From: a virus
Taxonomy: Duplodnaviria > Caudoviricetes
DNA: 58,221 nucleotides
Direction: 5' to 3' (one strand)
IMG/VR virus record: IMGVR_UViG_3300010413_000034
Coordinates: 1 to 58,221 of that record
Shown: positions 1 to 58,221 of the stretch, piece after piece
Numbering within the stretch: the stretch's first letter is position 1
Layout: each line of letters opens with the position of its first letter
Notes under the pieces: generated by a model
The model's input: only the letters and a program-made list of their open reading frames with translations
What the model was told of the DNA's origin: nothing
The model's database searches: none
Position numbers and translations under genes: made by a program

Positions 1-81
1 TATAAAATTATACTCAGCGCCGACCTCCATGAAAAATTGATTCTTAAATAGCTTTACGTGTCAGTATATAAAAAATTGGTG

Positions 82-110
82 TTGACTTTTTAGCTCAACT
101 ATAGTATAAT
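82..110 (+). promoter_or_regulatory. sigma70-type promoter (T5-like early promoter)
   Basis: TTGACT at 82-87, 17-bp spacer, TATAAT at 105-110. An A-tract lies upstream and the ligase B ATG is at 132. Confidence 0.85.
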
Positions 111-131
111 AACCTAAGAAATGAGAGAATC

Positions 132-887
132 ATGATTGAAATACCAACAAAGTGCCCAAGTTGTAATAGTGAGCTAGAATTAGTAAACATGCAACTATTC
201 TGTAGAAATAAGAATTGCTCAAGTATAATAAGTAAAAAAATTGAGAAATTTTCAAAGACAGTAAAAATAATGGGATTGGGGCAAAAAACAATTGAAAAAC
301 TAAACTTATTATCTATTCCTGAAATTTATGAATTAACAGAAGAATATATTACAAATACATTAGGAATTAAATTGGGGGAGAAGTTATACAAAGAAATAGA
401 AAAAAGTAAAAGTATACCTATAGGAGTATTTTTAACGGCAATGTCAATACCCTTAATAGGTAAAACTGCCGGCGATTCTTTAACAAAGGTAGTTTCTTCT
501 ATTGAAGAAATAAATGAAACTAAATGCAAACAAGCAGGATTAGGTAATAAAGCAATAGAAAATTTAATAAATTGGATAAATACTGAATATAGTGTATATT
601 CTAGTATGCCAATAAAATTTTCAAAACAATCTAAAGTAGTAGATACACCAGTAAAACTAAATGTAGTAATAACTGGTAAATTAAAAGATTTCTCATCCAG
701 AGAAAAAGCCAAAGAATTTTTATCTCAATATGGGATAAAAGTAATAAACAGTTTAAGTAGTAATGTAAATTATTTAGTAAGTGATGTAGAAACTAGTACT
801 AGTTCTAAATATAAAAAGGCTATAGAATTAAATATACCAATAGTTACTCTTGAACAATTAATTAATAATATTATTAAGGAGAAATAA
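132..887 (+). CDS. ligB: NAD-dependent DNA ligase subunit B (split ligase: Zn finger, HhH, BRCT)
   Basis: N-terminal CPSC...FCRNKNC Zn finger, HhH repeats (GLGQKT, LIGKT, GLGNKA) and a C-terminal BRCT (VVITGKL...SSKYKKAIELNIPIV). No adenylation domain. Precedes D5 as in T5. Confidence 0.9.
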   Translation: MIEIPTKCPSCNSELELVNMQLFCRNKNCSSIISKKIEKFSKTVKIMGLGQKTIEKLNLLSIPEIYELTEEYITNTLGIKLGEKLYKEIEKSKSIPIGVFLTAMSIPLIGKTAGDSLTKVVSSIEEINETKCKQAGLGNKAIENLINWINTEYSVYSSMPIKFSKQSKVVDTPVKLNVVITGKLKDFSSREKAKEFLSQYGIKVINSLSSNVNYLVSDVETSTSSKYKKAIELNIPIVTLEQLINNIIKEK

Positions 888-1634
888 ATGTCAACAAATG
901 TACCAAAATGGGATAGTGAAAGAGAAGCAACATTAGTAAACTTAGTCGGTAATGAAAGTCCAGTAAGTGCCGAAACAGTTAAGAGAGCAGCAGAAGAGTT
1001 AGAAACTACTACAAGGTCTGTTAGTTCAAAACTTAGAAAGATGGGCCATGTTGTAGAATCTCTAAGTAAGGAAGTAGGTAAGAAATTTACTCCTGCTGAA
1101 GAAGAAGAGCTAAGGGCTTTTGTAGAATCTAATCCTAAACAGCATACCTATGCTGAGATCGCAGCATTAGTACTTGATGGTAAGTATTCTGCTAAGAGAA
1201 TCCAAGGAAAGATTCTATCTATGGAATTAACCGATATGGTTAAGCCTACTCCGAAGGTTGAGGTAGCAAAGAAATATTCTGAAGCTGAGGAAGCAAAAAT
1301 CAAGAAGTTAGTATTGGCTGGTGAATATCTAGAAGATATTGCTAATGCTCTTGGAAAGGAAGTAAACTCTATAAGAGGAAAAATTCTATCTATGAGTACT
1401 GCTGATCCTACTATTGTAATTCCAAGACAGCGTACCTATAAGAGTAAGGATACTGTCGATCCTATCGAAGCTTTAGGTGACTCTATTACTGAAATGACAG
1501 TAGAAGAAGTAGCTGAAAAGGTTGGAAAAACAGTTCGTGGTGTTAAAACTATGCTAACTCGTCGTGGAATTAAGGTTAAGAATTACGACGGTGCTAAAAA
1601 GCATGAAAAGATTGAAAGCGCTAAAGTAGCGTAA
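888..1634 (+). CDS. T5 D5-like DNA-binding transcriptional regulator
   Basis: Repeated HTH-like units (SVSSKLRKMG, RIQGKILSM, SIRGKILSM, RGVKTMLTRRG..NYDGA). Sits between ligB and the helicase as in T5. Confidence 0.85.
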   Translation: MSTNVPKWDSEREATLVNLVGNESPVSAETVKRAAEELETTTRSVSSKLRKMGHVVESLSKEVGKKFTPAEEEELRAFVESNPKQHTYAEIAALVLDGKYSAKRIQGKILSMELTDMVKPTPKVEVAKKYSEAEEAKIKKLVLAGEYLEDIANALGKEVNSIRGKILSMSTADPTIVIPRQRTYKSKDTVDPIEALGDSITEMTVEEVAEKVGKTVRGVKTMLTRRGIKVKNYDGAKKHEKIESAKVA

Positions 1635-1647
1635 TTAATATCTAACG

Positions 1648-1684
1648 TAAAATAATACGGGAGTAATATCCCGTATTATTTTTT
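1648..1684. terminator. intrinsic terminator hairpin after D5
   Basis: 12-bp stem aataatacggga / tcccgtattatt with a 6-nt loop, followed by a T-tract and preceded by an A-tract. Confidence 0.85.
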
Positions 1685-1714
1685 ATCTAAAAATATAGCT
1701 CAAAGGAATATAAT

Positions 1715-3079
1715 GTGTCAGATATTGCTGGAATTGTACTTAAAAAGATTTTAGAAAATCCAGCTGATGCTTTAGACGTCTGGCCTAAATTAAAAATATA
1801 TTTTTTTAATTCCGATTATAATGCAATATTCTTTGCAATATCCAAATACTATAATAAAAGGAATAAATTACCGTCCTTTAATGATTTATATATAATAACA
1901 AGAGACGAGAGCTTAGTTCTAAAGATAAAAGCTTTAGAATTACTGCCTATTCCCGAAGATGTAGATTTATTAATCGCTGCTGAGGCATTAGCTGATGAAT
2001 ATACACAGGAAGAAACACTAAATCAATTATTTGATTTTGTGGAAAGAATACCAATGCTAGATACATCAGAGGTAAAGAAATCTCTATCTGATATATTAAT
2101 AGTATTGGATGAAAGAACACAAGAAACAGAAGAAATCTATAGGATGAATGAAGTTTACACTATAGATAAAGAAGAAATACATAGCAGAATTCCATTAGGA
2201 ATAAATAATACATTTGATGCAAATACTGGTGGATTATCATTAACAGAATTGATAATGTTGGGTGGAGCTAGAGGATCTGGTAAAACAATAGCTGCATGTA
2301 ATATAGCAGTAAATCAGTATATGCAGGGGAATGTTGGTTTATTTTTCTCTATTGAAATGAGATATAGGGAAATATTTAATAGATTTATATCAATACTATC
2401 CAATGTAAACAATAGGCATATTAGAAATATGAAATGTACCTTTGAAGATTTTATGAAAATAGCTAAAGTTAGAAAAGATATGTTTTGTGATGCAGAAGAA
2501 GTATTTGATGATTTTCTAAAGCATAAAAATTATGAAAAATTTGAAATAGATTTAATAAGCTCCAAAAAATTAAAACCAGATAACCAACTAATTATTGTAG
2601 ATAATCAAATGTTAACGCTTACAGAAATAGATATGAATATACAGAAATTTAAATCTATCTATGGAGATAAATTAAAAGCAGTAGTAGTAGACTATGTAAA
2701 TCAAATTCAAGAAACAGATATATATGATTGGAAAACACAAATAAAACTATCAAAAGCACTAAAAAATATAGCTAGAAAACATGATATAGTTATGATCTCT
2801 CCATATCAAATAGATTCTTCTGGTGAAGCTAGATTTGCTAAAGGTTTGTTAGATGCCGCCGACGTAGCGGCAATACTAGAAGTGCCAAAAGGTTCTGATT
2901 ATATAACATTTAATAGTACTAAAACTAGAAATATTGCCCCATTTTCATTCAATTCACCAATAAATTGGGATACTTTGGCAATATCTCCAGAAGATGCTAT
3001 AATAGACCCAGAATCTAGCGATAATAAAAAAGAGAAAACTAAAGAAGCTGTTGAGGATATAACTGTGCCATGGACGTAA
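1715..3079 (+). CDS. DnaB-like replicative helicase (T5 D6-like)
   Basis: Walker A GARGSGKT, FSIEM, VVVDYVNQ, ARFAKGLLDAAD. GTG start with an upstream AAGGA. Confidence 0.92.
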   Translation: MSDIAGIVLKKILENPADALDVWPKLKIYFFNSDYNAIFFAISKYYNKRNKLPSFNDLYIITRDESLVLKIKALELLPIPEDVDLLIAAEALADEYTQEETLNQLFDFVERIPMLDTSEVKKSLSDILIVLDERTQETEEIYRMNEVYTIDKEEIHSRIPLGINNTFDANTGGLSLTELIMLGGARGSGKTIAACNIAVNQYMQGNVGLFFSIEMRYREIFNRFISILSNVNNRHIRNMKCTFEDFMKIAKVRKDMFCDAEEVFDDFLKHKNYEKFEIDLISSKKLKPDNQLIIVDNQMLTLTEIDMNIQKFKSIYGDKLKAVVVDYVNQIQETDIYDWKTQIKLSKALKNIARKHDIVMISPYQIDSSGEARFAKGLLDAADVAAILEVPKGSDYITFNSTKTRNIAPFSFNSPINWDTLAISPEDAIIDPESSDNKKEKTKEAVEDITVPWT

Positions 3080-3930
3080 AAGAATTATTAATTAATAAAG
3101 GCATTTATCCATTATCAAGAAGTAGAGATTATGTTATAACTTGTTTAAATCCAGATCATGATGATAAACACCCATCATTAAGAATAGACAAATTAACTGG
3201 TATATTTCATTGTGTAAGTTGTGGGTTTTCTGGTAATATTTTTCATTATTTTGGAATAAAAAATAATAAATTAATAGATATCAGAGCATTACAATTACAA
3301 GAAAAAATACAAAAATTATTAAAAGTTAAAACCTTTTCTTTACCTATAGATGCAGTACCTTATAATAGAAAATTTAGAAATATAAATCCGGAAACCTATA
3401 TGTATTTTTCTGCTTTTCTATCGGAAAGTTTAATGCCTGGCAGATTAATTATCCCAATAAAAGATATATTAGGAAATATAGTTGGATTTCAGGGAAGATA
3501 TATTTATTCAGATATTGAACCTAAATATCAATATTTACCAGAAAATTCAACTATACCATTATTTCCAGCAATTATTGAACCTATTGATGGAAGTATTATT
3601 TTAGTTGAAGGTATATTTGATATGTTAAATTTATGGGATAAAGGATTAAAAAATGTTGTTTGTACTTTTGGCACAGCTTTTGGAAATACGAAAAAAGCAG
3701 AAAAGCAGAAAAGAAATAAAGAGAGGTTAATTCCTTATAGATATCAAGGAGTTAATAAGATATATATAATGTATGATGGAGATAAAGCAGGAAAATCTGC
3801 CGCAAATAATCTAAAAGAATATTTAGATGATTCTTATATAACAGAAACTATAGACTTAGAAGAAGGAATGGACCCAGGAGCATTTACAACAGAAGATGTG
3901 ACTAGATTAAAAGGTATATTATATGAATGA
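3070..3930 (+). CDS. DNA primase (CHC2 Zn finger + TOPRIM)
   Basis: CLNPDHDDKHPS...FHCVSCG, LVEGIFD, MYDGDKAG, MDPG. Confidence 0.92.
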   Translation: MDVKELLINKGIYPLSRSRDYVITCLNPDHDDKHPSLRIDKLTGIFHCVSCGFSGNIFHYFGIKNNKLIDIRALQLQEKIQKLLKVKTFSLPIDAVPYNRKFRNINPETYMYFSAFLSESLMPGRLIIPIKDILGNIVGFQGRYIYSDIEPKYQYLPENSTIPLFPAIIEPIDGSIILVEGIFDMLNLWDKGLKNVVCTFGTAFGNTKKAEKQKRNKERLIPYRYQGVNKIYIMYDGDKAGKSAANNLKEYLDDSYITETIDLEEGMDPGAFTTEDVTRLKGILYE

Positions 3931-6112
3931 TAAAAAGATAGCAGTTATTGAAAAGTATCCTACAAAATATAATTATGGGTCATTATTCCCCTTTCCAATA
4001 GAAAAGTATAGCTTAGTAAATAGTAGGCAAGATAAGGTATTAAAACGAGATATAACCTTAAATTTAGAAGAGTTAAAAAATACATATGATTATTTAATTT
4101 TAATTGGAAAAGAACCAAGTAAATTTGTTGGAAATATTTCTAGCGTAACTGAATATCAAGGTCATTTATTTGATAATAAATACTTGTGTTTAGTTAATCC
4201 TGCTGCTCTGGCTATTCGACCATCTTTAAAAAATGATTTTGATAAAGCTATATTTGATATAGTTAATACTATTAATGGTATTACTCATACTACTCAGTTT
4301 TCTGAAATACAAGGTCTAAAATCAGAAAATGAAATAGTAAAGCATTTACGATATTTACTAGAGCTGATAGATTCTGGCGAAGTTAATACTATTGCTGTAG
4401 ATACAGAAACATCTTCATTATATCCTAGAAATGGACATGTTCTGGGAATTTCAATATCTTATAAAAAGGAGCAAGGAGTATATCTAGATTCTTTAGAAGT
4501 CTCAGATTCTGTAGTTATGCTCTTACAAGAAATTTTTGATAAAACTATAGTTGTATTTCATAATGCTAAATTTGATATAAAAATGCTACAATATCATTTT
4601 GGCTTCACTTTTTCTAATTTTGAGGATACAATGTTAGAACATTATATCCTAGATGAAACGGAAGGTAGTCATAAATTAAAACCACTAGCTTTAAAATTTA
4701 CTAAATTAGGTGATTATGATAGAGAATTAGAAGAGTACAAAGCCAATTATTGTAGAAAACATGGTATAAAACAAAAAGATTTTACATATGAATATTTTCC
4801 TTTTGAAATAATATATCCCTATGCTGCATTAGATACCGCAGCTACTTTTGAATTACATTCAATATTTAGGCCTGCTATTTACAAAAATGATAAGTTAAAT
4901 AATGTATATGAAAACATTTTAAAGAGGGGAACATTATTTCTATTAAAAATGGAAGAGAATGGAATACCTATAAACTTAGAAAAAGTAAAAGAACATATTA
5001 TAAACATAAATGAAAAAATTAATGAACTAACAAAAAATCTATACACATATAAAGAAATTAAGGAAGTAGAAAAAGTAAAAGGGGCATTATTTAATCCTAA
5101 TAGTGTGGCCCATAAAAGATGTTTATTTTTTGATGTATTAGGTTTAAGTAGTAGTAAATTGACCCCTAAAGGTGAGTTGAGCACAGATGCCGAGGTATTA
5201 GAATCTTTGGCAGAACAGCATCCTCTAGTTCATATAATTCAAGAAATACAACAGCTAAAGAAAATTAAATCTACATATTTAGAAAAGTTTCTAACAGAAA
5301 CAGATTTAGATGGAAGATTAAGAACAAATTTCAACATTCATATAGTATCTTCAGGAAGACTTAGTTCATCCGGAAAATTAAATGCACAGCAATTACCAAA
5401 AAAGAACAAAGCACCAAAAGAATGTATAGAAGCTAAAAAGGGCTATAAAATAGTTTCACAGGACTTACAAACTGCTGAAATGTATATAGCTGCAGTTTTG
5501 TCCGGAGATAAGGTACTACAAAAAATATTTATAGATGAAGTAGATTATCATGGGTCTATGGCAGTATTAAAATTTGGATTAAATTGTCATCCTAACGATG
5601 TAAAAAACTTATACCCAACATATAGAGATAGTGCTAAAACAATTTCTTTTGAAATTTTATATAAACTAAATTATAACGAACCGGCACTAGAAAACTTTAA
5701 AAAGTTAAAATGGTGGCTAAAAAGTAAGGAAGAGTATATAAAAGAAAATGGATACATATATTCCTTCTTTGGTAGAAAAAGAAGATTGAAAGATGCTTTT
5801 TCATCTAATAAACAAGAGGCACAACATCAAGTAAGAAGTGGGATAAATTTCTTGGTTCAAAGTGTTGCTAGTGATATAAATTTATTAGCTGCTATTGAAA
5901 TGCAAGATTGGATAGAAAAAAATAATTATATAAATTATATGAAAATATTCGCTCTTGTACATGATTCAATACTAGCGGAAGTTAAGGATGAATATATTGA
6001 GTTATATACAACTAAGTTAAAAGAGATAACTCAGAAAGATAGAGGATTAAGTATACCTAATAGACCTATTGGAATAGACGTTGAAATAGGTACAAATTAT
6101 GCGTTTACTTAA
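3923..6112 (+). CDS. pol: family A DNA polymerase with 3'-5' exonuclease (T5-like), atypical motif B
   Basis: ExoI DTETS, ExoII HNAKFD, ExoIII YAALD. SGRLSSSGKLN, motif A DLQTAE, motif B RDSAKTISFEILYK, INFLVQS, motif C VHDS. Confidence 0.93.
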   Translation: MNDKKIAVIEKYPTKYNYGSLFPFPIEKYSLVNSRQDKVLKRDITLNLEELKNTYDYLILIGKEPSKFVGNISSVTEYQGHLFDNKYLCLVNPAALAIRPSLKNDFDKAIFDIVNTINGITHTTQFSEIQGLKSENEIVKHLRYLLELIDSGEVNTIAVDTETSSLYPRNGHVLGISISYKKEQGVYLDSLEVSDSVVMLLQEIFDKTIVVFHNAKFDIKMLQYHFGFTFSNFEDTMLEHYILDETEGSHKLKPLALKFTKLGDYDRELEEYKANYCRKHGIKQKDFTYEYFPFEIIYPYAALDTAATFELHSIFRPAIYKNDKLNNVYENILKRGTLFLLKMEENGIPINLEKVKEHIININEKINELTKNLYTYKEIKEVEKVKGALFNPNSVAHKRCLFFDVLGLSSSKLTPKGELSTDAEVLESLAEQHPLVHIIQEIQQLKKIKSTYLEKFLTETDLDGRLRTNFNIHIVSSGRLSSSGKLNAQQLPKKNKAPKECIEAKKGYKIVSQDLQTAEMYIAAVLSGDKVLQKIFIDEVDYHGSMAVLKFGLNCHPNDVKNLYPTYRDSAKTISFEILYKLNYNEPALENFKKLKWWLKSKEEYIKENGYIYSFFGRKRRLKDAFSSNKQEAQHQVRSGINFLVQSVASDINLLAAIEMQDWIEKNNYINYMKIFALVHDSILAEVKDEYIELYTTKLKEITQKDRGLSIPNRPIGIDVEIGTNYAFT

Positions 6113-6608
6113 ATTAGAAGATATTTCCTTTCCTGTATATTCACTTTCAAAAAATTATGAAAAGATATATACTGAATTTAATATATTATATATCCAAACA
6201 GCCTCCGGAACATATGTATTAGACAATAAGAATATGAACGGCAATACATTAGGTGAAAGAAGAGCAAAAATAGAAAATACTAAGCTATATAAACCTAAGA
6301 AAACGTGTTATTCAGTAGCGCAATTATTAAAATGTAAGTCTAATATATTTATAGATAATATAGGAACAGTTTTTAAATATAAAAAGACAAAATATGTTCC
6401 ATTAAAATATCATAAAATACTTTCGATACATTATAGAGAAAAATTTGGAGATTATTTCTTATTAGTTAAAGATATATTCTTTCCTATAGTTGTTAATTAT
6501 AGAGAAGCTAATACTTATAGTTACGCTGGTATTTTACATACACCTACTGGATATATTTTATACGAACTAAGTGAAGATAAAAAACCAGATACAAAAAGAA
6601 AAATATGA
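6099..6608 (+). CDS. conserved T5-like hypothetical protein (between pol and D10)
   Basis: Overlaps the pol stop and the D10 start. FPVY..., LDNKN..G.TLGERR and C-terminal KPDTKRKI resemble the syntenic T5 gene. Confidence 0.75.
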   Translation: MRLLKLEDISFPVYSLSKNYEKIYTEFNILYIQTASGTYVLDNKNMNGNTLGERRAKIENTKLYKPKKTCYSVAQLLKCKSNIFIDNIGTVFKYKKTKYVPLKYHKILSIHYREKFGDYFLLVKDIFFPIVVNYREANTYSYAGILHTPTGYILYELSEDKKPDTKRKI

Positions 6609-7870
6609 AAGCAGTTATATCTAATAGAATATATTTAGGAAAGTATGGTAATTTATATGAAGAATTACGTGAAAAACTAAAATATTCTATACCTTCAAAA
6701 ATACCCGGTAAGCCACCGACAACTTATTGTGATGTAACTAGAATAAATAAGGATGTATTAACTATACCTTGTGGAAGAACAGATTTAATACCAAAAGATT
6801 ACACAATAGTAGATAAGCGAACAATTAATAACTGTGAATTTCCAAAGTTTAAATATAAACTATTTGATTCTCAACAGGAAATTTATGACAGTGTGGACGA
6901 TAGTTGTGTAATAAATGCTAACCCTAGTTGGGGAAAAACATTTATGGGAATAGCTTTAGCCACTAAATTAAAGCAAAAAACTTTAATAGTAGTACATACA
7001 AAATATTTAAAAGATCAATGGGTACAAGAAGTAAAAAAATGTTTAGGAATAGATGCAGGAATAATTGGAGATGGAAAGTTTGAGGCAGATAAACTAATTT
7101 GTATTGCTCTTATTCAAACATTAAGGAATAATATTACTAAAGTAAATAAAGCTAATTTTGGATTAATAATAGTAGATGAAGTTCATCATTTACCAGCTAC
7201 CGTATTTAAAAGAATAATTGATAATTTAAAATCAAGATTTAAAATAGGATTAACAGCTACTTTATGGAGAAAAGATGGAACTCATGTGTATATACCAGAT
7301 TATTTAGGCACTAAAGTATATCGCGCTAAAGATGAGCGAAGATTAAAACCAAATATAGTAGTAGTTAATTCTAATATAAAATTAAATCAAAATAGTAATA
7401 TTCCCTGGGCAAATAGATTAACTGAGTTATATAATGATCCGAAATATCTAGAACTAGTATTAAATCTATGTGAAGCTCAAGTTTATAGAGGACATAAGGT
7501 TTTAATGGTTAATGATAGATTAGAGTTTCTATATACATGTGCAGAAATATTAGAAAACTTTATGTGTATAACTGGAGATACTATAGATAGAGCATTTGAT
7601 AAAGATAAAAAAGATGGAATATTAGCTACAATGAGAATATTTTCTGAGGGTGTTAATATTCCACCACTTAGTTCATTAATAATGTCAACTCCTATAAATA
7701 ATAGAGGATTATTAGATCAATTAATAGGTAGAATTTTAAGACAACAAGAAAATAAAATAACACCAGAAGTTATAGACATAGCTTTATCTGGAAAGACTGG
7801 AAAAAATCAATTAGTTCAACGAATTAATTATTATGTAGATATGGGTTATAAAATAAGGTATATAGAATAA
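6605..7870 (+). CDS. SF2 DEAD/H-box helicase (T5 D10 / UvsW-like)
   Basis: NPSWGKT, IVDEVHH, GLTAT, FSEGVNIP, QLIGRILR. Confidence 0.92.
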   Translation: MKAVISNRIYLGKYGNLYEELREKLKYSIPSKIPGKPPTTYCDVTRINKDVLTIPCGRTDLIPKDYTIVDKRTINNCEFPKFKYKLFDSQQEIYDSVDDSCVINANPSWGKTFMGIALATKLKQKTLIVVHTKYLKDQWVQEVKKCLGIDAGIIGDGKFEADKLICIALIQTLRNNITKVNKANFGLIIVDEVHHLPATVFKRIIDNLKSRFKIGLTATLWRKDGTHVYIPDYLGTKVYRAKDERRLKPNIVVVNSNIKLNQNSNIPWANRLTELYNDPKYLELVLNLCEAQVYRGHKVLMVNDRLEFLYTCAEILENFMCITGDTIDRAFDKDKKDGILATMRIFSEGVNIPPLSSLIMSTPINNRGLLDQLIGRILRQQENKITPEVIDIALSGKTGKNQLVQRINYYVDMGYKIRYIE

Positions 7871-8268
7871 TGATCAGATTTAACTGGCAAAAAATAGTTG
7901 GAAAAACAAAAGGAGATAGAGAAAAAATATTAGAATATTTTTATAATATTTACTTATCTAATAATTTCTCTGAATATTTAGAGAAAAATAAATTTGCCAG
8001 AGAAATATACTTTGAGCAATCAAAAATGTCTTTTTTATTAAATATAAAAGATTTATTAGAAAATTCATTAAATGCTACTAAGGAAGAGCAATACGTTTAT
8101 TTAGATTTAGCTAGTAGACGGAGTTTATTCAATTATTTTAATACAAACAAAAAAGTAGATTACTTACAGAAATGGAAAGTAATAGATTATGATTTAGATA
8201 AATTAAAACTAAATAGATTATTATTATTAGATGATAATAATATATATTTTATATATGAAGGAGTTTAA
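7870..8268 (+). CDS. conserved T5-like hypothetical protein
   Basis: TAATG-coupled to D10. FNWQKI start and YLDLASRR motif. Syntenic position before D11. Confidence 0.7.
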   Translation: MIRFNWQKIVGKTKGDREKILEYFYNIYLSNNFSEYLEKNKFAREIYFEQSKMSFLLNIKDLLENSLNATKEEQYVYLDLASRRSLFNYFNTNKKVDYLQKWKVIDYDLDKLKLNRLLLLDDNNIYFIYEGV

Positions 8269-8270
8269 AA

Positions 8271-8924
8271 ATGGGAGTTTCATTCGGAGACGCACATGGT
8301 TCAGCAAAAAAGGGTGAGTTAGAATATATTAAGATAAATTTTGGTGAAAATAGATTCAGACTTGTCGGAGATTTATTGCCAAGATATTGCTATTGGAAAA
8401 AATTGAAAGATTCTAATATTCCTGTGGAATGTTTAGCTTTTGATAGAAAAGAAGAAAGATTTACAAATGCAGAAAAAGATTGGTTTAAACATTACTTTCC
8501 AAATGAAAAGTGCGTATGGTCTTATGTAATTAGAGTTATAGACCCAACAGATGGAAAACTAAAGTTATGTGGTCTAAAGAAAAAGCTATTTGAACAAATA
8601 CAAACCGCGCAGAAAAAATTAGGGGATCCTACAGATATTGAAACTGGTTGGGATATAATTGTTGAAAAGAAGAAAACTGGACCACATGTCTATAATGTGG
8701 AATATACATTACAACAATTAGATTTAACACCTAGACCTTTAACAGAGGCTGAAAGAGAATTAATTAAAGATATGAAAAGCATTGATGAAGTAGTACCAAG
8801 ACTTACTGCAGAACAGCAGAAAGACTTTATTGAAAATGCTTGGGTTAATCCTCAGGAAGAAGAAAATGTTGATGATGATGCAGCTAAAGAAGTTGCTGAA
8901 GAAGTAGACGATATTCCAGTATAA
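8271..8924 (+). CDS. T5 D11-like single-stranded DNA-binding protein
   Basis: FRLVGDLLPRYCYW, ECLAFDR, LKKKLFEQI, GDPTD.ETGWD, NVEY and an acidic C-terminal tail (...VDDIPV). Confidence 0.85.
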   Translation: MGVSFGDAHGSAKKGELEYIKINFGENRFRLVGDLLPRYCYWKKLKDSNIPVECLAFDRKEERFTNAEKDWFKHYFPNEKCVWSYVIRVIDPTDGKLKLCGLKKKLFEQIQTAQKKLGDPTDIETGWDIIVEKKKTGPHVYNVEYTLQQLDLTPRPLTEAERELIKDMKSIDEVVPRLTAEQQKDFIENAWVNPQEEENVDDDAAKEVAEEVDDIPV

Positions 8925-8938
8925 GTTAAAATAAATAA

Positions 8939-8969
8939 AACAAAGGCCGAATATACTTCGGCCTTTGTT
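8939..8969 (+). terminator. intrinsic terminator hairpin after D11
   Basis: 13-bp stem aacaaaggccgaa / ttcggcctttgtt with a 5-nt loop. Confidence 0.8.
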
Positions 8970-8980
8970 ATTGGAAAACT

Positions 8981-9931
8981 ATGAAAATATTATTCAGTGC
9001 TGATTGGCACATAAAAATAGGACAAAAGAATATACCTATTGCTTGGCAAAAAAATAGATATTCATTACTTTTTAAGAAAATATACGAATTAGAGAAGGAA
9101 GCTAGTATACATATTATTGGTGGGGATATATTTGATAATATACCAAATCCAGAAGAAGTAAGTATGTTTCTAGATTTTATAAGTAATATTTCTATTCCTA
9201 CTTTCATATATGATGGTAATCATGAAGCTACTAAAAAAGGAAAAACATTTTTAACTTTCTTTGAAAATGCAGTAAATAAATTAAATAGTAATGCACATAT
9301 TATAAATGGTATATATGAATTACCTAATCTAGATATAATTCCATATACTCATTTGAAAACTTTTAAGCCTGAAAAATTTCACAATAGTATTCTTTGTACT
9401 CATGTTAGAGGAAATATAGAGCCTCATGTAAAGGCCGAAATAGATTTAGATTTATTTAATAGGTGGGATGTAGTTCTTGCTGGTGATTTACATTCATATG
9501 AAAATAGCCAAAGAAATATATTATATCCTGGTAGCCCATTATCAATAACTTTTCATAGATCAAAAATTAAAAATGGCGTTATTATATTTAATACAGAAGA
9601 TATGACACATGAATGGATAGAATTGGGATTACCTCAATTAATAAGAAAGACAGTTGATAAGGAAAGCGATATTGTAGAAACAAAATATGACCATACAATA
9701 TATGAAATAACAGGAAATATGCTAGATTTAATGAGTATGGATGCTTCTTCACATATTATAGATAAAAAAATAATAAATAAAGGAAAAGAAGCAATTATAA
9801 ATCTAGGTAATATGAGTATAGAACAGGAATTAGCGGAATATCTGAAGAATATTCTTAATATAAGTGACTCAGATATAGATGAAATATTAAAGGTATATAA
9901 TGATTATAATAAAGTATCTGAAATGGGATAA
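8981..9931 (+). CDS. SbcD/Mre11-like recombination nuclease (T5 D12)
   Basis: Metallophosphoesterase motifs ADWH, GGDIFD, GNHE, AGDLH, YPGSP. Confidence 0.92.
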   Translation: MKILFSADWHIKIGQKNIPIAWQKNRYSLLFKKIYELEKEASIHIIGGDIFDNIPNPEEVSMFLDFISNISIPTFIYDGNHEATKKGKTFLTFFENAVNKLNSNAHIINGIYELPNLDIIPYTHLKTFKPEKFHNSILCTHVRGNIEPHVKAEIDLDLFNRWDVVLAGDLHSYENSQRNILYPGSPLSITFHRSKIKNGVIIFNTEDMTHEWIELGLPQLIRKTVDKESDIVETKYDHTIYEITGNMLDLMSMDASSHIIDKKIINKGKEAIINLGNMSIEQELAEYLKNILNISDSDIDEILKVYNDYNKVSEMG

Positions 9932-11744
9932 TTGGTTTTCATACGGTAAAGATAATATAATAAAATTTTCTGATAGTGTACTAAACCAAATAAAGGGCCC
10001 TAATGGAAGTGGAAAAACATCAATACACTTAATACTAGAAGAGACTTTATTTGGTAAAAATTCTAAAGGAATAAAAAAGCAAGCACTAATAAATAGAAAT
10101 ATTAAAAATGCACAGTTATATTCTGAAGTTGGTTTTTCTGTTGATAGTAATGATTATGTAGTAATTCTAAAAAGAAAAGCTACAATACAAATACAACTAT
10201 TAAAAAATGGAGAAGATATATCTTCACATACAGCAACTAATACATATAAAACAATTCAAAATATATTTAATTTAGATTTTAAAACATTCTCACAATTATT
10301 ATATCAAAGCTCTACTTCTAATTTAGAATTTTTGCAAGCTACAGATAGTAATAGAAAGAAATTTCTAATTAATTTATATAATTTAAATATATACTTAGAC
10401 ATACATGAAAAAATTAAATCTGCTGTAAATTCAACTAATACACAAATTCAAGTATTAACCGGAAAAATAAATACTATTGAAGAATGGGTAAGAAAAAATA
10501 AAAGAGAAACTTTAATAAAAAAAGAAAAAGTAGAAATACCAAAGATAAATAAAAAAGATATAGAAGAGTTAGCAGATTTAAAAGCAAAACATGTATCTAT
10601 AAAAAAAATAAATAAAGATATAAATGATAAATTAACGTTTAAAGAACAATTAGCTTCTTTAGATACTAATATTCTTAGTGAGTCACTTACACCACCAAAA
10701 AATATAGAAGAATTGAATGATAAAATTCAAAATTTAAAGAAGAAAAAAATAGAGAAAACAACAATAATTTCACAGAGAAAAACAGAAATAAATAAAATAA
10801 ATAATTTAGATAGTCAATGTCCTACATGTTTACAAACTATTGAACAAGATTTTAAAGAAGAATTAATAAATGATAGGCAAAAAGAAATAGATTTACTAGA
10901 AAAAGAAATTTATGAATGCTCTATGAGTATAAAAGATATAGAAAAACTATTAATAGATGCAAATATTATTCTAAGAAGAATAGAAGAAAGAAATAAAGTA
11001 GAAACAGAAGTAACTAAACTAATGTCTTCTATAAATGAAGAAATACCAGATGAAATAATAATAGAAACAGAATTATTAGAAAATATAAATAATTTATCAG
11101 AAAAAATAAATACTATTACAGAAGAAATACAAAAAATTAGTAAGTACAATGCAGAAGTTGACACACATAATTCAAAAGTATCTGTTATATTAAGTCAATT
11201 AGAAGAATATAATGAACAGTTAAAATCAGTAAGAAAAAATCTAGAAAAAGAAGAGCTTTTATATAATAGGTTAAATATACTAAAGAAAGCTTTCGGACCT
11301 AGTGGATTACCAAATTATAAAATAGATTATTTAGTTTCAGATCTAGAAAAGGAAATAAATAATTATTTAATAGATTTATCACAGGGTAAATTTCAATTTG
11401 AATTTACACTGAAAGATGATAAGTTAAATATAACCATCTTTGATGATGGAATAAATATAGGAATAGAGGAACTATCCGCAGGAGAATTAGCAAGAATAAA
11501 TGCGGCTACATTATTAGCGATACGTAAGCAGATGATGGTATTTTCCTCTACAAAAATAAATATACTATTTTTAGATGAAATTATGGGTGTTTTAGATACA
11601 GATGGAAAAGAAAAACTAGTAGAAATATTATATAAAGAAAATGATCTAAATACATTTTTAGTTTCACATGAATATTCACATCCATTAATTCCTCAGATAA
11701 ATATAGTAAAAACAAATAAAATAAGTAGGATAGAGAATGGTTGA
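9900..11744 (+). CDS. SbcC/Rad50-like ATPase (T5 D13)
   Basis: Walker A GPNGSGKT, coiled coils, Zn hook CPTC, signature LSAGE, Walker B LFLDE. Confidence 0.93.
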   Translation: MIIIKYLKWDNWFSYGKDNIIKFSDSVLNQIKGPNGSGKTSIHLILEETLFGKNSKGIKKQALINRNIKNAQLYSEVGFSVDSNDYVVILKRKATIQIQLLKNGEDISSHTATNTYKTIQNIFNLDFKTFSQLLYQSSTSNLEFLQATDSNRKKFLINLYNLNIYLDIHEKIKSAVNSTNTQIQVLTGKINTIEEWVRKNKRETLIKKEKVEIPKINKKDIEELADLKAKHVSIKKINKDINDKLTFKEQLASLDTNILSESLTPPKNIEELNDKIQNLKKKKIEKTTIISQRKTEINKINNLDSQCPTCLQTIEQDFKEELINDRQKEIDLLEKEIYECSMSIKDIEKLLIDANIILRRIEERNKVETEVTKLMSSINEEIPDEIIIETELLENINNLSEKINTITEEIQKISKYNAEVDTHNSKVSVILSQLEEYNEQLKSVRKNLEKEELLYNRLNILKKAFGPSGLPNYKIDYLVSDLEKEINNYLIDLSQGKFQFEFTLKDDKLNITIFDDGINIGIEELSAGELARINAATLLAIRKQMMVFSSTKINILFLDEIMGVLDTDGKEKLVEILYKENDLNTFLVSHEYSHPLIPQINIVKTNKISRIENG

Positions 11745-12222
11745 TAGTAGACAAAAGGGAGCTAGAGCAGAAACTGCGCTTAAAAAACTTCTTATAGAGA
11801 AAACTGGATTAACTTGGGAAAGAACTCCAGGTTCTGGAGCCCTAAATGAAAGGCATAAATTAAAGGGTGATTTATATATTCCAGGAAAAGATAATAAGTT
11901 TTGCATAGAGGTTAAACATTATAAAGAGGATCACTTAACTAGTAAAGTACTAACAGATAAAGAGCCACAACTCTTAAAATGGTGGAGTCAAGCAGAAAAT
12001 CAAGCATATCTAGTGCAAAAAGATCCTTTATTAATTTTTAAATTTGATAGAAGTAAATGGTTTATAGCATATACAATACATGCCTTTGATGGATTAATTG
12101 TTGACGAATTTCCTGAAATGAATTATAAGCACTTTATACTTTGGATTGATGAAGGTAGTCATCCAATATATATAACCAAACTAGAAAACTTTTTGGGGGA
12201 GAAAATAAAGTGGATTTTATAG
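11737..12222 (+). CDS. Holliday junction resolvase (T5 D14-like, PD-(D/E)XK)
   Basis: SRQKGARAE, RTPGSGA, KGDL, IEVKHY, WWSQA. Confidence 0.85.
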   Translation: MVDSRQKGARAETALKKLLIEKTGLTWERTPGSGALNERHKLKGDLYIPGKDNKFCIEVKHYKEDHLTSKVLTDKEPQLLKWWSQAENQAYLVQKDPLLIFKFDRSKWFIAYTIHAFDGLIVDEFPEMNYKHFILWIDEGSHPIYITKLENFLGEKIKWIL

Positions 12223-13046
12223 ACGCAAGACAGGAAACAGATACAAAAGATAGAGAAAATCTAATGATTGTAGATGGGCTAAATTTAGCGTTTAGATATA
12301 AATATGCAAATAAAAAACAATATGCAATAGAGTATCTAAATACAATCAAATCATTAGGTACTTCTTATGATGCTAAAGATATTATAATTCTTGGTGATGG
12401 TGGTTCTGATTATAGAGAAAATATTTATCCTGAGTATAAAAAAAGTAGAAAAGATCTTAAAACAACACAAACAGAAGAAGAGAAACAAAACTTTATAGAT
12501 TTTTTAGAAGAATTTAATAAAACTTTTGAATTATTAAATGAATTTTTTTATACATTTAGGTTTAAAGGGGTAGAGGCAGACGATATAGCTGCTTTCATAA
12601 CTAAATATTATAAACATAAATATAAACATGTTTGGTTAATAAGTAGTGATAAAGACTGGGATTTACTAATAGGTAGAAAAGTATCAAGATTTTCTACTGT
12701 AACAAGAAAAGAAACAACAGCTAAAAATTGGAACGAACATTATGAATATAATCAACCAGATCATATCAGTATTAAGGTTTTGATGGGCGATAAGGGAGAC
12801 GATATTCCAGGAGTAGATGGTGTAGGTATAAAAAGAGCAAGTTTATTAGTAAAAGATTATGGTACTGCTTTTGATGTTTATGCCTCTATGCCCCTTCCAG
12901 GAAAACAAAAATTTATAGAAAATTTAAATAAGTTTGGCGATAAAATTCTACTAAATTATGAATTAATGGATTTAGAAACATATTGTGAACAGGCAATTGG
13001 AGAAGAAAATATGCAAACAATTAGGGATGAATTAGGGGATGTATAA
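12210..13046 (+). CDS. 5'-3' flap endonuclease (T5 D15-like)
   Basis: IVDGLNLAFR, YPEYK, GVEADD, SSDKDWD, GDKGDDIPGVDGVGIKRA. Confidence 0.93.
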   Translation: MDFIDARQETDTKDRENLMIVDGLNLAFRYKYANKKQYAIEYLNTIKSLGTSYDAKDIIILGDGGSDYRENIYPEYKKSRKDLKTTQTEEEKQNFIDFLEEFNKTFELLNEFFYTFRFKGVEADDIAAFITKYYKHKYKHVWLISSDKDWDLLIGRKVSRFSTVTRKETTAKNWNEHYEYNQPDHISIKVLMGDKGDDIPGVDGVGIKRASLLVKDYGTAFDVYASMPLPGKQKFIENLNKFGDKILLNYELMDLETYCEQAIGEENMQTIRDELGDV

Positions 13047-13477
13047 TGAGATTAAATATTGTATTAGATGATGAAAAATGTATGCCATATAAAGAACATA
13101 CACAAGATATTGGATATGACTTACGCTCAAATAATGAAAATACAGTCGTTCTTCCAGGAGAAAAAACATTATTTAAAACAGGAGTTAAAGCACAAATTCC
13201 GAAGGGACATGTAGGAATAATAGCCCCTAGAAGTGGGCTTGGAACAAAATACGAATTATCTTTAGCAAATACTATAGGAATAATTGATCCAGATTATAGA
13301 GGTGAATTATTAGTTTGGGTTGTTAATAGAGGCAAAGAAGATATTTTTATAAAGAAATATGATAGATTTTGTCAGTTACTAATATTACCGGCTTTAATAG
13401 CTAATCTAAATATAGTAGGAGAATTGGGCAGCACCTCTAGAGGTGTTGGTGGATTTGGACATACAGGAGTAGAATAA
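13046..13477 (+). CDS. dut: trimeric dUTPase
   Basis: GYDL, PRSGLG, GIIDPDYRGE, RFCQL, RGVGGFGHTG. Confidence 0.95.
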   Translation: MRLNIVLDDEKCMPYKEHTQDIGYDLRSNNENTVVLPGEKTLFKTGVKAQIPKGHVGIIAPRSGLGTKYELSLANTIGIIDPDYRGELLVWVVNRGKEDIFIKKYDRFCQLLILPALIANLNIVGELGSTSRGVGGFGHTGVE

Positions 13478-13478
13478 G

Positions 13479-13649
13479 ATGCCATGTATAAAATGCTCAA
13501 ACGGAAAATGGAAATACGGTGAAAAGGGTAAATGTATTTATGAAACTAAGAAAAAATGCAATGATGCAGCTGCAGCAATACATATAGAAGAAGAGAAAGA
13601 GAATGAAGCCAAGCACAAGAGCAAATATAGTAACAAGAAGGACATATAG
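13479..13649 (+). CDS. small 56-aa Cys-rich protein, absent from the ORF track
   Basis: Hand translation MPCIKCSNGKWKYGEKGKCIYETKKKCNDAAAAIHIEEEKENEAKHKSKYSNKKDI*. GGAG lies about 9 nt upstream. Fills the dut-nrdJ gap and overlaps the nrdJ start. Confidence 0.7.
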   Translation: MPCIKCSNGKWKYGEKGKCIYETKKKCNDAAAAIHIEEEKENEAKHKSKYSNKKDI

Positions 13650-15663
13650 TAGACCTCTAAATGATGATGAAACTGAATTTGAAACCTGGGAACAAACTGT
13701 ATATAGGGTTATAGATCATCAAAGATGGCTTTGGGAAAGAGCATTAACACACAAAGAGTTCCCAGATATTCCGTTACATGATTTAACAGAAGATATACTA
13801 GAATGGCAATCATTAAGTGAAGAGCAAGAAAAAGAACTAGAAGACTTACATTATATAATATTAAATCGAGAAGGATTACCTAGTGGAAGAACCCTCTGGT
13901 TAGGTGGTACTAATATTTCTAAAAAACGAGAAGCCAGTCAATTTAATTGTGCCCATACAGAAATACAAACAGTATATGATTTTGTAGATTTATTTTGGTT
14001 ATTACTACAAGGTTGTGGGGTGGGTTTTACACCAAAAGTTGGAACACTAACAGGATTTAGAAAACCAATACCAAATATAAAAATAATTAGGTCTAAAAGA
14101 ACCCAAAAGGGTGGCCACGAGCAAAATGAAGAAACTTTTATAGATGGCGTATGGACAATATCTGTAGGAGATAGTGCAGAAGCTTGGGCTAAATCAATTG
14201 GAAAATTATTAGCTGGAAAATATAAAGCACATACGTTGATTTTTGATTTTAGTCAGATTAGACCGGAAGGAGAAAGATTAAAAGGATATGGATGGATATC
14301 TAGTGGAGATGGCCCAATATCTAGAGCCTATCCAGCTATTGCTAACATACTGAATAAGCGAGCTGGAGCTATACTAACTAAATTAGATATATTAGATATT
14401 GCTAATTGGTTAGGTACTGTATTAAGTTCTAGAAGAAGTGCCGAAATAGCATTAGTTGAGTACAATTCCGATGAATGGAAAGAATTTGCTAGTGCTAAAG
14501 AAAATATCTATACAGATAAAAATATAAAGCATAGAGCACAATCTAATAACTCTTTAGTTTTTTATAATAAACCAAGTAAAAAAGAATTATCAAAAATATT
14601 TGATTTAATAATCAAGCATGGTGGTAGTGAGCCAGGAATAATAAATGGACAAACGGCTAAAAAGAGAGCACCCTGGTTTTCTGGTGTAAATCCATGCGGA
14701 GAAATATTATTAGCAAATAAATCTTTTTGTAATTTGGTAGAAATACCGGTTTCTAGATTTAAAAATAATATGTCCAGATTATTCGAGGTCATACATTTAC
14801 TAGCTAGGGCTAACTACAGGCAGACTATAGTAGATTTTAGAGATGGAATACTACAAGAGTCTTGGCATTTAAATAATGAGTTTCTTAGATTATGTGGTGT
14901 TAGCACAACCGGAACTGCTCAAAGAGACGATTTAACAGAGTATGAATGGAAATCCCTAAATAGAAGTGCCACAATAGCAGCTTGTGGCATGGCCAAAGAA
15001 TTAGGGCTACAAAGACCAAAAAATGTAACCACAGGAAAGCCTAGTGGTACACTGTCTAAGATTATGGGAACTGAAGATCAGGAGGTATGGGAGGGTATAC
15101 ATAAACCATTAGGAAGATATATCTTTAATTGGGTAAACTTTTCTAGAAAGGATCCCCTAGTAGAGAAATTAAAAGATGCAAATTACAGATGGATACTACA
15201 TCCCACTGAACCAGAAGGTATTCTATTCTGCCTGCCAATAGATAATGGGAATTATTTTGATAGGGTAACAGTTAATAGAAATGATGGAACTGAAGAAATT
15301 CTAGAAATAAATAAAGAAAGTGCTATAGATCAATTAGAAAGATATAAAAAGATACAGATGTATTATTGTGATCAGAATGTTTCTAATACAATTAGTTACT
15401 CTCCAGATGAAAAAGAAGATATAGTAGATTGGCTATATGATAATTGGGACATTTATGTTGGGGTAAGTTTTTTATTCAGACAAGACCCAACATTAAGTGC
15501 AAAAGACCTAGGCTATGAATATCTTCCACAAGAAGTTGTAACTAAGGAAAGATATGAAGAGTATATAGCTATATTAAAGGATATAGATTTCTCTAATACA
15601 GGTACTACGGAAGAGATAAATTCTCAGGAAGAATGTGCTGGGGGAATGTGTCCAATCAAATAA
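13603..15663 (+). CDS. nrdJ: class II adenosylcobalamin-dependent ribonucleotide reductase (monomeric RTPR type)
   Basis: RRTYSR, PSGRTLW, FNC, GCGVGF, RRSAEIAL, NPCGEI, CNLVE, KPSGT and C-terminal redox pair CAGGMCPIK. No beta subunit nearby. Confidence 0.92.
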   Translation: MKPSTRANIVTRRTYSRPLNDDETEFETWEQTVYRVIDHQRWLWERALTHKEFPDIPLHDLTEDILEWQSLSEEQEKELEDLHYIILNREGLPSGRTLWLGGTNISKKREASQFNCAHTEIQTVYDFVDLFWLLLQGCGVGFTPKVGTLTGFRKPIPNIKIIRSKRTQKGGHEQNEETFIDGVWTISVGDSAEAWAKSIGKLLAGKYKAHTLIFDFSQIRPEGERLKGYGWISSGDGPISRAYPAIANILNKRAGAILTKLDILDIANWLGTVLSSRRSAEIALVEYNSDEWKEFASAKENIYTDKNIKHRAQSNNSLVFYNKPSKKELSKIFDLIIKHGGSEPGIINGQTAKKRAPWFSGVNPCGEILLANKSFCNLVEIPVSRFKNNMSRLFEVIHLLARANYRQTIVDFRDGILQESWHLNNEFLRLCGVSTTGTAQRDDLTEYEWKSLNRSATIAACGMAKELGLQRPKNVTTGKPSGTLSKIMGTEDQEVWEGIHKPLGRYIFNWVNFSRKDPLVEKLKDANYRWILHPTEPEGILFCLPIDNGNYFDRVTVNRNDGTEEILEINKESAIDQLERYKKIQMYYCDQNVSNTISYSPDEKEDIVDWLYDNWDIYVGVSFLFRQDPTLSAKDLGYEYLPQEVVTKERYEEYIAILKDIDFSNTGTTEEINSQEECAGGMCPIK

Positions 15664-15689
15664 AAAAAGAGGGCTTAGCCCTCTTTTTT
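15662..15689. terminator. bidirectional intrinsic terminator at the convergence of the early and late operons
   Basis: aaaaaaagagggc-tta-gccctctttttt: A-tract, GC stem, T-tract. The holin stop codon lies in the loop. Confidence 0.9.
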
Positions 15690-16256
15690 ATTGAATGAAA
15701 TAAAGGGTTTAATGTCTTCCCCCGCTATAACTCTCTTTTCTTTTCCTCTGTGATATGCAGCGATACCAAGTATTGCTAATGGAACAGCCCAGAAAACATC
15801 TAAAGCTGTAAAGGCCATAATTATAGTAGCCGCAGAAGAAGTTTTAAATACTACAACATACATAACAGTTAGTACTTGCAGAAAAAATGCTATGGCTGTA
15901 GAATAGCCCCAAAATGGTCTCCACCTTCTAGTCCATTTATCTCCGGATAAAGCTTCTGCTCGTATTGTTTCATTTACTGTTTGCAGTCTACTAGTATCTG
16001 CTACTAATTCATTTTCTGCTTTTTTCATTAAAAGAGTTTCTAATGTTTCTCTATGTTTTGTCTCTATTTCCCTTAGTTTTATAGCAGATTGAGGATCTTT
16101 TGCAATTATTTGTTCTAGCTCAGCAGGATCTTCCGCGCCGAATACTGCGGCTATTATACTACCTATTGCCGCGCCACCAGGTATAGGTAATGCAGCTCCT
16201 AGCATTGGGGCATATTTTGCTACTGTTCTAGCTAATTTTTCTATCTTATCATTCAT
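15675..16256 (-). CDS. putative holin (3TM / GTA-holin-like)
   Basis: APMLGAAL..PGGAAIG N-terminus, helical linker, W.RRWRPFWGY, two hydrophobic helices and a basic tail (RGKEKR). Adjacent to the endolysin. Confidence 0.75.
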   Translation of the reverse strand: MNDKIEKLARTVAKYAPMLGAALPIPGGAAIGSIIAAVFGAEDPAELEQIIAKDPQSAIKLREIETKHRETLETLLMKKAENELVADTSRLQTVNETIRAEALSGDKWTRRWRPFWGYSTAIAFFLQVLTVMYVVVFKTSSAATIIMAFTALDVFWAVPLAILGIAAYHRGKEKRVIAGEDIKPFISFNKKEG

Positions 16257-16554
16257 CTTTTAGCTCCGATTTTAGTATTAAAGAAGCTATAAATATAAAT
16301 GGAACAACAACTGCCCAAATAGGTGTAGTCATAATAATAACTGCCCCAATAGCATGTCCTAATTTATATGCAGCATCTGGACCTTCTCTTTTCTCCTTTC
16401 TAGGTTCTCCTATTCCGAGTTTTCTTAAGCCTTCTACTACGTAATCTGTAATAGCATGACTAAATTGCTCAGCGGTAAATTTTAACCTAGTCCATGGTTG
16501 ATCCAATTCTTCTAAAAATTGATCTATTTTTTCTAGTCTTTCATCTTTATACAT
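16249..16554 (-). CDS. hypothetical membrane protein in the lysis cassette
   Basis: C-terminal hydrophobic stretch AIGAVIIMTTPIWAVVVPFIFIASLIL. Tightly coupled between endolysin and holin. Confidence 0.6.
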   Translation of the reverse strand: MYKDERLEKIDQFLEELDQPWTRLKFTAEQFSHAITDYVVEGLRKLGIGEPRKEKREGPDAAYKLGHAIGAVIIMTTPIWAVVVPFIFIASLILKSELKDE

Positions 16555-16556
16555 AT

Positions 16557-16967
16557 TTACTCCACTATCTCAAAATGTACTAGGTCATCAAAAGTATTAT
16601 CTTTATAATCACCGTCTTTATCCCAATCTCCACCGAATCTTAACTTTACTCCATGCTTTTCAGCTATAAAAAACACTATAGCTTTTAACTCATAAAATTT
16701 TACTCTATCTTTCCATTTTGCTCCCCAATTGCCGGGTATCGGCCAAGGTGCCGCGTCTACGGCTAATGAAGGATAAGAATTATGTTTACTTTGGGGAAAT
16801 TTTAATTTAGAATTTCCTTCTGTATAAGCTTTATTTTGTTCTTCTTCTGTTCGATGGCCACAAAGAATAGTACAATCATAATACTCAATTACTTCATTAA
16901 ATATATCTTGAAGTCTGGAATCACATTGCTCTAATCTAGTTTTTGATGAAGTTCCAAATTTTGGCAT
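16557..16967 (-). CDS. lys: endolysin, L-Ala-D-Glu peptidase (M15 family, T5 Lys-like)
   Basis: CGHRTEEEQ, SKH...AVD, RFGGDW, DLVHFE. Confidence 0.92.
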   Translation of the reverse strand: MPKFGTSSKTRLEQCDSRLQDIFNEVIEYYDCTILCGHRTEEEQNKAYTEGNSKLKFPQSKHNSYPSLAVDAAPWPIPGNWGAKWKDRVKFYELKAIVFFIAEKHGVKLRFGGDWDKDGDYKDNTFDDLVHFEIVE

Positions 16968-16971
16968 AATA

Positions 16972-18129
16972 TTACCTTAGTACGAGAATAAGCATTCTTA
17001 AATAACGGCATTGTACAGAAGAACCAACACCGTAAAAATCTAAATCTATAGTTCCAGTTCTGGAAACTCTAGATATACCCCAAGTACTAAACCTTTGGTC
17101 TGTATCATTATAATATGAATTATTAGTATAACTCACCTCAATTACATTAGCTTCGGCATGTTGAATTCGAAATGTAGGTTCTACAGCAGCCACATTTCCA
17201 CCAATATCTGCCCATATAAGTAGTGTTTGACCAGACGTTGTAGTAATAGAAGGTCCAGTATATATAGGTTTCCATCCACTTTCTTGATTCCAACTTATTC
17301 CTGGATCTACAAGAATATCATGAGAAGTAACTACGCAATTATTAGCAGAAGCTAATAGTCCTAAACCAGAAACGTCTGCTGTAGTTATAGCTAAACTTGC
17401 TTTAGCTGAAGCGGGAGACTGAGAGCCCCAAGAACTACCAGTCCCCACCAGAAAATATTTCCAACCAGGGGTTGTAGCTGCTATATCTACTAATCTTCCA
17501 TTATATGGCTGTGCCCCTATATTACTTACGGCACCTGCTGCAGAAGTAGCACCTGTTCCACCATTGGCTATTTGCAATGTTCCAGTAACTTGCGTTTGAA
17601 GATTTACAACATTCAAGGTAGCTAAAGCACCCAATCCTGAAATGGCGGCAACAGTATGATTATGTCCAGCAGCTGCTATTCCCGCTTCTGTATAGCTTTG
17701 ATCCTTCCATACTGCTGATGTTGAATCATATACTAATACATCTTTATTTTGTAGTGGTCCTGTTATTGAAGTATCTGTTAATGAACTTATATTATCTGGG
17801 CTACCTGCTTGAGACGGTGCACCACCATCTATTAAATTTCCCTCTGAATCTACAATAACTAGATTTCCAGGAACTAATGTACCACCCAATTTAACTACAG
17901 AAATAGCCAAAATTCCACTATCTTGTATATTTCCAAAGGTATCTGCCTGTAATAGATATCCATTTGATTCTATTCCTACTTTATCAGCCTTACTAGTAAT
18001 TAGTCCCTCAACTAATGTAGATTCTGTTGTTAAATTAGTGCCAACAGAAGTTATAAATGTACTAATTTTTGTTGGGTAATTAATATCTCCAGTTACAGGA
18101 ATAAGGCTTGTATAATTATATGTTGTCAT
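16972..18129 (-). CDS. tail fibre protein
   Basis: Fibre motifs ISSLTDTSIT, DVLVYDS...W, HNHTVAAISGL, GTLQIANGGTGATSAAGA. Last gene of the tail module. Confidence 0.75.
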   Translation of the reverse strand: MTTYNYTSLIPVTGDINYPTKISTFITSVGTNLTTESTLVEGLITSKADKVGIESNGYLLQADTFGNIQDSGILAISVVKLGGTLVPGNLVIVDSEGNLIDGGAPSQAGSPDNISSLTDTSITGPLQNKDVLVYDSTSAVWKDQSYTEAGIAAAGHNHTVAAISGLGALATLNVVNLQTQVTGTLQIANGGTGATSAAGAVSNIGAQPYNGRLVDIAATTPGWKYFLVGTGSSWGSQSPASAKASLAITTADVSGLGLLASANNCVVTSHDILVDPGISWNQESGWKPIYTGPSITTTSGQTLLIWADIGGNVAAVEPTFRIQHAEANVIEVSYTNNSYYNDTDQRFSTWGISRVSRTGTIDLDFYGVGSSVQCRYLRMLILVLR

Positions 18130-19037
18130 TATATTTCCTCTATTTCATAATTTGCTCTATAATAATTAGGAGCAAATTCGGAATATTTTGGTATTTTTGT
18201 TAATTTTACTATCCCACTGTAATCTATTTCTTTATCTCTAGATAGATCTCCTGGGAAGCAAGACATAAAGAAATCTTTTCTTAATCCAACACTACGAAGC
18301 CCGTGCTGTATACTTATTCTACTGCTTTCTGGTATTGTATTTAAAGAAAATTGCCATTTTCTATATGGCGTTGAAAAATTTGATTTTAAACTTCCGGATT
18401 GCGTTCTATACTGTTGAGTATTCTCTTCCCAACTTAAAGAATGACCAAAAGATATATTATATGGAACCTCTATATATTCTCCTATAATTAATCGCCCAAT
18501 TTCAAAATAAGTAATTAATGAATTTGGAACATCTAGTTCCTCTACGGGATCATCTATAGATAATCGTATGACAAAAGATTTAACATTATAAACTACAGAA
18601 TCAATCCAATGTACTAAATTCTTAACTGGTTGAAATTCATCCTCCTTTATAACATCAAATCCCCAAGCATCAATACCCCATAGGAATACACCCCATGGAA
18701 GTATTTCGCTTGCTTGACTACCTTCAGTTATAAGTTGTGTTTCAGAACTATAAAGTAAATTAGAAAAACTAGTTTCCCCATATAAATTAATAGTATATCT
18801 AGTATTTAATGTAAAATTATGTGCTCCTAAAATTATAGCTGAAACAGCTTTAGAAGAGTTAAAAATTCCCTTTATTTCTATTGTGGAATTATCTACTGTA
18901 CGCATAACTTTAGCTTTAGATGAAAATTTCAAATTTTCAATATTTAATACTGGATCTGTAGTAGCTAAACTAGTAAATAATGAGGAAGTATCAACATAAT
19001 TATTTAATACAAATCTTAATTTAGACATTATATCCAT
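18129..19037 (-). CDS. tail tip / distal tail component
   Basis: AIILGAHNF, LPWGVFLWG, FEIGRLIIG, YRTQSGS...YRKWQFSL. Coupled directly after the tail hub gene. Confidence 0.65.
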   Translation of the reverse strand: MDIMSKLRFVLNNYVDTSSLFTSLATTDPVLNIENLKFSSKAKVMRTVDNSTIEIKGIFNSSKAVSAIILGAHNFTLNTRYTINLYGETSFSNLLYSSETQLITEGSQASEILPWGVFLWGIDAWGFDVIKEDEFQPVKNLVHWIDSVVYNVKSFVIRLSIDDPVEELDVPNSLITYFEIGRLIIGEYIEVPYNISFGHSLSWEENTQQYRTQSGSLKSNFSTPYRKWQFSLNTIPESSRISIQHGLRSVGLRKDFFMSCFPGDLSRDKEIDYSGIVKLTKIPKYSEFAPNYYRANYEIEEI

Positions 19038-22000
19038 ACCTCCAAAGTTACAAATTTATTTATAGGATCTTCATTAATACCTATTACTAATCCCTTTTTA
19101 CCAGATGAGAAATCAAATCTAAAATGGGTTATTTTTATTATAGAACCCACATTTATAGTTAGTGGTACAGCTGTAGCCTGTACACTATATATAAATCTTT
19201 TTTGTTTTCTTAATTGAATTCTTCTATTTGCCTCATTTAAAGCATCTTGTTTATTATATAATAATGTTTCCTGTACCTCATCTTCTTCTAGTAAAGGATA
19301 CATATCATTTATATACGTAATTGGGTTGGCAACATTTACAATCTTATATTCTGATGTAATATTTTCTAGAACTTCTAATTCTTGTTCTACAACTATACCA
19401 GCAAGAGCTCCTTTATCTTGAACAGTCCAATTTTTCTTATAGCTTAATTTTATATTCTTTTTAGGAATTTCTATGTCAGATAAAGTTAATCCGTTTTCTA
19501 GAATTTGATCTTCTGGTAGTTCTAGACTATATGGTTGTGTAGCTGGATCTTTAAATTGAGTTAATTGTACCAAATTATTTGTTTTATTAAATCTTATGAA
19601 GGCACCTACAGAAGAAGATATTTTATTTAATAACTCTTTTACCTCTTCTTCATCCTCTATATATAAGCCCATTACACTTGTATTTGGAAACCCATTTACA
19701 CCATTTGGATCAAAACTATCTGGATCAAGATTATCTATCGTAACACTTGTTTTCTCTAATAGTAACCACTCAATTAAATGTGCTGCACTATGTAAAACTA
19801 AGGAATAAGGATAAACACCAGGGGAAGTTTCAGCTAAAGAAGATCTTGTGGATTGTCCAATAACATCACAAGTAATTTGTTGTCCTAAATCATGCACTAA
19901 TAATCTAAAACAACCTTTTGATAAATCAACTTCATAATCTCCTGCATCAACTATTGCACCATTAGATCTAACTTCTGTAATAGCTTGTATACTTCCATCA
20001 TGTATTTGATATACATGGTTATATGCATCAATTAATTTAGGAGAAATATTAAAACAATATCCTAAACAGATAGGTGCTGGCGTATTTACAATACTTTCTG
20101 GTATACTAACTATATCTGGATCAAAAACTACAGGAGGAACATCTTTAGTATCTGCAGTAAATGTACTTGATGCTAAAATATTCTCTACATAAGATAATGT
20201 TATAGTATTTGATTGTACGGATACTGAAAGTATCTGGTCTTTGTCCCTAACATCAATGGTTATTTTATCAACACTACTAGAAGTAAATTTATTTATTATA
20301 CCATCAAATATTAATATAAATTGTTCTTTTGTCCATAAAGGATCTCCCAGATATATTTTTAACGGATGGCCTTCCCAACCATATTTAAGAAGTTCATCCA
20401 AATCTCCTTCTGGATTTAATAATTCAATCGCTCCAATAGTAGAAGATAAATCTATTCTAGAAGAAACTTCCGGAATATCATTTACTATTTCATCATAATA
20501 TATACTATTTACTGTATTACCATAAATATCTATAAAAGAGTCGCCCTGTTTCAATATATATGGAAAAGTACCAAAATAACCTACAGAGGTTTCGGTACCA
20601 TTATGATATCCAGCCTCTACTAAAATAATTTTATTATTATCTGTTTCTAGCCAATCTTGATTACCTGTTTTTACTAGGCCTAATAAAGTTATGGTGAAGT
20701 CTACTATTATTCCGTCTTGTGTAACTCTTACCACTATAGTATCAGACCAATTAACACTAGTAGTAATTGTATAAGTAATTATTCCGGTATTTGGGTCTAT
20801 AATAGCACTTCCAAGAGCTGGTTGGGCTGTAATACTATATACTTGAGGGCCAGTTAGTGCACTATATACTAAATCTGCAGCATTTATAAGAATTTCTGTC
20901 TCTTCACCTGGGAGCGCACTTATAGACATTGTAACATCTGGAGCATATAGCTGGGGTTCTACAGTTATATAGATATTTCCATATACTGGAGGAGATAGTG
21001 GAAATCCATCACCATAAATTTCATAAGTTGCGGTAGCAATACCACTATCTATAGTAGGAGTAAAATCTACATCAGCACCATTATTTATAATATTAAATGA
21101 GCCACCAAATATATTACTTAATGCTCCAATACTATATGTAGCAGTAGTTTCTGTTAAAAATTCCTCTGTCGTTGTTTCTGTAATTTCTTCTTCTGTATAT
21201 GTTTCAGTAATAATTCTGTTAACATTTACTACAATGTCATTACTTAATGGAGATGGTATCAATACTTGAAGACCAGTACCGGCCCCTATAGTATAAGTAT
21301 CGTTTGTTACAATTATTTGTGAATTCGGATCTTCTTCATCTTCTAAATATACATTTATTGTTACTGTTGCACTACTAAACTCTGAACTTGCATCTACTAT
21401 TTCATAAGTAAAGCTATCTTGACCAATATAATCTGTGTCTGGTTGATATATTACATAATTTGAATTTCTTATTACGTACCCATGATTTGTTCTTACTTGT
21501 ATAGGCGTAGTTTGAACAACATTATTTAACTTATATATAGTTAAATTTGTACCTATATCATTATTTAATACAAAAATATTAGTTTTAGAATTTATAGTAC
21601 CATCATACTTTGCATTTTGTGGTATTGAAGCTATATCATTATTAGCTTGAATTCCACTAATTTGAACATTAACATTTAAGTTATTTCCATAAGCAAATCC
21701 ATCATAAACAGTCAATACAAAAGAGTCAAAAAAGTTGCTAGAATTATCATGTGTATATTCTATCCCTGAACTAGTTATAGAAAGAGAACCATGAGCAGGT
21801 GCCACACTTTGTGCATATACTAAAGTGTCGCCATCAGCATCTGCAGCCCAGGCACTTCCTGTACTTAAACCTGTAGGAATCGATAATCCGGTTTTAGGAT
21901 TTACAAAAGTACTTCCACCCTTGCTAGCTTTCAAAAATACATTAGAAGCTGGTACAGGTAAAGTATTTCCTAATGTTCCTGAAACCACTCCTGTAGCTGT

Positions 22001-25000
22001 ATTATTTAACGAATCTCTTAAAGTATAAGTATATGAATAACTTCCAACATTTGATCCTGGATCAAATAATATTGTAGAGCCATTTGTTGTAACAGTACAG
22101 TTTAATGTATTCCAACTACCTGTTGGCTGCTGTATTGTCACTGTTCCACCAGTAGGATTTGTAAAATAACCTAATGCTAAAATATCATGAGTTATTTGAG
22201 CACTATTATGCTTTACAATACCAAAATCCGCATCTCCATCAATAGTTGCCTGAGTAATTGTTATCCCAGTAGTTCCACCAGAGGCTTGTGTTATATTATA
22301 ATTATCTAATGTTAGCGCACTTGTTCCTATATTGGTAACATACCAACCAGTATATGGTAAATTACATATTTCTAAAGTACCACCAGTTCCACCACCCAAA
22401 CAATCTATATTAGTTGGACATTGCATCCATCCAGAAACTCCACCTACAGCATTTATTCTATCTAATACACTAGTTTGTTTCCACCAAGTGCCATTCCAAC
22501 AAGCGTGTGTAATTCCATGGGCTGGATCCATTACCCAATTCCATAGATCTTCTTCTGTATCATTATCTAATGCAGAAGCACTACCTATAGTACTTTGTAC
22601 CAGATCACCCACATAATTATCATAGATATAAAGTTGAAAAGGAGTTGGACTTCTGCCACCAAAATCTGTATGTAAATCCGCCTCTTTAATAGCTCCTCCA
22701 TTAGCAACCATATAATCTACTAATTCAGGAATTAGTGTTGAACTAGTTCCTGCATCATTAATAAAGTTACCTCCTAAAGCATACCAATGATTTGGAACTG
22801 CTGCAACGCCTGCATCTAATTGACGCTTTAACTGTGCAACATACCCTTCTGGACTATAATTTGGATCAGAAGGCTCGCAGCCAAAGCCTATAGAAGATTC
22901 TCCTCCCTGTAAACCCTCAAAAAACGGTTTTCCATTCATATGAGCACCTACAGCCTGTATAAGTGCTATATATCTATCCATTAAATTAGAGTTCCATAAA
23001 ACCGCGCAAATACCTCTAATTATACAAACCCCGTCTTTAGTTTTGTGTGTAACCCAATATCCACCGCCATAAGTTGGACTTTCTAAGTAAGTAGGTAATA
23101 CAGTATTATTTGGATTATTTTCCTCAAAATGCCTATCCCTTAGTTCTATAATAGAATATTTACCTTGTGCAGCTAAATAGTTATAATTTTCATCTAATTT
23201 TGTGAAATCATACGCTGTTCCAGCATCATTTTCTATTTCATTCCATGCAATTTCCCACATTACACCAATAACATTAGGTTCACTAAATATCCAAGCCCAA
23301 TCTTCCTTAATTTGATCTGTCCAAGCTTTTACATAATGACCTGGATGAAAACTTTGCGCACCAGCACCACCAGGAGGTTCGGGCTGTGAAAATGTTCCTA
23401 TAGAAATATCATCTATTAAAACTTTTCCTATATTATTAGTTGGATCCCAATCAACTTTTACATTTATTTGGCCAATAGGAATAGGTATAGTCCAAGGACC
23501 ACCTAGTTGTGTCCTTAAACCTCCTGCATCAAAATGATTGACAACAATTCTTCCATTACCACCATTTATTCTAACTTCTATAGCTTCTGCTGAAGATGCA
23601 TCAAAGTCTGTAATATTAGTTCTACATGGAAATATTTTTATAGTATTATTTAAATCATTTTTAAAATCTAAATCTACAGATAATACTCTATCTGTAGTAG
23701 CTTTTGAATTTATATATGCACCGACATCTGCTGCTGTATGTGTTACTCTATTTGCACTTACAACTACACTTCCTGTATCTGTAGTTGGCGAAGTTGCTAT
23801 TCTATTTTCCATATTTAATGGAATTATCGTATTTATTGGCTTTCCTGCTGCGATAAGAGCAGCATTACCATCCATAACATTACCATTTATATAACTTTTA
23901 ACCCAAGCAACAAAATTATAATCTCTATCATCTATACCTTGAACTATTTCCTGAGCTGTTATTCCTGGAAATTTGTTATTTGTTAGAGCGCTGACAGTAA
24001 CGCATCTAGCCATATGATTCTTTGGTGGTGTGCGATAATTTGAATCAAATATTAATTGAGCCGTGGTTCCATCAGTGGTAGGAAAAAAATCTGGTTCGTA
24101 TTGCCCACAACCAGCACTATAATAAGCCGGTATAATTATGCTCTCTAAATCATTTCCATGATTTGCACCTATCATAGTAGGAATTTTCGGTAGATATTCT
24201 ACTGAGGCATTATATACTCTTTCTTCTTGTCTATACTTTTCACCATTACTTACAGCAATATCAAAATCCGATGGGACTATACCCTTAAAACCCTCTGCAG
24301 ATTCTGCAGTTATTACACCTACAATAGTGTCTTCATTCTGATACTTAATAGAGAATTGCCTTAGTAATTCAATATATCTATCTTGCACAACAGGGTCCCA
24401 AAATCTTGCAATAAATCCATTTTTAGTGCAAGCAACCCCATAATACCCATTTGTAGTTATACTTGGTCTATCAAACTGATAATTATCACTGAATCCATAT
24501 TTTTGATTAGTTAATATATATCTTGGAATAGTTCCTACTGGTGTTGTTATGCTAAAATCTCTATTATTAAACGAAACTATTAATTTTTTATTATGTGGTT
24601 TTAAAAAATTAACAAATAAATCTATCAAAGACCAATCGTATACACCTTCAACATTGTCCTCAAAATTACCCCAAACACTATTCATTAATACACCATCTAA
24701 TTGATCTGTATATTCTGGATCAAAAATGAAAGAATATGCATCTGGTATATTATCATTATCTTGTTGCTTTATAAAATGACCAGGTTGCCAATTTAAGGTA
24801 ATTGGAGTAGTGGGTGTGCTCAGATTACTTGGTCTATCTGTATGAATAAACCAATTATTGTCTTCTAAAACAGGTATAATTCCAGTATAAAAATCCCAAT
24901 TTGGATCACCATCAAATTTAGTATTCCAAAAAATAACATTACAACTTAAACTATTTATTGCAACATCATATGCAACTGCAGGTCCTGCACTTGCGATCCT

Positions 25001-28000
25001 ATCGGCTCGCTGATTTTCTATTGCTAATGGTATTCTTCCAGCAAATTCTGGGTATAATTCATATGCTTGAGTTTTTGGTAGTCCATCACCATCTAAATAA
25101 GTATCAAATAAATCTGGGCCAGAAATTCCTCCTCCAATAGACTCCATATTTTCAAAAATAGATAACATTCCTGGTTCATCTGAGCTAATAAAATTAGCTA
25201 ATTGAAGTGCAGGAGTTTTTGGAAAATGAGATGCTAAAGACTTTTCTGTTTCTATTAACCCTGTTAAATATTCCTGCGGTGTAGGAGTAATATCTGCTGG
25301 TGGATTAGATAAAGCGGTTTCATCTAAAGAAATAAATGAAATTCTATCATCATTATCATATGCTTCACCTAAAGCTCTGAATAAATTATCTACTTTTTCT
25401 CTAACCCATGGCTTCCAAATAGCTACCGCTAATTTTGGATCTGGAGTAGAGCTACCACTTAAATAATAATATGCACCAGGATCATTAGGGTGATCAGGAT
25501 TTGGTGGAGATAGCCACACATTATCCATTGCATCGTATACACCTAACCAATCTGGAGCTGCAGTATATTCTAATTTACTAAAATTATGCTCTTTAATTCC
25601 AATCATTATTAGGCTTCTTTTACCATTACCGGTCTGCCATAAAGATTGTACATCTGCCTCTATTTCTGAAAAGTCAAAAACTCCCTCGGTTGGCTCTAAG
25701 TTTTTCCAGAAAAACTTTAATTTTGCACCAACAAATTGATCATATTGAGCAATTTTATTTTTTGCATCATTAGTTTCTCCTTGCATTACATAATGCCCAG
25801 GATACCATTTTTTAACTGTAGAACTAGTAGTTCCAACAGAAGCTTTCCACGAATTTCCAGACACAGATTCAATTTGGCCATTTAAATAGCCATTAGTTTC
25901 AAAAGTATCATTAACTAATGTAGCTCCCGTCCCTGTGCTAGCCTGACTTATATTTACAGATACTGTTGTAGTACTACTTAAATCATTAATAGAATCATAT
26001 GCAGTATATGTAAACCTAGCTTCTCCTATAAATCCTGCTAATGGTTCGAAGTCAACTACAGTATTATCACCAGCGTTAATTTTTGTATTTGTTTGATGAC
26101 ACCCTATTCCAGGAATTACAGAACTAACTATAAGCCCGGTAGGAGGACTAGAACCATTTATATCTATATCATTATCTAATACTGCTAATTGTAGTGGCCA
26201 GGTAGTATTGTTAGGGTATGCGTATACATTTGGTCTAGCTAATATTCCTTCTACTGTTGCTGCTTGCCATGCACCTATATTTAAATAATTAGATAGACGT
26301 ACAGGATCCCCCGAATTCCATGTAATCGGAGAATCTACATCTATTTGATTTGTGCTATAATTTATTGCTAATATATTTACTGGAGAATTATTTCCAATAG
26401 TTATTATATCTGGTTGTACAGTTATTCCATCCACGGATGAGATAATCCCGCCTGTAGATGCTCCTCCATCATGAAACCAAGAAGCATCTGCTACTGTAAT
26501 TTTTGTCCCTGTTCCAGAATTTACTGTATTTGTTTCTTCTTCTGCACTTAAATAAGCTGGAGATGAAGAACTTATTTCAAATGTGTCTAAGGTTACATTT
26601 ATAGATGGACTACCTACAGTTCCTGATGTTACCAAATATGGCGAAAGAGAATTAACAAATCCAGGAGTATCAGATTGTATATTTCCACTAACATTCGTTC
26701 CAAATGTTGTTTCTAAATTAGTAATAGTATCTACATCTGTTATAGAAAATGCAACTTCACAATTTGCTGGCAACAAATTGCTTATAATTTTATTATTCCC
26801 AAACTTATCTAACCCTGCATAGGTAATTAAATCAACTAAATATATAGGATAAGACTTATACGGAGAAGATGTTAAATTAGATCTTGCATTTAATGGGGAT
26901 AGTACTACATTATTAACTATATTATTTTTAAATATATTTCCCGTTTCTGCTATAGACCCTGGCTTGTTGTTAGCAAGAAGACCCCATCCAGATCCATTTA
27001 TATAAGCTATTGTGTTATGAGATATTCTCATATTAGTAGCTGGAGCTGAAGCTGCGGATCCGGTAGTAGAAGTTATAGCTTGTCCAGCTTTGTGATCGAA
27101 AACAACATTTCCTCTTGCTATAGTTTGATTTCCAGATAGTTTTAGCGCTTCTACGTCTGCATTATCTATACTTCTGGCAGTATGTTGTATTACATTTTTA
27201 ATAAATCTATTTCTAACACCTGTATTTGTTCCTCCTGCTGTTCCTGAGCTGCCTATGTCTGCCCCAAGATTACCAGCATAATCTCCAGCCAGTAATTCTC
27301 CTATAGCAGTACCTATATATTCCCAGTCATTCCTTATAGAATTTTCTAAAATAAAACAATCATGCCCTTTAATATCTATACATCTACTACCACCCCAATG
27401 TAAATTATTCTTATACAACACTAATCTTTTTGCTTCTGCTGCGGAATTAGAATATATATGCACTCCAGTATCTGTTAATGTAAGGTCTGGATTTGTAATT
27501 TTCCAATTACCAACATAAGATAAATCACAATATAAAAACTGGCAATCTGAGTGTGGACCAGTTTCATGTATAGAACCTATTACTGATCCACCAGTATTTG
27601 CATATACTAAATGCTTACCTATACAATTATTGGTATTTCCAAGTACAATATTAGCTTCTGGTAAATTTGATGAAGGAGCCAAAAATGTACCGTCTAATTT
27701 AATACCACTTACAGTAACAAAATCTAACCCACTAAAATCTATGCAAGGTTGTGGTGCAGATGAAAAATCAGGAAACGATGATTTATGTGTTCCAGTAACT
27801 TCTTCATCTGCCACCCCATCTAATACATTAGCAACTATTCTAATTCTTGTAGTATCACTAGTGCCGCTTTTTACTGGCTTAATTCTACTAGTAAAAGATC
27901 CAGTTAAAAGATAGGCTGTATCTCCTGGACTAATATTAGAATTCATTACTGCTATTGAACACGGATTTCCAGCGCTAGAACTATTCCAAGCTGCGGTTCC

Positions 28001-28027
28001 GTTTTGTGATACCCAATTTGTTGCCAT
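19028..28027 (-). CDS. giant tail-tip protein: beta-helix + 3 glycoside hydrolase-like barrels + Ig/cadherin-like repeats + C-terminal hub domain
   Basis: Directly follows the TMP. N-terminal parallel beta-helix (PGDTAYLLTG, NNI/HNTI ladders, NIGAWQ), three (W/F)xPGH(Y/F) barrels, Big_9-like repeats (ANND, YQPDTDYIGQDSFTY). C-terminal ~540 aa is hub-like (PICLGYCFNISP, YQIHDGSIQAITEVRSNG). Confidence 0.8.
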   Translation of the reverse strand: MATNWVSQNGTAAWNSSSAGNPCSIAVMNSNISPGDTAYLLTGSFTSRIKPVKSGTSDTTRIRIVANVLDGVADEEVTGTHKSSFPDFSSAPQPCIDFSGLDFVTVSGIKLDGTFLAPSSNLPEANIVLGNTNNCIGKHLVYANTGGSVIGSIHETGPHSDCQFLYCDLSYVGNWKITNPDLTLTDTGVHIYSNSAAEAKRLVLYKNNLHWGGSRCIDIKGHDCFILENSIRNDWEYIGTAIGELLAGDYAGNLGADIGSSGTAGGTNTGVRNRFIKNVIQHTARSIDNADVEALKLSGNQTIARGNVVFDHKAGQAITSTTGSAASAPATNMRISHNTIAYINGSGWGLLANNKPGSIAETGNIFKNNIVNNVVLSPLNARSNLTSSPYKSYPIYLVDLITYAGLDKFGNNKIISNLLPANCEVAFSITDVDTITNLETTFGTNVSGNIQSDTPGFVNSLSPYLVTSGTVGSPSINVTLDTFEISSSSPAYLSAEEETNTVNSGTGTKITVADASWFHDGGASTGGIISSVDGITVQPDIITIGNNSPVNILAINYSTNQIDVDSPITWNSGDPVRLSNYLNIGAWQAATVEGILARPNVYAYPNNTTWPLQLAVLDNDIDINGSSPPTGLIVSSVIPGIGCHQTNTKINAGDNTVVDFEPLAGFIGEARFTYTAYDSINDLSSTTTVSVNISQASTGTGATLVNDTFETNGYLNGQIESVSGNSWKASVGTTSSTVKKWYPGHYVMQGETNDAKNKIAQYDQFVGAKLKFFWKNLEPTEGVFDFSEIEADVQSLWQTGNGKRSLIMIGIKEHNFSKLEYTAAPDWLGVYDAMDNVWLSPPNPDHPNDPGAYYYLSGSSTPDPKLAVAIWKPWVREKVDNLFRALGEAYDNDDRISFISLDETALSNPPADITPTPQEYLTGLIETEKSLASHFPKTPALQLANFISSDEPGMLSIFENMESIGGGISGPDLFDTYLDGDGLPKTQAYELYPEFAGRIPLAIENQRADRIASAGPAVAYDVAINSLSCNVIFWNTKFDGDPNWDFYTGIIPVLEDNNWFIHTDRPSNLSTPTTPITLNWQPGHFIKQQDNDNIPDAYSFIFDPEYTDQLDGVLMNSVWGNFEDNVEGVYDWSLIDLFVNFLKPHNKKLIVSFNNRDFSITTPVGTIPRYILTNQKYGFSDNYQFDRPSITTNGYYGVACTKNGFIARFWDPVVQDRYIELLRQFSIKYQNEDTIVGVITAESAEGFKGIVPSDFDIAVSNGEKYRQEERVYNASVEYLPKIPTMIGANHGNDLESIIIPAYYSAGCGQYEPDFFPTTDGTTAQLIFDSNYRTPPKNHMARCVTVSALTNNKFPGITAQEIVQGIDDRDYNFVAWVKSYINGNVMDGNAALIAAGKPINTIIPLNMENRIATSPTTDTGSVVVSANRVTHTAADVGAYINSKATTDRVLSVDLDFKNDLNNTIKIFPCRTNITDFDASSAEAIEVRINGGNGRIVVNHFDAGGLRTQLGGPWTIPIPIGQINVKVDWDPTNNIGKVLIDDISIGTFSQPEPPGGAGAQSFHPGHYVKAWTDQIKEDWAWIFSEPNVIGVMWEIAWNEIENDAGTAYDFTKLDENYNYLAAQGKYSIIELRDRHFEENNPNNTVLPTYLESPTYGGGYWVTHKTKDGVCIIRGICAVLWNSNLMDRYIALIQAVGAHMNGKPFFEGLQGGESSIGFGCEPSDPNYSPEGYVAQLKRQLDAGVAAVPNHWYALGGNFINDAGTSSTLIPELVDYMVANGGAIKEADLHTDFGGRSPTPFQLYIYDNYVGDLVQSTIGSASALDNDTEEDLWNWVMDPAHGITHACWNGTWWKQTSVLDRINAVGGVSGWMQCPTNIDCLGGGTGGTLEICNLPYTGWYVTNIGTSALTLDNYNITQASGGTTGITITQATIDGDADFGIVKHNSAQITHDILALGYFTNPTGGTVTIQQPTGSWNTLNCTVTTNGSTILFDPGSNVGSYSYTYTLRDSLNNTATGVVSGTLGNTLPVPASNVFLKASKGGSTFVNPKTGLSIPTGLSTGSAWAADADGDTLVYAQSVAPAHGSLSITSSGIEYTHDNSSNFFDSFVLTVYDGFAYGNNLNVNVQISGIQANNDIASIPQNAKYDGTINSKTNIFVLNNDIGTNLTIYKLNNVVQTTPIQVRTNHGYVIRNSNYVIYQPDTDYIGQDSFTYEIVDASSEFSSATVTINVYLEDEEDPNSQIIVTNDTYTIGAGTGLQVLIPSPLSNDIVVNVNRIITETYTEEEITETTTEEFLTETTATYSIGALSNIFGGSFNIINNGADVDFTPTIDSGIATATYEIYGDGFPLSPPVYGNIYITVEPQLYAPDVTMSISALPGEETEILINAADLVYSALTGPQVYSITAQPALGSAIIDPNTGIITYTITTSVNWSDTIVVRVTQDGIIVDFTITLLGLVKTGNQDWLETDNNKIILVEAGYHNGTETSVGYFGTFPYILKQGDSFIDIYGNTVNSIYYDEIVNDIPEVSSRIDLSSTIGAIELLNPEGDLDELLKYGWEGHPLKIYLGDPLWTKEQFILIFDGIINKFTSSSVDKITIDVRDKDQILSVSVQSNTITLSYVENILASSTFTADTKDVPPVVFDPDIVSIPESIVNTPAPICLGYCFNISPKLIDAYNHVYQIHDGSIQAITEVRSNGAIVDAGDYEVDLSKGCFRLLVHDLGQQITCDVIGQSTRSSLAETSPGVYPYSLVLHSAAHLIEWLLLEKTSVTIDNLDPDSFDPNGVNGFPNTSVMGLYIEDEEEVKELLNKISSSVGAFIRFNKTNNLVQLTQFKDPATQPYSLELPEDQILENGLTLSDIEIPKKNIKLSYKKNWTVQDKGALAGIVVEQELEVLENITSEYKIVNVANPITYINDMYPLLEEDEVQETLLYNKQDALNEANRRIQLRKQKRFIYSVQATAVPLTINVGSIIKITHFRFDFSSGKKGLVIGINEDPINKFVTLEVWI

Positions 28028-28036
28028 TTTTTCCTC

Positions 28037-31000
28037 TTATAAAATTTTAGCTGTAGAAGCTAAAGGATTTCTAATTTTATTTCTATCTCTAGAAACCTGT
28101 ATTAATTCTTTTCCTTGGTCTAGTAAATCTTCCTGACTTACTGCGACCACATCGGTAAGAATCTTTATTGCATTTATAATATCTGAATTATCTGAATCAG
28201 TTGTCGTATTATTTGTTATATTAGTACTATTAGCAAGTACGGATTCCCCCGATCTAATACTTTCTGCCGTTTTTCTAGGAAGTATAGTTTCGCCTTTATG
28301 AATCATTGCTAACTGATCTGCATCTACTTCTTGGGTGCCAGAAGCAAATGAGTTTAGCCCTCTTAATACTTCTAGTATTGGAACCCATGTTGAATCATTC
28401 AAACTTTGTAATTTATCTGTTATAAAATCTAAATGAGGAATTAGTAATTCACTTAATTGTTCTATATCAGAAACTAAAGTTGCTTGCTGCTGTTCCTCTA
28501 ATACATAGAGTATTGAATCTAATACTTGCAATTTTTCAATTGTTTCTAGTTGTAATGTGGATAAAATATCTGTCTGCTCATTTATTGCAACGGCTTCCTC
28601 AGATAAATTTATTCTATCTAATAAAGATTCATCAACTTGTTTTAGTGCGTCTGTGACACTGACAAATAAATCTCTATAACCACTAATAGAGAAAAATTCT
28701 GAAGCTATATTTAATAAAGTTTCTGCACTACTTATAAGATTATCTGCAGCTGCTGCCGATATATCTGTATCAGTAGAAAATATACCATCAATATTTTCAT
28801 AAAATTGTCTTGAAGCTTCAGCTAATCTTTCTGAATTAGTTAAAGGAGATAAATCCCCAACTAAAAGTTCATCTAAAAACTCATTAATGCTATCAGATAG
28901 TTCTTTAAATCTATTTATAGTATTTTGTATTTCTTGTTGTTCTATATTATATCTTTCTATAACTGCATCTTTAAGTTCTAGTACTAGATCTATTTGTTCA
29001 GTTATATTGGTAGGTACGGAATCAAATATTGTAAATAAACCTTCGAAAGTATCTAAAAAGGTTTCTTCGTCTATTACATCATTTAAGTTGGAAAATACAG
29101 AAAAATCTATACCAGAAGCTATAGAGCCTAATCCAGTCTGTAAAGATTTGCTTAATTTTTCTAGTTTTATTCCTAAGAATATTACATCATTCCATTGATC
29201 AAATGAAGATAAAAATGAATTAGTTGCTTTCTGCAGATCTATAGTTGCACTTTTTATTTCATCTAGAGCTTCTTGATTATAATCTTTTATAATTTTTAAT
29301 CTTTCTAGCCCAAAAATTTTCTCAACTAGTGTAATATCTGCGCCTTCATCTATAGCTTCTTGAATTGCGTCTTGAAAATCAAATTCTAAAGCTAATAAAT
29401 CTAATTCTTTTCCTAATAAGCCAAATAATTCTATTTGTCTAGTATATTGTAAATTTAACTCCTCAGCTCTAGAAGTTAATTCTTCTGCTGTTTCTTCTGC
29501 TGCTTTTAATGCCGCCCCTAATTGAATAACAATAGCTAATAAATCTGCTCCAGAAGTATCTATTTCTCCAGTAGCTGTATTAACTCTAGCAGTAAATGTA
29601 TCTGTAGCTAAGGCTAAATCATAAAATGCTCTCAGACTTTCTGATGTATCATCTGCTAAAGTACTTAATAAATCTTCTCTTCCAGCATTGGCTAACTCGG
29701 TTCTTAATTCAGAAAAGCCGACACTTACAATTCCTCTAGCTCTTTCTAATGCTAATTCTGTTAGCTCTGCTTCAGAAAATATACTACTTGCGAAATCCTC
29801 AAATAATTGATCTAATTCATCAAAATCTTTAAAACTAGAAGTAAAGGCTTCTTGCCAAGATGCTAGTATTTCTAATTTTAGTTGCTCAGAACCAGTTACT
29901 TTAGCTACATCACTTAAATCAAGGTTTATACTACTAAAAATATCACTTATATTTAATGTTTGTTCTGTTAATCTAATTAAAGTATCTGTTAATTCTTCCC
30001 CGGCCTGCGAAAACTTGGTAAGAAATGGAAGCGCTGTACCAATTACTTCATTGCTTAAATTACTAAAGAATGCTGCTATAGCATCTGCTTGTTCTTCTGC
30101 AGATTTTCCAACTAAATCTATTCTTATTGGATCAATATTAATAGTACCTAAACTGCTAAATAATTCTACTAAATCTACCTCTACAGCAGATCCAAAAGAA
30201 GAAATTAGTCCTGTAATTACAGTAGTTGTATTATCTAATGAGCTTTGTAGCTCTCTAGCTACGTCTGCTGGTAAATCTTTAAATGACTCTTCTAATCTTA
30301 CTTTTGTTTTTGATCCTATCCCAAATACACCGCTTTTAGTTTTAGTAACCTGTAAAACTAAGAAAGCCCTAGCCTCTTCTGCAGAAGCTATTATTTCATC
30401 ACCAACAAAAGTTATAGCTGCACCTAATTCATATCCAGCACTAATAAGCTCTCTGGTTTTGCTAGTACTTCCTAGCCCAAAGAAATCTGAACTTCCTCCA
30501 GAATTAAAGGATACACCAAAGAAATCAGCAACATCTAAAGTTTCAAAACTACCACCCGCCTTAAAGGAAGCTGCACCTAAGCTCTTAAAAGTATTACTAA
30601 GTTCAATAATAGCTAATTGTAAATCTCTATTTGCACTAAATAGTTCAGTATCTATTTCAACTAAAGAATCTATAGAATCTACTAATGAATTAGTTTGTAA
30701 ATCAATTCCATATAGACCTTGAGTACCTATGTTCTCTCTATATCTATCTCCTGCGCCGGCTCCTGAGATTCCGGAACTTCCAAAAGATACACCTATTTGA
30801 CTAAGTAAGGCTGCCGCAGCTGATGCCATTGCTGCCATTCTAGCAAATGCAGAGAAAGGGTCTCCTTCTCCTTGGGTTAATACAGCATTAACAGCACTGA
30901 CTAAAGCTAATCCTGTCTGTGCAACTTTTAGTATTTCTGCAGCTTTAGATCCTTCTCCTAAAGCTTGTGCGATGGAACCCATTGCACCAGAGGCAAATTC

Positions 31001-34000
31001 TAAAGTAGTGGCTAATCTATCTTGTGTAGTTTTTAAATCCTCTCCAAATTGGTTAGTTAGAGTAGCTAAATTAGATAAACCAACTGCTGCTTGTGATCCT
31101 GAAGCTACTGCTATCTTATTAATAGCTAATAATCCTGCTTGAAATTTAGCTAATGAATCTTCTTCACCTAATTTTGCTATGTTTTCTCTTAGCTCCTTCA
31201 TTGCATCAGAAAATTCAGATACAGAATCTAATGATGAAGATAATTGATTTTGTATATCTAATTTTAATGATTCTTTGTTTAATAATCTAATTGCCTCTAT
31301 AGCTTCGTCTGCTTTTTCTAAATTGTCTTTTCCTACAGCTTCTTGTTTTTCTGCAGCTTTTTCTCGAAGTTCTAAATCTAATTGTGCTGCTTTTGTTAAT
31401 CTTAAACCGGCAGCTAAATTAGCTAAAATAGATTTTCTTTCTATATCTGCTTTTTTTATTGTTGCTGCCAATTCTGTTTCAACTATGGCTAATCCACCTT
31501 CTCTCGCGGCGTTTACTTGCTTTGCTAATTGTAAAATAAGTTGGTTATATTTAACCGCAGCTTCCCCTTTAATATCTCCCCTTTGTAAAGCTTCAGATAC
31601 TTCTAAAATTTGTCTTTCAGCAATTGCTTGCTTTAATAAAAATTCTCTATCTAATCTATCATCCATAAGAGAATTAAATTCTCTTAAATATTCCTGCTCT
31701 ATTTTATAAGATTTAATAGTGTCTTCTATATTAATTATATCCGCAGCTACACCTTCTGCAGTCACCGGAACGCGAACAGATAATTTAGTAGATTCTATTG
31801 ATGACTGCAATGCCTCTATTAACTTCTCTTTTGTATCCTCAGCAGCAAAAGAAATATTTTTTAACCTATCTTCTATTATAGATAATACTTCAATACTAGA
31901 TTTTTGTGCTATTATACCAAGACCTTCTGATTTAGCTACATTATCTAATTCTTGCATAAGATCTTTTATTTCACTAATTCTAGATTGATCTAGTTTTAGC
32001 AAGTCTTCTTGTAGGGATTTTTCTAATAATAATTTTTCTCTTCTGGAAGTTTCTAACTGAGATCTAGCCCTATTTATGTCATCAATAGTAGATGCACTAT
32101 CTTGTAATATTTTATTATTTTCATTTATAGTTTCTTTTGTCTGTGCATATAATCGTGTATTATATGAATGTTGTGCATTAAATAAATCTTCTTCTATTTT
32201 TCTAGTGATATTTAGTAATTTTATTCTTTCTTGTAAGTCTAAGTTTGGGTTTAATTTCTTAAGATTTAATGAATTAATAGCTTTATTATAATTTTTTTGT
32301 GCATTTATTAGATTTTCATATATTGATATAGAACTACCCAATTTTTCATTAACATCTTCTACAGCTATCCCAATAATCTTTTGTAGAGCTTTCATAAATG
32401 CTAATAAGTCTTCGAAAGATTCTCTTACTTCATTATATCTTTCACTCCATTCAATAACATTTTTAACTCCAGCTTCTGCAAATATAGCATCACGTCTAAG
32501 TTTAGCATTATCTCCTTCTCTTACATCAATTGCGTTTATCTTATCTCGTAATGCTTGAAATCTAGCCCATTCTATTGATGCTGCTGAAAGTTCATCTGTA
32601 GTTTTCTTTAATTGTCCACCTAATTCACCTAATACACTTATTTCCTTATCTAAATTGAGAGCTTTAGCTTGTGATTCAGATAACCTATCATATCCACTTG
32701 CTAACAACTGCACACTAGTAATATTATCTTCTAATGAATTTACTATATCAGATAAATTGGTTATATCTAAGAATAAATTTTCTACCTTATCTAAATTACT
32801 TAATCCTACTATGTAGTCTGAAGTTGATTTCTGAAGATCATCAAAAGATTGACCTATTTGTTCAGTTCCATATAAGAGTTCACTTGTGCTTTTTTGCCCC
32901 TTAGTTCCTAATTTTTCTAATTCAGCACCTAATCTTTCTAATTCTTTTGTAGTTAGTGCACTAACTGTAGTAAAATTATCAAAAGACTTTAATAATTGTG
33001 CTATTTCAGGGCCTAATCCACTACGCCTAAAAGCACTTAGAGCTTGCTCTACTTGTTTTCTATAATTAACTAAATCTCCAGCTAGTCCAAAAGAAAGACC
33101 TGCAACTAGTTCATCTATAGTTCCGAAACCATCGGAACTTTTTAATGCTGTATTTAAAGAATCTAAGGTATTAGTGATTTCAGTTAAAATATTTTTCTGG
33201 GCTGTTAATTTTTTATTTGTATTATCCAAAGTAGCTGGTAAATTTGATAGATTTTTCTCATAATTGACTATAGTTTTATTTATTGTTTTCATGGTTTCAG
33301 AGCTCTCATCTAAAACCTTATTAAATTCTTCTGATTCTTCACTTATTAAGCCTAGCCACCTAGCTGCAGTACTTAGAGCTCCACCAAAAACTTCCCAGGC
33401 TATCATCAAAGTTCCAACTACAGGAATTAATTTAAATACACCTCTTAACACACTACCAAAAGCCCCAGATAATTTTAATAAAGCTAAGCTAAGAGCCTGC
33501 GTGGTTTTCCCAACTATAATTTGATCTCTAGCCACTTCTTTAAATTTTATACTTAGACTATTTGCTGCAGAGGCTACATTAGACAAGCCTCCTTGAAGAC
33601 CGGCAAAAAATCCTGTAGATAATCCAGCTTTAACACTTGTAGTAAATATAGCTACACTTCTTGCTGATTTAGTCATACTCGCTGAAATAGTAGCTCCAAA
33701 TAAAGTATATTTTTCTGTAGCTATCCCAAGAGCTGCACCAGCTTTTGATCTTATATCTTGTAATTCTACTATAGTTTTTCTTAGTTCTGGTGTAAGTTTT
33801 TGATTAGAATTAGCAATATCCTTTAAACTTTGATCAGCAGCTTCAAAAGCTCTTTGAACTTTTTCTTCACTATCAATAAAATCTCCAGAAAAAATACTTC
33901 CCAGATTTTTTGTTATAGCTTCTGCTTCATCACTTGATATTTCTGATAATATTTGTAATGGTTCAGCTATAAAATGTATAGCTTCATCAAAATTAATATC

Positions 34001-35062
34001 TTTAAATGTTTCAACAAAATCTTTTGCTATTAAGTCTCCAAATAAATCTACATTTAATTTAGAGAATTTCTGATCTACAACATTTTCTATAGTATTACCT
34101 AGAGCATTTATAGCTGGTATAGCCGCCTGCAAAACCTTATTAGAAAATAATACTATAGCACCAGTTAATGCAATTGTATTCTCTGCAAAAAAAGATAAAA
34201 ATCCACCTATTGGTATATTTACTAATTCAATTAATTGTGTAGCTATAGTTTGAAAATTTGCGGCAAGTACACTATATTGATTTACCGGAATATCTCCAAA
34301 TTCCTCAAATTTTTCGTTTCCTTGAGCTAAAACTTCATTTACTATAGCTTGCTGTTTTTCAAATGTAGTTAATTCTTTTGCTGTTTTACCTAATTCTGCT
34401 GCATATTTTTTAGTTGCTGGTTCTAATCTAAGTATAATACCTAATTCGTCTAATAATTCTGGTTCTGCTTTAATAGCACCCCTAAAAACACGGTTCAAAG
34501 AATCAGTTAAGTCTCTACCTAGTGCTACAGAAGCATTTCGAGAAACTTGAGTTAGTTGTTCTATAGTAGAATTATCGAAACCAGCAGAGGCAGCTATAGA
34601 AGCACTTTGTAATGCTTCTTTCATATTAATTGCACCACCAGTAATTTCTCTCATATTTTTAGCTAAACCTATTAGAGATCGTCCTGTTTGAGTAGCTAGA
34701 GTTTCTGCGGATTCAATTAATATAGTAAAATCGGCAGCCCTTTCAAGAGCGCCGAATGCAGCAGTTAAGGCAAAAACATTAGCAGCTACTGTAGCATATG
34801 CTGGGACAAGTGTGCCCTGCATACCTTGAGCCATTTTTGAAAATGCCTTGGTAGAGTTGTTAGTTGCGTTAGCAGCACCTTTTTGGTTCCTATCATATTC
34901 GCCAATAGTTTTGCTAGCGGTTCTATGTCCTTTTGTAACCTTGTCTTGTGCTACAGTTTGTTTATTTAGAGTATCAGATAATACTCTTAATTGTGCTGTA
35001 GTTTGTGCAAGATTTTCTGCAATTACTTTTAAAACATATGTTTGTGTAATCTTTTTTGCCAT
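28037..35062 (-). CDS. tape measure protein (2341 aa)
   Basis: Follows the chaperones. AFSKMAQG...PAYATVAANVFALTAAF, AEPELLDELGI, long Ala/Leu helical body, C-terminal FASGT...MIHKGETILP. Confidence 0.92.
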   Translation of the reverse strand: MAKKITQTYVLKVIAENLAQTTAQLRVLSDTLNKQTVAQDKVTKGHRTASKTIGEYDRNQKGAANATNNSTKAFSKMAQGMQGTLVPAYATVAANVFALTAAFGALERAADFTILIESAETLATQTGRSLIGLAKNMREITGGAINMKEALQSASIAASAGFDNSTIEQLTQVSRNASVALGRDLTDSLNRVFRGAIKAEPELLDELGIILRLEPATKKYAAELGKTAKELTTFEKQQAIVNEVLAQGNEKFEEFGDIPVNQYSVLAANFQTIATQLIELVNIPIGGFLSFFAENTIALTGAIVLFSNKVLQAAIPAINALGNTIENVVDQKFSKLNVDLFGDLIAKDFVETFKDINFDEAIHFIAEPLQILSEISSDEAEAITKNLGSIFSGDFIDSEEKVQRAFEAADQSLKDIANSNQKLTPELRKTIVELQDIRSKAGAALGIATEKYTLFGATISASMTKSARSVAIFTTSVKAGLSTGFFAGLQGGLSNVASAANSLSIKFKEVARDQIIVGKTTQALSLALLKLSGAFGSVLRGVFKLIPVVGTLMIAWEVFGGALSTAARWLGLISEESEEFNKVLDESSETMKTINKTIVNYEKNLSNLPATLDNTNKKLTAQKNILTEITNTLDSLNTALKSSDGFGTIDELVAGLSFGLAGDLVNYRKQVEQALSAFRRSGLGPEIAQLLKSFDNFTTVSALTTKELERLGAELEKLGTKGQKSTSELLYGTEQIGQSFDDLQKSTSDYIVGLSNLDKVENLFLDITNLSDIVNSLEDNITSVQLLASGYDRLSESQAKALNLDKEISVLGELGGQLKKTTDELSAASIEWARFQALRDKINAIDVREGDNAKLRRDAIFAEAGVKNVIEWSERYNEVRESFEDLLAFMKALQKIIGIAVEDVNEKLGSSISIYENLINAQKNYNKAINSLNLKKLNPNLDLQERIKLLNITRKIEEDLFNAQHSYNTRLYAQTKETINENNKILQDSASTIDDINRARSQLETSRREKLLLEKSLQEDLLKLDQSRISEIKDLMQELDNVAKSEGLGIIAQKSSIEVLSIIEDRLKNISFAAEDTKEKLIEALQSSIESTKLSVRVPVTAEGVAADIINIEDTIKSYKIEQEYLREFNSLMDDRLDREFLLKQAIAERQILEVSEALQRGDIKGEAAVKYNQLILQLAKQVNAAREGGLAIVETELAATIKKADIERKSILANLAAGLRLTKAAQLDLELREKAAEKQEAVGKDNLEKADEAIEAIRLLNKESLKLDIQNQLSSSLDSVSEFSDAMKELRENIAKLGEEDSLAKFQAGLLAINKIAVASGSQAAVGLSNLATLTNQFGEDLKTTQDRLATTLEFASGAMGSIAQALGEGSKAAEILKVAQTGLALVSAVNAVLTQGEGDPFSAFARMAAMASAAAALLSQIGVSFGSSGISGAGAGDRYRENIGTQGLYGIDLQTNSLVDSIDSLVEIDTELFSANRDLQLAIIELSNTFKSLGAASFKAGGSFETLDVADFFGVSFNSGGSSDFFGLGSTSKTRELISAGYELGAAITFVGDEIIASAEEARAFLVLQVTKTKSGVFGIGSKTKVRLEESFKDLPADVARELQSSLDNTTTVITGLISSFGSAVEVDLVELFSSLGTINIDPIRIDLVGKSAEEQADAIAAFFSNLSNEVIGTALPFLTKFSQAGEELTDTLIRLTEQTLNISDIFSSINLDLSDVAKVTGSEQLKLEILASWQEAFTSSFKDFDELDQLFEDFASSIFSEAELTELALERARGIVSVGFSELRTELANAGREDLLSTLADDTSESLRAFYDLALATDTFTARVNTATGEIDTSGADLLAIVIQLGAALKAAEETAEELTSRAEELNLQYTRQIELFGLLGKELDLLALEFDFQDAIQEAIDEGADITLVEKIFGLERLKIIKDYNQEALDEIKSATIDLQKATNSFLSSFDQWNDVIFLGIKLEKLSKSLQTGLGSIASGIDFSVFSNLNDVIDEETFLDTFEGLFTIFDSVPTNITEQIDLVLELKDAVIERYNIEQQEIQNTINRFKELSDSINEFLDELLVGDLSPLTNSERLAEASRQFYENIDGIFSTDTDISAAAADNLISSAETLLNIASEFFSISGYRDLFVSVTDALKQVDESLLDRINLSEEAVAINEQTDILSTLQLETIEKLQVLDSILYVLEEQQQATLVSDIEQLSELLIPHLDFITDKLQSLNDSTWVPILEVLRGLNSFASGTQEVDADQLAMIHKGETILPRKTAESIRSGESVLANSTNITNNTTTDSDNSDIINAIKILTDVVAVSQEDLLDQGKELIQVSRDRNKIRNPLASTAKIL

Positions 35063-35388
35063 TAAGGTGCCTTCTTAGTAGGCTTTTTCTGCCTTCTTTT
35101 TTGTTCTTCAGCTCTTTGTTGCATTACAATATTATTTATGATGTAAATAAATTGTAAAAACCTAGGAATGTCTTCTATTTCATAAGACTCTATTAGGTAG
35201 GGTAATAATGCATACTCTTTTCCCATATAAGTACCACTAAAACCTTCCCATCTATCTGGTAATACAGAATATACAGTAATAGCCATTTGTACTAAATATG
35301 GAAAATCTGCATAGTCTGCCGGTATTTCTTCTAATTTAGGTTCGGTACCTAACTGTTCACACATCATTAGGTACCGTTCCTTTGTCAT
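35062..35388 (-). CDS. tail assembly chaperone, C-terminal part (gpT-like, reached by -1 frameshift)
   Basis: MTKERYLMMCEQLG, LPDRWEGFSGTYMGK. The frame stays open upstream to the slippery site at 35454-35460. Confidence 0.85.
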   Translation of the reverse strand: MTKERYLMMCEQLGTEPKLEEIPADYADFPYLVQMAITVYSVLPDRWEGFSGTYMGKEYALLPYLIESYEIEDIPRFLQFIYIINNIVMQQRAEEQKRRQKKPTKKAP

Positions 35389-35438
35389 TTTTATACTAGA
35401 ATTACTATAAAAATCTGATAATTTTGCTTCTATTAATT

Positions 35439-35846
35439 CTAGTTGTTCTGAGTAAAATTTTCAACATCTTCCAACATTCTTGAAACCCAACTATCAAAAT
35501 CTGCCGAATTCTTCATAAGAGTTTCTGCATTTTCCGCATCATATTCTAATAAATCATCGGGTTCTACTTCTGAGATATCCGTTGGTACCAATTTTGGAAG
35601 ATATTTATATTTTAATCCTCTCCAACCTTTAATTACTGCCTGTATATATAAAGATTGAAATAATTCGTTATCTACTTCTTCTTCAATCTGTCTTGTTTTT
35701 CTGCTGATTTTATTATTTACAGCTTTATTTCTTATTTTTACTAGTTCATCTCTTGTAAGATATGCTAGTTGTACTTCAAAACCAGGTAGTCCAGGATATT
35801 CTGCCCAGACTGTTTTACTTGGTACTATTAACTTGGCTAAGTTCAT
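35439..35846 (-). CDS. tail assembly chaperone (gpG-like)
   Basis: Between tail tube and TMP. YPGLPGFEV, IKGWRGL, FDSWV...LEDVENF. Strong AAGGAG SD. Confidence 0.88.
   Translation of the reverse strand: MNLAKLIVPSKTVWAEYPGLPGFEVQLAYLTRDELVKIRNKAVNNKISRKTRQIEEEVDNELFQSLYIQAVIKGWRGLKYKYLPKLVPTDISEVEPDDLLEYDAENAETLMKNSADFDSWVSRMLEDVENFTQNN
35454..35460 (-). other. -1 programmed ribosomal frameshift heptamer A AAU UUU
   Basis: In-frame GAA AAT TTT fits X XXY YYZ. The -1 frame reads YSEQLELIEAKLSDFYSNSSIK without a stop and runs into MTKERY. Confidence 0.85.
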
Positions 35847-35862
35847 TTGTTCTCCTTATTAT

Positions 35863-35888
35863 ATAGTGGGGAGCGTACTCCCCACTAT
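35863..35888 (-). terminator. stem-loop after the major tail gene (weak terminator or mRNA-stabilising hairpin)
   Basis: 11-bp stem atagtggggag / ctccccactat, UACG loop on the minus strand. No clear U-tract on the minus strand. Confidence 0.6.
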
Positions 35889-35897
35889 TTTACTTCA

Positions 35898-37304
35898 TTA
35901 TGCTGACTTATATTCTATAGTTAATTCATTTGTATCTTCAAAACTACCAGCACCTAGAGTATCGTCCCAAGGTTTAGCAGTAAATGAAATTTCAGTAGAA
36001 ATAATATCTTCAACATTAGTAGTAGGAACAGAAATATTCGCGTGTGGCATAATAAAGTCTACACGAGGAACGTCTGATGTTCCACCACCCATATGGAATT
36101 TAAGAGTATAGTCAGTTGTAACAGATTCTTCTATTTTTGCTAATAAATCCTGTAATAGACCACCTGTACCAGTAGCACCAGTATTTAAATATGCAGTTAG
36201 AGAACCTGAGGTTACCCTATTTCCAGCGAAACCAGCTAGAGGTAAGTTAACAATAGCTAATTCTTCTGGTGTTAGATATGAAAAGTTATTTTCTAATGTT
36301 AATGTTGCACCAGTTATTGCCATATTGTATATTGTTCCGGCATTCTGTGATGCGCCGAATAAATCTAGTGTATCACCATCCCAAGTACTTACATCGTCTG
36401 CTGCAGCTATAGTTATTGTATTTGAACCCTGAACTACAGAAACTATTGTTGCCCAAGATGTTTCTGTAACATTATACGCTCTACCACCAACTAAGTCAGC
36501 TACCTGAGCAGCAGTTAATCCGGCCATAGTACCTACTGTAAGCGTCTGTCCAGATACAAGAGATACTACAGTATCATTCATTATAGGTGTATCAGTTGTA
36601 TTATCTATTAACTCTACAGTACTTAACTTATTACGTAAGAAAGTATTTGTAGTAGTTGCTGGTACGGCTTTATAATCTGTGCCAGATACAAAAGTTCCAC
36701 CTTCTCGTAACCATTCATGTACTTGCTGGTTTTCATTTACACGAGAACCAAAGCCTGTCCAGTTAATAGTAGCAATTCCATCGATACTAAAATCAACTTC
36801 TGCCCCAGATACATTAAAATCTTCTACGACATAAGTAGTATTTTCTAGTACGAAAAATAAAGTTAGAGACATTAACTGGTTAGTATTAGATTGTTTAAGT
36901 CCTAGTGTCATACTACCGGCGGTCTGTGCTTCTATACATTTGGTAGCACCAATAGTCATATCTGTCCCCATTGCAGATACCCATAAAGGTAATTCTACAC
37001 AGGTAGTCTTATTTGAATCGTTAGGGTCTGGGTAAGAGCGCACGTATGTACTCATAGATACGTCAACTGGATTAAGTGCAGTATTGAAAGCTAAAGTACC
37101 ACGTACAGGGGTTGTTCCTGCCTCATTAACACCTATTTCCTGCGATGTTGCATCCTGAGAAAATGAATATCCATCTAATACTTTTATTTCCCAGGTATTT
37201 GTAGTATTTGCATTTGCCTGATTAAATAATGTTCCACCACCTGATGTATCCATTACTAGAGTAGATGCAAATACTTTTGTATTTCTTGCTAAGCTTCTTG
37301 CCAT
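35898..37304 (-). CDS. major tail tube protein (T5 pb6-like)
   Basis: LARNTKVF, VLDGYSFSQ, FNTALNP, DFSIDGIATINWTG, ENNFSYLTPEEL..VN.P, GSLTAYL. Confidence 0.9.
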   Translation of the reverse strand: MARSLARNTKVFASTLVMDTSGGGTLFNQANANTTNTWEIKVLDGYSFSQDATSQEIGVNEAGTTPVRGTLAFNTALNPVDVSMSTYVRSYPDPNDSNKTTCVELPLWVSAMGTDMTIGATKCIEAQTAGSMTLGLKQSNTNQLMSLTLFFVLENTTYVVEDFNVSGAEVDFSIDGIATINWTGFGSRVNENQQVHEWLREGGTFVSGTDYKAVPATTTNTFLRNKLSTVELIDNTTDTPIMNDTVVSLVSGQTLTVGTMAGLTAAQVADLVGGRAYNVTETSWATIVSVVQGSNTITIAAADDVSTWDGDTLDLFGASQNAGTIYNMAITGATLTLENNFSYLTPEELAIVNLPLAGFAGNRVTSGSLTAYLNTGATGTGGLLQDLLAKIEESVTTDYTLKFHMGGGTSDVPRVDFIMPHANISVPTTNVEDIISTEISFTAKPWDDTLGAGSFEDTNELTIEYKSA

Positions 37305-37347
37305 TAGCTTTTTCTCCTATTATATGATCTAATACTGAGATTTTTAT

Positions 37348-37782
37348 CTATGATTGTAGATCATATGTTATTTGTAGTGTTATTTCTCCTATACCTTTAG
37401 GAGCTAATAATCCTTCGTCTGTATTTATTGATAATATTTTAATATCTTCTGTATAATTACCAGCAGAATATTCTAAATTTCCAGTATTATCAACTATAGT
37501 TTCTATATCTTCAAAAATTTTTTCTAATTCTATCTCTGGGTTTTCTTTTTCGACATATACTCTTATATAAATTATAAGGTTTGCCCATTTAAATCCTCCT
37601 GGTAGATAGTCTCTAGTTTCTGGTCCTGTATTTAAATAAACATATGGATAATCAGAAACCTCATCCCAAAATACTAATTTATTTTCCACATTAGTAAAAA
37701 GATTAGAAGTATATGGAGGATTACCATCAATTTCTTTTAGTTTTGTGACTAAGGCTTGTACTATTTGGCTTCTCTTTGACAT
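37348..37782 (-). CDS. tail terminator protein (T5 p142-like)
   Basis: SKRSQIVQAL, FWDEVSDYP, ETRDYLPGGFKW, SINTDEGLLAP.GIGEI. Confidence 0.88.
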   Translation of the reverse strand: MSKRSQIVQALVTKLKEIDGNPPYTSNLFTNVENKLVFWDEVSDYPYVYLNTGPETRDYLPGGFKWANLIIYIRVYVEKENPEIELEKIFEDIETIVDNTGNLEYSAGNYTEDIKILSINTDEGLLAPKGIGEITLQITYDLQS

Positions 37783-39158
37783 TATTGTAATTCCAGTAAA
37801 ATTCCAGGAAACTTTCTAGATAAAATTTGTAGTGCTAATTTTCTAATTGCACCTTCTATATATATTCTTGGATCTCTTATTTGCGTATGTAGCTTACCAC
37901 CAGGTAAAAATACATCATATGGATATCTTTGATATGTATATGATCCAACCAATAAACCAGATTGAGATCTCGTTAGAGTTAATAACTTTGCAGAATCAGA
38001 AAATCTACCTGTTTGATACCTTAATTTAGTTGGGGGATCATTTGCATCACCCATTTCTTCCTTTACTTTTAAAGCTAAGGCTTGATTAATTAATGACTGT
38101 ATACCAAATAAATTTATATCTTTGCTATAGAGTTCCTCATATTTTTTAAGTGGTGATATTTGTGGTAACGCTTTTCTTTGTTTATTATATTCAGCAGCCT
38201 TTTTACCTATTATAGGTTTTGATGTAGATACTTTTATACTTGTTTTCTTACTTCTCCTTACACCGCCAGATTTTTTCCCAATAATAGCGTTTGTTAGTAG
38301 TTCTTCTACATCATCTAAATATCCTGGTGATGATCTAATATTTGCAAACTTTTCTGGTCTTTTTTCTATTTCTTTAAGTAATGCAGAAGTTTGTCCATTC
38401 AAATAAGCCGATACCATAGTACCTACTTTTGAAGATAAAGCACCTTTAAAATTTCTATTAAAATTGGTATCTTCAAACTCTACTTCTACTCTAGCTTGTG
38501 CATCATTAAAAGAAACTATAGACTCTATTTCTATATTGGTATCTAAGAATAAACCATCTTCTAAATAATCTATAAATTCCGCTGCATCAGCATTTGTAAT
38601 ATTTTTACCATAAAATTTACCTATAAAATCTTTATATTTTGGATCATCCATTCTTAATTTATCAATTTCTTGAGTTAATAATCTAGCTTTTCTTATAACT
38701 TCTTTTTGTTTTCTTGATAAATTAGGCCAATTATCCTCTATTAATCTTAAATTTAGAGATACTGCTGAAATGTTTTTATGCCCTATATCATATTTCTCAC
38801 CGAAACTTGGGTCTATATTTTGTATCTCATCTTTAATATTTCTTAATTGAGTCCATGCAACAGGTAAATTACCTTCTCTCGCCGCCTTTATACCCTCTAT
38901 TTTAGGTCTAACATTAGCAGCTTCTGTAGGATCTAATTGTCCAGTTGCTAATATAGCTTCTGCCTCATGAATAAATTGATCTATAATTTTTAATTCTTCT
39001 ATATTTAAATCTATATAATGTATATAAGTTTTTTCAAGCGCTCTTCTAGTATCTTTCGCACTAGTTGCTTGCCTTTTCTTTATTCTAGCAACTATCTTTT
39101 CAAAAGCTTCATTTAAAGTTACAGCTTTTCCACCAGTAAATGTTCTTTTAATTGCCAT
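37782..39158 (-). CDS. tail completion protein (T5 p143-like) with long N-terminal extension
   Basis: C-terminal LRYQTGRFSDS, YTYQRYPYDVF.PGG, RDPR. Position between head completion and terminator genes. Confidence 0.78.
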   Translation of the reverse strand: MAIKRTFTGGKAVTLNEAFEKIVARIKKRQATSAKDTRRALEKTYIHYIDLNIEELKIIDQFIHEAEAILATGQLDPTEAANVRPKIEGIKAAREGNLPVAWTQLRNIKDEIQNIDPSFGEKYDIGHKNISAVSLNLRLIEDNWPNLSRKQKEVIRKARLLTQEIDKLRMDDPKYKDFIGKFYGKNITNADAAEFIDYLEDGLFLDTNIEIESIVSFNDAQARVEVEFEDTNFNRNFKGALSSKVGTMVSAYLNGQTSALLKEIEKRPEKFANIRSSPGYLDDVEELLTNAIIGKKSGGVRRSKKTSIKVSTSKPIIGKKAAEYNKQRKALPQISPLKKYEELYSKDINLFGIQSLINQALALKVKEEMGDANDPPTKLRYQTGRFSDSAKLLTLTRSQSGLLVGSYTYQRYPYDVFLPGGKLHTQIRDPRIYIEGAIRKLALQILSRKFPGILLELQ

Positions 39159-39733
39159 TATATATTAATATTCCTATAATATTCAAGAATTCTCTTTATA
39201 TGTGGTGGTAATTTTGCTGTATTATCAGTCATAATTACATTTTCTATTGAAGCTCCTTGCATTGCTTTTTTAGGGTTGTACTGCTCTTCTAAATAATATT
39301 CTACCATACTTGCGGCTGCCATTTCTAAATCATCCGGTATAGCGGAATATCCAGCTTTGTATTTTAACTCTAAACTATTTACATGAAATTGACTAGTAAC
39401 AAAGTTAGTAGTAGTTGATAATATTCTATCGTTTTCTAAGTCAATCATATAATCATCTGGAGTATCTAAAACTGTCCAAGTAGTTCCACCATCTGTTGTA
39501 GTTCTAACACTGGTTACTGAAATTAAGGGATATACTTTTGGATATATAACACTAAAATTTACACCGTCATGGTATTCTGTTTTATCTGATCCGTAATAGG
39601 CAATTAATTCTCTTCCTATATAATTAGAGATATAAGAATTTACTGCTGGTATAATAACTCCTAATTTTGAATCATTAGTAGTACTATTTATACCTTTTAA
39701 AGTTTTATATGTTGCTGAAGTGATTATATCCAT
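39158..39733 (-). CDS. head completion / head-tail connector (T5 p144-like)
   Basis: ISNYIGR, YPLISVTSV, LKYKAGYSAIPDDLEMAA, LPPHIKRILEYYR. Start moved to ATG 39733 because the track start (39772) lies inside the terminator hairpin. Confidence 0.85.
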   Translation of the reverse strand: MDIITSATYKTLKGINSTTNDSKLGVIIPAVNSYISNYIGRELIAYYGSDKTEYHDGVNFSVIYPKVYPLISVTSVRTTTDGGTTWTVLDTPDDYMIDLENDRILSTTTNFVTSQFHVNSLELKYKAGYSAIPDDLEMAAASMVEYYLEEQYNPKKAMQGASIENVIMTDNTAKLPPHIKRILEYYRNINI

Positions 39734-39743
39734 TCTATACCCT

Positions 39744-39773
39744 AAAAATGGTGGTGGGAAACTTCCCACCACC
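39744..39773 (-). terminator. intrinsic terminator after the major capsid gene
   Basis: ggtggtggga / tcccaccacc stem followed by ATTTTT on the minus strand. A second hairpin (gtaaactct / agagtttac) lies at 39796-39817. Confidence 0.8.
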
Positions 39774-39820
39774 TAAGCCAAATAAACAGCCAAGTGTAAA
39801 CTCTAAGAAGAGTTTACTTA

Positions 39821-41737
39821 TTAAGCGTTGTATTTTAGTACTGCACAGCTACTCTGTGTTGCAGTTCCAGCAATAATCTGTAGGAATGCAAATCTGCGAG
39901 TTGCTACTAGTACGCGTTTCTGATCTACAATAATTGTATCTCTTTCAACATTTAGTCCGCGTAGTTCACCAAATAGATAGTTAGCAGCATTAAGTGCAAT
40001 AGCACCATAAGCTCCACTAGCTGGTGTATCAAAAGCATCTGATACAATAACTGGAGAACCATTAACAGATCCAATCTGACCACGTAGAATTGTTGCATTT
40101 GGACCAACTAGATCAGTAGTACGGAAATCAGGATCATCTAACAGATCATAATAAGTCTTCTGATTTACAATGTATACTACATCACTTGGCATCATGCCCC
40201 AAACACCCATTAGTCTACGTACAGACTGTAAGTCAGCTACTGTTGTTGTAGCTGCAGAACTCTGTGCTAGTTCTGCAGAAGTACCAATATCATCTGCTAG
40301 AGTAGCAACACCATTAATTAGTGCGTTACCTGTTACACCGGCAACAGTTTCTGCCCCAGAATTAGCACGTAGTAATTCTAGATCTGTTGTACGAGCCATT
40401 CTACGAGTTATAGCATTCTGAATTAGTGGTAGAATTGGAAGAATTGCATCTTCTTCTTCTTCATATCCAAGATATTCTTTGGTAGCTAGTTTTTCAGCTT
40501 TTAGTGTAATATCCTGAATTGCATGTGTGCGCGCAACACCGGTAGAACTACCATCGGTAGATTTATATGCTGTATCTGCTACCCAGCTTGCATGCCCAGC
40601 TTCTGGATTGAATGGAAATACCATTGAGCGAGAGTTCATAGTAACTCTATTAGTAAATAGAGGCTCCATAACTAGACGATCTTTAATAGCATCATACATA
40701 CGAGTAGAAAATTCAGTTTCATAATTATCTGCATTTGTTCCGGTTAAATGATCTCCAGCCTTAGTAACTAAATCATTAAAATATTTAGTTTTATCAATAG
40801 GTTTGCCCATTACTTTAGCTAGCATTACAGCTGTATCTACTTCTTTAGGTGTAATTATACTATTTCCACCAGTATTGAACTCCATTTTTGATTTACGGAA
40901 AGCTTCAATTTCTGCGGCTTTTTCTTTTAGTTCGCTACGAAGACCTTCAAGTGCTTCTGAAATAGTAGCATTCTTTTCTTCAAAGCGCTTTTCTGCTTCT
41001 GTCAGCAGTTTTTCTGCTTCTGATTTTCCAGCAATAACAGCTAATTCAGCTATTCTCTTTTCTTCGGCTTCTTTTGCTTCTCTTTCTGCAAAAGCTCTCT
41101 GAATAGCCTTATCTTCTAATTCTTTTAACTGCTCTGGTGTTAAAGAAACGTTATCTTTATCCACAATTTTTTCTCCTTTAGTGACCTCTACTTCAGCATT
41201 TGCTTCAGTTTCAGGTTCTTTATTAAATAACTTTACAAAGTTTTTATACTCTTCTTCCTTTTCGAAAGATTTTTTTATCGAAAATATAGAATCTGCATTC
41301 ATAGGTATACTTACAACCGATAATTCATACATTTCTAAATCTTTAATTACAAAAATATCTGACTTTTGATCATAATCTGCATCTTTAACCATAAAGCCTA
41401 TTGAAAATGCTTTTAATATTCCAGATTTAATTAGATTATATATCTCTCCTGCTGCCTTATTTATTTCTGCAACTACATGTAATCCTTTTTTATTTACACT
41501 ATAGTCTACAACTAAACCTATTGGTTTCTGATGATTATGATAAGCTAAAACTATTGGATTCTTTAAATAATTATCTAACCCTCCCTTAGTCCAAGCTTCT
41601 TCTAAAACAATATCTCCGCCTCTATCTTTAGTTGTGGTGCTTGCCCAACCTTCTACTATTAGAGTATCATCATCTTCGGCAGCAGCTTTTACTCTAAAAT
41701 CTGTAGTTAGTTGCATTTTATATCTATCTTTATTCAT
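39821..41737 (-). CDS. HK97-type prohead protease fused in frame to major capsid protein
   Basis: aa 1-~170: EGWAST, DRGGDIV, LAYHNH.KPIG, AFSIGF, ELSVVSIPMN. Then a coiled-coil delta domain and an HK97 fold (GYEEEEDAILP, GQIGSVNGSPVIVS). Confidence 0.92.
   Translation of the reverse strand: MNKDRYKMQLTTDFRVKAAAEDDDTLIVEGWASTTTKDRGGDIVLEEAWTKGGLDNYLKNPIVLAYHNHQKPIGLVVDYSVNKKGLHVVAEINKAAGEIYNLIKSGILKAFSIGFMVKDADYDQKSDIFVIKDLEMYELSVVSIPMNADSIFSIKKSFEKEEEYKNFVKLFNKEPETEANAEVEVTKGEKIVDKDNVSLTPEQLKELEDKAIQRAFAEREAKEAEEKRIAELAVIAGKSEAEKLLTEAEKRFEEKNATISEALEGLRSELKEKAAEIEAFRKSKMEFNTGGNSIITPKEVDTAVMLAKVMGKPIDKTKYFNDLVTKAGDHLTGTNADNYETEFSTRMYDAIKDRLVMEPLFTNRVTMNSRSMVFPFNPEAGHASWVADTAYKSTDGSSTGVARTHAIQDITLKAEKLATKEYLGYEEEEDAILPILPLIQNAITRRMARTTDLELLRANSGAETVAGVTGNALINGVATLADDIGTSAELAQSSAATTTVADLQSVRRLMGVWGMMPSDVVYIVNQKTYYDLLDDPDFRTTDLVGPNATILRGQIGSVNGSPVIVSDAFDTPASGAYGAIALNAANYLFGELRGLNVERDTIIVDQKRVLVATRRFAFLQIIAGTATQSSCAVLKYNA
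41162..41179 (-). promoter_or_regulatory. internal ribosome-binding site and GTG start for a stand-alone 447-aa capsid protein
   Basis: Minus strand AAAGGAGAAAAAATTGTG. GTG at 41164-41162 is codon 192 of the fusion ORF, at the protease/delta-domain boundary. Confidence 0.75.
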
Positions 41738-42920
41738 TCATTTTATCCTCTTTTGGTTTGCCACCTTGTGATGGATCCTGAGCACTTCCAGCTATATTAG
41801 CTGGGAGATATAATTTATCTGCTATTTCATCATCACTCTCAGGATATCTTAACTCCGCCCTAGATTCATTTCTAGTTAAGATTCCAGCATTTACCATTGC
41901 CGTATGGAAATCTGCTAAGTCTTTTAGTTCCGGTCTTAATGCTAAGACATCTTGTGTTACTGGTTTTATATCATAACCAAAATATAATTCCAAAGATTGT
42001 GTAACTTTATTTACTAAAGGTAAAACTGTAGTTACATAAAATAATTTTAAATTTGGTGTTATATTTGCATTATTTCCAGAATCTAATAAAATTGGAGGAA
42101 CCCCTAGAGCATGTAGTATTTTGTTTTCCTTACTAGTAATACTTTCAACAAAATCTAACTCTTTAAAATTATATTTTGCTAAAGACTCTAATTTAAAATC
42201 TCCATCTAGAATCATTGGTCGTCTTCCACCAGATTTCGGATTATATTTTGTCATCCATTGATAAATCATTCTATTTTTAACTCTCTCAGATAATGGATTA
42301 GGTGTAATTAAAACTAAACCGGGTATTGCCGAATTATCAAAGAAAGTTTGCTGAAATTGATTCATACTTAGTAATAAAGCTATTGTTTTCTTAGCCGCAT
42401 CTAATCTTGATCTTCCAGTATAGATTGTGTCCCCAGCATTTTCTTTTATATGAATTATTTCTTCTGGTGAAAATATTTTATTATTATATTCAAATTGTTT
42501 AATATATGTTTTTTTATCAGCCACTACTTTTACAGATAATGCTGGTAAATTATATAAATAAGCACCATCAAAATATATAAAAGCATCTCCTTCTAAGATT
42601 AAATCCATTATAATATTTCTTTTAAATAGATCTGCATTATAAAAAGGATTTGGTTTATAATTTAATAACGTATGTAATTTTTTATTTCTTATTCTAGTAG
42701 GAGATCCGAAGAAGTCTAACATTTCTCCGATATCTAGAGCTATTCCCGCTGCGGAATCTACGATTAAGTTAACCCCTCTATTCACTACCTCTAGTTCATT
42801 ATATGCTCGCTGATTATTTAGCAAATTGCTAGAAGGTTCGTCTGTTTCACCGAAATCATTAACTATTTCTGGCTGAGCGGGATTAAGTTTTTGTTTTAGT
42901 GTATCCCACAACTTAGACAT
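41730..42920 (-). CDS. portal protein (HK97/T5 pb7-like)
   Basis: KLNPAQ, VNRGVNLIVDS, LNYKPNPF, IIHIK, FFDNSAIPG, LGVPPILLDSGNNANI, GILTRNESR, PANIAGSA. Confidence 0.93.
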   Translation of the reverse strand: MSKLWDTLKQKLNPAQPEIVNDFGETDEPSSNLLNNQRAYNELEVVNRGVNLIVDSAAGIALDIGEMLDFFGSPTRIRNKKLHTLLNYKPNPFYNADLFKRNIIMDLILEGDAFIYFDGAYLYNLPALSVKVVADKKTYIKQFEYNNKIFSPEEIIHIKENAGDTIYTGRSRLDAAKKTIALLLSMNQFQQTFFDNSAIPGLVLITPNPLSERVKNRMIYQWMTKYNPKSGGRRPMILDGDFKLESLAKYNFKELDFVESITSKENKILHALGVPPILLDSGNNANITPNLKLFYVTTVLPLVNKVTQSLELYFGYDIKPVTQDVLALRPELKDLADFHTAMVNAGILTRNESRAELRYPESDDEIADKLYLPANIAGSAQDPSQGGKPKEDKMNE

Positions 42921-42931
42921 AATTTCTCCTA

Positions 42932-43120
42932 TTAAGTTAGGTCTGCAGTATCAAAAAGAGGTAGATAACCTAATAATGTTCCACTTTCATCATATACTGG
43001 TAATGTTCCAGTTGTTGTAGCTGCTATAGCACTGCCAACTACTGCGGCAGATGTAAACTCATTAGATACCTTATCTTTAAGCATAATAAGTTTATCTGGA
43101 CTTTTAGATTGTATTGCCAT
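42932..43120 (-). CDS. small hypothetical protein, possibly virion-associated
   Basis: 62-aa ORF coupled between the HNH and portal genes. Beta-hairpin-like LPVYDESGTLLGYLPLF. Confidence 0.6.
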   Translation of the reverse strand: MAIQSKSPDKLIMLKDKVSNEFTSAAVVGSAIAATTTGTLPVYDESGTLLGYLPLFDTADLT

Positions 43121-43499
43121 TTATTTTCTCCTGGTATTTTATTTTTTGTTTCTCGCACCAAGACTTTTGTTTCAAAGCTGTACTTAGTGGAGGTACTTTG
43201 CCATAAATTTTATGTAGTCTTTCCATATGGTGAAACTTACACAGAGTTATAGCTAAATTGTATATTTCATTATAATGTTCTGATTTAAAATCTTCTCTAT
43301 ATTTAAGTATATCTTCAACTGAAGTAATAATAATATTATTTTCTTTTTTCCACTTATTCCATAATAATGTCATCGAATAAAAATGATGAAATTGAAGATT
43401 TTCTGTTGCATTACATATATAACAATAACCTTCTTTTCTATATGCACTTTTTGAAATATCTCTTATATATTTAATTTCATCCCTTTTTAAATTATTCAT
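43104..43499 (-). CDS. HNH nicking endonuclease (T5 Sci-like, packaging-associated)
   Basis: KYIRD..KSAYRK, CYIC...LQFHHF, TLCKFHH..LH.IYG..P. Located between terL and portal as in T5. Confidence 0.8.
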   Translation of the reverse strand: MNNLKRDEIKYIRDISKSAYRKEGYCYICNATENLQFHHFYSMTLLWNKWKKENNIIITSVEDILKYREDFKSEHYNEIYNLAITLCKFHHMERLHKIYGKVPPLSTALKQKSWCEKQKIKYQEKINGNTI

Positions 43500-43500
43500 T

Positions 43501-43848
43501 TTATTTTTCTAGCCTTTTTTCTATTTTTTCTATTCTACGTTCTATACCTTTATGTGATTCTGCACATCCTGCGGTTATTTTTACTAAATCGGATAGCGCA
43601 TCTGATTGTTTTTGCTGTAGGTGAACTATATTTCTTAATAGTTCATTTTGTGTTGCACTTGATATTCTTAATGTTTGAATATCAATACTATCTTGTGCAA
43701 CATATGTATTTATAACTTCTGAATTATGCTCAACTGTAGTCGTTATTCCTGCAGCCCACCAAGTCATATAAACAACGTATACTAAGAAAAAAGCAGCTGT
43801 TTTTGCGAAATCACTCGCCTCTTTAAATTTCTCCATAGCTTTTTGCAT
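43501..43848 (-). CDS. hypothetical single-TM coiled-coil protein
   Basis: TM segment AAFFLVYVVYMTWWAAGI followed by a heptad-rich C-terminus. Confidence 0.6.
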   Translation of the reverse strand: MQKAMEKFKEASDFAKTAAFFLVYVVYMTWWAAGITTTVEHNSEVINTYVAQDSIDIQTLRISSATQNELLRNIVHLQQKQSDALSDLVKITAGCAESHKGIERRIEKIEKRLEK

Positions 43849-45150
43849 TTATTCTCCTATTGTATCTAAGTTATGAGAGTGTGTATATAAAGCATATCTT
43901 ATTGCATCAGCAATATGAGAATACTCATTGTGAAGAGGCCTTTCGTTTAATAATCCTTCCCGTGGATCCCACCTATAATTCTCAAACATGTCTATTACGT
44001 TTGTACATTTTTTATCTATAAATAATCTATCGTGATCTACTAGTGATGCTATATAACCAATTCCATCTAAAACTGATTTTTTAGCGTTTATAGTTGTTAT
44101 ATCGAATTCATACGCTAAATCGTACCTGGTTTGAGCCGCCGCAGAATCAATATATATAAAATCTAATTTATGTCTATCTATCATTGACTGTATAGCTTCG
44201 GCATACTGCGCGGTAGAGGATTCATTACTTAAATATTCATCTACAATATATACATTGTATCCATCAGTATATATAATTGCCATTGCTGTAGGATCTCTAA
44301 ATCCTAGATCTAATCCCGCAATTCTATCTTGTACATGAATTGTATCTAAATCTAAATCTAAAATATTATCTTTATTTAGGTTAAATATTTGTCCTTCTAA
44401 CGCTACGAAATCGGATTCATATTCCTGTGCAAATTCAGCTTTACTCATGGAATTTCTAGCATCTTCTACAACTTCCATTGATGCTCTTGGGTTATCTTTA
44501 TATGTACTTCTTATGGAAGCCCATGCTGAATATTGTCCAGTTGTATCAAATCCTCTTTTATAGAATTCATAGAACCAATTTTTCCCTCTAGGGGTACTTA
44601 TAAAAATCGCTTTAGAGTTTGGTTTATCTAATGTAGGTTGAAGTTGAATATTAAATACACTAGCACCATCATCATTTAGGGCGGCCTCGTCAAATATAAT
44701 TAGATCATAACTTCTACCAACTACAGAATCTGCTTGACTTACTGATCCCATTCTTATAATAGATCCATTTTTTAATTCTATTATTTTATCTTTAGCATTA
44801 CTTCTGTCCAATTCTATATCAAAAGAAGCTAATAATTTTCTTTGTAAATCCCAACTTATAGAAGATAAGGAATAATTCGGAGCAATAATTAATATTTGTG
44901 TACCAGGAATCAAAGTTACTAGATGCCCTATAACATTACTTATAAAACTTTTTCCTGTTCTTCTATTTAATACGGCGGTAATAAACCTATATAATGGATT
45001 TTGCACTGCATTAATTAGAGCTATTTGTGGAGGTACGGGTTCAATACCTATTAAATCCAAATAATTTTGTATTGGTAATTTAATAAATCTCTGATCTTCT
45101 GGAAAATCCTGTAACTCTGTTCCACTTATATCATTTCTACTTATTTCCAT
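43849..45150 (-). CDS. terL: terminase large subunit (T5-like)
   Basis: RRTGKS, GRSYDLIIFDEAA, FISTPRGKNWFY, GLDLGFRDPTA, SHIADAIRY. Confidence 0.95.
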   Translation of the reverse strand: MEISRNDISGTELQDFPEDQRFIKLPIQNYLDLIGIEPVPPQIALINAVQNPLYRFITAVLNRRTGKSFISNVIGHLVTLIPGTQILIIAPNYSLSSISWDLQRKLLASFDIELDRSNAKDKIIELKNGSIIRMGSVSQADSVVGRSYDLIIFDEAALNDDGASVFNIQLQPTLDKPNSKAIFISTPRGKNWFYEFYKRGFDTTGQYSAWASIRSTYKDNPRASMEVVEDARNSMSKAEFAQEYESDFVALEGQIFNLNKDNILDLDLDTIHVQDRIAGLDLGFRDPTAMAIIYTDGYNVYIVDEYLSNESSTAQYAEAIQSMIDRHKLDFIYIDSAAAQTRYDLAYEFDITTINAKKSVLDGIGYIASLVDHDRLFIDKKCTNVIDMFENYRWDPREGLLNERPLHNEYSHIADAIRYALYTHSHNLDTIGE

Positions 45151-45152
45151 GA

Positions 45153-48026
45153 TTAGTATCTATCTGTATCTGGTCTTACTAAAGCAAATCCGCCTGAATC
45201 ATTACCCTCAGCTACTCTAACTTCACTTATGTATAAAGTTCTAGCAATATCATTTTCTCCAGTTAGTAATCCTAAATATAACCCTATTTGATATTGTTTA
45301 TCAATAGGAATAGGCTCAAAACTTACAGTCATTTCACCTGTTCTAGATAAATTAGTAATTGTGTCTGATAATTCAAATTCAGTTGCTCCAGTTAGCCAAA
45401 CATAATGTGTTCCGTATTCTGATACACCATTTGCATAATAATACCTAGCAATAGAAGTTGATCCATCTCTAGCTAATAAGTCTCCAGGTGCAAAATTTCC
45501 TGTTATAGCCCAAGTTTTAATTTTTCTTATCTTTCTAATATCTATTCCACAAGAATCCTTAAACAAAATATTGTTTACAGAGGCATTATCTACAATTTTT
45601 GTATAATTTCCAGGATCTGTAGATACCGCATGCCAAATATTCATTGTTCCTAATTGATTTAATTTAAAATTAAAAACTAAATCATGCCAAACATCCGCAG
45701 TAGTTGGTGTTCCTAAGCTAGCACTAGATAATGCAGATAACATACCTAATCCTCTACAATAAGTAGTTCTAGGTATAATTGGAACTTGACCATCTGCACT
45801 ATTTATATATCTTACAACTGCATCAAAAGAAGACATACCTAATGCTACTGAAGATCCTGCATAGTCTATTTTTACATTTCCAGCAGAACAAGTGGCTCCA
45901 TTTGGGCAATTAACTAATTCTGGACTAGGTTCCATAGGAGAAACTATTCTCATATACGAATGTGCTAATGGAACACTTGTTGAAAATCTAAAACTCATCC
46001 CTACCCAAAATCCAACATCACCCCATCTAAATTTTAATGGTTTATTATCTATAGTGGCTACAATCTCTGCTCTAGTAGCTGGTTTTGTCGTTCCGAGTCC
46101 ATCAGTTACACAAGCTAATGTATTAGTATTTCCAGCGTGTCTGGCTGGAGTAGAAACAATTGTAGCAGATCCACCAGTATTAGATATATCTATAGCACTT
46201 CCTATAGTTCCACCTGAAAAATTTCCTGTCCATATAACTTCTGATACTGTTTGATTTAATGTGGTAATAGGATTGCCAGTTGCAGCTGTTTGTCCAGACT
46301 GATTAAAACTAGTATCTCTAGCCAATATTTTTATGTCATAAGCAGTATTTCTTTCTAAATTTGGAATTCTTGCTGTGGTTGTTCCTGCTGGTATAGTTTT
46401 TATTTCTTTATTATCTAAATATATTGCATATTCTAATAAATCTCCGGCTGAAGACGCTGCCCAAGATAAATCAATATAAGTATTATATGGTGTTGCTGTT
46501 AATGTAGCTGGACCATCTGGTGCAGTATAATCTACGCCTGCTTCTGCCCATTTTGTACAGCTAACTAATTCAAATTTATCGTCTCCTGCATCAGCAGAAG
46601 TTTTTACTCTTACTGTTTGCTCCGTAAGAAAATCGTTTCCCTGTGTATCTAATGCATCTACTTCAGCTGATGAAAGATAAACACTGGTATCTGCACCATT
46701 GTAAAATATTTGTTCTGTGCCATCATCATATAAAAACCAAAGTTGTGGTTGACTTAAATCTAAATTATCATAAGATATAATAGCGCTTTGATATTTTACA
46801 CCTAATCTCCATTTTTGACATATACATTTTACTGTACCATCTGCTTTATATCTAGCTTGAAAAACATATTGATTATTTGAATCTACATATCTATTTTCAA
46901 AGTTAACATCACTATTTGCTAGTGGAATTGGTTTCGATAATTTCCAAACCATTTTTTTATTAACTTGAGGATAATCAAATTGAAAATCTGAAAGTGCAGT
47001 GACATTAACAGCTTGATTATTAGACACAACCATTCCATCTACTGGGTCACAAGTATATGTTCCAGAACCTATTTCTGGTGTTTGTCCATGTAAATTACCG
47101 TCTGTATCAAAAGTAGACTCAACCAATAGTCCTAATCTGATAATTTGAGAGCTTTGTGTATAGTCTGATTTTTGTATAGTATCTGTGGAACAAACTCTAT
47201 ACATATAATCATATCCTGGCGCTATATCTGCATCTGTATATGAAAAAGTAGCGCTAGATACTGTTGCTACTTGTATCCAGTCTTGCCCATAATTCCAAGA
47301 CCTTTCAATATAATAATTTGTACAATCAGCATTAGTATTATTTGTTACTCTTGTCCATAATAAATCTATACTCTTTTTATCTGCTCCTTCAGTTAAACCT
47401 AAAGATGTTGGTCTAGCTAAATATACACCATCTACAGTTATTGTATATGATGCTTCATTAGAATATGCTTCGTTAAAATTTATAGAATCATCTACAGCTA
47501 ATACTTTCCAAACATATGTTCCCGGAATAAGAGTTGATACTGTAGTTGTTGAGCCCTGTACTAAATTAGTAGCAGAGCCTTGTGAATAAGTACCACTAAC
47601 AGGAGTATTTCCTGGATGATTATGTAATTCATAATGATTTATTCCACTAGCATCTATAGCACCGTTAAAATTTATATCTATAGATCCTAGAGGATTGTCT
47701 GCATTTGGAGTCATAGTAAAATTCATACCAGAAGTATCTGGTGGATCAGTTTCATCGCCAGTTCCACCACCATCTGATGCATTTGCAAATAATTCCCATG
47801 CAGTATTGGTTGCATTTCTTACATAGTAGCCAGCGCCGAATCCGGGATCCCAGGTTGTTCCATCAGCATTTACAATCATATAAGCTTCAGGCGTAGTAGG
47901 TTCTGCCGATAGAGGCTCTAAAAATAAATGATCTAAATGTATGGATTCCAATGTTGGTGGAGTTCCTAAAGCTACATTTTTTATCTCTTGCTGTGTTGCA
48001 GCATTTGTATCCTTAATATTTGGCAC
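45153..48026 (-). CDS. multidomain virion-type protein: FN3 repeats, beta-sandwich, polysaccharide lyase-like jelly-roll
   Basis: N-terminal ADGTTWDPGFGAGYY motif, FN3 motifs (YVWKVLAVD, YMYRVCS, YDIKILARD). C-terminal RAEIV...FWVGMSF...WHDLVF...IGLY...LYISEVRV. Confidence 0.7.
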   Translation of the reverse strand: MPNIKDTNAATQQEIKNVALGTPPTLESIHLDHLFLEPLSAEPTTPEAYMIVNADGTTWDPGFGAGYYVRNATNTAWELFANASDGGGTGDETDPPDTSGMNFTMTPNADNPLGSIDINFNGAIDASGINHYELHNHPGNTPVSGTYSQGSATNLVQGSTTTVSTLIPGTYVWKVLAVDDSINFNEAYSNEASYTITVDGVYLARPTSLGLTEGADKKSIDLLWTRVTNNTNADCTNYYIERSWNYGQDWIQVATVSSATFSYTDADIAPGYDYMYRVCSTDTIQKSDYTQSSQIIRLGLLVESTFDTDGNLHGQTPEIGSGTYTCDPVDGMVVSNNQAVNVTALSDFQFDYPQVNKKMVWKLSKPIPLANSDVNFENRYVDSNNQYVFQARYKADGTVKCICQKWRLGVKYQSAIISYDNLDLSQPQLWFLYDDGTEQIFYNGADTSVYLSSAEVDALDTQGNDFLTEQTVRVKTSADAGDDKFELVSCTKWAEAGVDYTAPDGPATLTATPYNTYIDLSWAASSAGDLLEYAIYLDNKEIKTIPAGTTTARIPNLERNTAYDIKILARDTSFNQSGQTAATGNPITTLNQTVSEVIWTGNFSGGTIGSAIDISNTGGSATIVSTPARHAGNTNTLACVTDGLGTTKPATRAEIVATIDNKPLKFRWGDVGFWVGMSFRFSTSVPLAHSYMRIVSPMEPSPELVNCPNGATCSAGNVKIDYAGSSVALGMSSFDAVVRYINSADGQVPIIPRTTYCRGLGMLSALSSASLGTPTTADVWHDLVFNFKLNQLGTMNIWHAVSTDPGNYTKIVDNASVNNILFKDSCGIDIRKIRKIKTWAITGNFAPGDLLARDGSTSIARYYYANGVSEYGTHYVWLTGATEFELSDTITNLSRTGEMTVSFEPIPIDKQYQIGLYLGLLTGENDIARTLYISEVRVAEGNDSGGFALVRPDTDRY

Positions 48027-48039
48027 TTCTACTCCTATA

Positions 48040-48372
48040 TTATGCTATTGTTCCTTGTCTAATAACTACTCTGTCAAAATACGTCTCTTTAGAGCCATCA
48101 TCTATTTGTATTTCTAAAGAGGCTGGGCCTTCGTAAGTTACATTTATTGTATCTGCTGAGGCCCACTCTATTACTATTAGTGAATTTGCCCAATCTGCTC
48201 CTGTTTGAGACGGAGTACATGTAGTAATTGGAAAAATTTCTTGTTTATTTGAAGATATAATTTTTGCCTCTACTGTAGCTGCAGGATTTATAGTAAAGGT
48301 TTGTTCTTTACCTATTATACCCTTTCTTAATTGTACAGAAAACGATATATCGTCACCTGTTACTATATCCAT
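48040..48372 (-). CDS. small beta-sandwich structural protein (BppU N-terminal-like)
   Basis: IVTGDDISFSVQL, GADWANSLIVI, ASLEIQI. TAATG-coupled to the repeat protein. Confidence 0.55.
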   Translation of the reverse strand: MDIVTGDDISFSVQLRKGIIGKEQTFTINPAATVEAKIISSNKQEIFPITTCTPSQTGADWANSLIVIEWASADTINVTYEGPASLEIQIDDGSKETYFDRVVIRQGTIA

Positions 48373-51300
48373 TATCTAATCTCCAATTTTCTATTAGCTC
48401 CAATTAGTCGTGTAAATTTTACATCTAAAATTTTTGCTTTTCTATTATCATAAATTAATTCTGAGCTTCTTTGACTAGGAACAACAGCTAAGTCTTGTAT
48501 CCCATTAATAATACTTGGACCAGAATTAATATTGCCTTCACCAGTTATAACTCTTAGAGCTACACCTGTAATAGTACTATATACTGTTGTACTGCCACTT
48601 ACCTCAATTGTTGATGGAACTCTACCCGCTATTGTGCTAGATGTAATTATTGAGCCAGCAGATTCTATTATTCTAGTAGCCGATCCAGCAATAGTAGAAA
48701 TTGTTGGTATTGCTCCAGATGCAACTATAATAGTTCCAGATTGTACAATACCAGAAATTGCAGATATTGTTGTTATAGCACCAGCTGCATCGAATACTCT
48801 ACTAACAGATCCAGCAATACTAGAAGCTGTAGTTATACTACCTTCAACTCCTAAGCTTTTGGTTGCAGATCCAGAAATATTAGCAGTTATTGGATTCGAA
48901 ATACGTAAATAATCAACTTGACTCTGATCAGATTGAGTAGCGTGTATATATCCTGTTTGTGAAGGATTACCCCCACTAAATATTCTACCTCTATGAATCC
49001 CTGGAGAAGTGATAACTGTACTTGGGGAGCCTGCTACATATAAAACAATTCCACCAGTAACAGAATTAATTTTTATGTCAAATTCAAGCCATGTATTAGT
49101 TGGAATTTGATCAACATATGCAGAAAATAGTACACCAAGCCCAGTTCCATCATAGGTAACTACTCCATTACTAAAAGTAAATCCGGATGCTCCTATATCA
49201 TTCCAGTTAGATGCATGAAGCATTTCAGAACCACGAATTAAGTTTCCAACCCCAATAGTTCCGTGTTTTCCTGCACCGGATAAGCTAGAAGATGCAACTA
49301 TTGATCCACTTGCTTCTAATACTCTTTCTGCTATACCATTAATGCTGGAACTTGTAGTTATCGTTCCGCTACCATCGAATAATCTATTAGCTATACCAGC
49401 GATACTCGAAGTGGTAGTTATTGATCCACTAGCAGTATGTGTTTGTATTCTATCTGCAGTACCTGCAATACTTGATATAGTAGTTATTGAACCAGTTGCT
49501 GATTTTACATTATCTTTTTCAGCAGTACCAGTAATACTAGAAGTTGTAGTTATTAAACCACTAGCAGTATGCGTTTGTATTCTATCTGCTGTTCCCGCAA
49601 TACTTGATGTAGTAGTTATTGACCCACTAACAGTATGTGTTTGTATTCTATCCGCAGTACCGGCAATACTTGATATTGTAGTTATTGAACCAGTTGCTGT
49701 TTTTGCTCCAACTTTTTCGGCTGTTCCAGCAATACTTGATGTAGTAGTTATTGAACCACTAGCAGTATGTGTTTGTATTCTATCTGCGGCACCAGTAATA
49801 CTTGATATTGTAGTTATTGATCCAGTAACTACAGCAACTTTTTCAGCAGTACCAGTAATACTTGATGTAGTAGTTATTGATCCACTAACAGTATGTGTTT
49901 GTATTCTATCTGCTGTTCCAGCAATACTAGAAGTTGTAGTTATTGAACCAGTTGCTGTTTTTGCACCAACTTTTTCAGCAGTACCAGTAATACTTGATGT
50001 AGTAGTTATTGACCCACTAACAGTATGTGTTTGTATTCTATCTGCTATACCTACAATGCTTGATGTTGTTGGTATATTACCTGATGCAGTTACTATTGTA
50101 TATGCATCTACTGTACCACTAATTGTTGCGGAAGTAGAAACCCCAATTACTTCTTTTACGGTTAGATCTGGTATCGTCAGCGTTCCGCCGCTTATACCTG
50201 TGAACGAAATATAAATTCCGTCGTAACCACTCAGGTCGGTCAGCTTCCAGACTGCCGTCTTTGTTCCGGTGTGATGGGAGTTAAACGCCGGGACTAGATT
50301 GTTTCCAATCCAGAGCTGGCCTATCTGCGCGATACCTGTGCGAGAAACATTATGAAGTGTAATCTCATACGTTTTGCCAACCTGCAGACCAGCCGGATCG
50401 GGATAGGAGTCTATGTACCTGCCGCCAGTCGTTATCGTCGCATGTATGGAACTACTAACAGCCGAGTTGACTGTTACACCTACCGAGGTTGTCCAGCTTG
50501 CTGAAGTATCATTTTCCGCAGTCGTTACATTACAATTAGGATCAGATAATAATTCTACATCTGAAGTACAGGTAGCAATTACTATTCTATCTGCTGTACC
50601 TGATATACTTGATGTTGTTGGTATATTACCTGATGCAGTTATTATTGTATATGCATCTACATCACCGGATATACTTGCTGTTGTTGGTACATTACCCGAT
50701 GCAGTTACTATTGTATATGCATCTACATCACCGGATATACTTGATGTTGTTGGTATTGCTCCACTTACATCTACAATATTACCTACTGAAGCACTTCCTG
50801 TAATACTTGATGTTGCAGTTATTGAACCACTAGCAGTATGCGTTTGTATTCTATCTGCTGTTCCGGCAATAGTACTTTCTGGCAGCTCAGTAATTCTAAA
50901 ATAATCAAGAGTTATTGTCCAAGTATTATTGGCACCATTAAATAACGTATTTGCCGGTGTATCTCCGGCGGATGCAATCCACTTGTAAGTTCCTGGAGTA
51001 TCAACCCATGGCAGACCAGCCCATATTCCAGCTATAATAGGTCCCCATAAAGTTCCGGTAACAGCATCTACTTTAACTTCTACTTCATACAGTTTACCTT
51101 GAACAAGCGGAGGAGCTGTAGTTGGAAGTAGTTGAGATGCACCAGTACCGTCATACGATATAGTACCTCCACTAATAGTCCATCCAGTTGTTAAATTCCA
51201 GCGACTAGGTTGTAGAAACTCAGGATCTAATAACATGCCACCATTGGCTGTTATAATACGTGTTCCAGTACTAGTAATACTAGAAGTTGTAGTTATTGAA

Positions 51301-53093
51301 CCACTAGCAGTATGCGTTTGTATTCTATCTGCTGTGCCGGCAATACTTGATGTTGTTGGTATATTACCACTTGCTGTTACTTCTGTATATGCATCTACGT
51401 CACCATTAATAGCTGATGTTGTTGGTATATTACCACTTGCTGTTACTTCTGTATATGCATCTACATCACCATTAATAGCTGATGTTGTTGGTATATTACC
51501 ACTTGCTGTTACTTCTGTATATGCATCTACATCACCATTAATAGCTGATGTAGTAAGTATTGCTCCGCTTGCATTACGTATTGTAGGTCCAGTTACCTTT
51601 TCGGCTGTACCTGCAATAGTAGAAGTTCCTATAGGTCCAGGATTGAGTACTTCTATTGTACAATCGGTTAATGGATCATATGATGTCCAAAACGATGCTA
51701 AGCTTCCTGTATTGAAGTTATCATCATCTATTCCGGTTGAACCAGCACCACTATTAACTTTAAAATTATCGAATAAAAATTCTCTTTCTGGTATTTCTCC
51801 AGACTGTAAAGTAAATAGCCCTATTCTAGTAGGTGTAATTGTATACGTAGATAGAGATCTTGCGCCAGAATTATTCCAGCTAGACCCATCACTTGACCAA
51901 TGAATAGTATATATATCACCAGTAAGTGTACGTACTACTTTTAGAAATCTAGTACCGCTTGGTATATTATTATTTGAGTATAATACCTCTGTATTATCTA
52001 AATTATCATCTACATATGCCGCATATAGCCTACATGTAGTAGTAGTCTGCCATTGTACTCCTATACGTAAATATTTTCCTGGTGGAGATCCTGTGCCTTC
52101 TCTAAGGGCAAACCCCCAGCCAACTAAATCTCTATCACATAAAGTTAAGCACTCTACCTGAACGTCATAATCAGCATCCGTCATATCCTGGAGGATATGT
52201 GGAGAAGTTATACTTGGAGTAAAGAAAGTGTGCTGTTGATCACCTGGCATATATATGCGAAGTAATCCACGGCCATTTGCTACTAGTACTCTATCTGATG
52301 CTCCGGATATACTGGAAGTAGTTGTTATGCTACCAGATACATTATGTGTAGTTGCTCCAACTGCTCCAGTAATAACAGGCCAAGTAGGTGTATTATTTAA
52401 TGTAAATCCAGAAGACCACTCATCTAAATCTAAACGTAATTCTATAGTGTCGTCTTCACTTACATCTGCTGATCTTACTTGAATAGAATATAAAAACTCA
52501 GTACCAGAAGATTGTAAATCTGTAGTATTTCCTCCAGCTAAACCGTCAGCCTCATCTATACCTTCATTTGGAGTTACAAATGAATATGCTGTTCCTAATC
52601 TTCTAGTAGTGTCTCCAGCATCTGTTATATTTGCAGAAGCGGTTGTTCTTACTACATTAGATGTACTGGTTACATTTGTCCAAGCTCCATAACCACCACC
52701 AGTATTTATTCTATATTGTAATCTAGGTGTTAGATTTAGGGCCTTATTACCTGAAGTTTCTTCTAAGTCTGCACGGAAAAATACAGTAGTATCATAAGCG
52801 ATAGATCCTTTAGTGGGATTAGTTGCTATACTGCCTATAATTGTAGAACCAGATTCTGTTCCATCACTATAAAAAGCCCAAGTATTACAATCTATTACAG
52901 GAGGATTAGTTGCTAAAGCCATTGGTCCTTCATACCAATAACCTTTATCAACTATTTTTACATATTCTGTTCCATTCCATTCAGATTCTGAATAGGTACT
53001 TATCCAACGGCGTTTATAAGTTTTCGGCGCGTTTATCTGCTTGGACTTTTTCATAGACATCACCAAAAACTTGTTTACTGACCATTCTACCAA
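48372..53093 (-). CDS. Ser/Thr-rich 22-aa repeat filament protein carrying four lectin/CBM-like inserts
   Basis: About 30 copies of SGSITTTSSI(A/T)GTADRIQTHTA-type repeats, interrupted by one ConA-like and three CBM-like domains. True start probably 53054 or 52922. Confidence 0.75.
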   Translation of the reverse strand: MVEWSVNKFLVMSMKKSKQINAPKTYKRRWISTYSESEWNGTEYVKIVDKGYWYEGPMALATNPPVIDCNTWAFYSDGTESGSTIIGSIATNPTKGSIAYDTTVFFRADLEETSGNKALNLTPRLQYRINTGGGYGAWTNVTSTSNVVRTTASANITDAGDTTRRLGTAYSFVTPNEGIDEADGLAGGNTTDLQSSGTEFLYSIQVRSADVSEDDTIELRLDLDEWSSGFTLNNTPTWPVITGAVGATTHNVSGSITTTSSISGASDRVLVANGRGLLRIYMPGDQQHTFFTPSITSPHILQDMTDADYDVQVECLTLCDRDLVGWGFALREGTGSPPGKYLRIGVQWQTTTTCRLYAAYVDDNLDNTEVLYSNNNIPSGTRFLKVVRTLTGDIYTIHWSSDGSSWNNSGARSLSTYTITPTRIGLFTLQSGEIPEREFLFDNFKVNSGAGSTGIDDDNFNTGSLASFWTSYDPLTDCTIEVLNPGPIGTSTIAGTAEKVTGPTIRNASGAILTTSAINGDVDAYTEVTASGNIPTTSAINGDVDAYTEVTASGNIPTTSAINGDVDAYTEVTASGNIPTTSSIAGTADRIQTHTASGSITTTSSITSTGTRIITANGGMLLDPEFLQPSRWNLTTGWTISGGTISYDGTGASQLLPTTAPPLVQGKLYEVEVKVDAVTGTLWGPIIAGIWAGLPWVDTPGTYKWIASAGDTPANTLFNGANNTWTITLDYFRITELPESTIAGTADRIQTHTASGSITATSSITGSASVGNIVDVSGAIPTTSSISGDVDAYTIVTASGNVPTTASISGDVDAYTIITASGNIPTTSSISGTADRIVIATCTSDVELLSDPNCNVTTAENDTSASWTTSVGVTVNSAVSSSIHATITTGGRYIDSYPDPAGLQVGKTYEITLHNVSRTGIAQIGQLWIGNNLVPAFNSHHTGTKTAVWKLTDLSGYDGIYISFTGISGGTLTIPDLTVKEVIGVSTSATISGTVDAYTIVTASGNIPTTSSIVGIADRIQTHTVSGSITTTSSITGTAEKVGAKTATGSITTTSSIAGTADRIQTHTVSGSITTTSSITGTAEKVAVVTGSITTISSITGAADRIQTHTASGSITTTSSIAGTAEKVGAKTATGSITTISSIAGTADRIQTHTVSGSITTTSSIAGTADRIQTHTASGLITTTSSITGTAEKDNVKSATGSITTISSIAGTADRIQTHTASGSITTTSSIAGIANRLFDGSGTITTSSSINGIAERVLEASGSIVASSSLSGAGKHGTIGVGNLIRGSEMLHASNWNDIGASGFTFSNGVVTYDGTGLGVLFSAYVDQIPTNTWLEFDIKINSVTGGIVLYVAGSPSTVITSPGIHRGRIFSGGNPSQTGYIHATQSDQSQVDYLRISNPITANISGSATKSLGVEGSITTASSIAGSVSRVFDAAGAITTISAISGIVQSGTIIVASGAIPTISTIAGSATRIIESAGSIITSSTIAGRVPSTIEVSGSTTVYSTITGVALRVITGEGNINSGPSIINGIQDLAVVPSQRSSELIYDNRKAKILDVKFTRLIGANRKLEIR
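49390..50110. repeat. degenerate ~60-66-bp coding tandem repeats
   Basis: Recurrent cagtatgtgtttgtattctatc and caatacttgat...gtagttattga units encoding the 22-aa repeat. Confidence 0.85.
51349..51546. repeat. three near-identical 66-bp tandem repeats
   Basis: Units start at 51349, 51415 and 51481 (gatgttgttggtatattaccacttgctgttacttctgtatatgcatctacRtcaccattaatagct). Confidence 0.92.
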
Positions 53094-53346
53094 CCAGCAA
53101 CTTGTTTATTTTCCTCCCATGGACTAAATAGTCAACTATATCATTCTCGTAGGAATGTAACCAAGTATCTACTAACATATAATACGGACAACCATGTACT
53201 ATTTGATAGCTTAAAGCTTTTTCTCCTGTCCTAAAGGGAACTTTTTGTAATATACAAAGAACCCCGAAAGAAGGCATATTTTCTAATCCTTGACCACTTT
53301 CCCAAGTAATACCCTCATCATAATATACTCTCCAGGAGAACTCCAT
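53014..53346 (-). CDS. hypothetical protein in the sulfotransferase island
   Basis: 110-aa ORF with AAGGA SD, immediately downstream of the sulfotransferase. Confidence 0.7.
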   Translation of the reverse strand: MEFSWRVYYDEGITWESGQGLENMPSFGVLCILQKVPFRTGEKALSYQIVHGCPYYMLVDTWLHSYENDIVDYLVHGRKINKLLVGRMVSKQVFGDVYEKVQADKRAENL

Positions 53347-53355
53347 TTTTATTCC

Positions 53356-54204
53356 TTATGCAAATAATAATTGTTGTCTACTATCTAAATATCCCATCTC
53401 TATCATCATATCTTCGTGATGTGATATTAATTTTTCTTCTTGTTCTGAAGTTAATATCTCTTTCCAATATCCAGAAGTTCCTTTACTAAAAAAGCTATCT
53501 TGAAAATCGCTTTTTTCCATAAAACCATCATTTTCTTCTTGCTTTTTAACCCTAGAAAATTCACATAGCTTTAAAGCATTTTTAACTCTCTCTTCTTCTA
53601 CAGCTAAATTTAATCCAGTTAATATCCTCGAAAAAGATTTAACTGGATTTAATAACATATCTTCATATCGTACTATAGTAACTGGGAATCTGTCATCTTC
53701 TAACCAAGATCTAACATGATTGCTCCAAGAACCAACAAAATGTACTACATTAGACTCTTCTCTATTTAATCCATAATCATTATAATTTATTAAATCTATT
53801 GATTCATCTATAGTTTTTCCCATATGTTTGGATATACTTATTACCATATCTCTAGGATCTCTAACTAAATAAACTGCTGACTTAGTTAATTCTTTTGGTA
53901 TTAAGGTTATACCATTAACTGCTTCATTTCTATTATGTGTTTTAAAGATTGTTGGATTTTTTGTAGAAGTTGCTGCTTGATTTAATAAGGCACCCGGTCT
54001 AAAAAATACTGCTGCTCCAGGCTCAAATTTATCTATTGGTAATGAGGCGCAGTTTTGATATTCAGAAACTTTAATATCGGTAATAGTTACATTTAATTTA
54101 TTTATATCTAAATAACCATCCGAGTATGCTTGCACAAATAATCTAGCCCAGGTATTTCCGGATTTTGGGTAGGATGCTAGCCAATGTACTCTTCTGACTA
54201 ACAT
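53356..54204 (-). CDS. PAPS-dependent sulfotransferase (Sulfotransfer_1 / SULT fold)
   Basis: 5'-PSB loop WLASYPKSGNTW, catalytic KTH, 3'-PB YLVRDPRDMVIS, SWSNHVRSW, VRYEDM, FF.KG..G.WK..LT. Confidence 0.92.
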   Translation of the reverse strand: MLVRRVHWLASYPKSGNTWARLFVQAYSDGYLDINKLNVTITDIKVSEYQNCASLPIDKFEPGAAVFFRPGALLNQAATSTKNPTIFKTHNRNEAVNGITLIPKELTKSAVYLVRDPRDMVISISKHMGKTIDESIDLINYNDYGLNREESNVVHFVGSWSNHVRSWLEDDRFPVTIVRYEDMLLNPVKSFSRILTGLNLAVEEERVKNALKLCEFSRVKKQEENDGFMEKSDFQDSFFSKGTSGYWKEILTSEQEEKLISHHEDMMIEMGYLDSRQQLLFA

Positions 54205-54205
54205 A

Positions 54206-54583
54206 TTAGGCTGGTGTTGTATATGTTAAACTATTTAATTTAACTACATCGCCGTTTGCTATGGTTAAACTACTTAAATTTATCTCCTGTCCAGTTACTC
54301 CGCAGGTTACTTCTAATAATTTTAGTGGTGTAGTATCACCATCATAAAAACTAGCATGCTCTATAACTCCGGCTGTGGCGCTAGTATCTGATTTTGGTAA
54401 TCCTGAAAATGTAACTACTCCTGTAGCTACTGTTCCACAAGTTGCATTAAAAGTTATAGTAGCTACTGAAGCATCTGCCGAGGTTTCAAATACTAATTTA
54501 CCTGCAGAAGCCCCATTATCTATAGCAGTTATTACAGCATTGCCTATAGCGTTACGTAGTGCTGTTTCGTGTACGTGAGCCAT
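54206..54583 (-). CDS. small Ala/Thr/Gly-rich virion structural protein
   Basis: TALRNA...AGKLVF...VTCGVTGQEINLSSLTIANGDVVKLNSLTYTTP. Strong GAGGAG SD. Composition typical of phage filament subunits. Confidence 0.65.
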   Translation of the reverse strand: MAHVHETALRNAIGNAVITAIDNGASAGKLVFETSADASVATITFNATCGTVATGVVTFSGLPKSDTSATAGVIEHASFYDGDTTPLKLLEVTCGVTGQEINLSSLTIANGDVVKLNSLTYTTPA

Positions 54584-54728
54584 TCTCTATCTCCTCTATT
54601 TCTTCGTCTGTTAAAAATTGATAAGCCCATTTTGGAATGAAGTTATCCTTAAATTTTGGTTTTCCATTTTTATCTCTAACTATTCCATATAATTGGAACT
54701 TTCCTTTTTTTGCCTTTACTTCTGGCAT
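54552..54728 (-). CDS. small 58-aa protein, absent from the ORF track
   Basis: TAATG-coupled to the terS stop. Hand translation MPEVKAKKGKFQLYGIVRDKNGKPKFKDNFIPKWAYQFLTDEEIEEIENGSRTRNSTT*. Confidence 0.7.
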   Translation of the reverse strand: MPEVKAKKGKFQLYGIVRDKNGKPKFKDNFIPKWAYQFLTDEEIEEIENGSRTRNSTT

Positions 54729-55192
54729 TATTTTTTATCTCCTGCCATTAATTTACTCAGTAGTGATCCATAATTCTCACCAAACTGTGCACCATTAATT
54801 TGTGTATTTACTTGCAGTTTAGGTGTAGTTTCCTCACGCTGCATTTGCTTTGCTTCAGACTCTCTAAATTTCATAGCTAGTGCTAGTAAATCTGCTATGT
54901 CTTTACTACTTCCTATTTCTGCTTCTTCTAATTCTTCTAATTTCTTTTCTATTATTCTATCTAATGTTGTTTGAATTTTATTTCTATTTAAATACCCTTG
55001 TTCTAAAAATACAGTATCCAGAAATCTTTTTACTTCTTTTTTAGATAAGAAATAAGCTACCCGTTCAACGGGTATTTCTAACATCTCCGCCGTTGCGGAG
55101 ATGTCATTAGTTTCTAAATATTTTGTAGCTACGGCTACCATTTCAGGTGACATTCTGTAGCTTTCTTCTGCATTTATTAGTTCTTGTGTCAT
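54728..55192 (-). CDS. terS: terminase small subunit (T5-like)
   Basis: MSPE..., EVKRFLDTVFLEQGYLNR, KKLEELEE.EIGSSKDIADLL, QVNTQIN...NYGSLLSKL. Closely follows T5 TerS as recalled. Confidence 0.88.
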   Translation of the reverse strand: MTQELINAEESYRMSPEMVAVATKYLETNDISATAEMLEIPVERVAYFLSKKEVKRFLDTVFLEQGYLNRNKIQTTLDRIIEKKLEELEEAEIGSSKDIADLLALAMKFRESEAKQMQREETTPKLQVNTQINGAQFGENYGSLLSKLMAGDKK

Positions 55193-57477
55193 CTTCTATC
55201 CGTTGGTGAAGTTACAGGAGGAATATAAAAAAGTGCTCCAGGTTCTGGAGGACCTACTGTATATCTACCAAAGTAATCTTTTTCATATTCTGGTATAGGT
55301 ATGCCTTGATCTAGTATTGAGTTTCCAATACTGGGTTGTACAGATTCGACATCGCCCTGAATTACAGTAAATCCTGGATCAATTATTTGACTATTATCGG
55401 CACCCATTAGATCCTGAAAACCTGTACTCGCTGTTGAAAAGTTTATGCTAGTTGCTCCATCGTCCAGACTGAACTGTGTACCAGTATCATCATCATAGAC
55501 GTTATAATCACTATCCATTCCATCGTCGGTTACCTCATGCCAGGTTAATGGATCTATGCTTAGATTATTTCTTGATGTCCAGCCATATACACCTGAGATA
55601 CCAAAGTCATAATTAACCTGACACCTAGCAGCTGTATTGTTATACATTTTATTTGCTGCATTATTTGTATTCTGCACACCAACCCTTATGCAAGCATGTG
55701 GTGACCACCACGCAACGTTTTGGCTTGCAGTATAGTTTCCAACTACTATGTTCCCTGTAATCTCATTCCCTGAAAAGTTATTACTCAAATCATTGCACAG
55801 CTGAATACCATAGTAGTAGAAGTCATAAATAAGATTATTCCTTATTTTGTTATTCTGGCACGTTCCGCTAGACGTGTTATTCCACCATTCAAAGACATTT
55901 AGCCCATTGAGTATTAGCATATTACCATTAGTAGTAACTGATGTAACATTTGCAGGTATAGTTCCAGATGTCTCGTCTACTTTTGTAATAGTCCAGCAAT
56001 CGTTTATATCTTCTGAGGTTGAAGATCCAGTAATACATATTAACTTGCCACTAGTATATATAAAGGCATCAGTCCAGGTTATCGTTGTTGGATTACCGGT
56101 AGTAGAGATGTTGGTAATGGTTGAACTTTGATTGCCACCATTAGGACACCCTATATTGTATATTTTTGTGTTCTCTACTATCCATCCATTTGGGTTCTGT
56201 GAGCCAAGCGCCATCTCGTCGCCAGTTATTTTAGTACTTTCTCTGATATAGCAATTCGTATCTAGATTGTAAATCTCACTGTTCCTAATAGTAACATTAT
56301 CCCAACTATAACCCGTATTGCTATTTGCAAAATATATTCCTGTTCCACCATCATGGATTTTAACGTTATCAATTAAGAAGTCTGAGGCAGTAACAGTTGC
56401 GGCACTATAATACCCAGATATTCCGCTAAGACAACCTTCGATATCCATATTCCTAAATGTTAAATTTGTAAATGTACCTGTCCCTGTACTACCAGCAATT
56501 ATGAGTCCAGAAACGCACATTTTTAGATCTATATTCTCAAAGGTAAAGTCATTTAATTCATAAGACCCACCTAAAGAGACAATAGAGCCGTGGCTATACT
56601 TAGTGTAGCGTTTGCCATTGGAATTCGGATTCGATCCATCTGAGGCTCTAAAATATATTTTAATGCCACTACCTTGATCACCTCTCCACCATTTGCCATT
56701 TGCTAACTGAGCGTATGTTGCAACCTCCTGCAAAAATACTCCATCTTCACCTATACCAAAATAATTAGTACCCGCATAGTCCCAATACCAATTTGAGCCA
56801 TCTGCTACAAATGTAGGCTGCGCATCTCCATAACCATAGAAAATAGGTCTGGCTCCAGGTGCCTTATCGTCAGTACGTAGAGTTGTGCCATCCCAAGAAT
56901 AAGCACCAAAAGTATGTGGTCCAGGATAATCTCTAACTTGGTTATCTAAGCGCATTCTTCCATAATCTGCTGCGGCTGAGGTTGATATCCAAGTGTCTCC
57001 ACGCTTCCAAAAGATTCTATCTCCTGGTTGTAATAAATACTTTAATGTTGTATTAAAAAAGTACCAACTAATAAATTCATAAGGTGAACTAGGGGTGCCA
57101 TCATTAGTGTCATCGCCACTATTTGAAACAAAGTAATCAACCCCACCATATGGATTTTGATAGTTAGCGTCCCCAGGACGAAGACCATCATTTGTTGCAT
57201 GAGCATTAGTATATGTATAAGAACCTCCCGTAACAGAGAAATTTATTCTTATAGCATTAGCCTCAGAAAACGTTACGGTATGTATTCCATTAGGATCTGG
57301 GCCAGTAGTTACTCCAATGTATCCTAAACTTATACTATCACCCACGGAGAAATCATGTCCAATTATAACTATTCCTGCTTCTTCAGGGCTATATGCATAT
57401 ATACTAGAAATATCAAATATTTCTGCGCTAACAACAGTACTAATGATAAATAATAATAAAAATAAAACTTTTTTCAT
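55189..57477 (-). CDS. signal-peptide-bearing right-handed beta-helix protein (pectin lyase-like)
   Basis: MKKVLFLLLFIISTVVSA|E leader, YFVSNSGDDTNDG, LQPGDRIFWKRGDTW, IRNSEI/IRNNLI/YNNT ladders, SDYNVY, DYFG...PEPGA. Confidence 0.8.
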   Translation of the reverse strand: MKKVLFLLLFIISTVVSAEIFDISSIYAYSPEEAGIVIIGHDFSVGDSISLGYIGVTTGPDPNGIHTVTFSEANAIRINFSVTGGSYTYTNAHATNDGLRPGDANYQNPYGGVDYFVSNSGDDTNDGTPSSPYEFISWYFFNTTLKYLLQPGDRIFWKRGDTWISTSAAADYGRMRLDNQVRDYPGPHTFGAYSWDGTTLRTDDKAPGARPIFYGYGDAQPTFVADGSNWYWDYAGTNYFGIGEDGVFLQEVATYAQLANGKWWRGDQGSGIKIYFRASDGSNPNSNGKRYTKYSHGSIVSLGGSYELNDFTFENIDLKMCVSGLIIAGSTGTGTFTNLTFRNMDIEGCLSGISGYYSAATVTASDFLIDNVKIHDGGTGIYFANSNTGYSWDNVTIRNSEIYNLDTNCYIRESTKITGDEMALGSQNPNGWIVENTKIYNIGCPNGGNQSSTITNISTTGNPTTITWTDAFIYTSGKLICITGSSTSEDINDCWTITKVDETSGTIPANVTSVTTNGNMLILNGLNVFEWWNNTSSGTCQNNKIRNNLIYDFYYYGIQLCNDLSNNFSGNEITGNIVVGNYTASQNVAWWSPHACIRVGVQNTNNAANKMYNNTAARCQVNYDFGISGVYGWTSRNNLSIDPLTWHEVTDDGMDSDYNVYDDDTGTQFSLDDGATSINFSTASTGFQDLMGADNSQIIDPGFTVIQGDVESVQPSIGNSILDQGIPIPEYEKDYFGRYTVGPPEPGALFYIPPVTSPTDRR

Positions 57478-57956
57478 TAGCTAACCTTTGTTATATTTAA
57501 TGTTCCATTAGTAGAAACCCTAAGTACATTAATATATAAGGCTCCTGGTGGTATTGTTAATTTTTCTATACCGGCTGGAAAATACATACTTGCGGAACTT
57601 GCTGGTGGCGTTTCTAAATTATCTGCTGAAAAATTTACATAACAATCTGTAGGAGCATATATTCGTATAGTATCTCCAGCACTTAATCCGCTAATAAGAG
57701 TATCTAGTTCTGTGTTTACATTTGTATCAGTGTAACTTATATTCCCTATTGCAGCGTCTTCTAAAGCCGCCATCTCCGTGGCATTACTACCTGGTGTTGT
57801 TGGGTTCCAGCCTAAAACTGATCCATAATAAGTGAATTCTTGCCCAGTTGTTTCATTGATTCCTTTATGTCCTATTAAAGGGCCGGAGGTTGGCGGGCCT
57901 TCAGCAGTGGTCCATGACCAGTATTTGATTTCATTTCTTGAATGAGGTGATTGCAT
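57477..57956 (-). CDS. hypothetical virion-associated protein
   Basis: Probable start ATG 57956, just after the upstream stop. INETTGQEFTYYG..W motif and a C-terminal beta domain (IRIYAPTDCYVNF...GTLNITKV). Confidence 0.65.
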   Translation of the reverse strand: MQSPHSRNEIKYWSWTTAEGPPTSGPLIGHKGINETTGQEFTYYGSVLGWNPTTPGSNATEMAALEDAAIGNISYTDTNVNTELDTLISGLSAGDTIRIYAPTDCYVNFSADNLETPPASSASMYFPAGIEKLTIPPGALYINVLRVSTNGTLNITKVS

Positions 57957-57960
57957 TATA

Positions 57961-58221
57961 TTATTCCCAATTTCGTTCTTTCCAACCAGACAAAGTATGA
58001 ACATTCTTAAAGTTAGTTGCAGTATTGCGGCTTATTTCTTGTCCATTGGCGTCATAGATCACATCGTCAGGCATTAATTGTAGTGCCTGCGCAGGAATAG
58101 GGTATACTGGAGTGCCGGCAATAGTTTCAGGTACGGTCTGCACTGGATTCCAAGGATCACTAATATCCCACTGCGCAGGAACTTTATATGTACCCCATTG
58201 AGTTCCGTCACGATTCCAAAC
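57961..58221 (-). CDS. C-terminal fragment of a gene truncated by the window edge
   Basis: The frame is open to position 58221 (VWNRDGTQWGTYKVPAQWDISDPWNPVQTVP...WKERNWE*). The 60-aa track ORF is only its tail. Confidence 0.7.
   Translation of the reverse strand, partial: VWNRDGTQWGTYKVPAQWDISDPWNPVQTVPETIAGTPVYPIPAQALQLMPDDVIYDANGQEISRNTATNFKNVHTLSGWKERNWE

Follow-up and report, generated by a model that had tools for sequence, protein, structure and literature searches.

The DNA analysed here (hereafter the window: the whole stretch of 58,221 nucleotides of IMG/VR record IMGVR_UViG_3300010413_000034) comes from an uncultivated, AT-rich T5-like siphovirus. A gene at positions 3923 to 6112, on the plus strand like every feature discussed below, encodes a protein of 729 residues with an N-terminal T5-type domain, a 3′–5′ exonuclease domain and a polymerase domain, in that order. 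Pfam assigned residues 151–318 to DNA_pol_A_exo1 (PF01612; 98.3 bits, cut-off 23.6), identifying a proofreading exonuclease of the DEDDy type, and residues 367–726 to DNA_pol_A (PF00476; 190 bits, cut-off 34.3). Foldseek returned the Pol I fold (best matches 8oo6, 1d8y and 6dsx; E-values down to 7e-36), with a probability of 1.00 to Klenow, Bst and Taq, which places the protein in family A by fold. Identity to T5-like phage polymerases was 39–42% over 98–99% of the length, N-terminal domain included. The product of this gene is a replicative family A DNA polymerase of a T5-like phage.

The neighbouring genes are those of a T5-type replication module. Upstream lie a DnaB-like helicase (1715–3079) and a primase (3070–3930), a pair matched to PHROG 19 and 47 and arranged as D6-pri-pol in T5, and downstream (6099–7870) a 169-residue protein of unknown function (phrog_4386, a homologue of T5.123) and a D10-like helicase. 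The order helicase, primase, polymerase, small protein, D10 helicase is also that of T5 (Tequintavirus, Demerecviridae) and Providencia phage PSTCR5, and all three polymerases read HDS at motif C. The full-length similarity and this gene order assign the enzyme to the T5-like class, but it lacks the C-terminal tail of about 60–90 residues carried by the T5 and PSTCR5 polymerases, ending three residues past Y726, the last tyrosine that it has in common with T5-like relatives. Andraos et al. in 2004 are said to have given the tail of the T5 enzyme a role in processivity and strand displacement.

The catalytic residues are complete. In an alignment of 117 sequences the Exo I–III residues D160, E162, D218, Y300 and D304 were invariant, as were D514 and E519 of motif A and H680 and D681 of motif C, which align with the Klenow motifs. 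The reading frame contains no stop. The original prediction, made from the letters of the window, that these motifs are intact and free of frameshifts was thus borne out. Its reading of motif B was also exact: codons 5624–5665 give R568-DSA-K572-TIS-F576-E-IL-Y580-K581, which aligns with helix O and which DSSP assigned to a helix spanning residues 565–580. The four residues of motif B on the dNTP face, R568, K572, F576 and Y580, were invariant in the same alignment. The two positions that are glycines in the F-G-x-x-Y-G consensus are not: E577 (codon 5651–5653) stands at the position of Klenow Gly763 and K581 (5663–5665) at that of Gly767.

Directly after Y580-K581 the window polymerase reads LNYNEPALEN and then FKKLKWWL. 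The first of these, with the following phenylalanine, forms a short connector (LNYNEPALENF, L582–F592; 5666–5698), defined by alignments, spacing and DSSP. It leads into helix P (K593–N609; 5699–5749), in which L595, W598 and L599 are conserved and which runs on normally into GRKRR (G617–R621). Ahead of motif B lies helix N (D541–F551; 5543–5575, DSSP helix 542–551), with H543, the equivalent of the triphosphate-binding histidine, and K550 (codon 5570–5572).

When the protein was aligned by phmmer with Klenow chains, E577 and K581 fell opposite both motif B glycines, and gaps of 7 and 10 residues, 17 in all, opened just after Y-K. The distance from Y-K to GRKRR is accordingly 35 residues. Klenow has 52, as do most members of a diverse sample of family A enzymes; no spacing below 52 was found in that sample outside the group of proteins with the same deletion (deletion-type proteins). 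Family A matches numbered 24,996, and inspection covered the best 150 of these. Canonical T5-like polymerases have spacings of 52, 57, 58, 63, 68 and 73 residues, and it is in the O1–O2 stretch that these enzymes vary most in length. The Klenow fragment and the large fragments of Pol I from Bacillus and Thermus share the fold and the catalytic, exonuclease and dNTP-binding residues of the window polymerase, but their Y-G to GRRR spacing is 52 and includes helices O1 and O2, where it has 35 and no O1. The polymerases of T5 and PSTCR5 read FGILYG and have a long O1/O2 region; T5 and its cultured relatives are of the canonical type, and characterised T5-like enzymes do not show the variant.

Both glycines had been taken as near-invariant, but among 105 diverse family A representatives the Gly763 equivalent was glycine in only 70 and alanine, serine or leucine in 31; glutamate or lysine occurred there only in four deletion-type proteins. 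Gly668 of Taq is reportedly tolerant of substitution. The Gly767 equivalent was glycine in 92 of the 105.

As the window record derives from a metagenome assembly, the deletion could in principle be an assembly error, the mark of a pseudogene or an artefact of alignment. This has a negligible probability. Contigs from four runs in four studies, none of them marked as a possible source of the record, span positions 5515–6056 without insertion or deletion; within the feature they differ from the record at one place, by the synonymous change G5683A (Pro587). Neither of the two outcomes that the original prediction had named as refuting it, an assembly deletion or a motif common in characterised T5-like polymerases, was thus observed. 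The intact frame and the invariant catalytic residues also argue against it, as do 113 homologues of the same length and confident structural models without the helices.

Other polymerases of the FEILYK type, for which the original prediction had proposed a search, proved to be numerous. SFEILYKLN followed by exactly 35 residues to GRKRR was present in 84 of the 121 closest proteins, and the 17-residue deletion is common to 113 metagenomic polymerases, which represent 95 distinct segments of 49 residues. R568, A571, K572, F576, L579, Y580, L582, L589, F592, L595 and L599 are invariant in all 113, the four dNTP-face residues among them. K581 is replaced by alanine or glutamine in seven and so is dispensable for the type, and position 584 of the connector is Y in 74, L in 21, F in 16 and M in two. 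A homologue search restricted to residues 556–605 scored only 22 candidates, too few to serve as a census. There is hardly any doubt that the trimmed fingertip is a real, conserved trait, and the window enzyme belongs to a large group of T5-like polymerases with a naturally trimmed fingertip.

Pattern searches gave a mixed yield. Twelve of the 21 pattern matches in IMG/VR were inside a PolA gene; the other nine lay outside PolA and were rejected as chance. The back-translated FEILYKLN pattern matched at least 120 stretches in 596 Gb of prokaryote genomes, and among the matches listed one was in a PolA gene. That gene lies on a 2.5-kb contig (L136) binned with a Mollicutes MAG, from which no host was drawn. 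In RNA run X20 a small share of the sequence words matched. A search of 50,697 phage records with a 70-residue segment gave no deletion-type match. In the literature on helix O1 (main texts) no description of a natural O1 deletion was found, and a literature search for 'FEILYK' as a polymerase motif gave no match.

AlphaFold2 models agree with the alignments. In the model of the window polymerase (pLDDT 92.7) DSSP placed helix N at 542–551, helix O at 565–580 and helix P at 593–609, and the gap from O to P is filled by a loop (581–586) and a short helix (587–591). The model of a canonical relative, P0063 (51% identical; pLDDT 90.6), has helix O at 558–572, O1 at 576–584, O2 at 588–601 and P at 603–619. 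Thus O1 and O2, of nine and 14 residues in the relative, are reduced to no O1 and a five-residue remnant of O2. Compared in this way, the window polymerase lacks helix O1, the O1–O2 loop and roughly the first two thirds of O2, and the LNYNEPALENF connector, 17 residues shorter than its counterpart in canonical relatives and Klenow, takes their place. The prediction that the O1/O2 region is nearly absent therefore holds for the gap against Klenow, the spacing and the structure alike.

The columns that separate deletion-type from canonical proteins all lie within residues 544–589, and two of them vary together. Positions 550 and 577 carry opposite charges in 111 of 112 deletion-type proteins: 105 have lysine or arginine with glutamate and six have glutamate with lysine or arginine. 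The one exception pairs V550 with E577 and carries R548. In all 113 canonical proteins position 550 is hydrophobic, position 577 is glycine, alanine, serine or leucine, and neither site is charged. The six charge-reversed proteins are mutual nearest relatives; the reversal probably happened once, and few independent events therefore lie behind the covariation.

The two positions would be expected to be neighbours. In T7 polymerase H506 of helix N and R518, K522 and Y526 of helix O all bind substrate, as far as the available text of PMC5984650 goes. The two helices must therefore run alongside each other from a common end, and this places residue 550 beside about 577. In molecular dynamics of a Bacillus enzyme, the motion of helix N was coupled to a bend at Gly711, the position equivalent to Gly763 (PMC4256020, available text). 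Glu577 occupies the place of the small glycine that allows helices N and O to pack together. It is quite likely, judging from the covariation, that a salt bridge between K550 and E577 joins the two helices. Such a bridge would fasten the moving N–O helix pair and would compensate for the loss of the O1/O2 buttress and of the glycine hinge.

Covariation of this kind implies that E577 points towards helix N rather than towards the nucleotide, contrary to the suggestion that it alters the nucleotide pocket. The original interpretation survives in part: a conserved, functional enzyme does have remodelled fingers, but the invariance of R568, K572, F576 and Y580 speaks against a changed dNTP pocket. 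A further proposal is that the pocket is adapted to a dNTP that is modified or otherwise non-standard (dZ, dU or hydroxymethylated bases), which would account for two motif B residues being off consensus. That proposal is very improbable. The four helix O residues that contact the dNTP are invariant together with motifs A and C, and position 577 can also be lysine or arginine. The window holds an ordinary T5-like set of replication and nucleotide genes, with a ribonucleotide reductase and a dUTPase among them, and a base-modifying enzyme was indicated by none of its PHROG matches; about half of the genome lies outside the record, and base-modifying genes could sit there.

A charged residue at a helix O site that is normally small or non-polar is also known from human POLN, where fidelity and strand displacement are affected (PMC2879524, available text). 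There the change is at the A759/T664 position beside the catalytic lysine, where the window polymerase has an ordinary T573. POLN also keeps the terminal Y-G, described in that part of the source as 'perfectly conserved' among family A enzymes, whereas the window polymerase does not.

What the lost helices do in other enzymes indicates what the trimming may mean. The available part of PMC12529929 places the pre-insertion site between helices O and O1. It also traces the special behaviour of the Plasmodium apicoplast polymerase (apPol), another family A enzyme, to its O1 helix, which is one turn longer and bears a three-tyrosine checkpoint; the window polymerase is the opposite case, with O1 deleted. 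Strand displacement by Pol I needs S769, F771 and R841 (PMC10520511, in part), and F771 and R781 make stacking contacts with the first base pair to be displaced (bioRxiv 2022.08.02.502465, in part). In the alignment the equivalents of Klenow F771 and R781 fall in the deleted stretch and are absent from the window polymerase; R638, the equivalent of R841, is kept. This loss makes it reasonable to infer a change in strand displacement or in the handling of the template, and such a functional consequence is a tentative reading with a nearly even chance of being right.

Catalysis and the choice of ordinary dNTPs would not be affected. The pre-insertion pocket, in which the next template base is parked between helices O and O1, would be lost in the form that Pol I has, and the strand-separating wedge of the F771 type would be missing. 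Handling of the 5′ template would differ, intrinsic strand displacement would be weak and replication would rely on the DnaB-like and D10-like helicases of the phage. A hydrophobic residue at connector position 584 could serve as a substitute wedge.

The missing helices might instead be supplied by a separate protein, or such a protein might sit on the truncated fingertip, as the original prediction had envisaged. The fingers of T7 polymerase touch the helicase (bioRxiv 2026.05.20.726333, available text), and the conserved 169-residue protein encoded directly downstream of pol would be a candidate. However, that gene and the other neighbours of pol stand in the same order in seven deletion-type loci, six canonical loci, T5 and PSTCR5, and comparison of the seven loci with the six revealed no deletion-type-specific gene in the replication module. 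A partner of this kind is thus a highly improbable explanation.

A more serious alternative is that the O1/O2 tip is dispensable in a helicase-coupled replicase, the deletion and the K–E pair being nearly neutral. The range of spacings in the family, from 52 to 73 residues, fits this and indicates that shortening here may have little effect on the enzyme. The same gene order around both types fits it too, as does the finding of no consistent difference between them elsewhere along the polymerase. The two types are moreover interleaved on trees of the remaining sequence, where a single clade was rejected by an AU test (p = 3.8e-5). Such a clade was supported by none of the trees from three parts of the protein (residues 1–330, 331–539 and 601–729), each of which showed 5–8 changes of type; the parts are short and no breakpoints were drawn from them. 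The interleaving suggests that one form can stand in for the other in replisomes of a similar kind. Against neutrality stand the spacing of 52 kept across most of family A, the strong conservation of the connector, with L582, L589 and F592 invariant, and the importance of the lost residues in Pol I for strand displacement and template placement, as given in the available parts of the sources cited above. Harmless trimming is consequently considered unlikely, if by no means far-fetched.

The best explanation, held with modest confidence, is that the window enzyme is a trimmed-fingertip replicase in which the K550–E577 pair compensates for the deletion, template handling is changed and the helicases are relied upon. 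A bolder extension, which is rather doubtful, is that residues of about 544–592 form a self-contained cassette moved by recombination between T5-like lineages, giving a replicase strictly coupled to its helicase, with neither a pre-insertion pocket nor a built-in wedge. If this were true, the template would be read unlike in all studied Pol I-type enzymes, with, for example, changed fidelity towards frameshifts or tolerance of bulky bases in the template.

In Pol I-type enzymes a central part in checking and positioning the next template base and in opening the downstream DNA falls to helices O and O1, and the O1/O2 part has a fixed length in nearly all family A polymerases studied. The K550/E577 charge swap offers a simple, testable double-mutant system, and deletion-type enzymes could be a source of compact laboratory polymerases whose strand displacement or fidelity is out of the ordinary. 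For the family as a whole, a large natural group lacking O1, with a putative compensating ion pair, amounts to a ready-made experiment on the need for this helix.

The window polymerase gene, a 729-residue ORF at 3923..6112 (+), was assigned by Pfam, which placed a 3′–5′ exonuclease domain at residues 151–318 and a family A polymerase domain at 367–726, both far above the cut-offs. Its closest cultured relatives are T5-like phages (Demerecviridae), with 39–42% identity over 98–99% of the length and the same gene order around the polymerase gene. The left part of the window is a T5-type replication module on the plus strand, with genes for an NAD-ligase subunit, a D5-like regulator, a DnaB-like helicase, primase, the polymerase, a 169-residue phrog_4386 protein, a D10-like helicase, SSB, SbcD/SbcC, a RusA-like resolvase, a D15-like exonuclease, dUTPase and ribonucleotide reductase.

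Genes for lysis, tail and head lie on the minus strand of the 58,221-base window, the completeness of which is estimated at ~52%. A 638-residue ORF at 39821–41737 (−) matches both phrog_80 (head maturation protease, residues 4–338) and phrog_617 (major head protein, 7–602), and may be a protease–capsid fusion. Two adjoining very long ORFs occupy 19028–35062 (−): one of 2,341 residues is tape-measure-like, and the other, of 2,999 residues, matches a PHROG of unknown function over its last 500 residues only. ORFs of 957 and 1,573 residues (45153–53093, −) adjoin the terminase gene and match no PHROG at E ≤ 1e-5.

The original observation that motifs A and C and Exo I–III are intact was borne out: their catalytic residues are invariant in a 117-sequence alignment, as are the four nucleotide-facing residues of helix O. 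AlphaFold2 modelling with this alignment (pLDDT 92.7, pTM 0.88) predicted the overall fold of Pol I. The enzyme belongs to, and works like, the proofreading family A polymerases and is placed within the T5-like group, but it departs from the family in two usual features: it has neither the glycines of motif B nor O1/O2 fingers helices of standard length. The T5 and PSTCR5 polymerases also have a C-terminal tail of ~60–90 residues, a feature of T5's own that is absent from the window polymerase (end 6100–6112, compared with L001:3813-4062) and from most metagenomic relatives. This tail reportedly has a role in T5 processivity. Every T5-like polymerase sampled, that of T5 among them, has V-H-D-S as motif C (window 5957–5968, V679–S682); in Klenow it is H-D-E. 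S682 is invariant in the 117 sequences. In several cultured T5-like phages (H1, H9, H14–H20) an intein or the gene of an HNH endonuclease interrupts the polymerase gene; that of the window is continuous.

Codons 5624–5665 do read R568-DSA-K572-TIS-F576-E577-IL-Y580-K581, followed by LNYNEPALEN and FKKLKWWL. A phmmer alignment with Klenow placed E577 opposite Gly763 and K581 opposite Gly767, with gaps of 7 and 10 residues immediately after. MAFFT, applied to the window protein together with T5, PSTCR5 and metagenomic relatives, opened one continuous gap right after Y-K; 35 residues separate Y-K from GRKRR.

Scanning 1.84 billion cluster representatives yielded 24,996 hits to family A, the best 150 of which were inspected. 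Motif B was recognisable in 105 once fragments and misses (40) and spurious pattern matches (5) had been set aside. Among these 105 of the best 150, the Gly767 position is G in 92, so the second glycine is well kept, as had been assumed; the first is less fixed than was thought, the Gly763 position being G in 70, A, S or L in 31 and E or K in only 4. The spacing to G-R-x-R in the same 105 is 52 in most, the Klenow value, and 57–73 in T5-like forms; this 52-residue length is thus well kept. A spacing of 35 occurs in only four of them, P0138 (FEILYA), P0146 (FKVLYA), P0170 (FKVLYQ) and P0181 (FEILYK), the same four that have E or K at the Gly763 position. The terminal Y-G of motif B is called perfectly conserved among family A enzymes in a paper on POLN (PMC2879524). 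A literature search on the motif and on O1 helix deletions, covering the main text of openly available papers, found no description of the present form.

Other polymerases of the FEILYK type were found. Among the 121 nearest proteins (clustered at 90% identity and ranging from 100% down to ~46% identity), 84 share SFEILYKLN and a spacing of exactly 35 residues to GRKRR (deletion-type), and the remaining 37 have F-G-I-L/M-Y-G and 52–68 residues (canonical). All searches together gave 113 deletion-type proteins, representing 95 distinct 49-residue segments, in which R568, A571, K572, F576, L579, Y580, L582, L589, F592, L595 and L599 do not vary. Residue 581 is A or Q in seven of them; the group is therefore defined by the deletion, and K581 is not fixed. 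Twelve of 21 IMG/VR matches to the back-translated motif lie within deletion-type polymerase genes, on contigs of 25–39% G+C.

The exact window stretch is present in 19 of the 24 runs listed, spanning eight studies. Contigs from four runs of four studies, none a possible source of the window record, cover 5515–6056 without an indel. The sole difference inside the feature is G5683A, a synonymous change in Pro587 carried by contigs from two runs, each of a different study. The phage thus has natural strain variants in several sediment and soil metagenomes. The only match to the 70-residue segment 556–625 among 50,697 deposited phage records was to PSTCR5, gapped and at 34.7%. An assembly deletion is therefore excluded, and so is a variant common in characterised T5-like polymerases, those of T5 and PSTCR5 being canonical. 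An artefact or pseudogene is likewise excluded by the invariant catalytic residues, the indel-free contigs and the 113 conserved proteins.

Neutral trimming of the fingertip is the serious alternative, as the O1–O2 stretch is of variable length in the T5-like family, and deletion-type and canonical proteins are intermixed on trees from which residues 540–600 were left out. These trees have four type changes each (FastTree, 119 rows; IQ-TREE, 34 rows), and the AU test rejects a single clade (p = 3.8e-5). Among the window polymerase and homologues P0001–P0121, the columns separating deletion-type (n = 80) from canonical proteins (n = 37) are confined to 544–589: solely 544, 550, 573, 577, 581, 589 and the deleted block. 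Together with the interleaving, this suggests either a cassette exchanged by recombination between similar backbones or tree error.

The AlphaFold2 model of the window polymerase has helix N at 542–551, a short return helix at 557–563, helix O at 565–580, a loop at 581–586, a five-residue helix at 587–591 and helix P at 593–609. The model of a canonical relative, P0063 (pLDDT 90.6), has N at 535–543, O at 558–572, O1 at 576–584, O2 at 588–601 and P at 603–619. By this comparison the window enzyme lacks O1 altogether, and its O2 is reduced to about the last turn. Supply of the missing helices by a partner protein, as had been proposed, finds no support in gene order, which between ligase and reductase does not change across seven deletion-type loci, six canonical loci, T5 and PSTCR5.

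Residue 550 in helix N tracks residue 577. Both motifs were found in 225 proteins, which are related and not independent: 105 deletion-type proteins have K or R at 550 and E at 577, six have E at 550 and K or R at 577, and one has V at 550 (with R at 548) and E at 577, while the 113 canonical proteins have V, I, L, A, T, C, M or S at 550 and G, A, S or L at 577. Double charge reversal is a classical mark of a salt bridge, and the covariation fits one, with E577 facing helix N. The reversal was probably one event, as the nearest relatives of the six reversed proteins lie among the six themselves. The geometry agrees with a salt bridge. H543 is presumably the equivalent of the helix N histidine of T7 polymerase. 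That histidine is described as contacting the substrate, as do Arg, Lys and Tyr of helix O (PMC5984650); helices N and O therefore run alongside each other from a common end, with 550, seven residues on, beside about 577. Molecular dynamics of a Bacillus enzyme is reported to have helix N movement forcing helix O to bend at Gly711 (PMC4256020), the position occupied by E577 in the window enzyme.

A pocket adapted to modified nucleotides, the other consequence originally proposed, is unsupported: the dNTP face does not vary, residue 577 may also be K or R, and the window encodes a dUTPase. Against this verdict must be set the half of the genome that lies outside the record. Ordinary dNTPs would be bound and selected as usual.

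For Bacillus Pol I it is described that the next template base waits in an O/O1 pocket, which the O–O1 loop shuts upon fingers closure (PMC12529929), and that rotation of Ile716 in this loop accompanies base flipping (PMC4256020). Klenow strand displacement is stated to require S769, F771 and R841 (PMC10520511). The phmmer and MAFFT alignments agree that the F771 equivalent of the window enzyme is lost in the gap and that no basic residue stands opposite R781; R841 is retained as invariant R638. The window enzyme would thus be missing the kind of pre-insertion pocket and wedge that Pol I has; the 5′ template may therefore be handled differently, and unwinding may depend on the phage helicases. 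Residue 584 in the new connector, which is Y in 74, L in 21, F in 16 and M in 2 of the 113 deletion-type proteins, might be a hydrophobic substitute wedge. The K550/E577 pair makes for an easily tested prediction.
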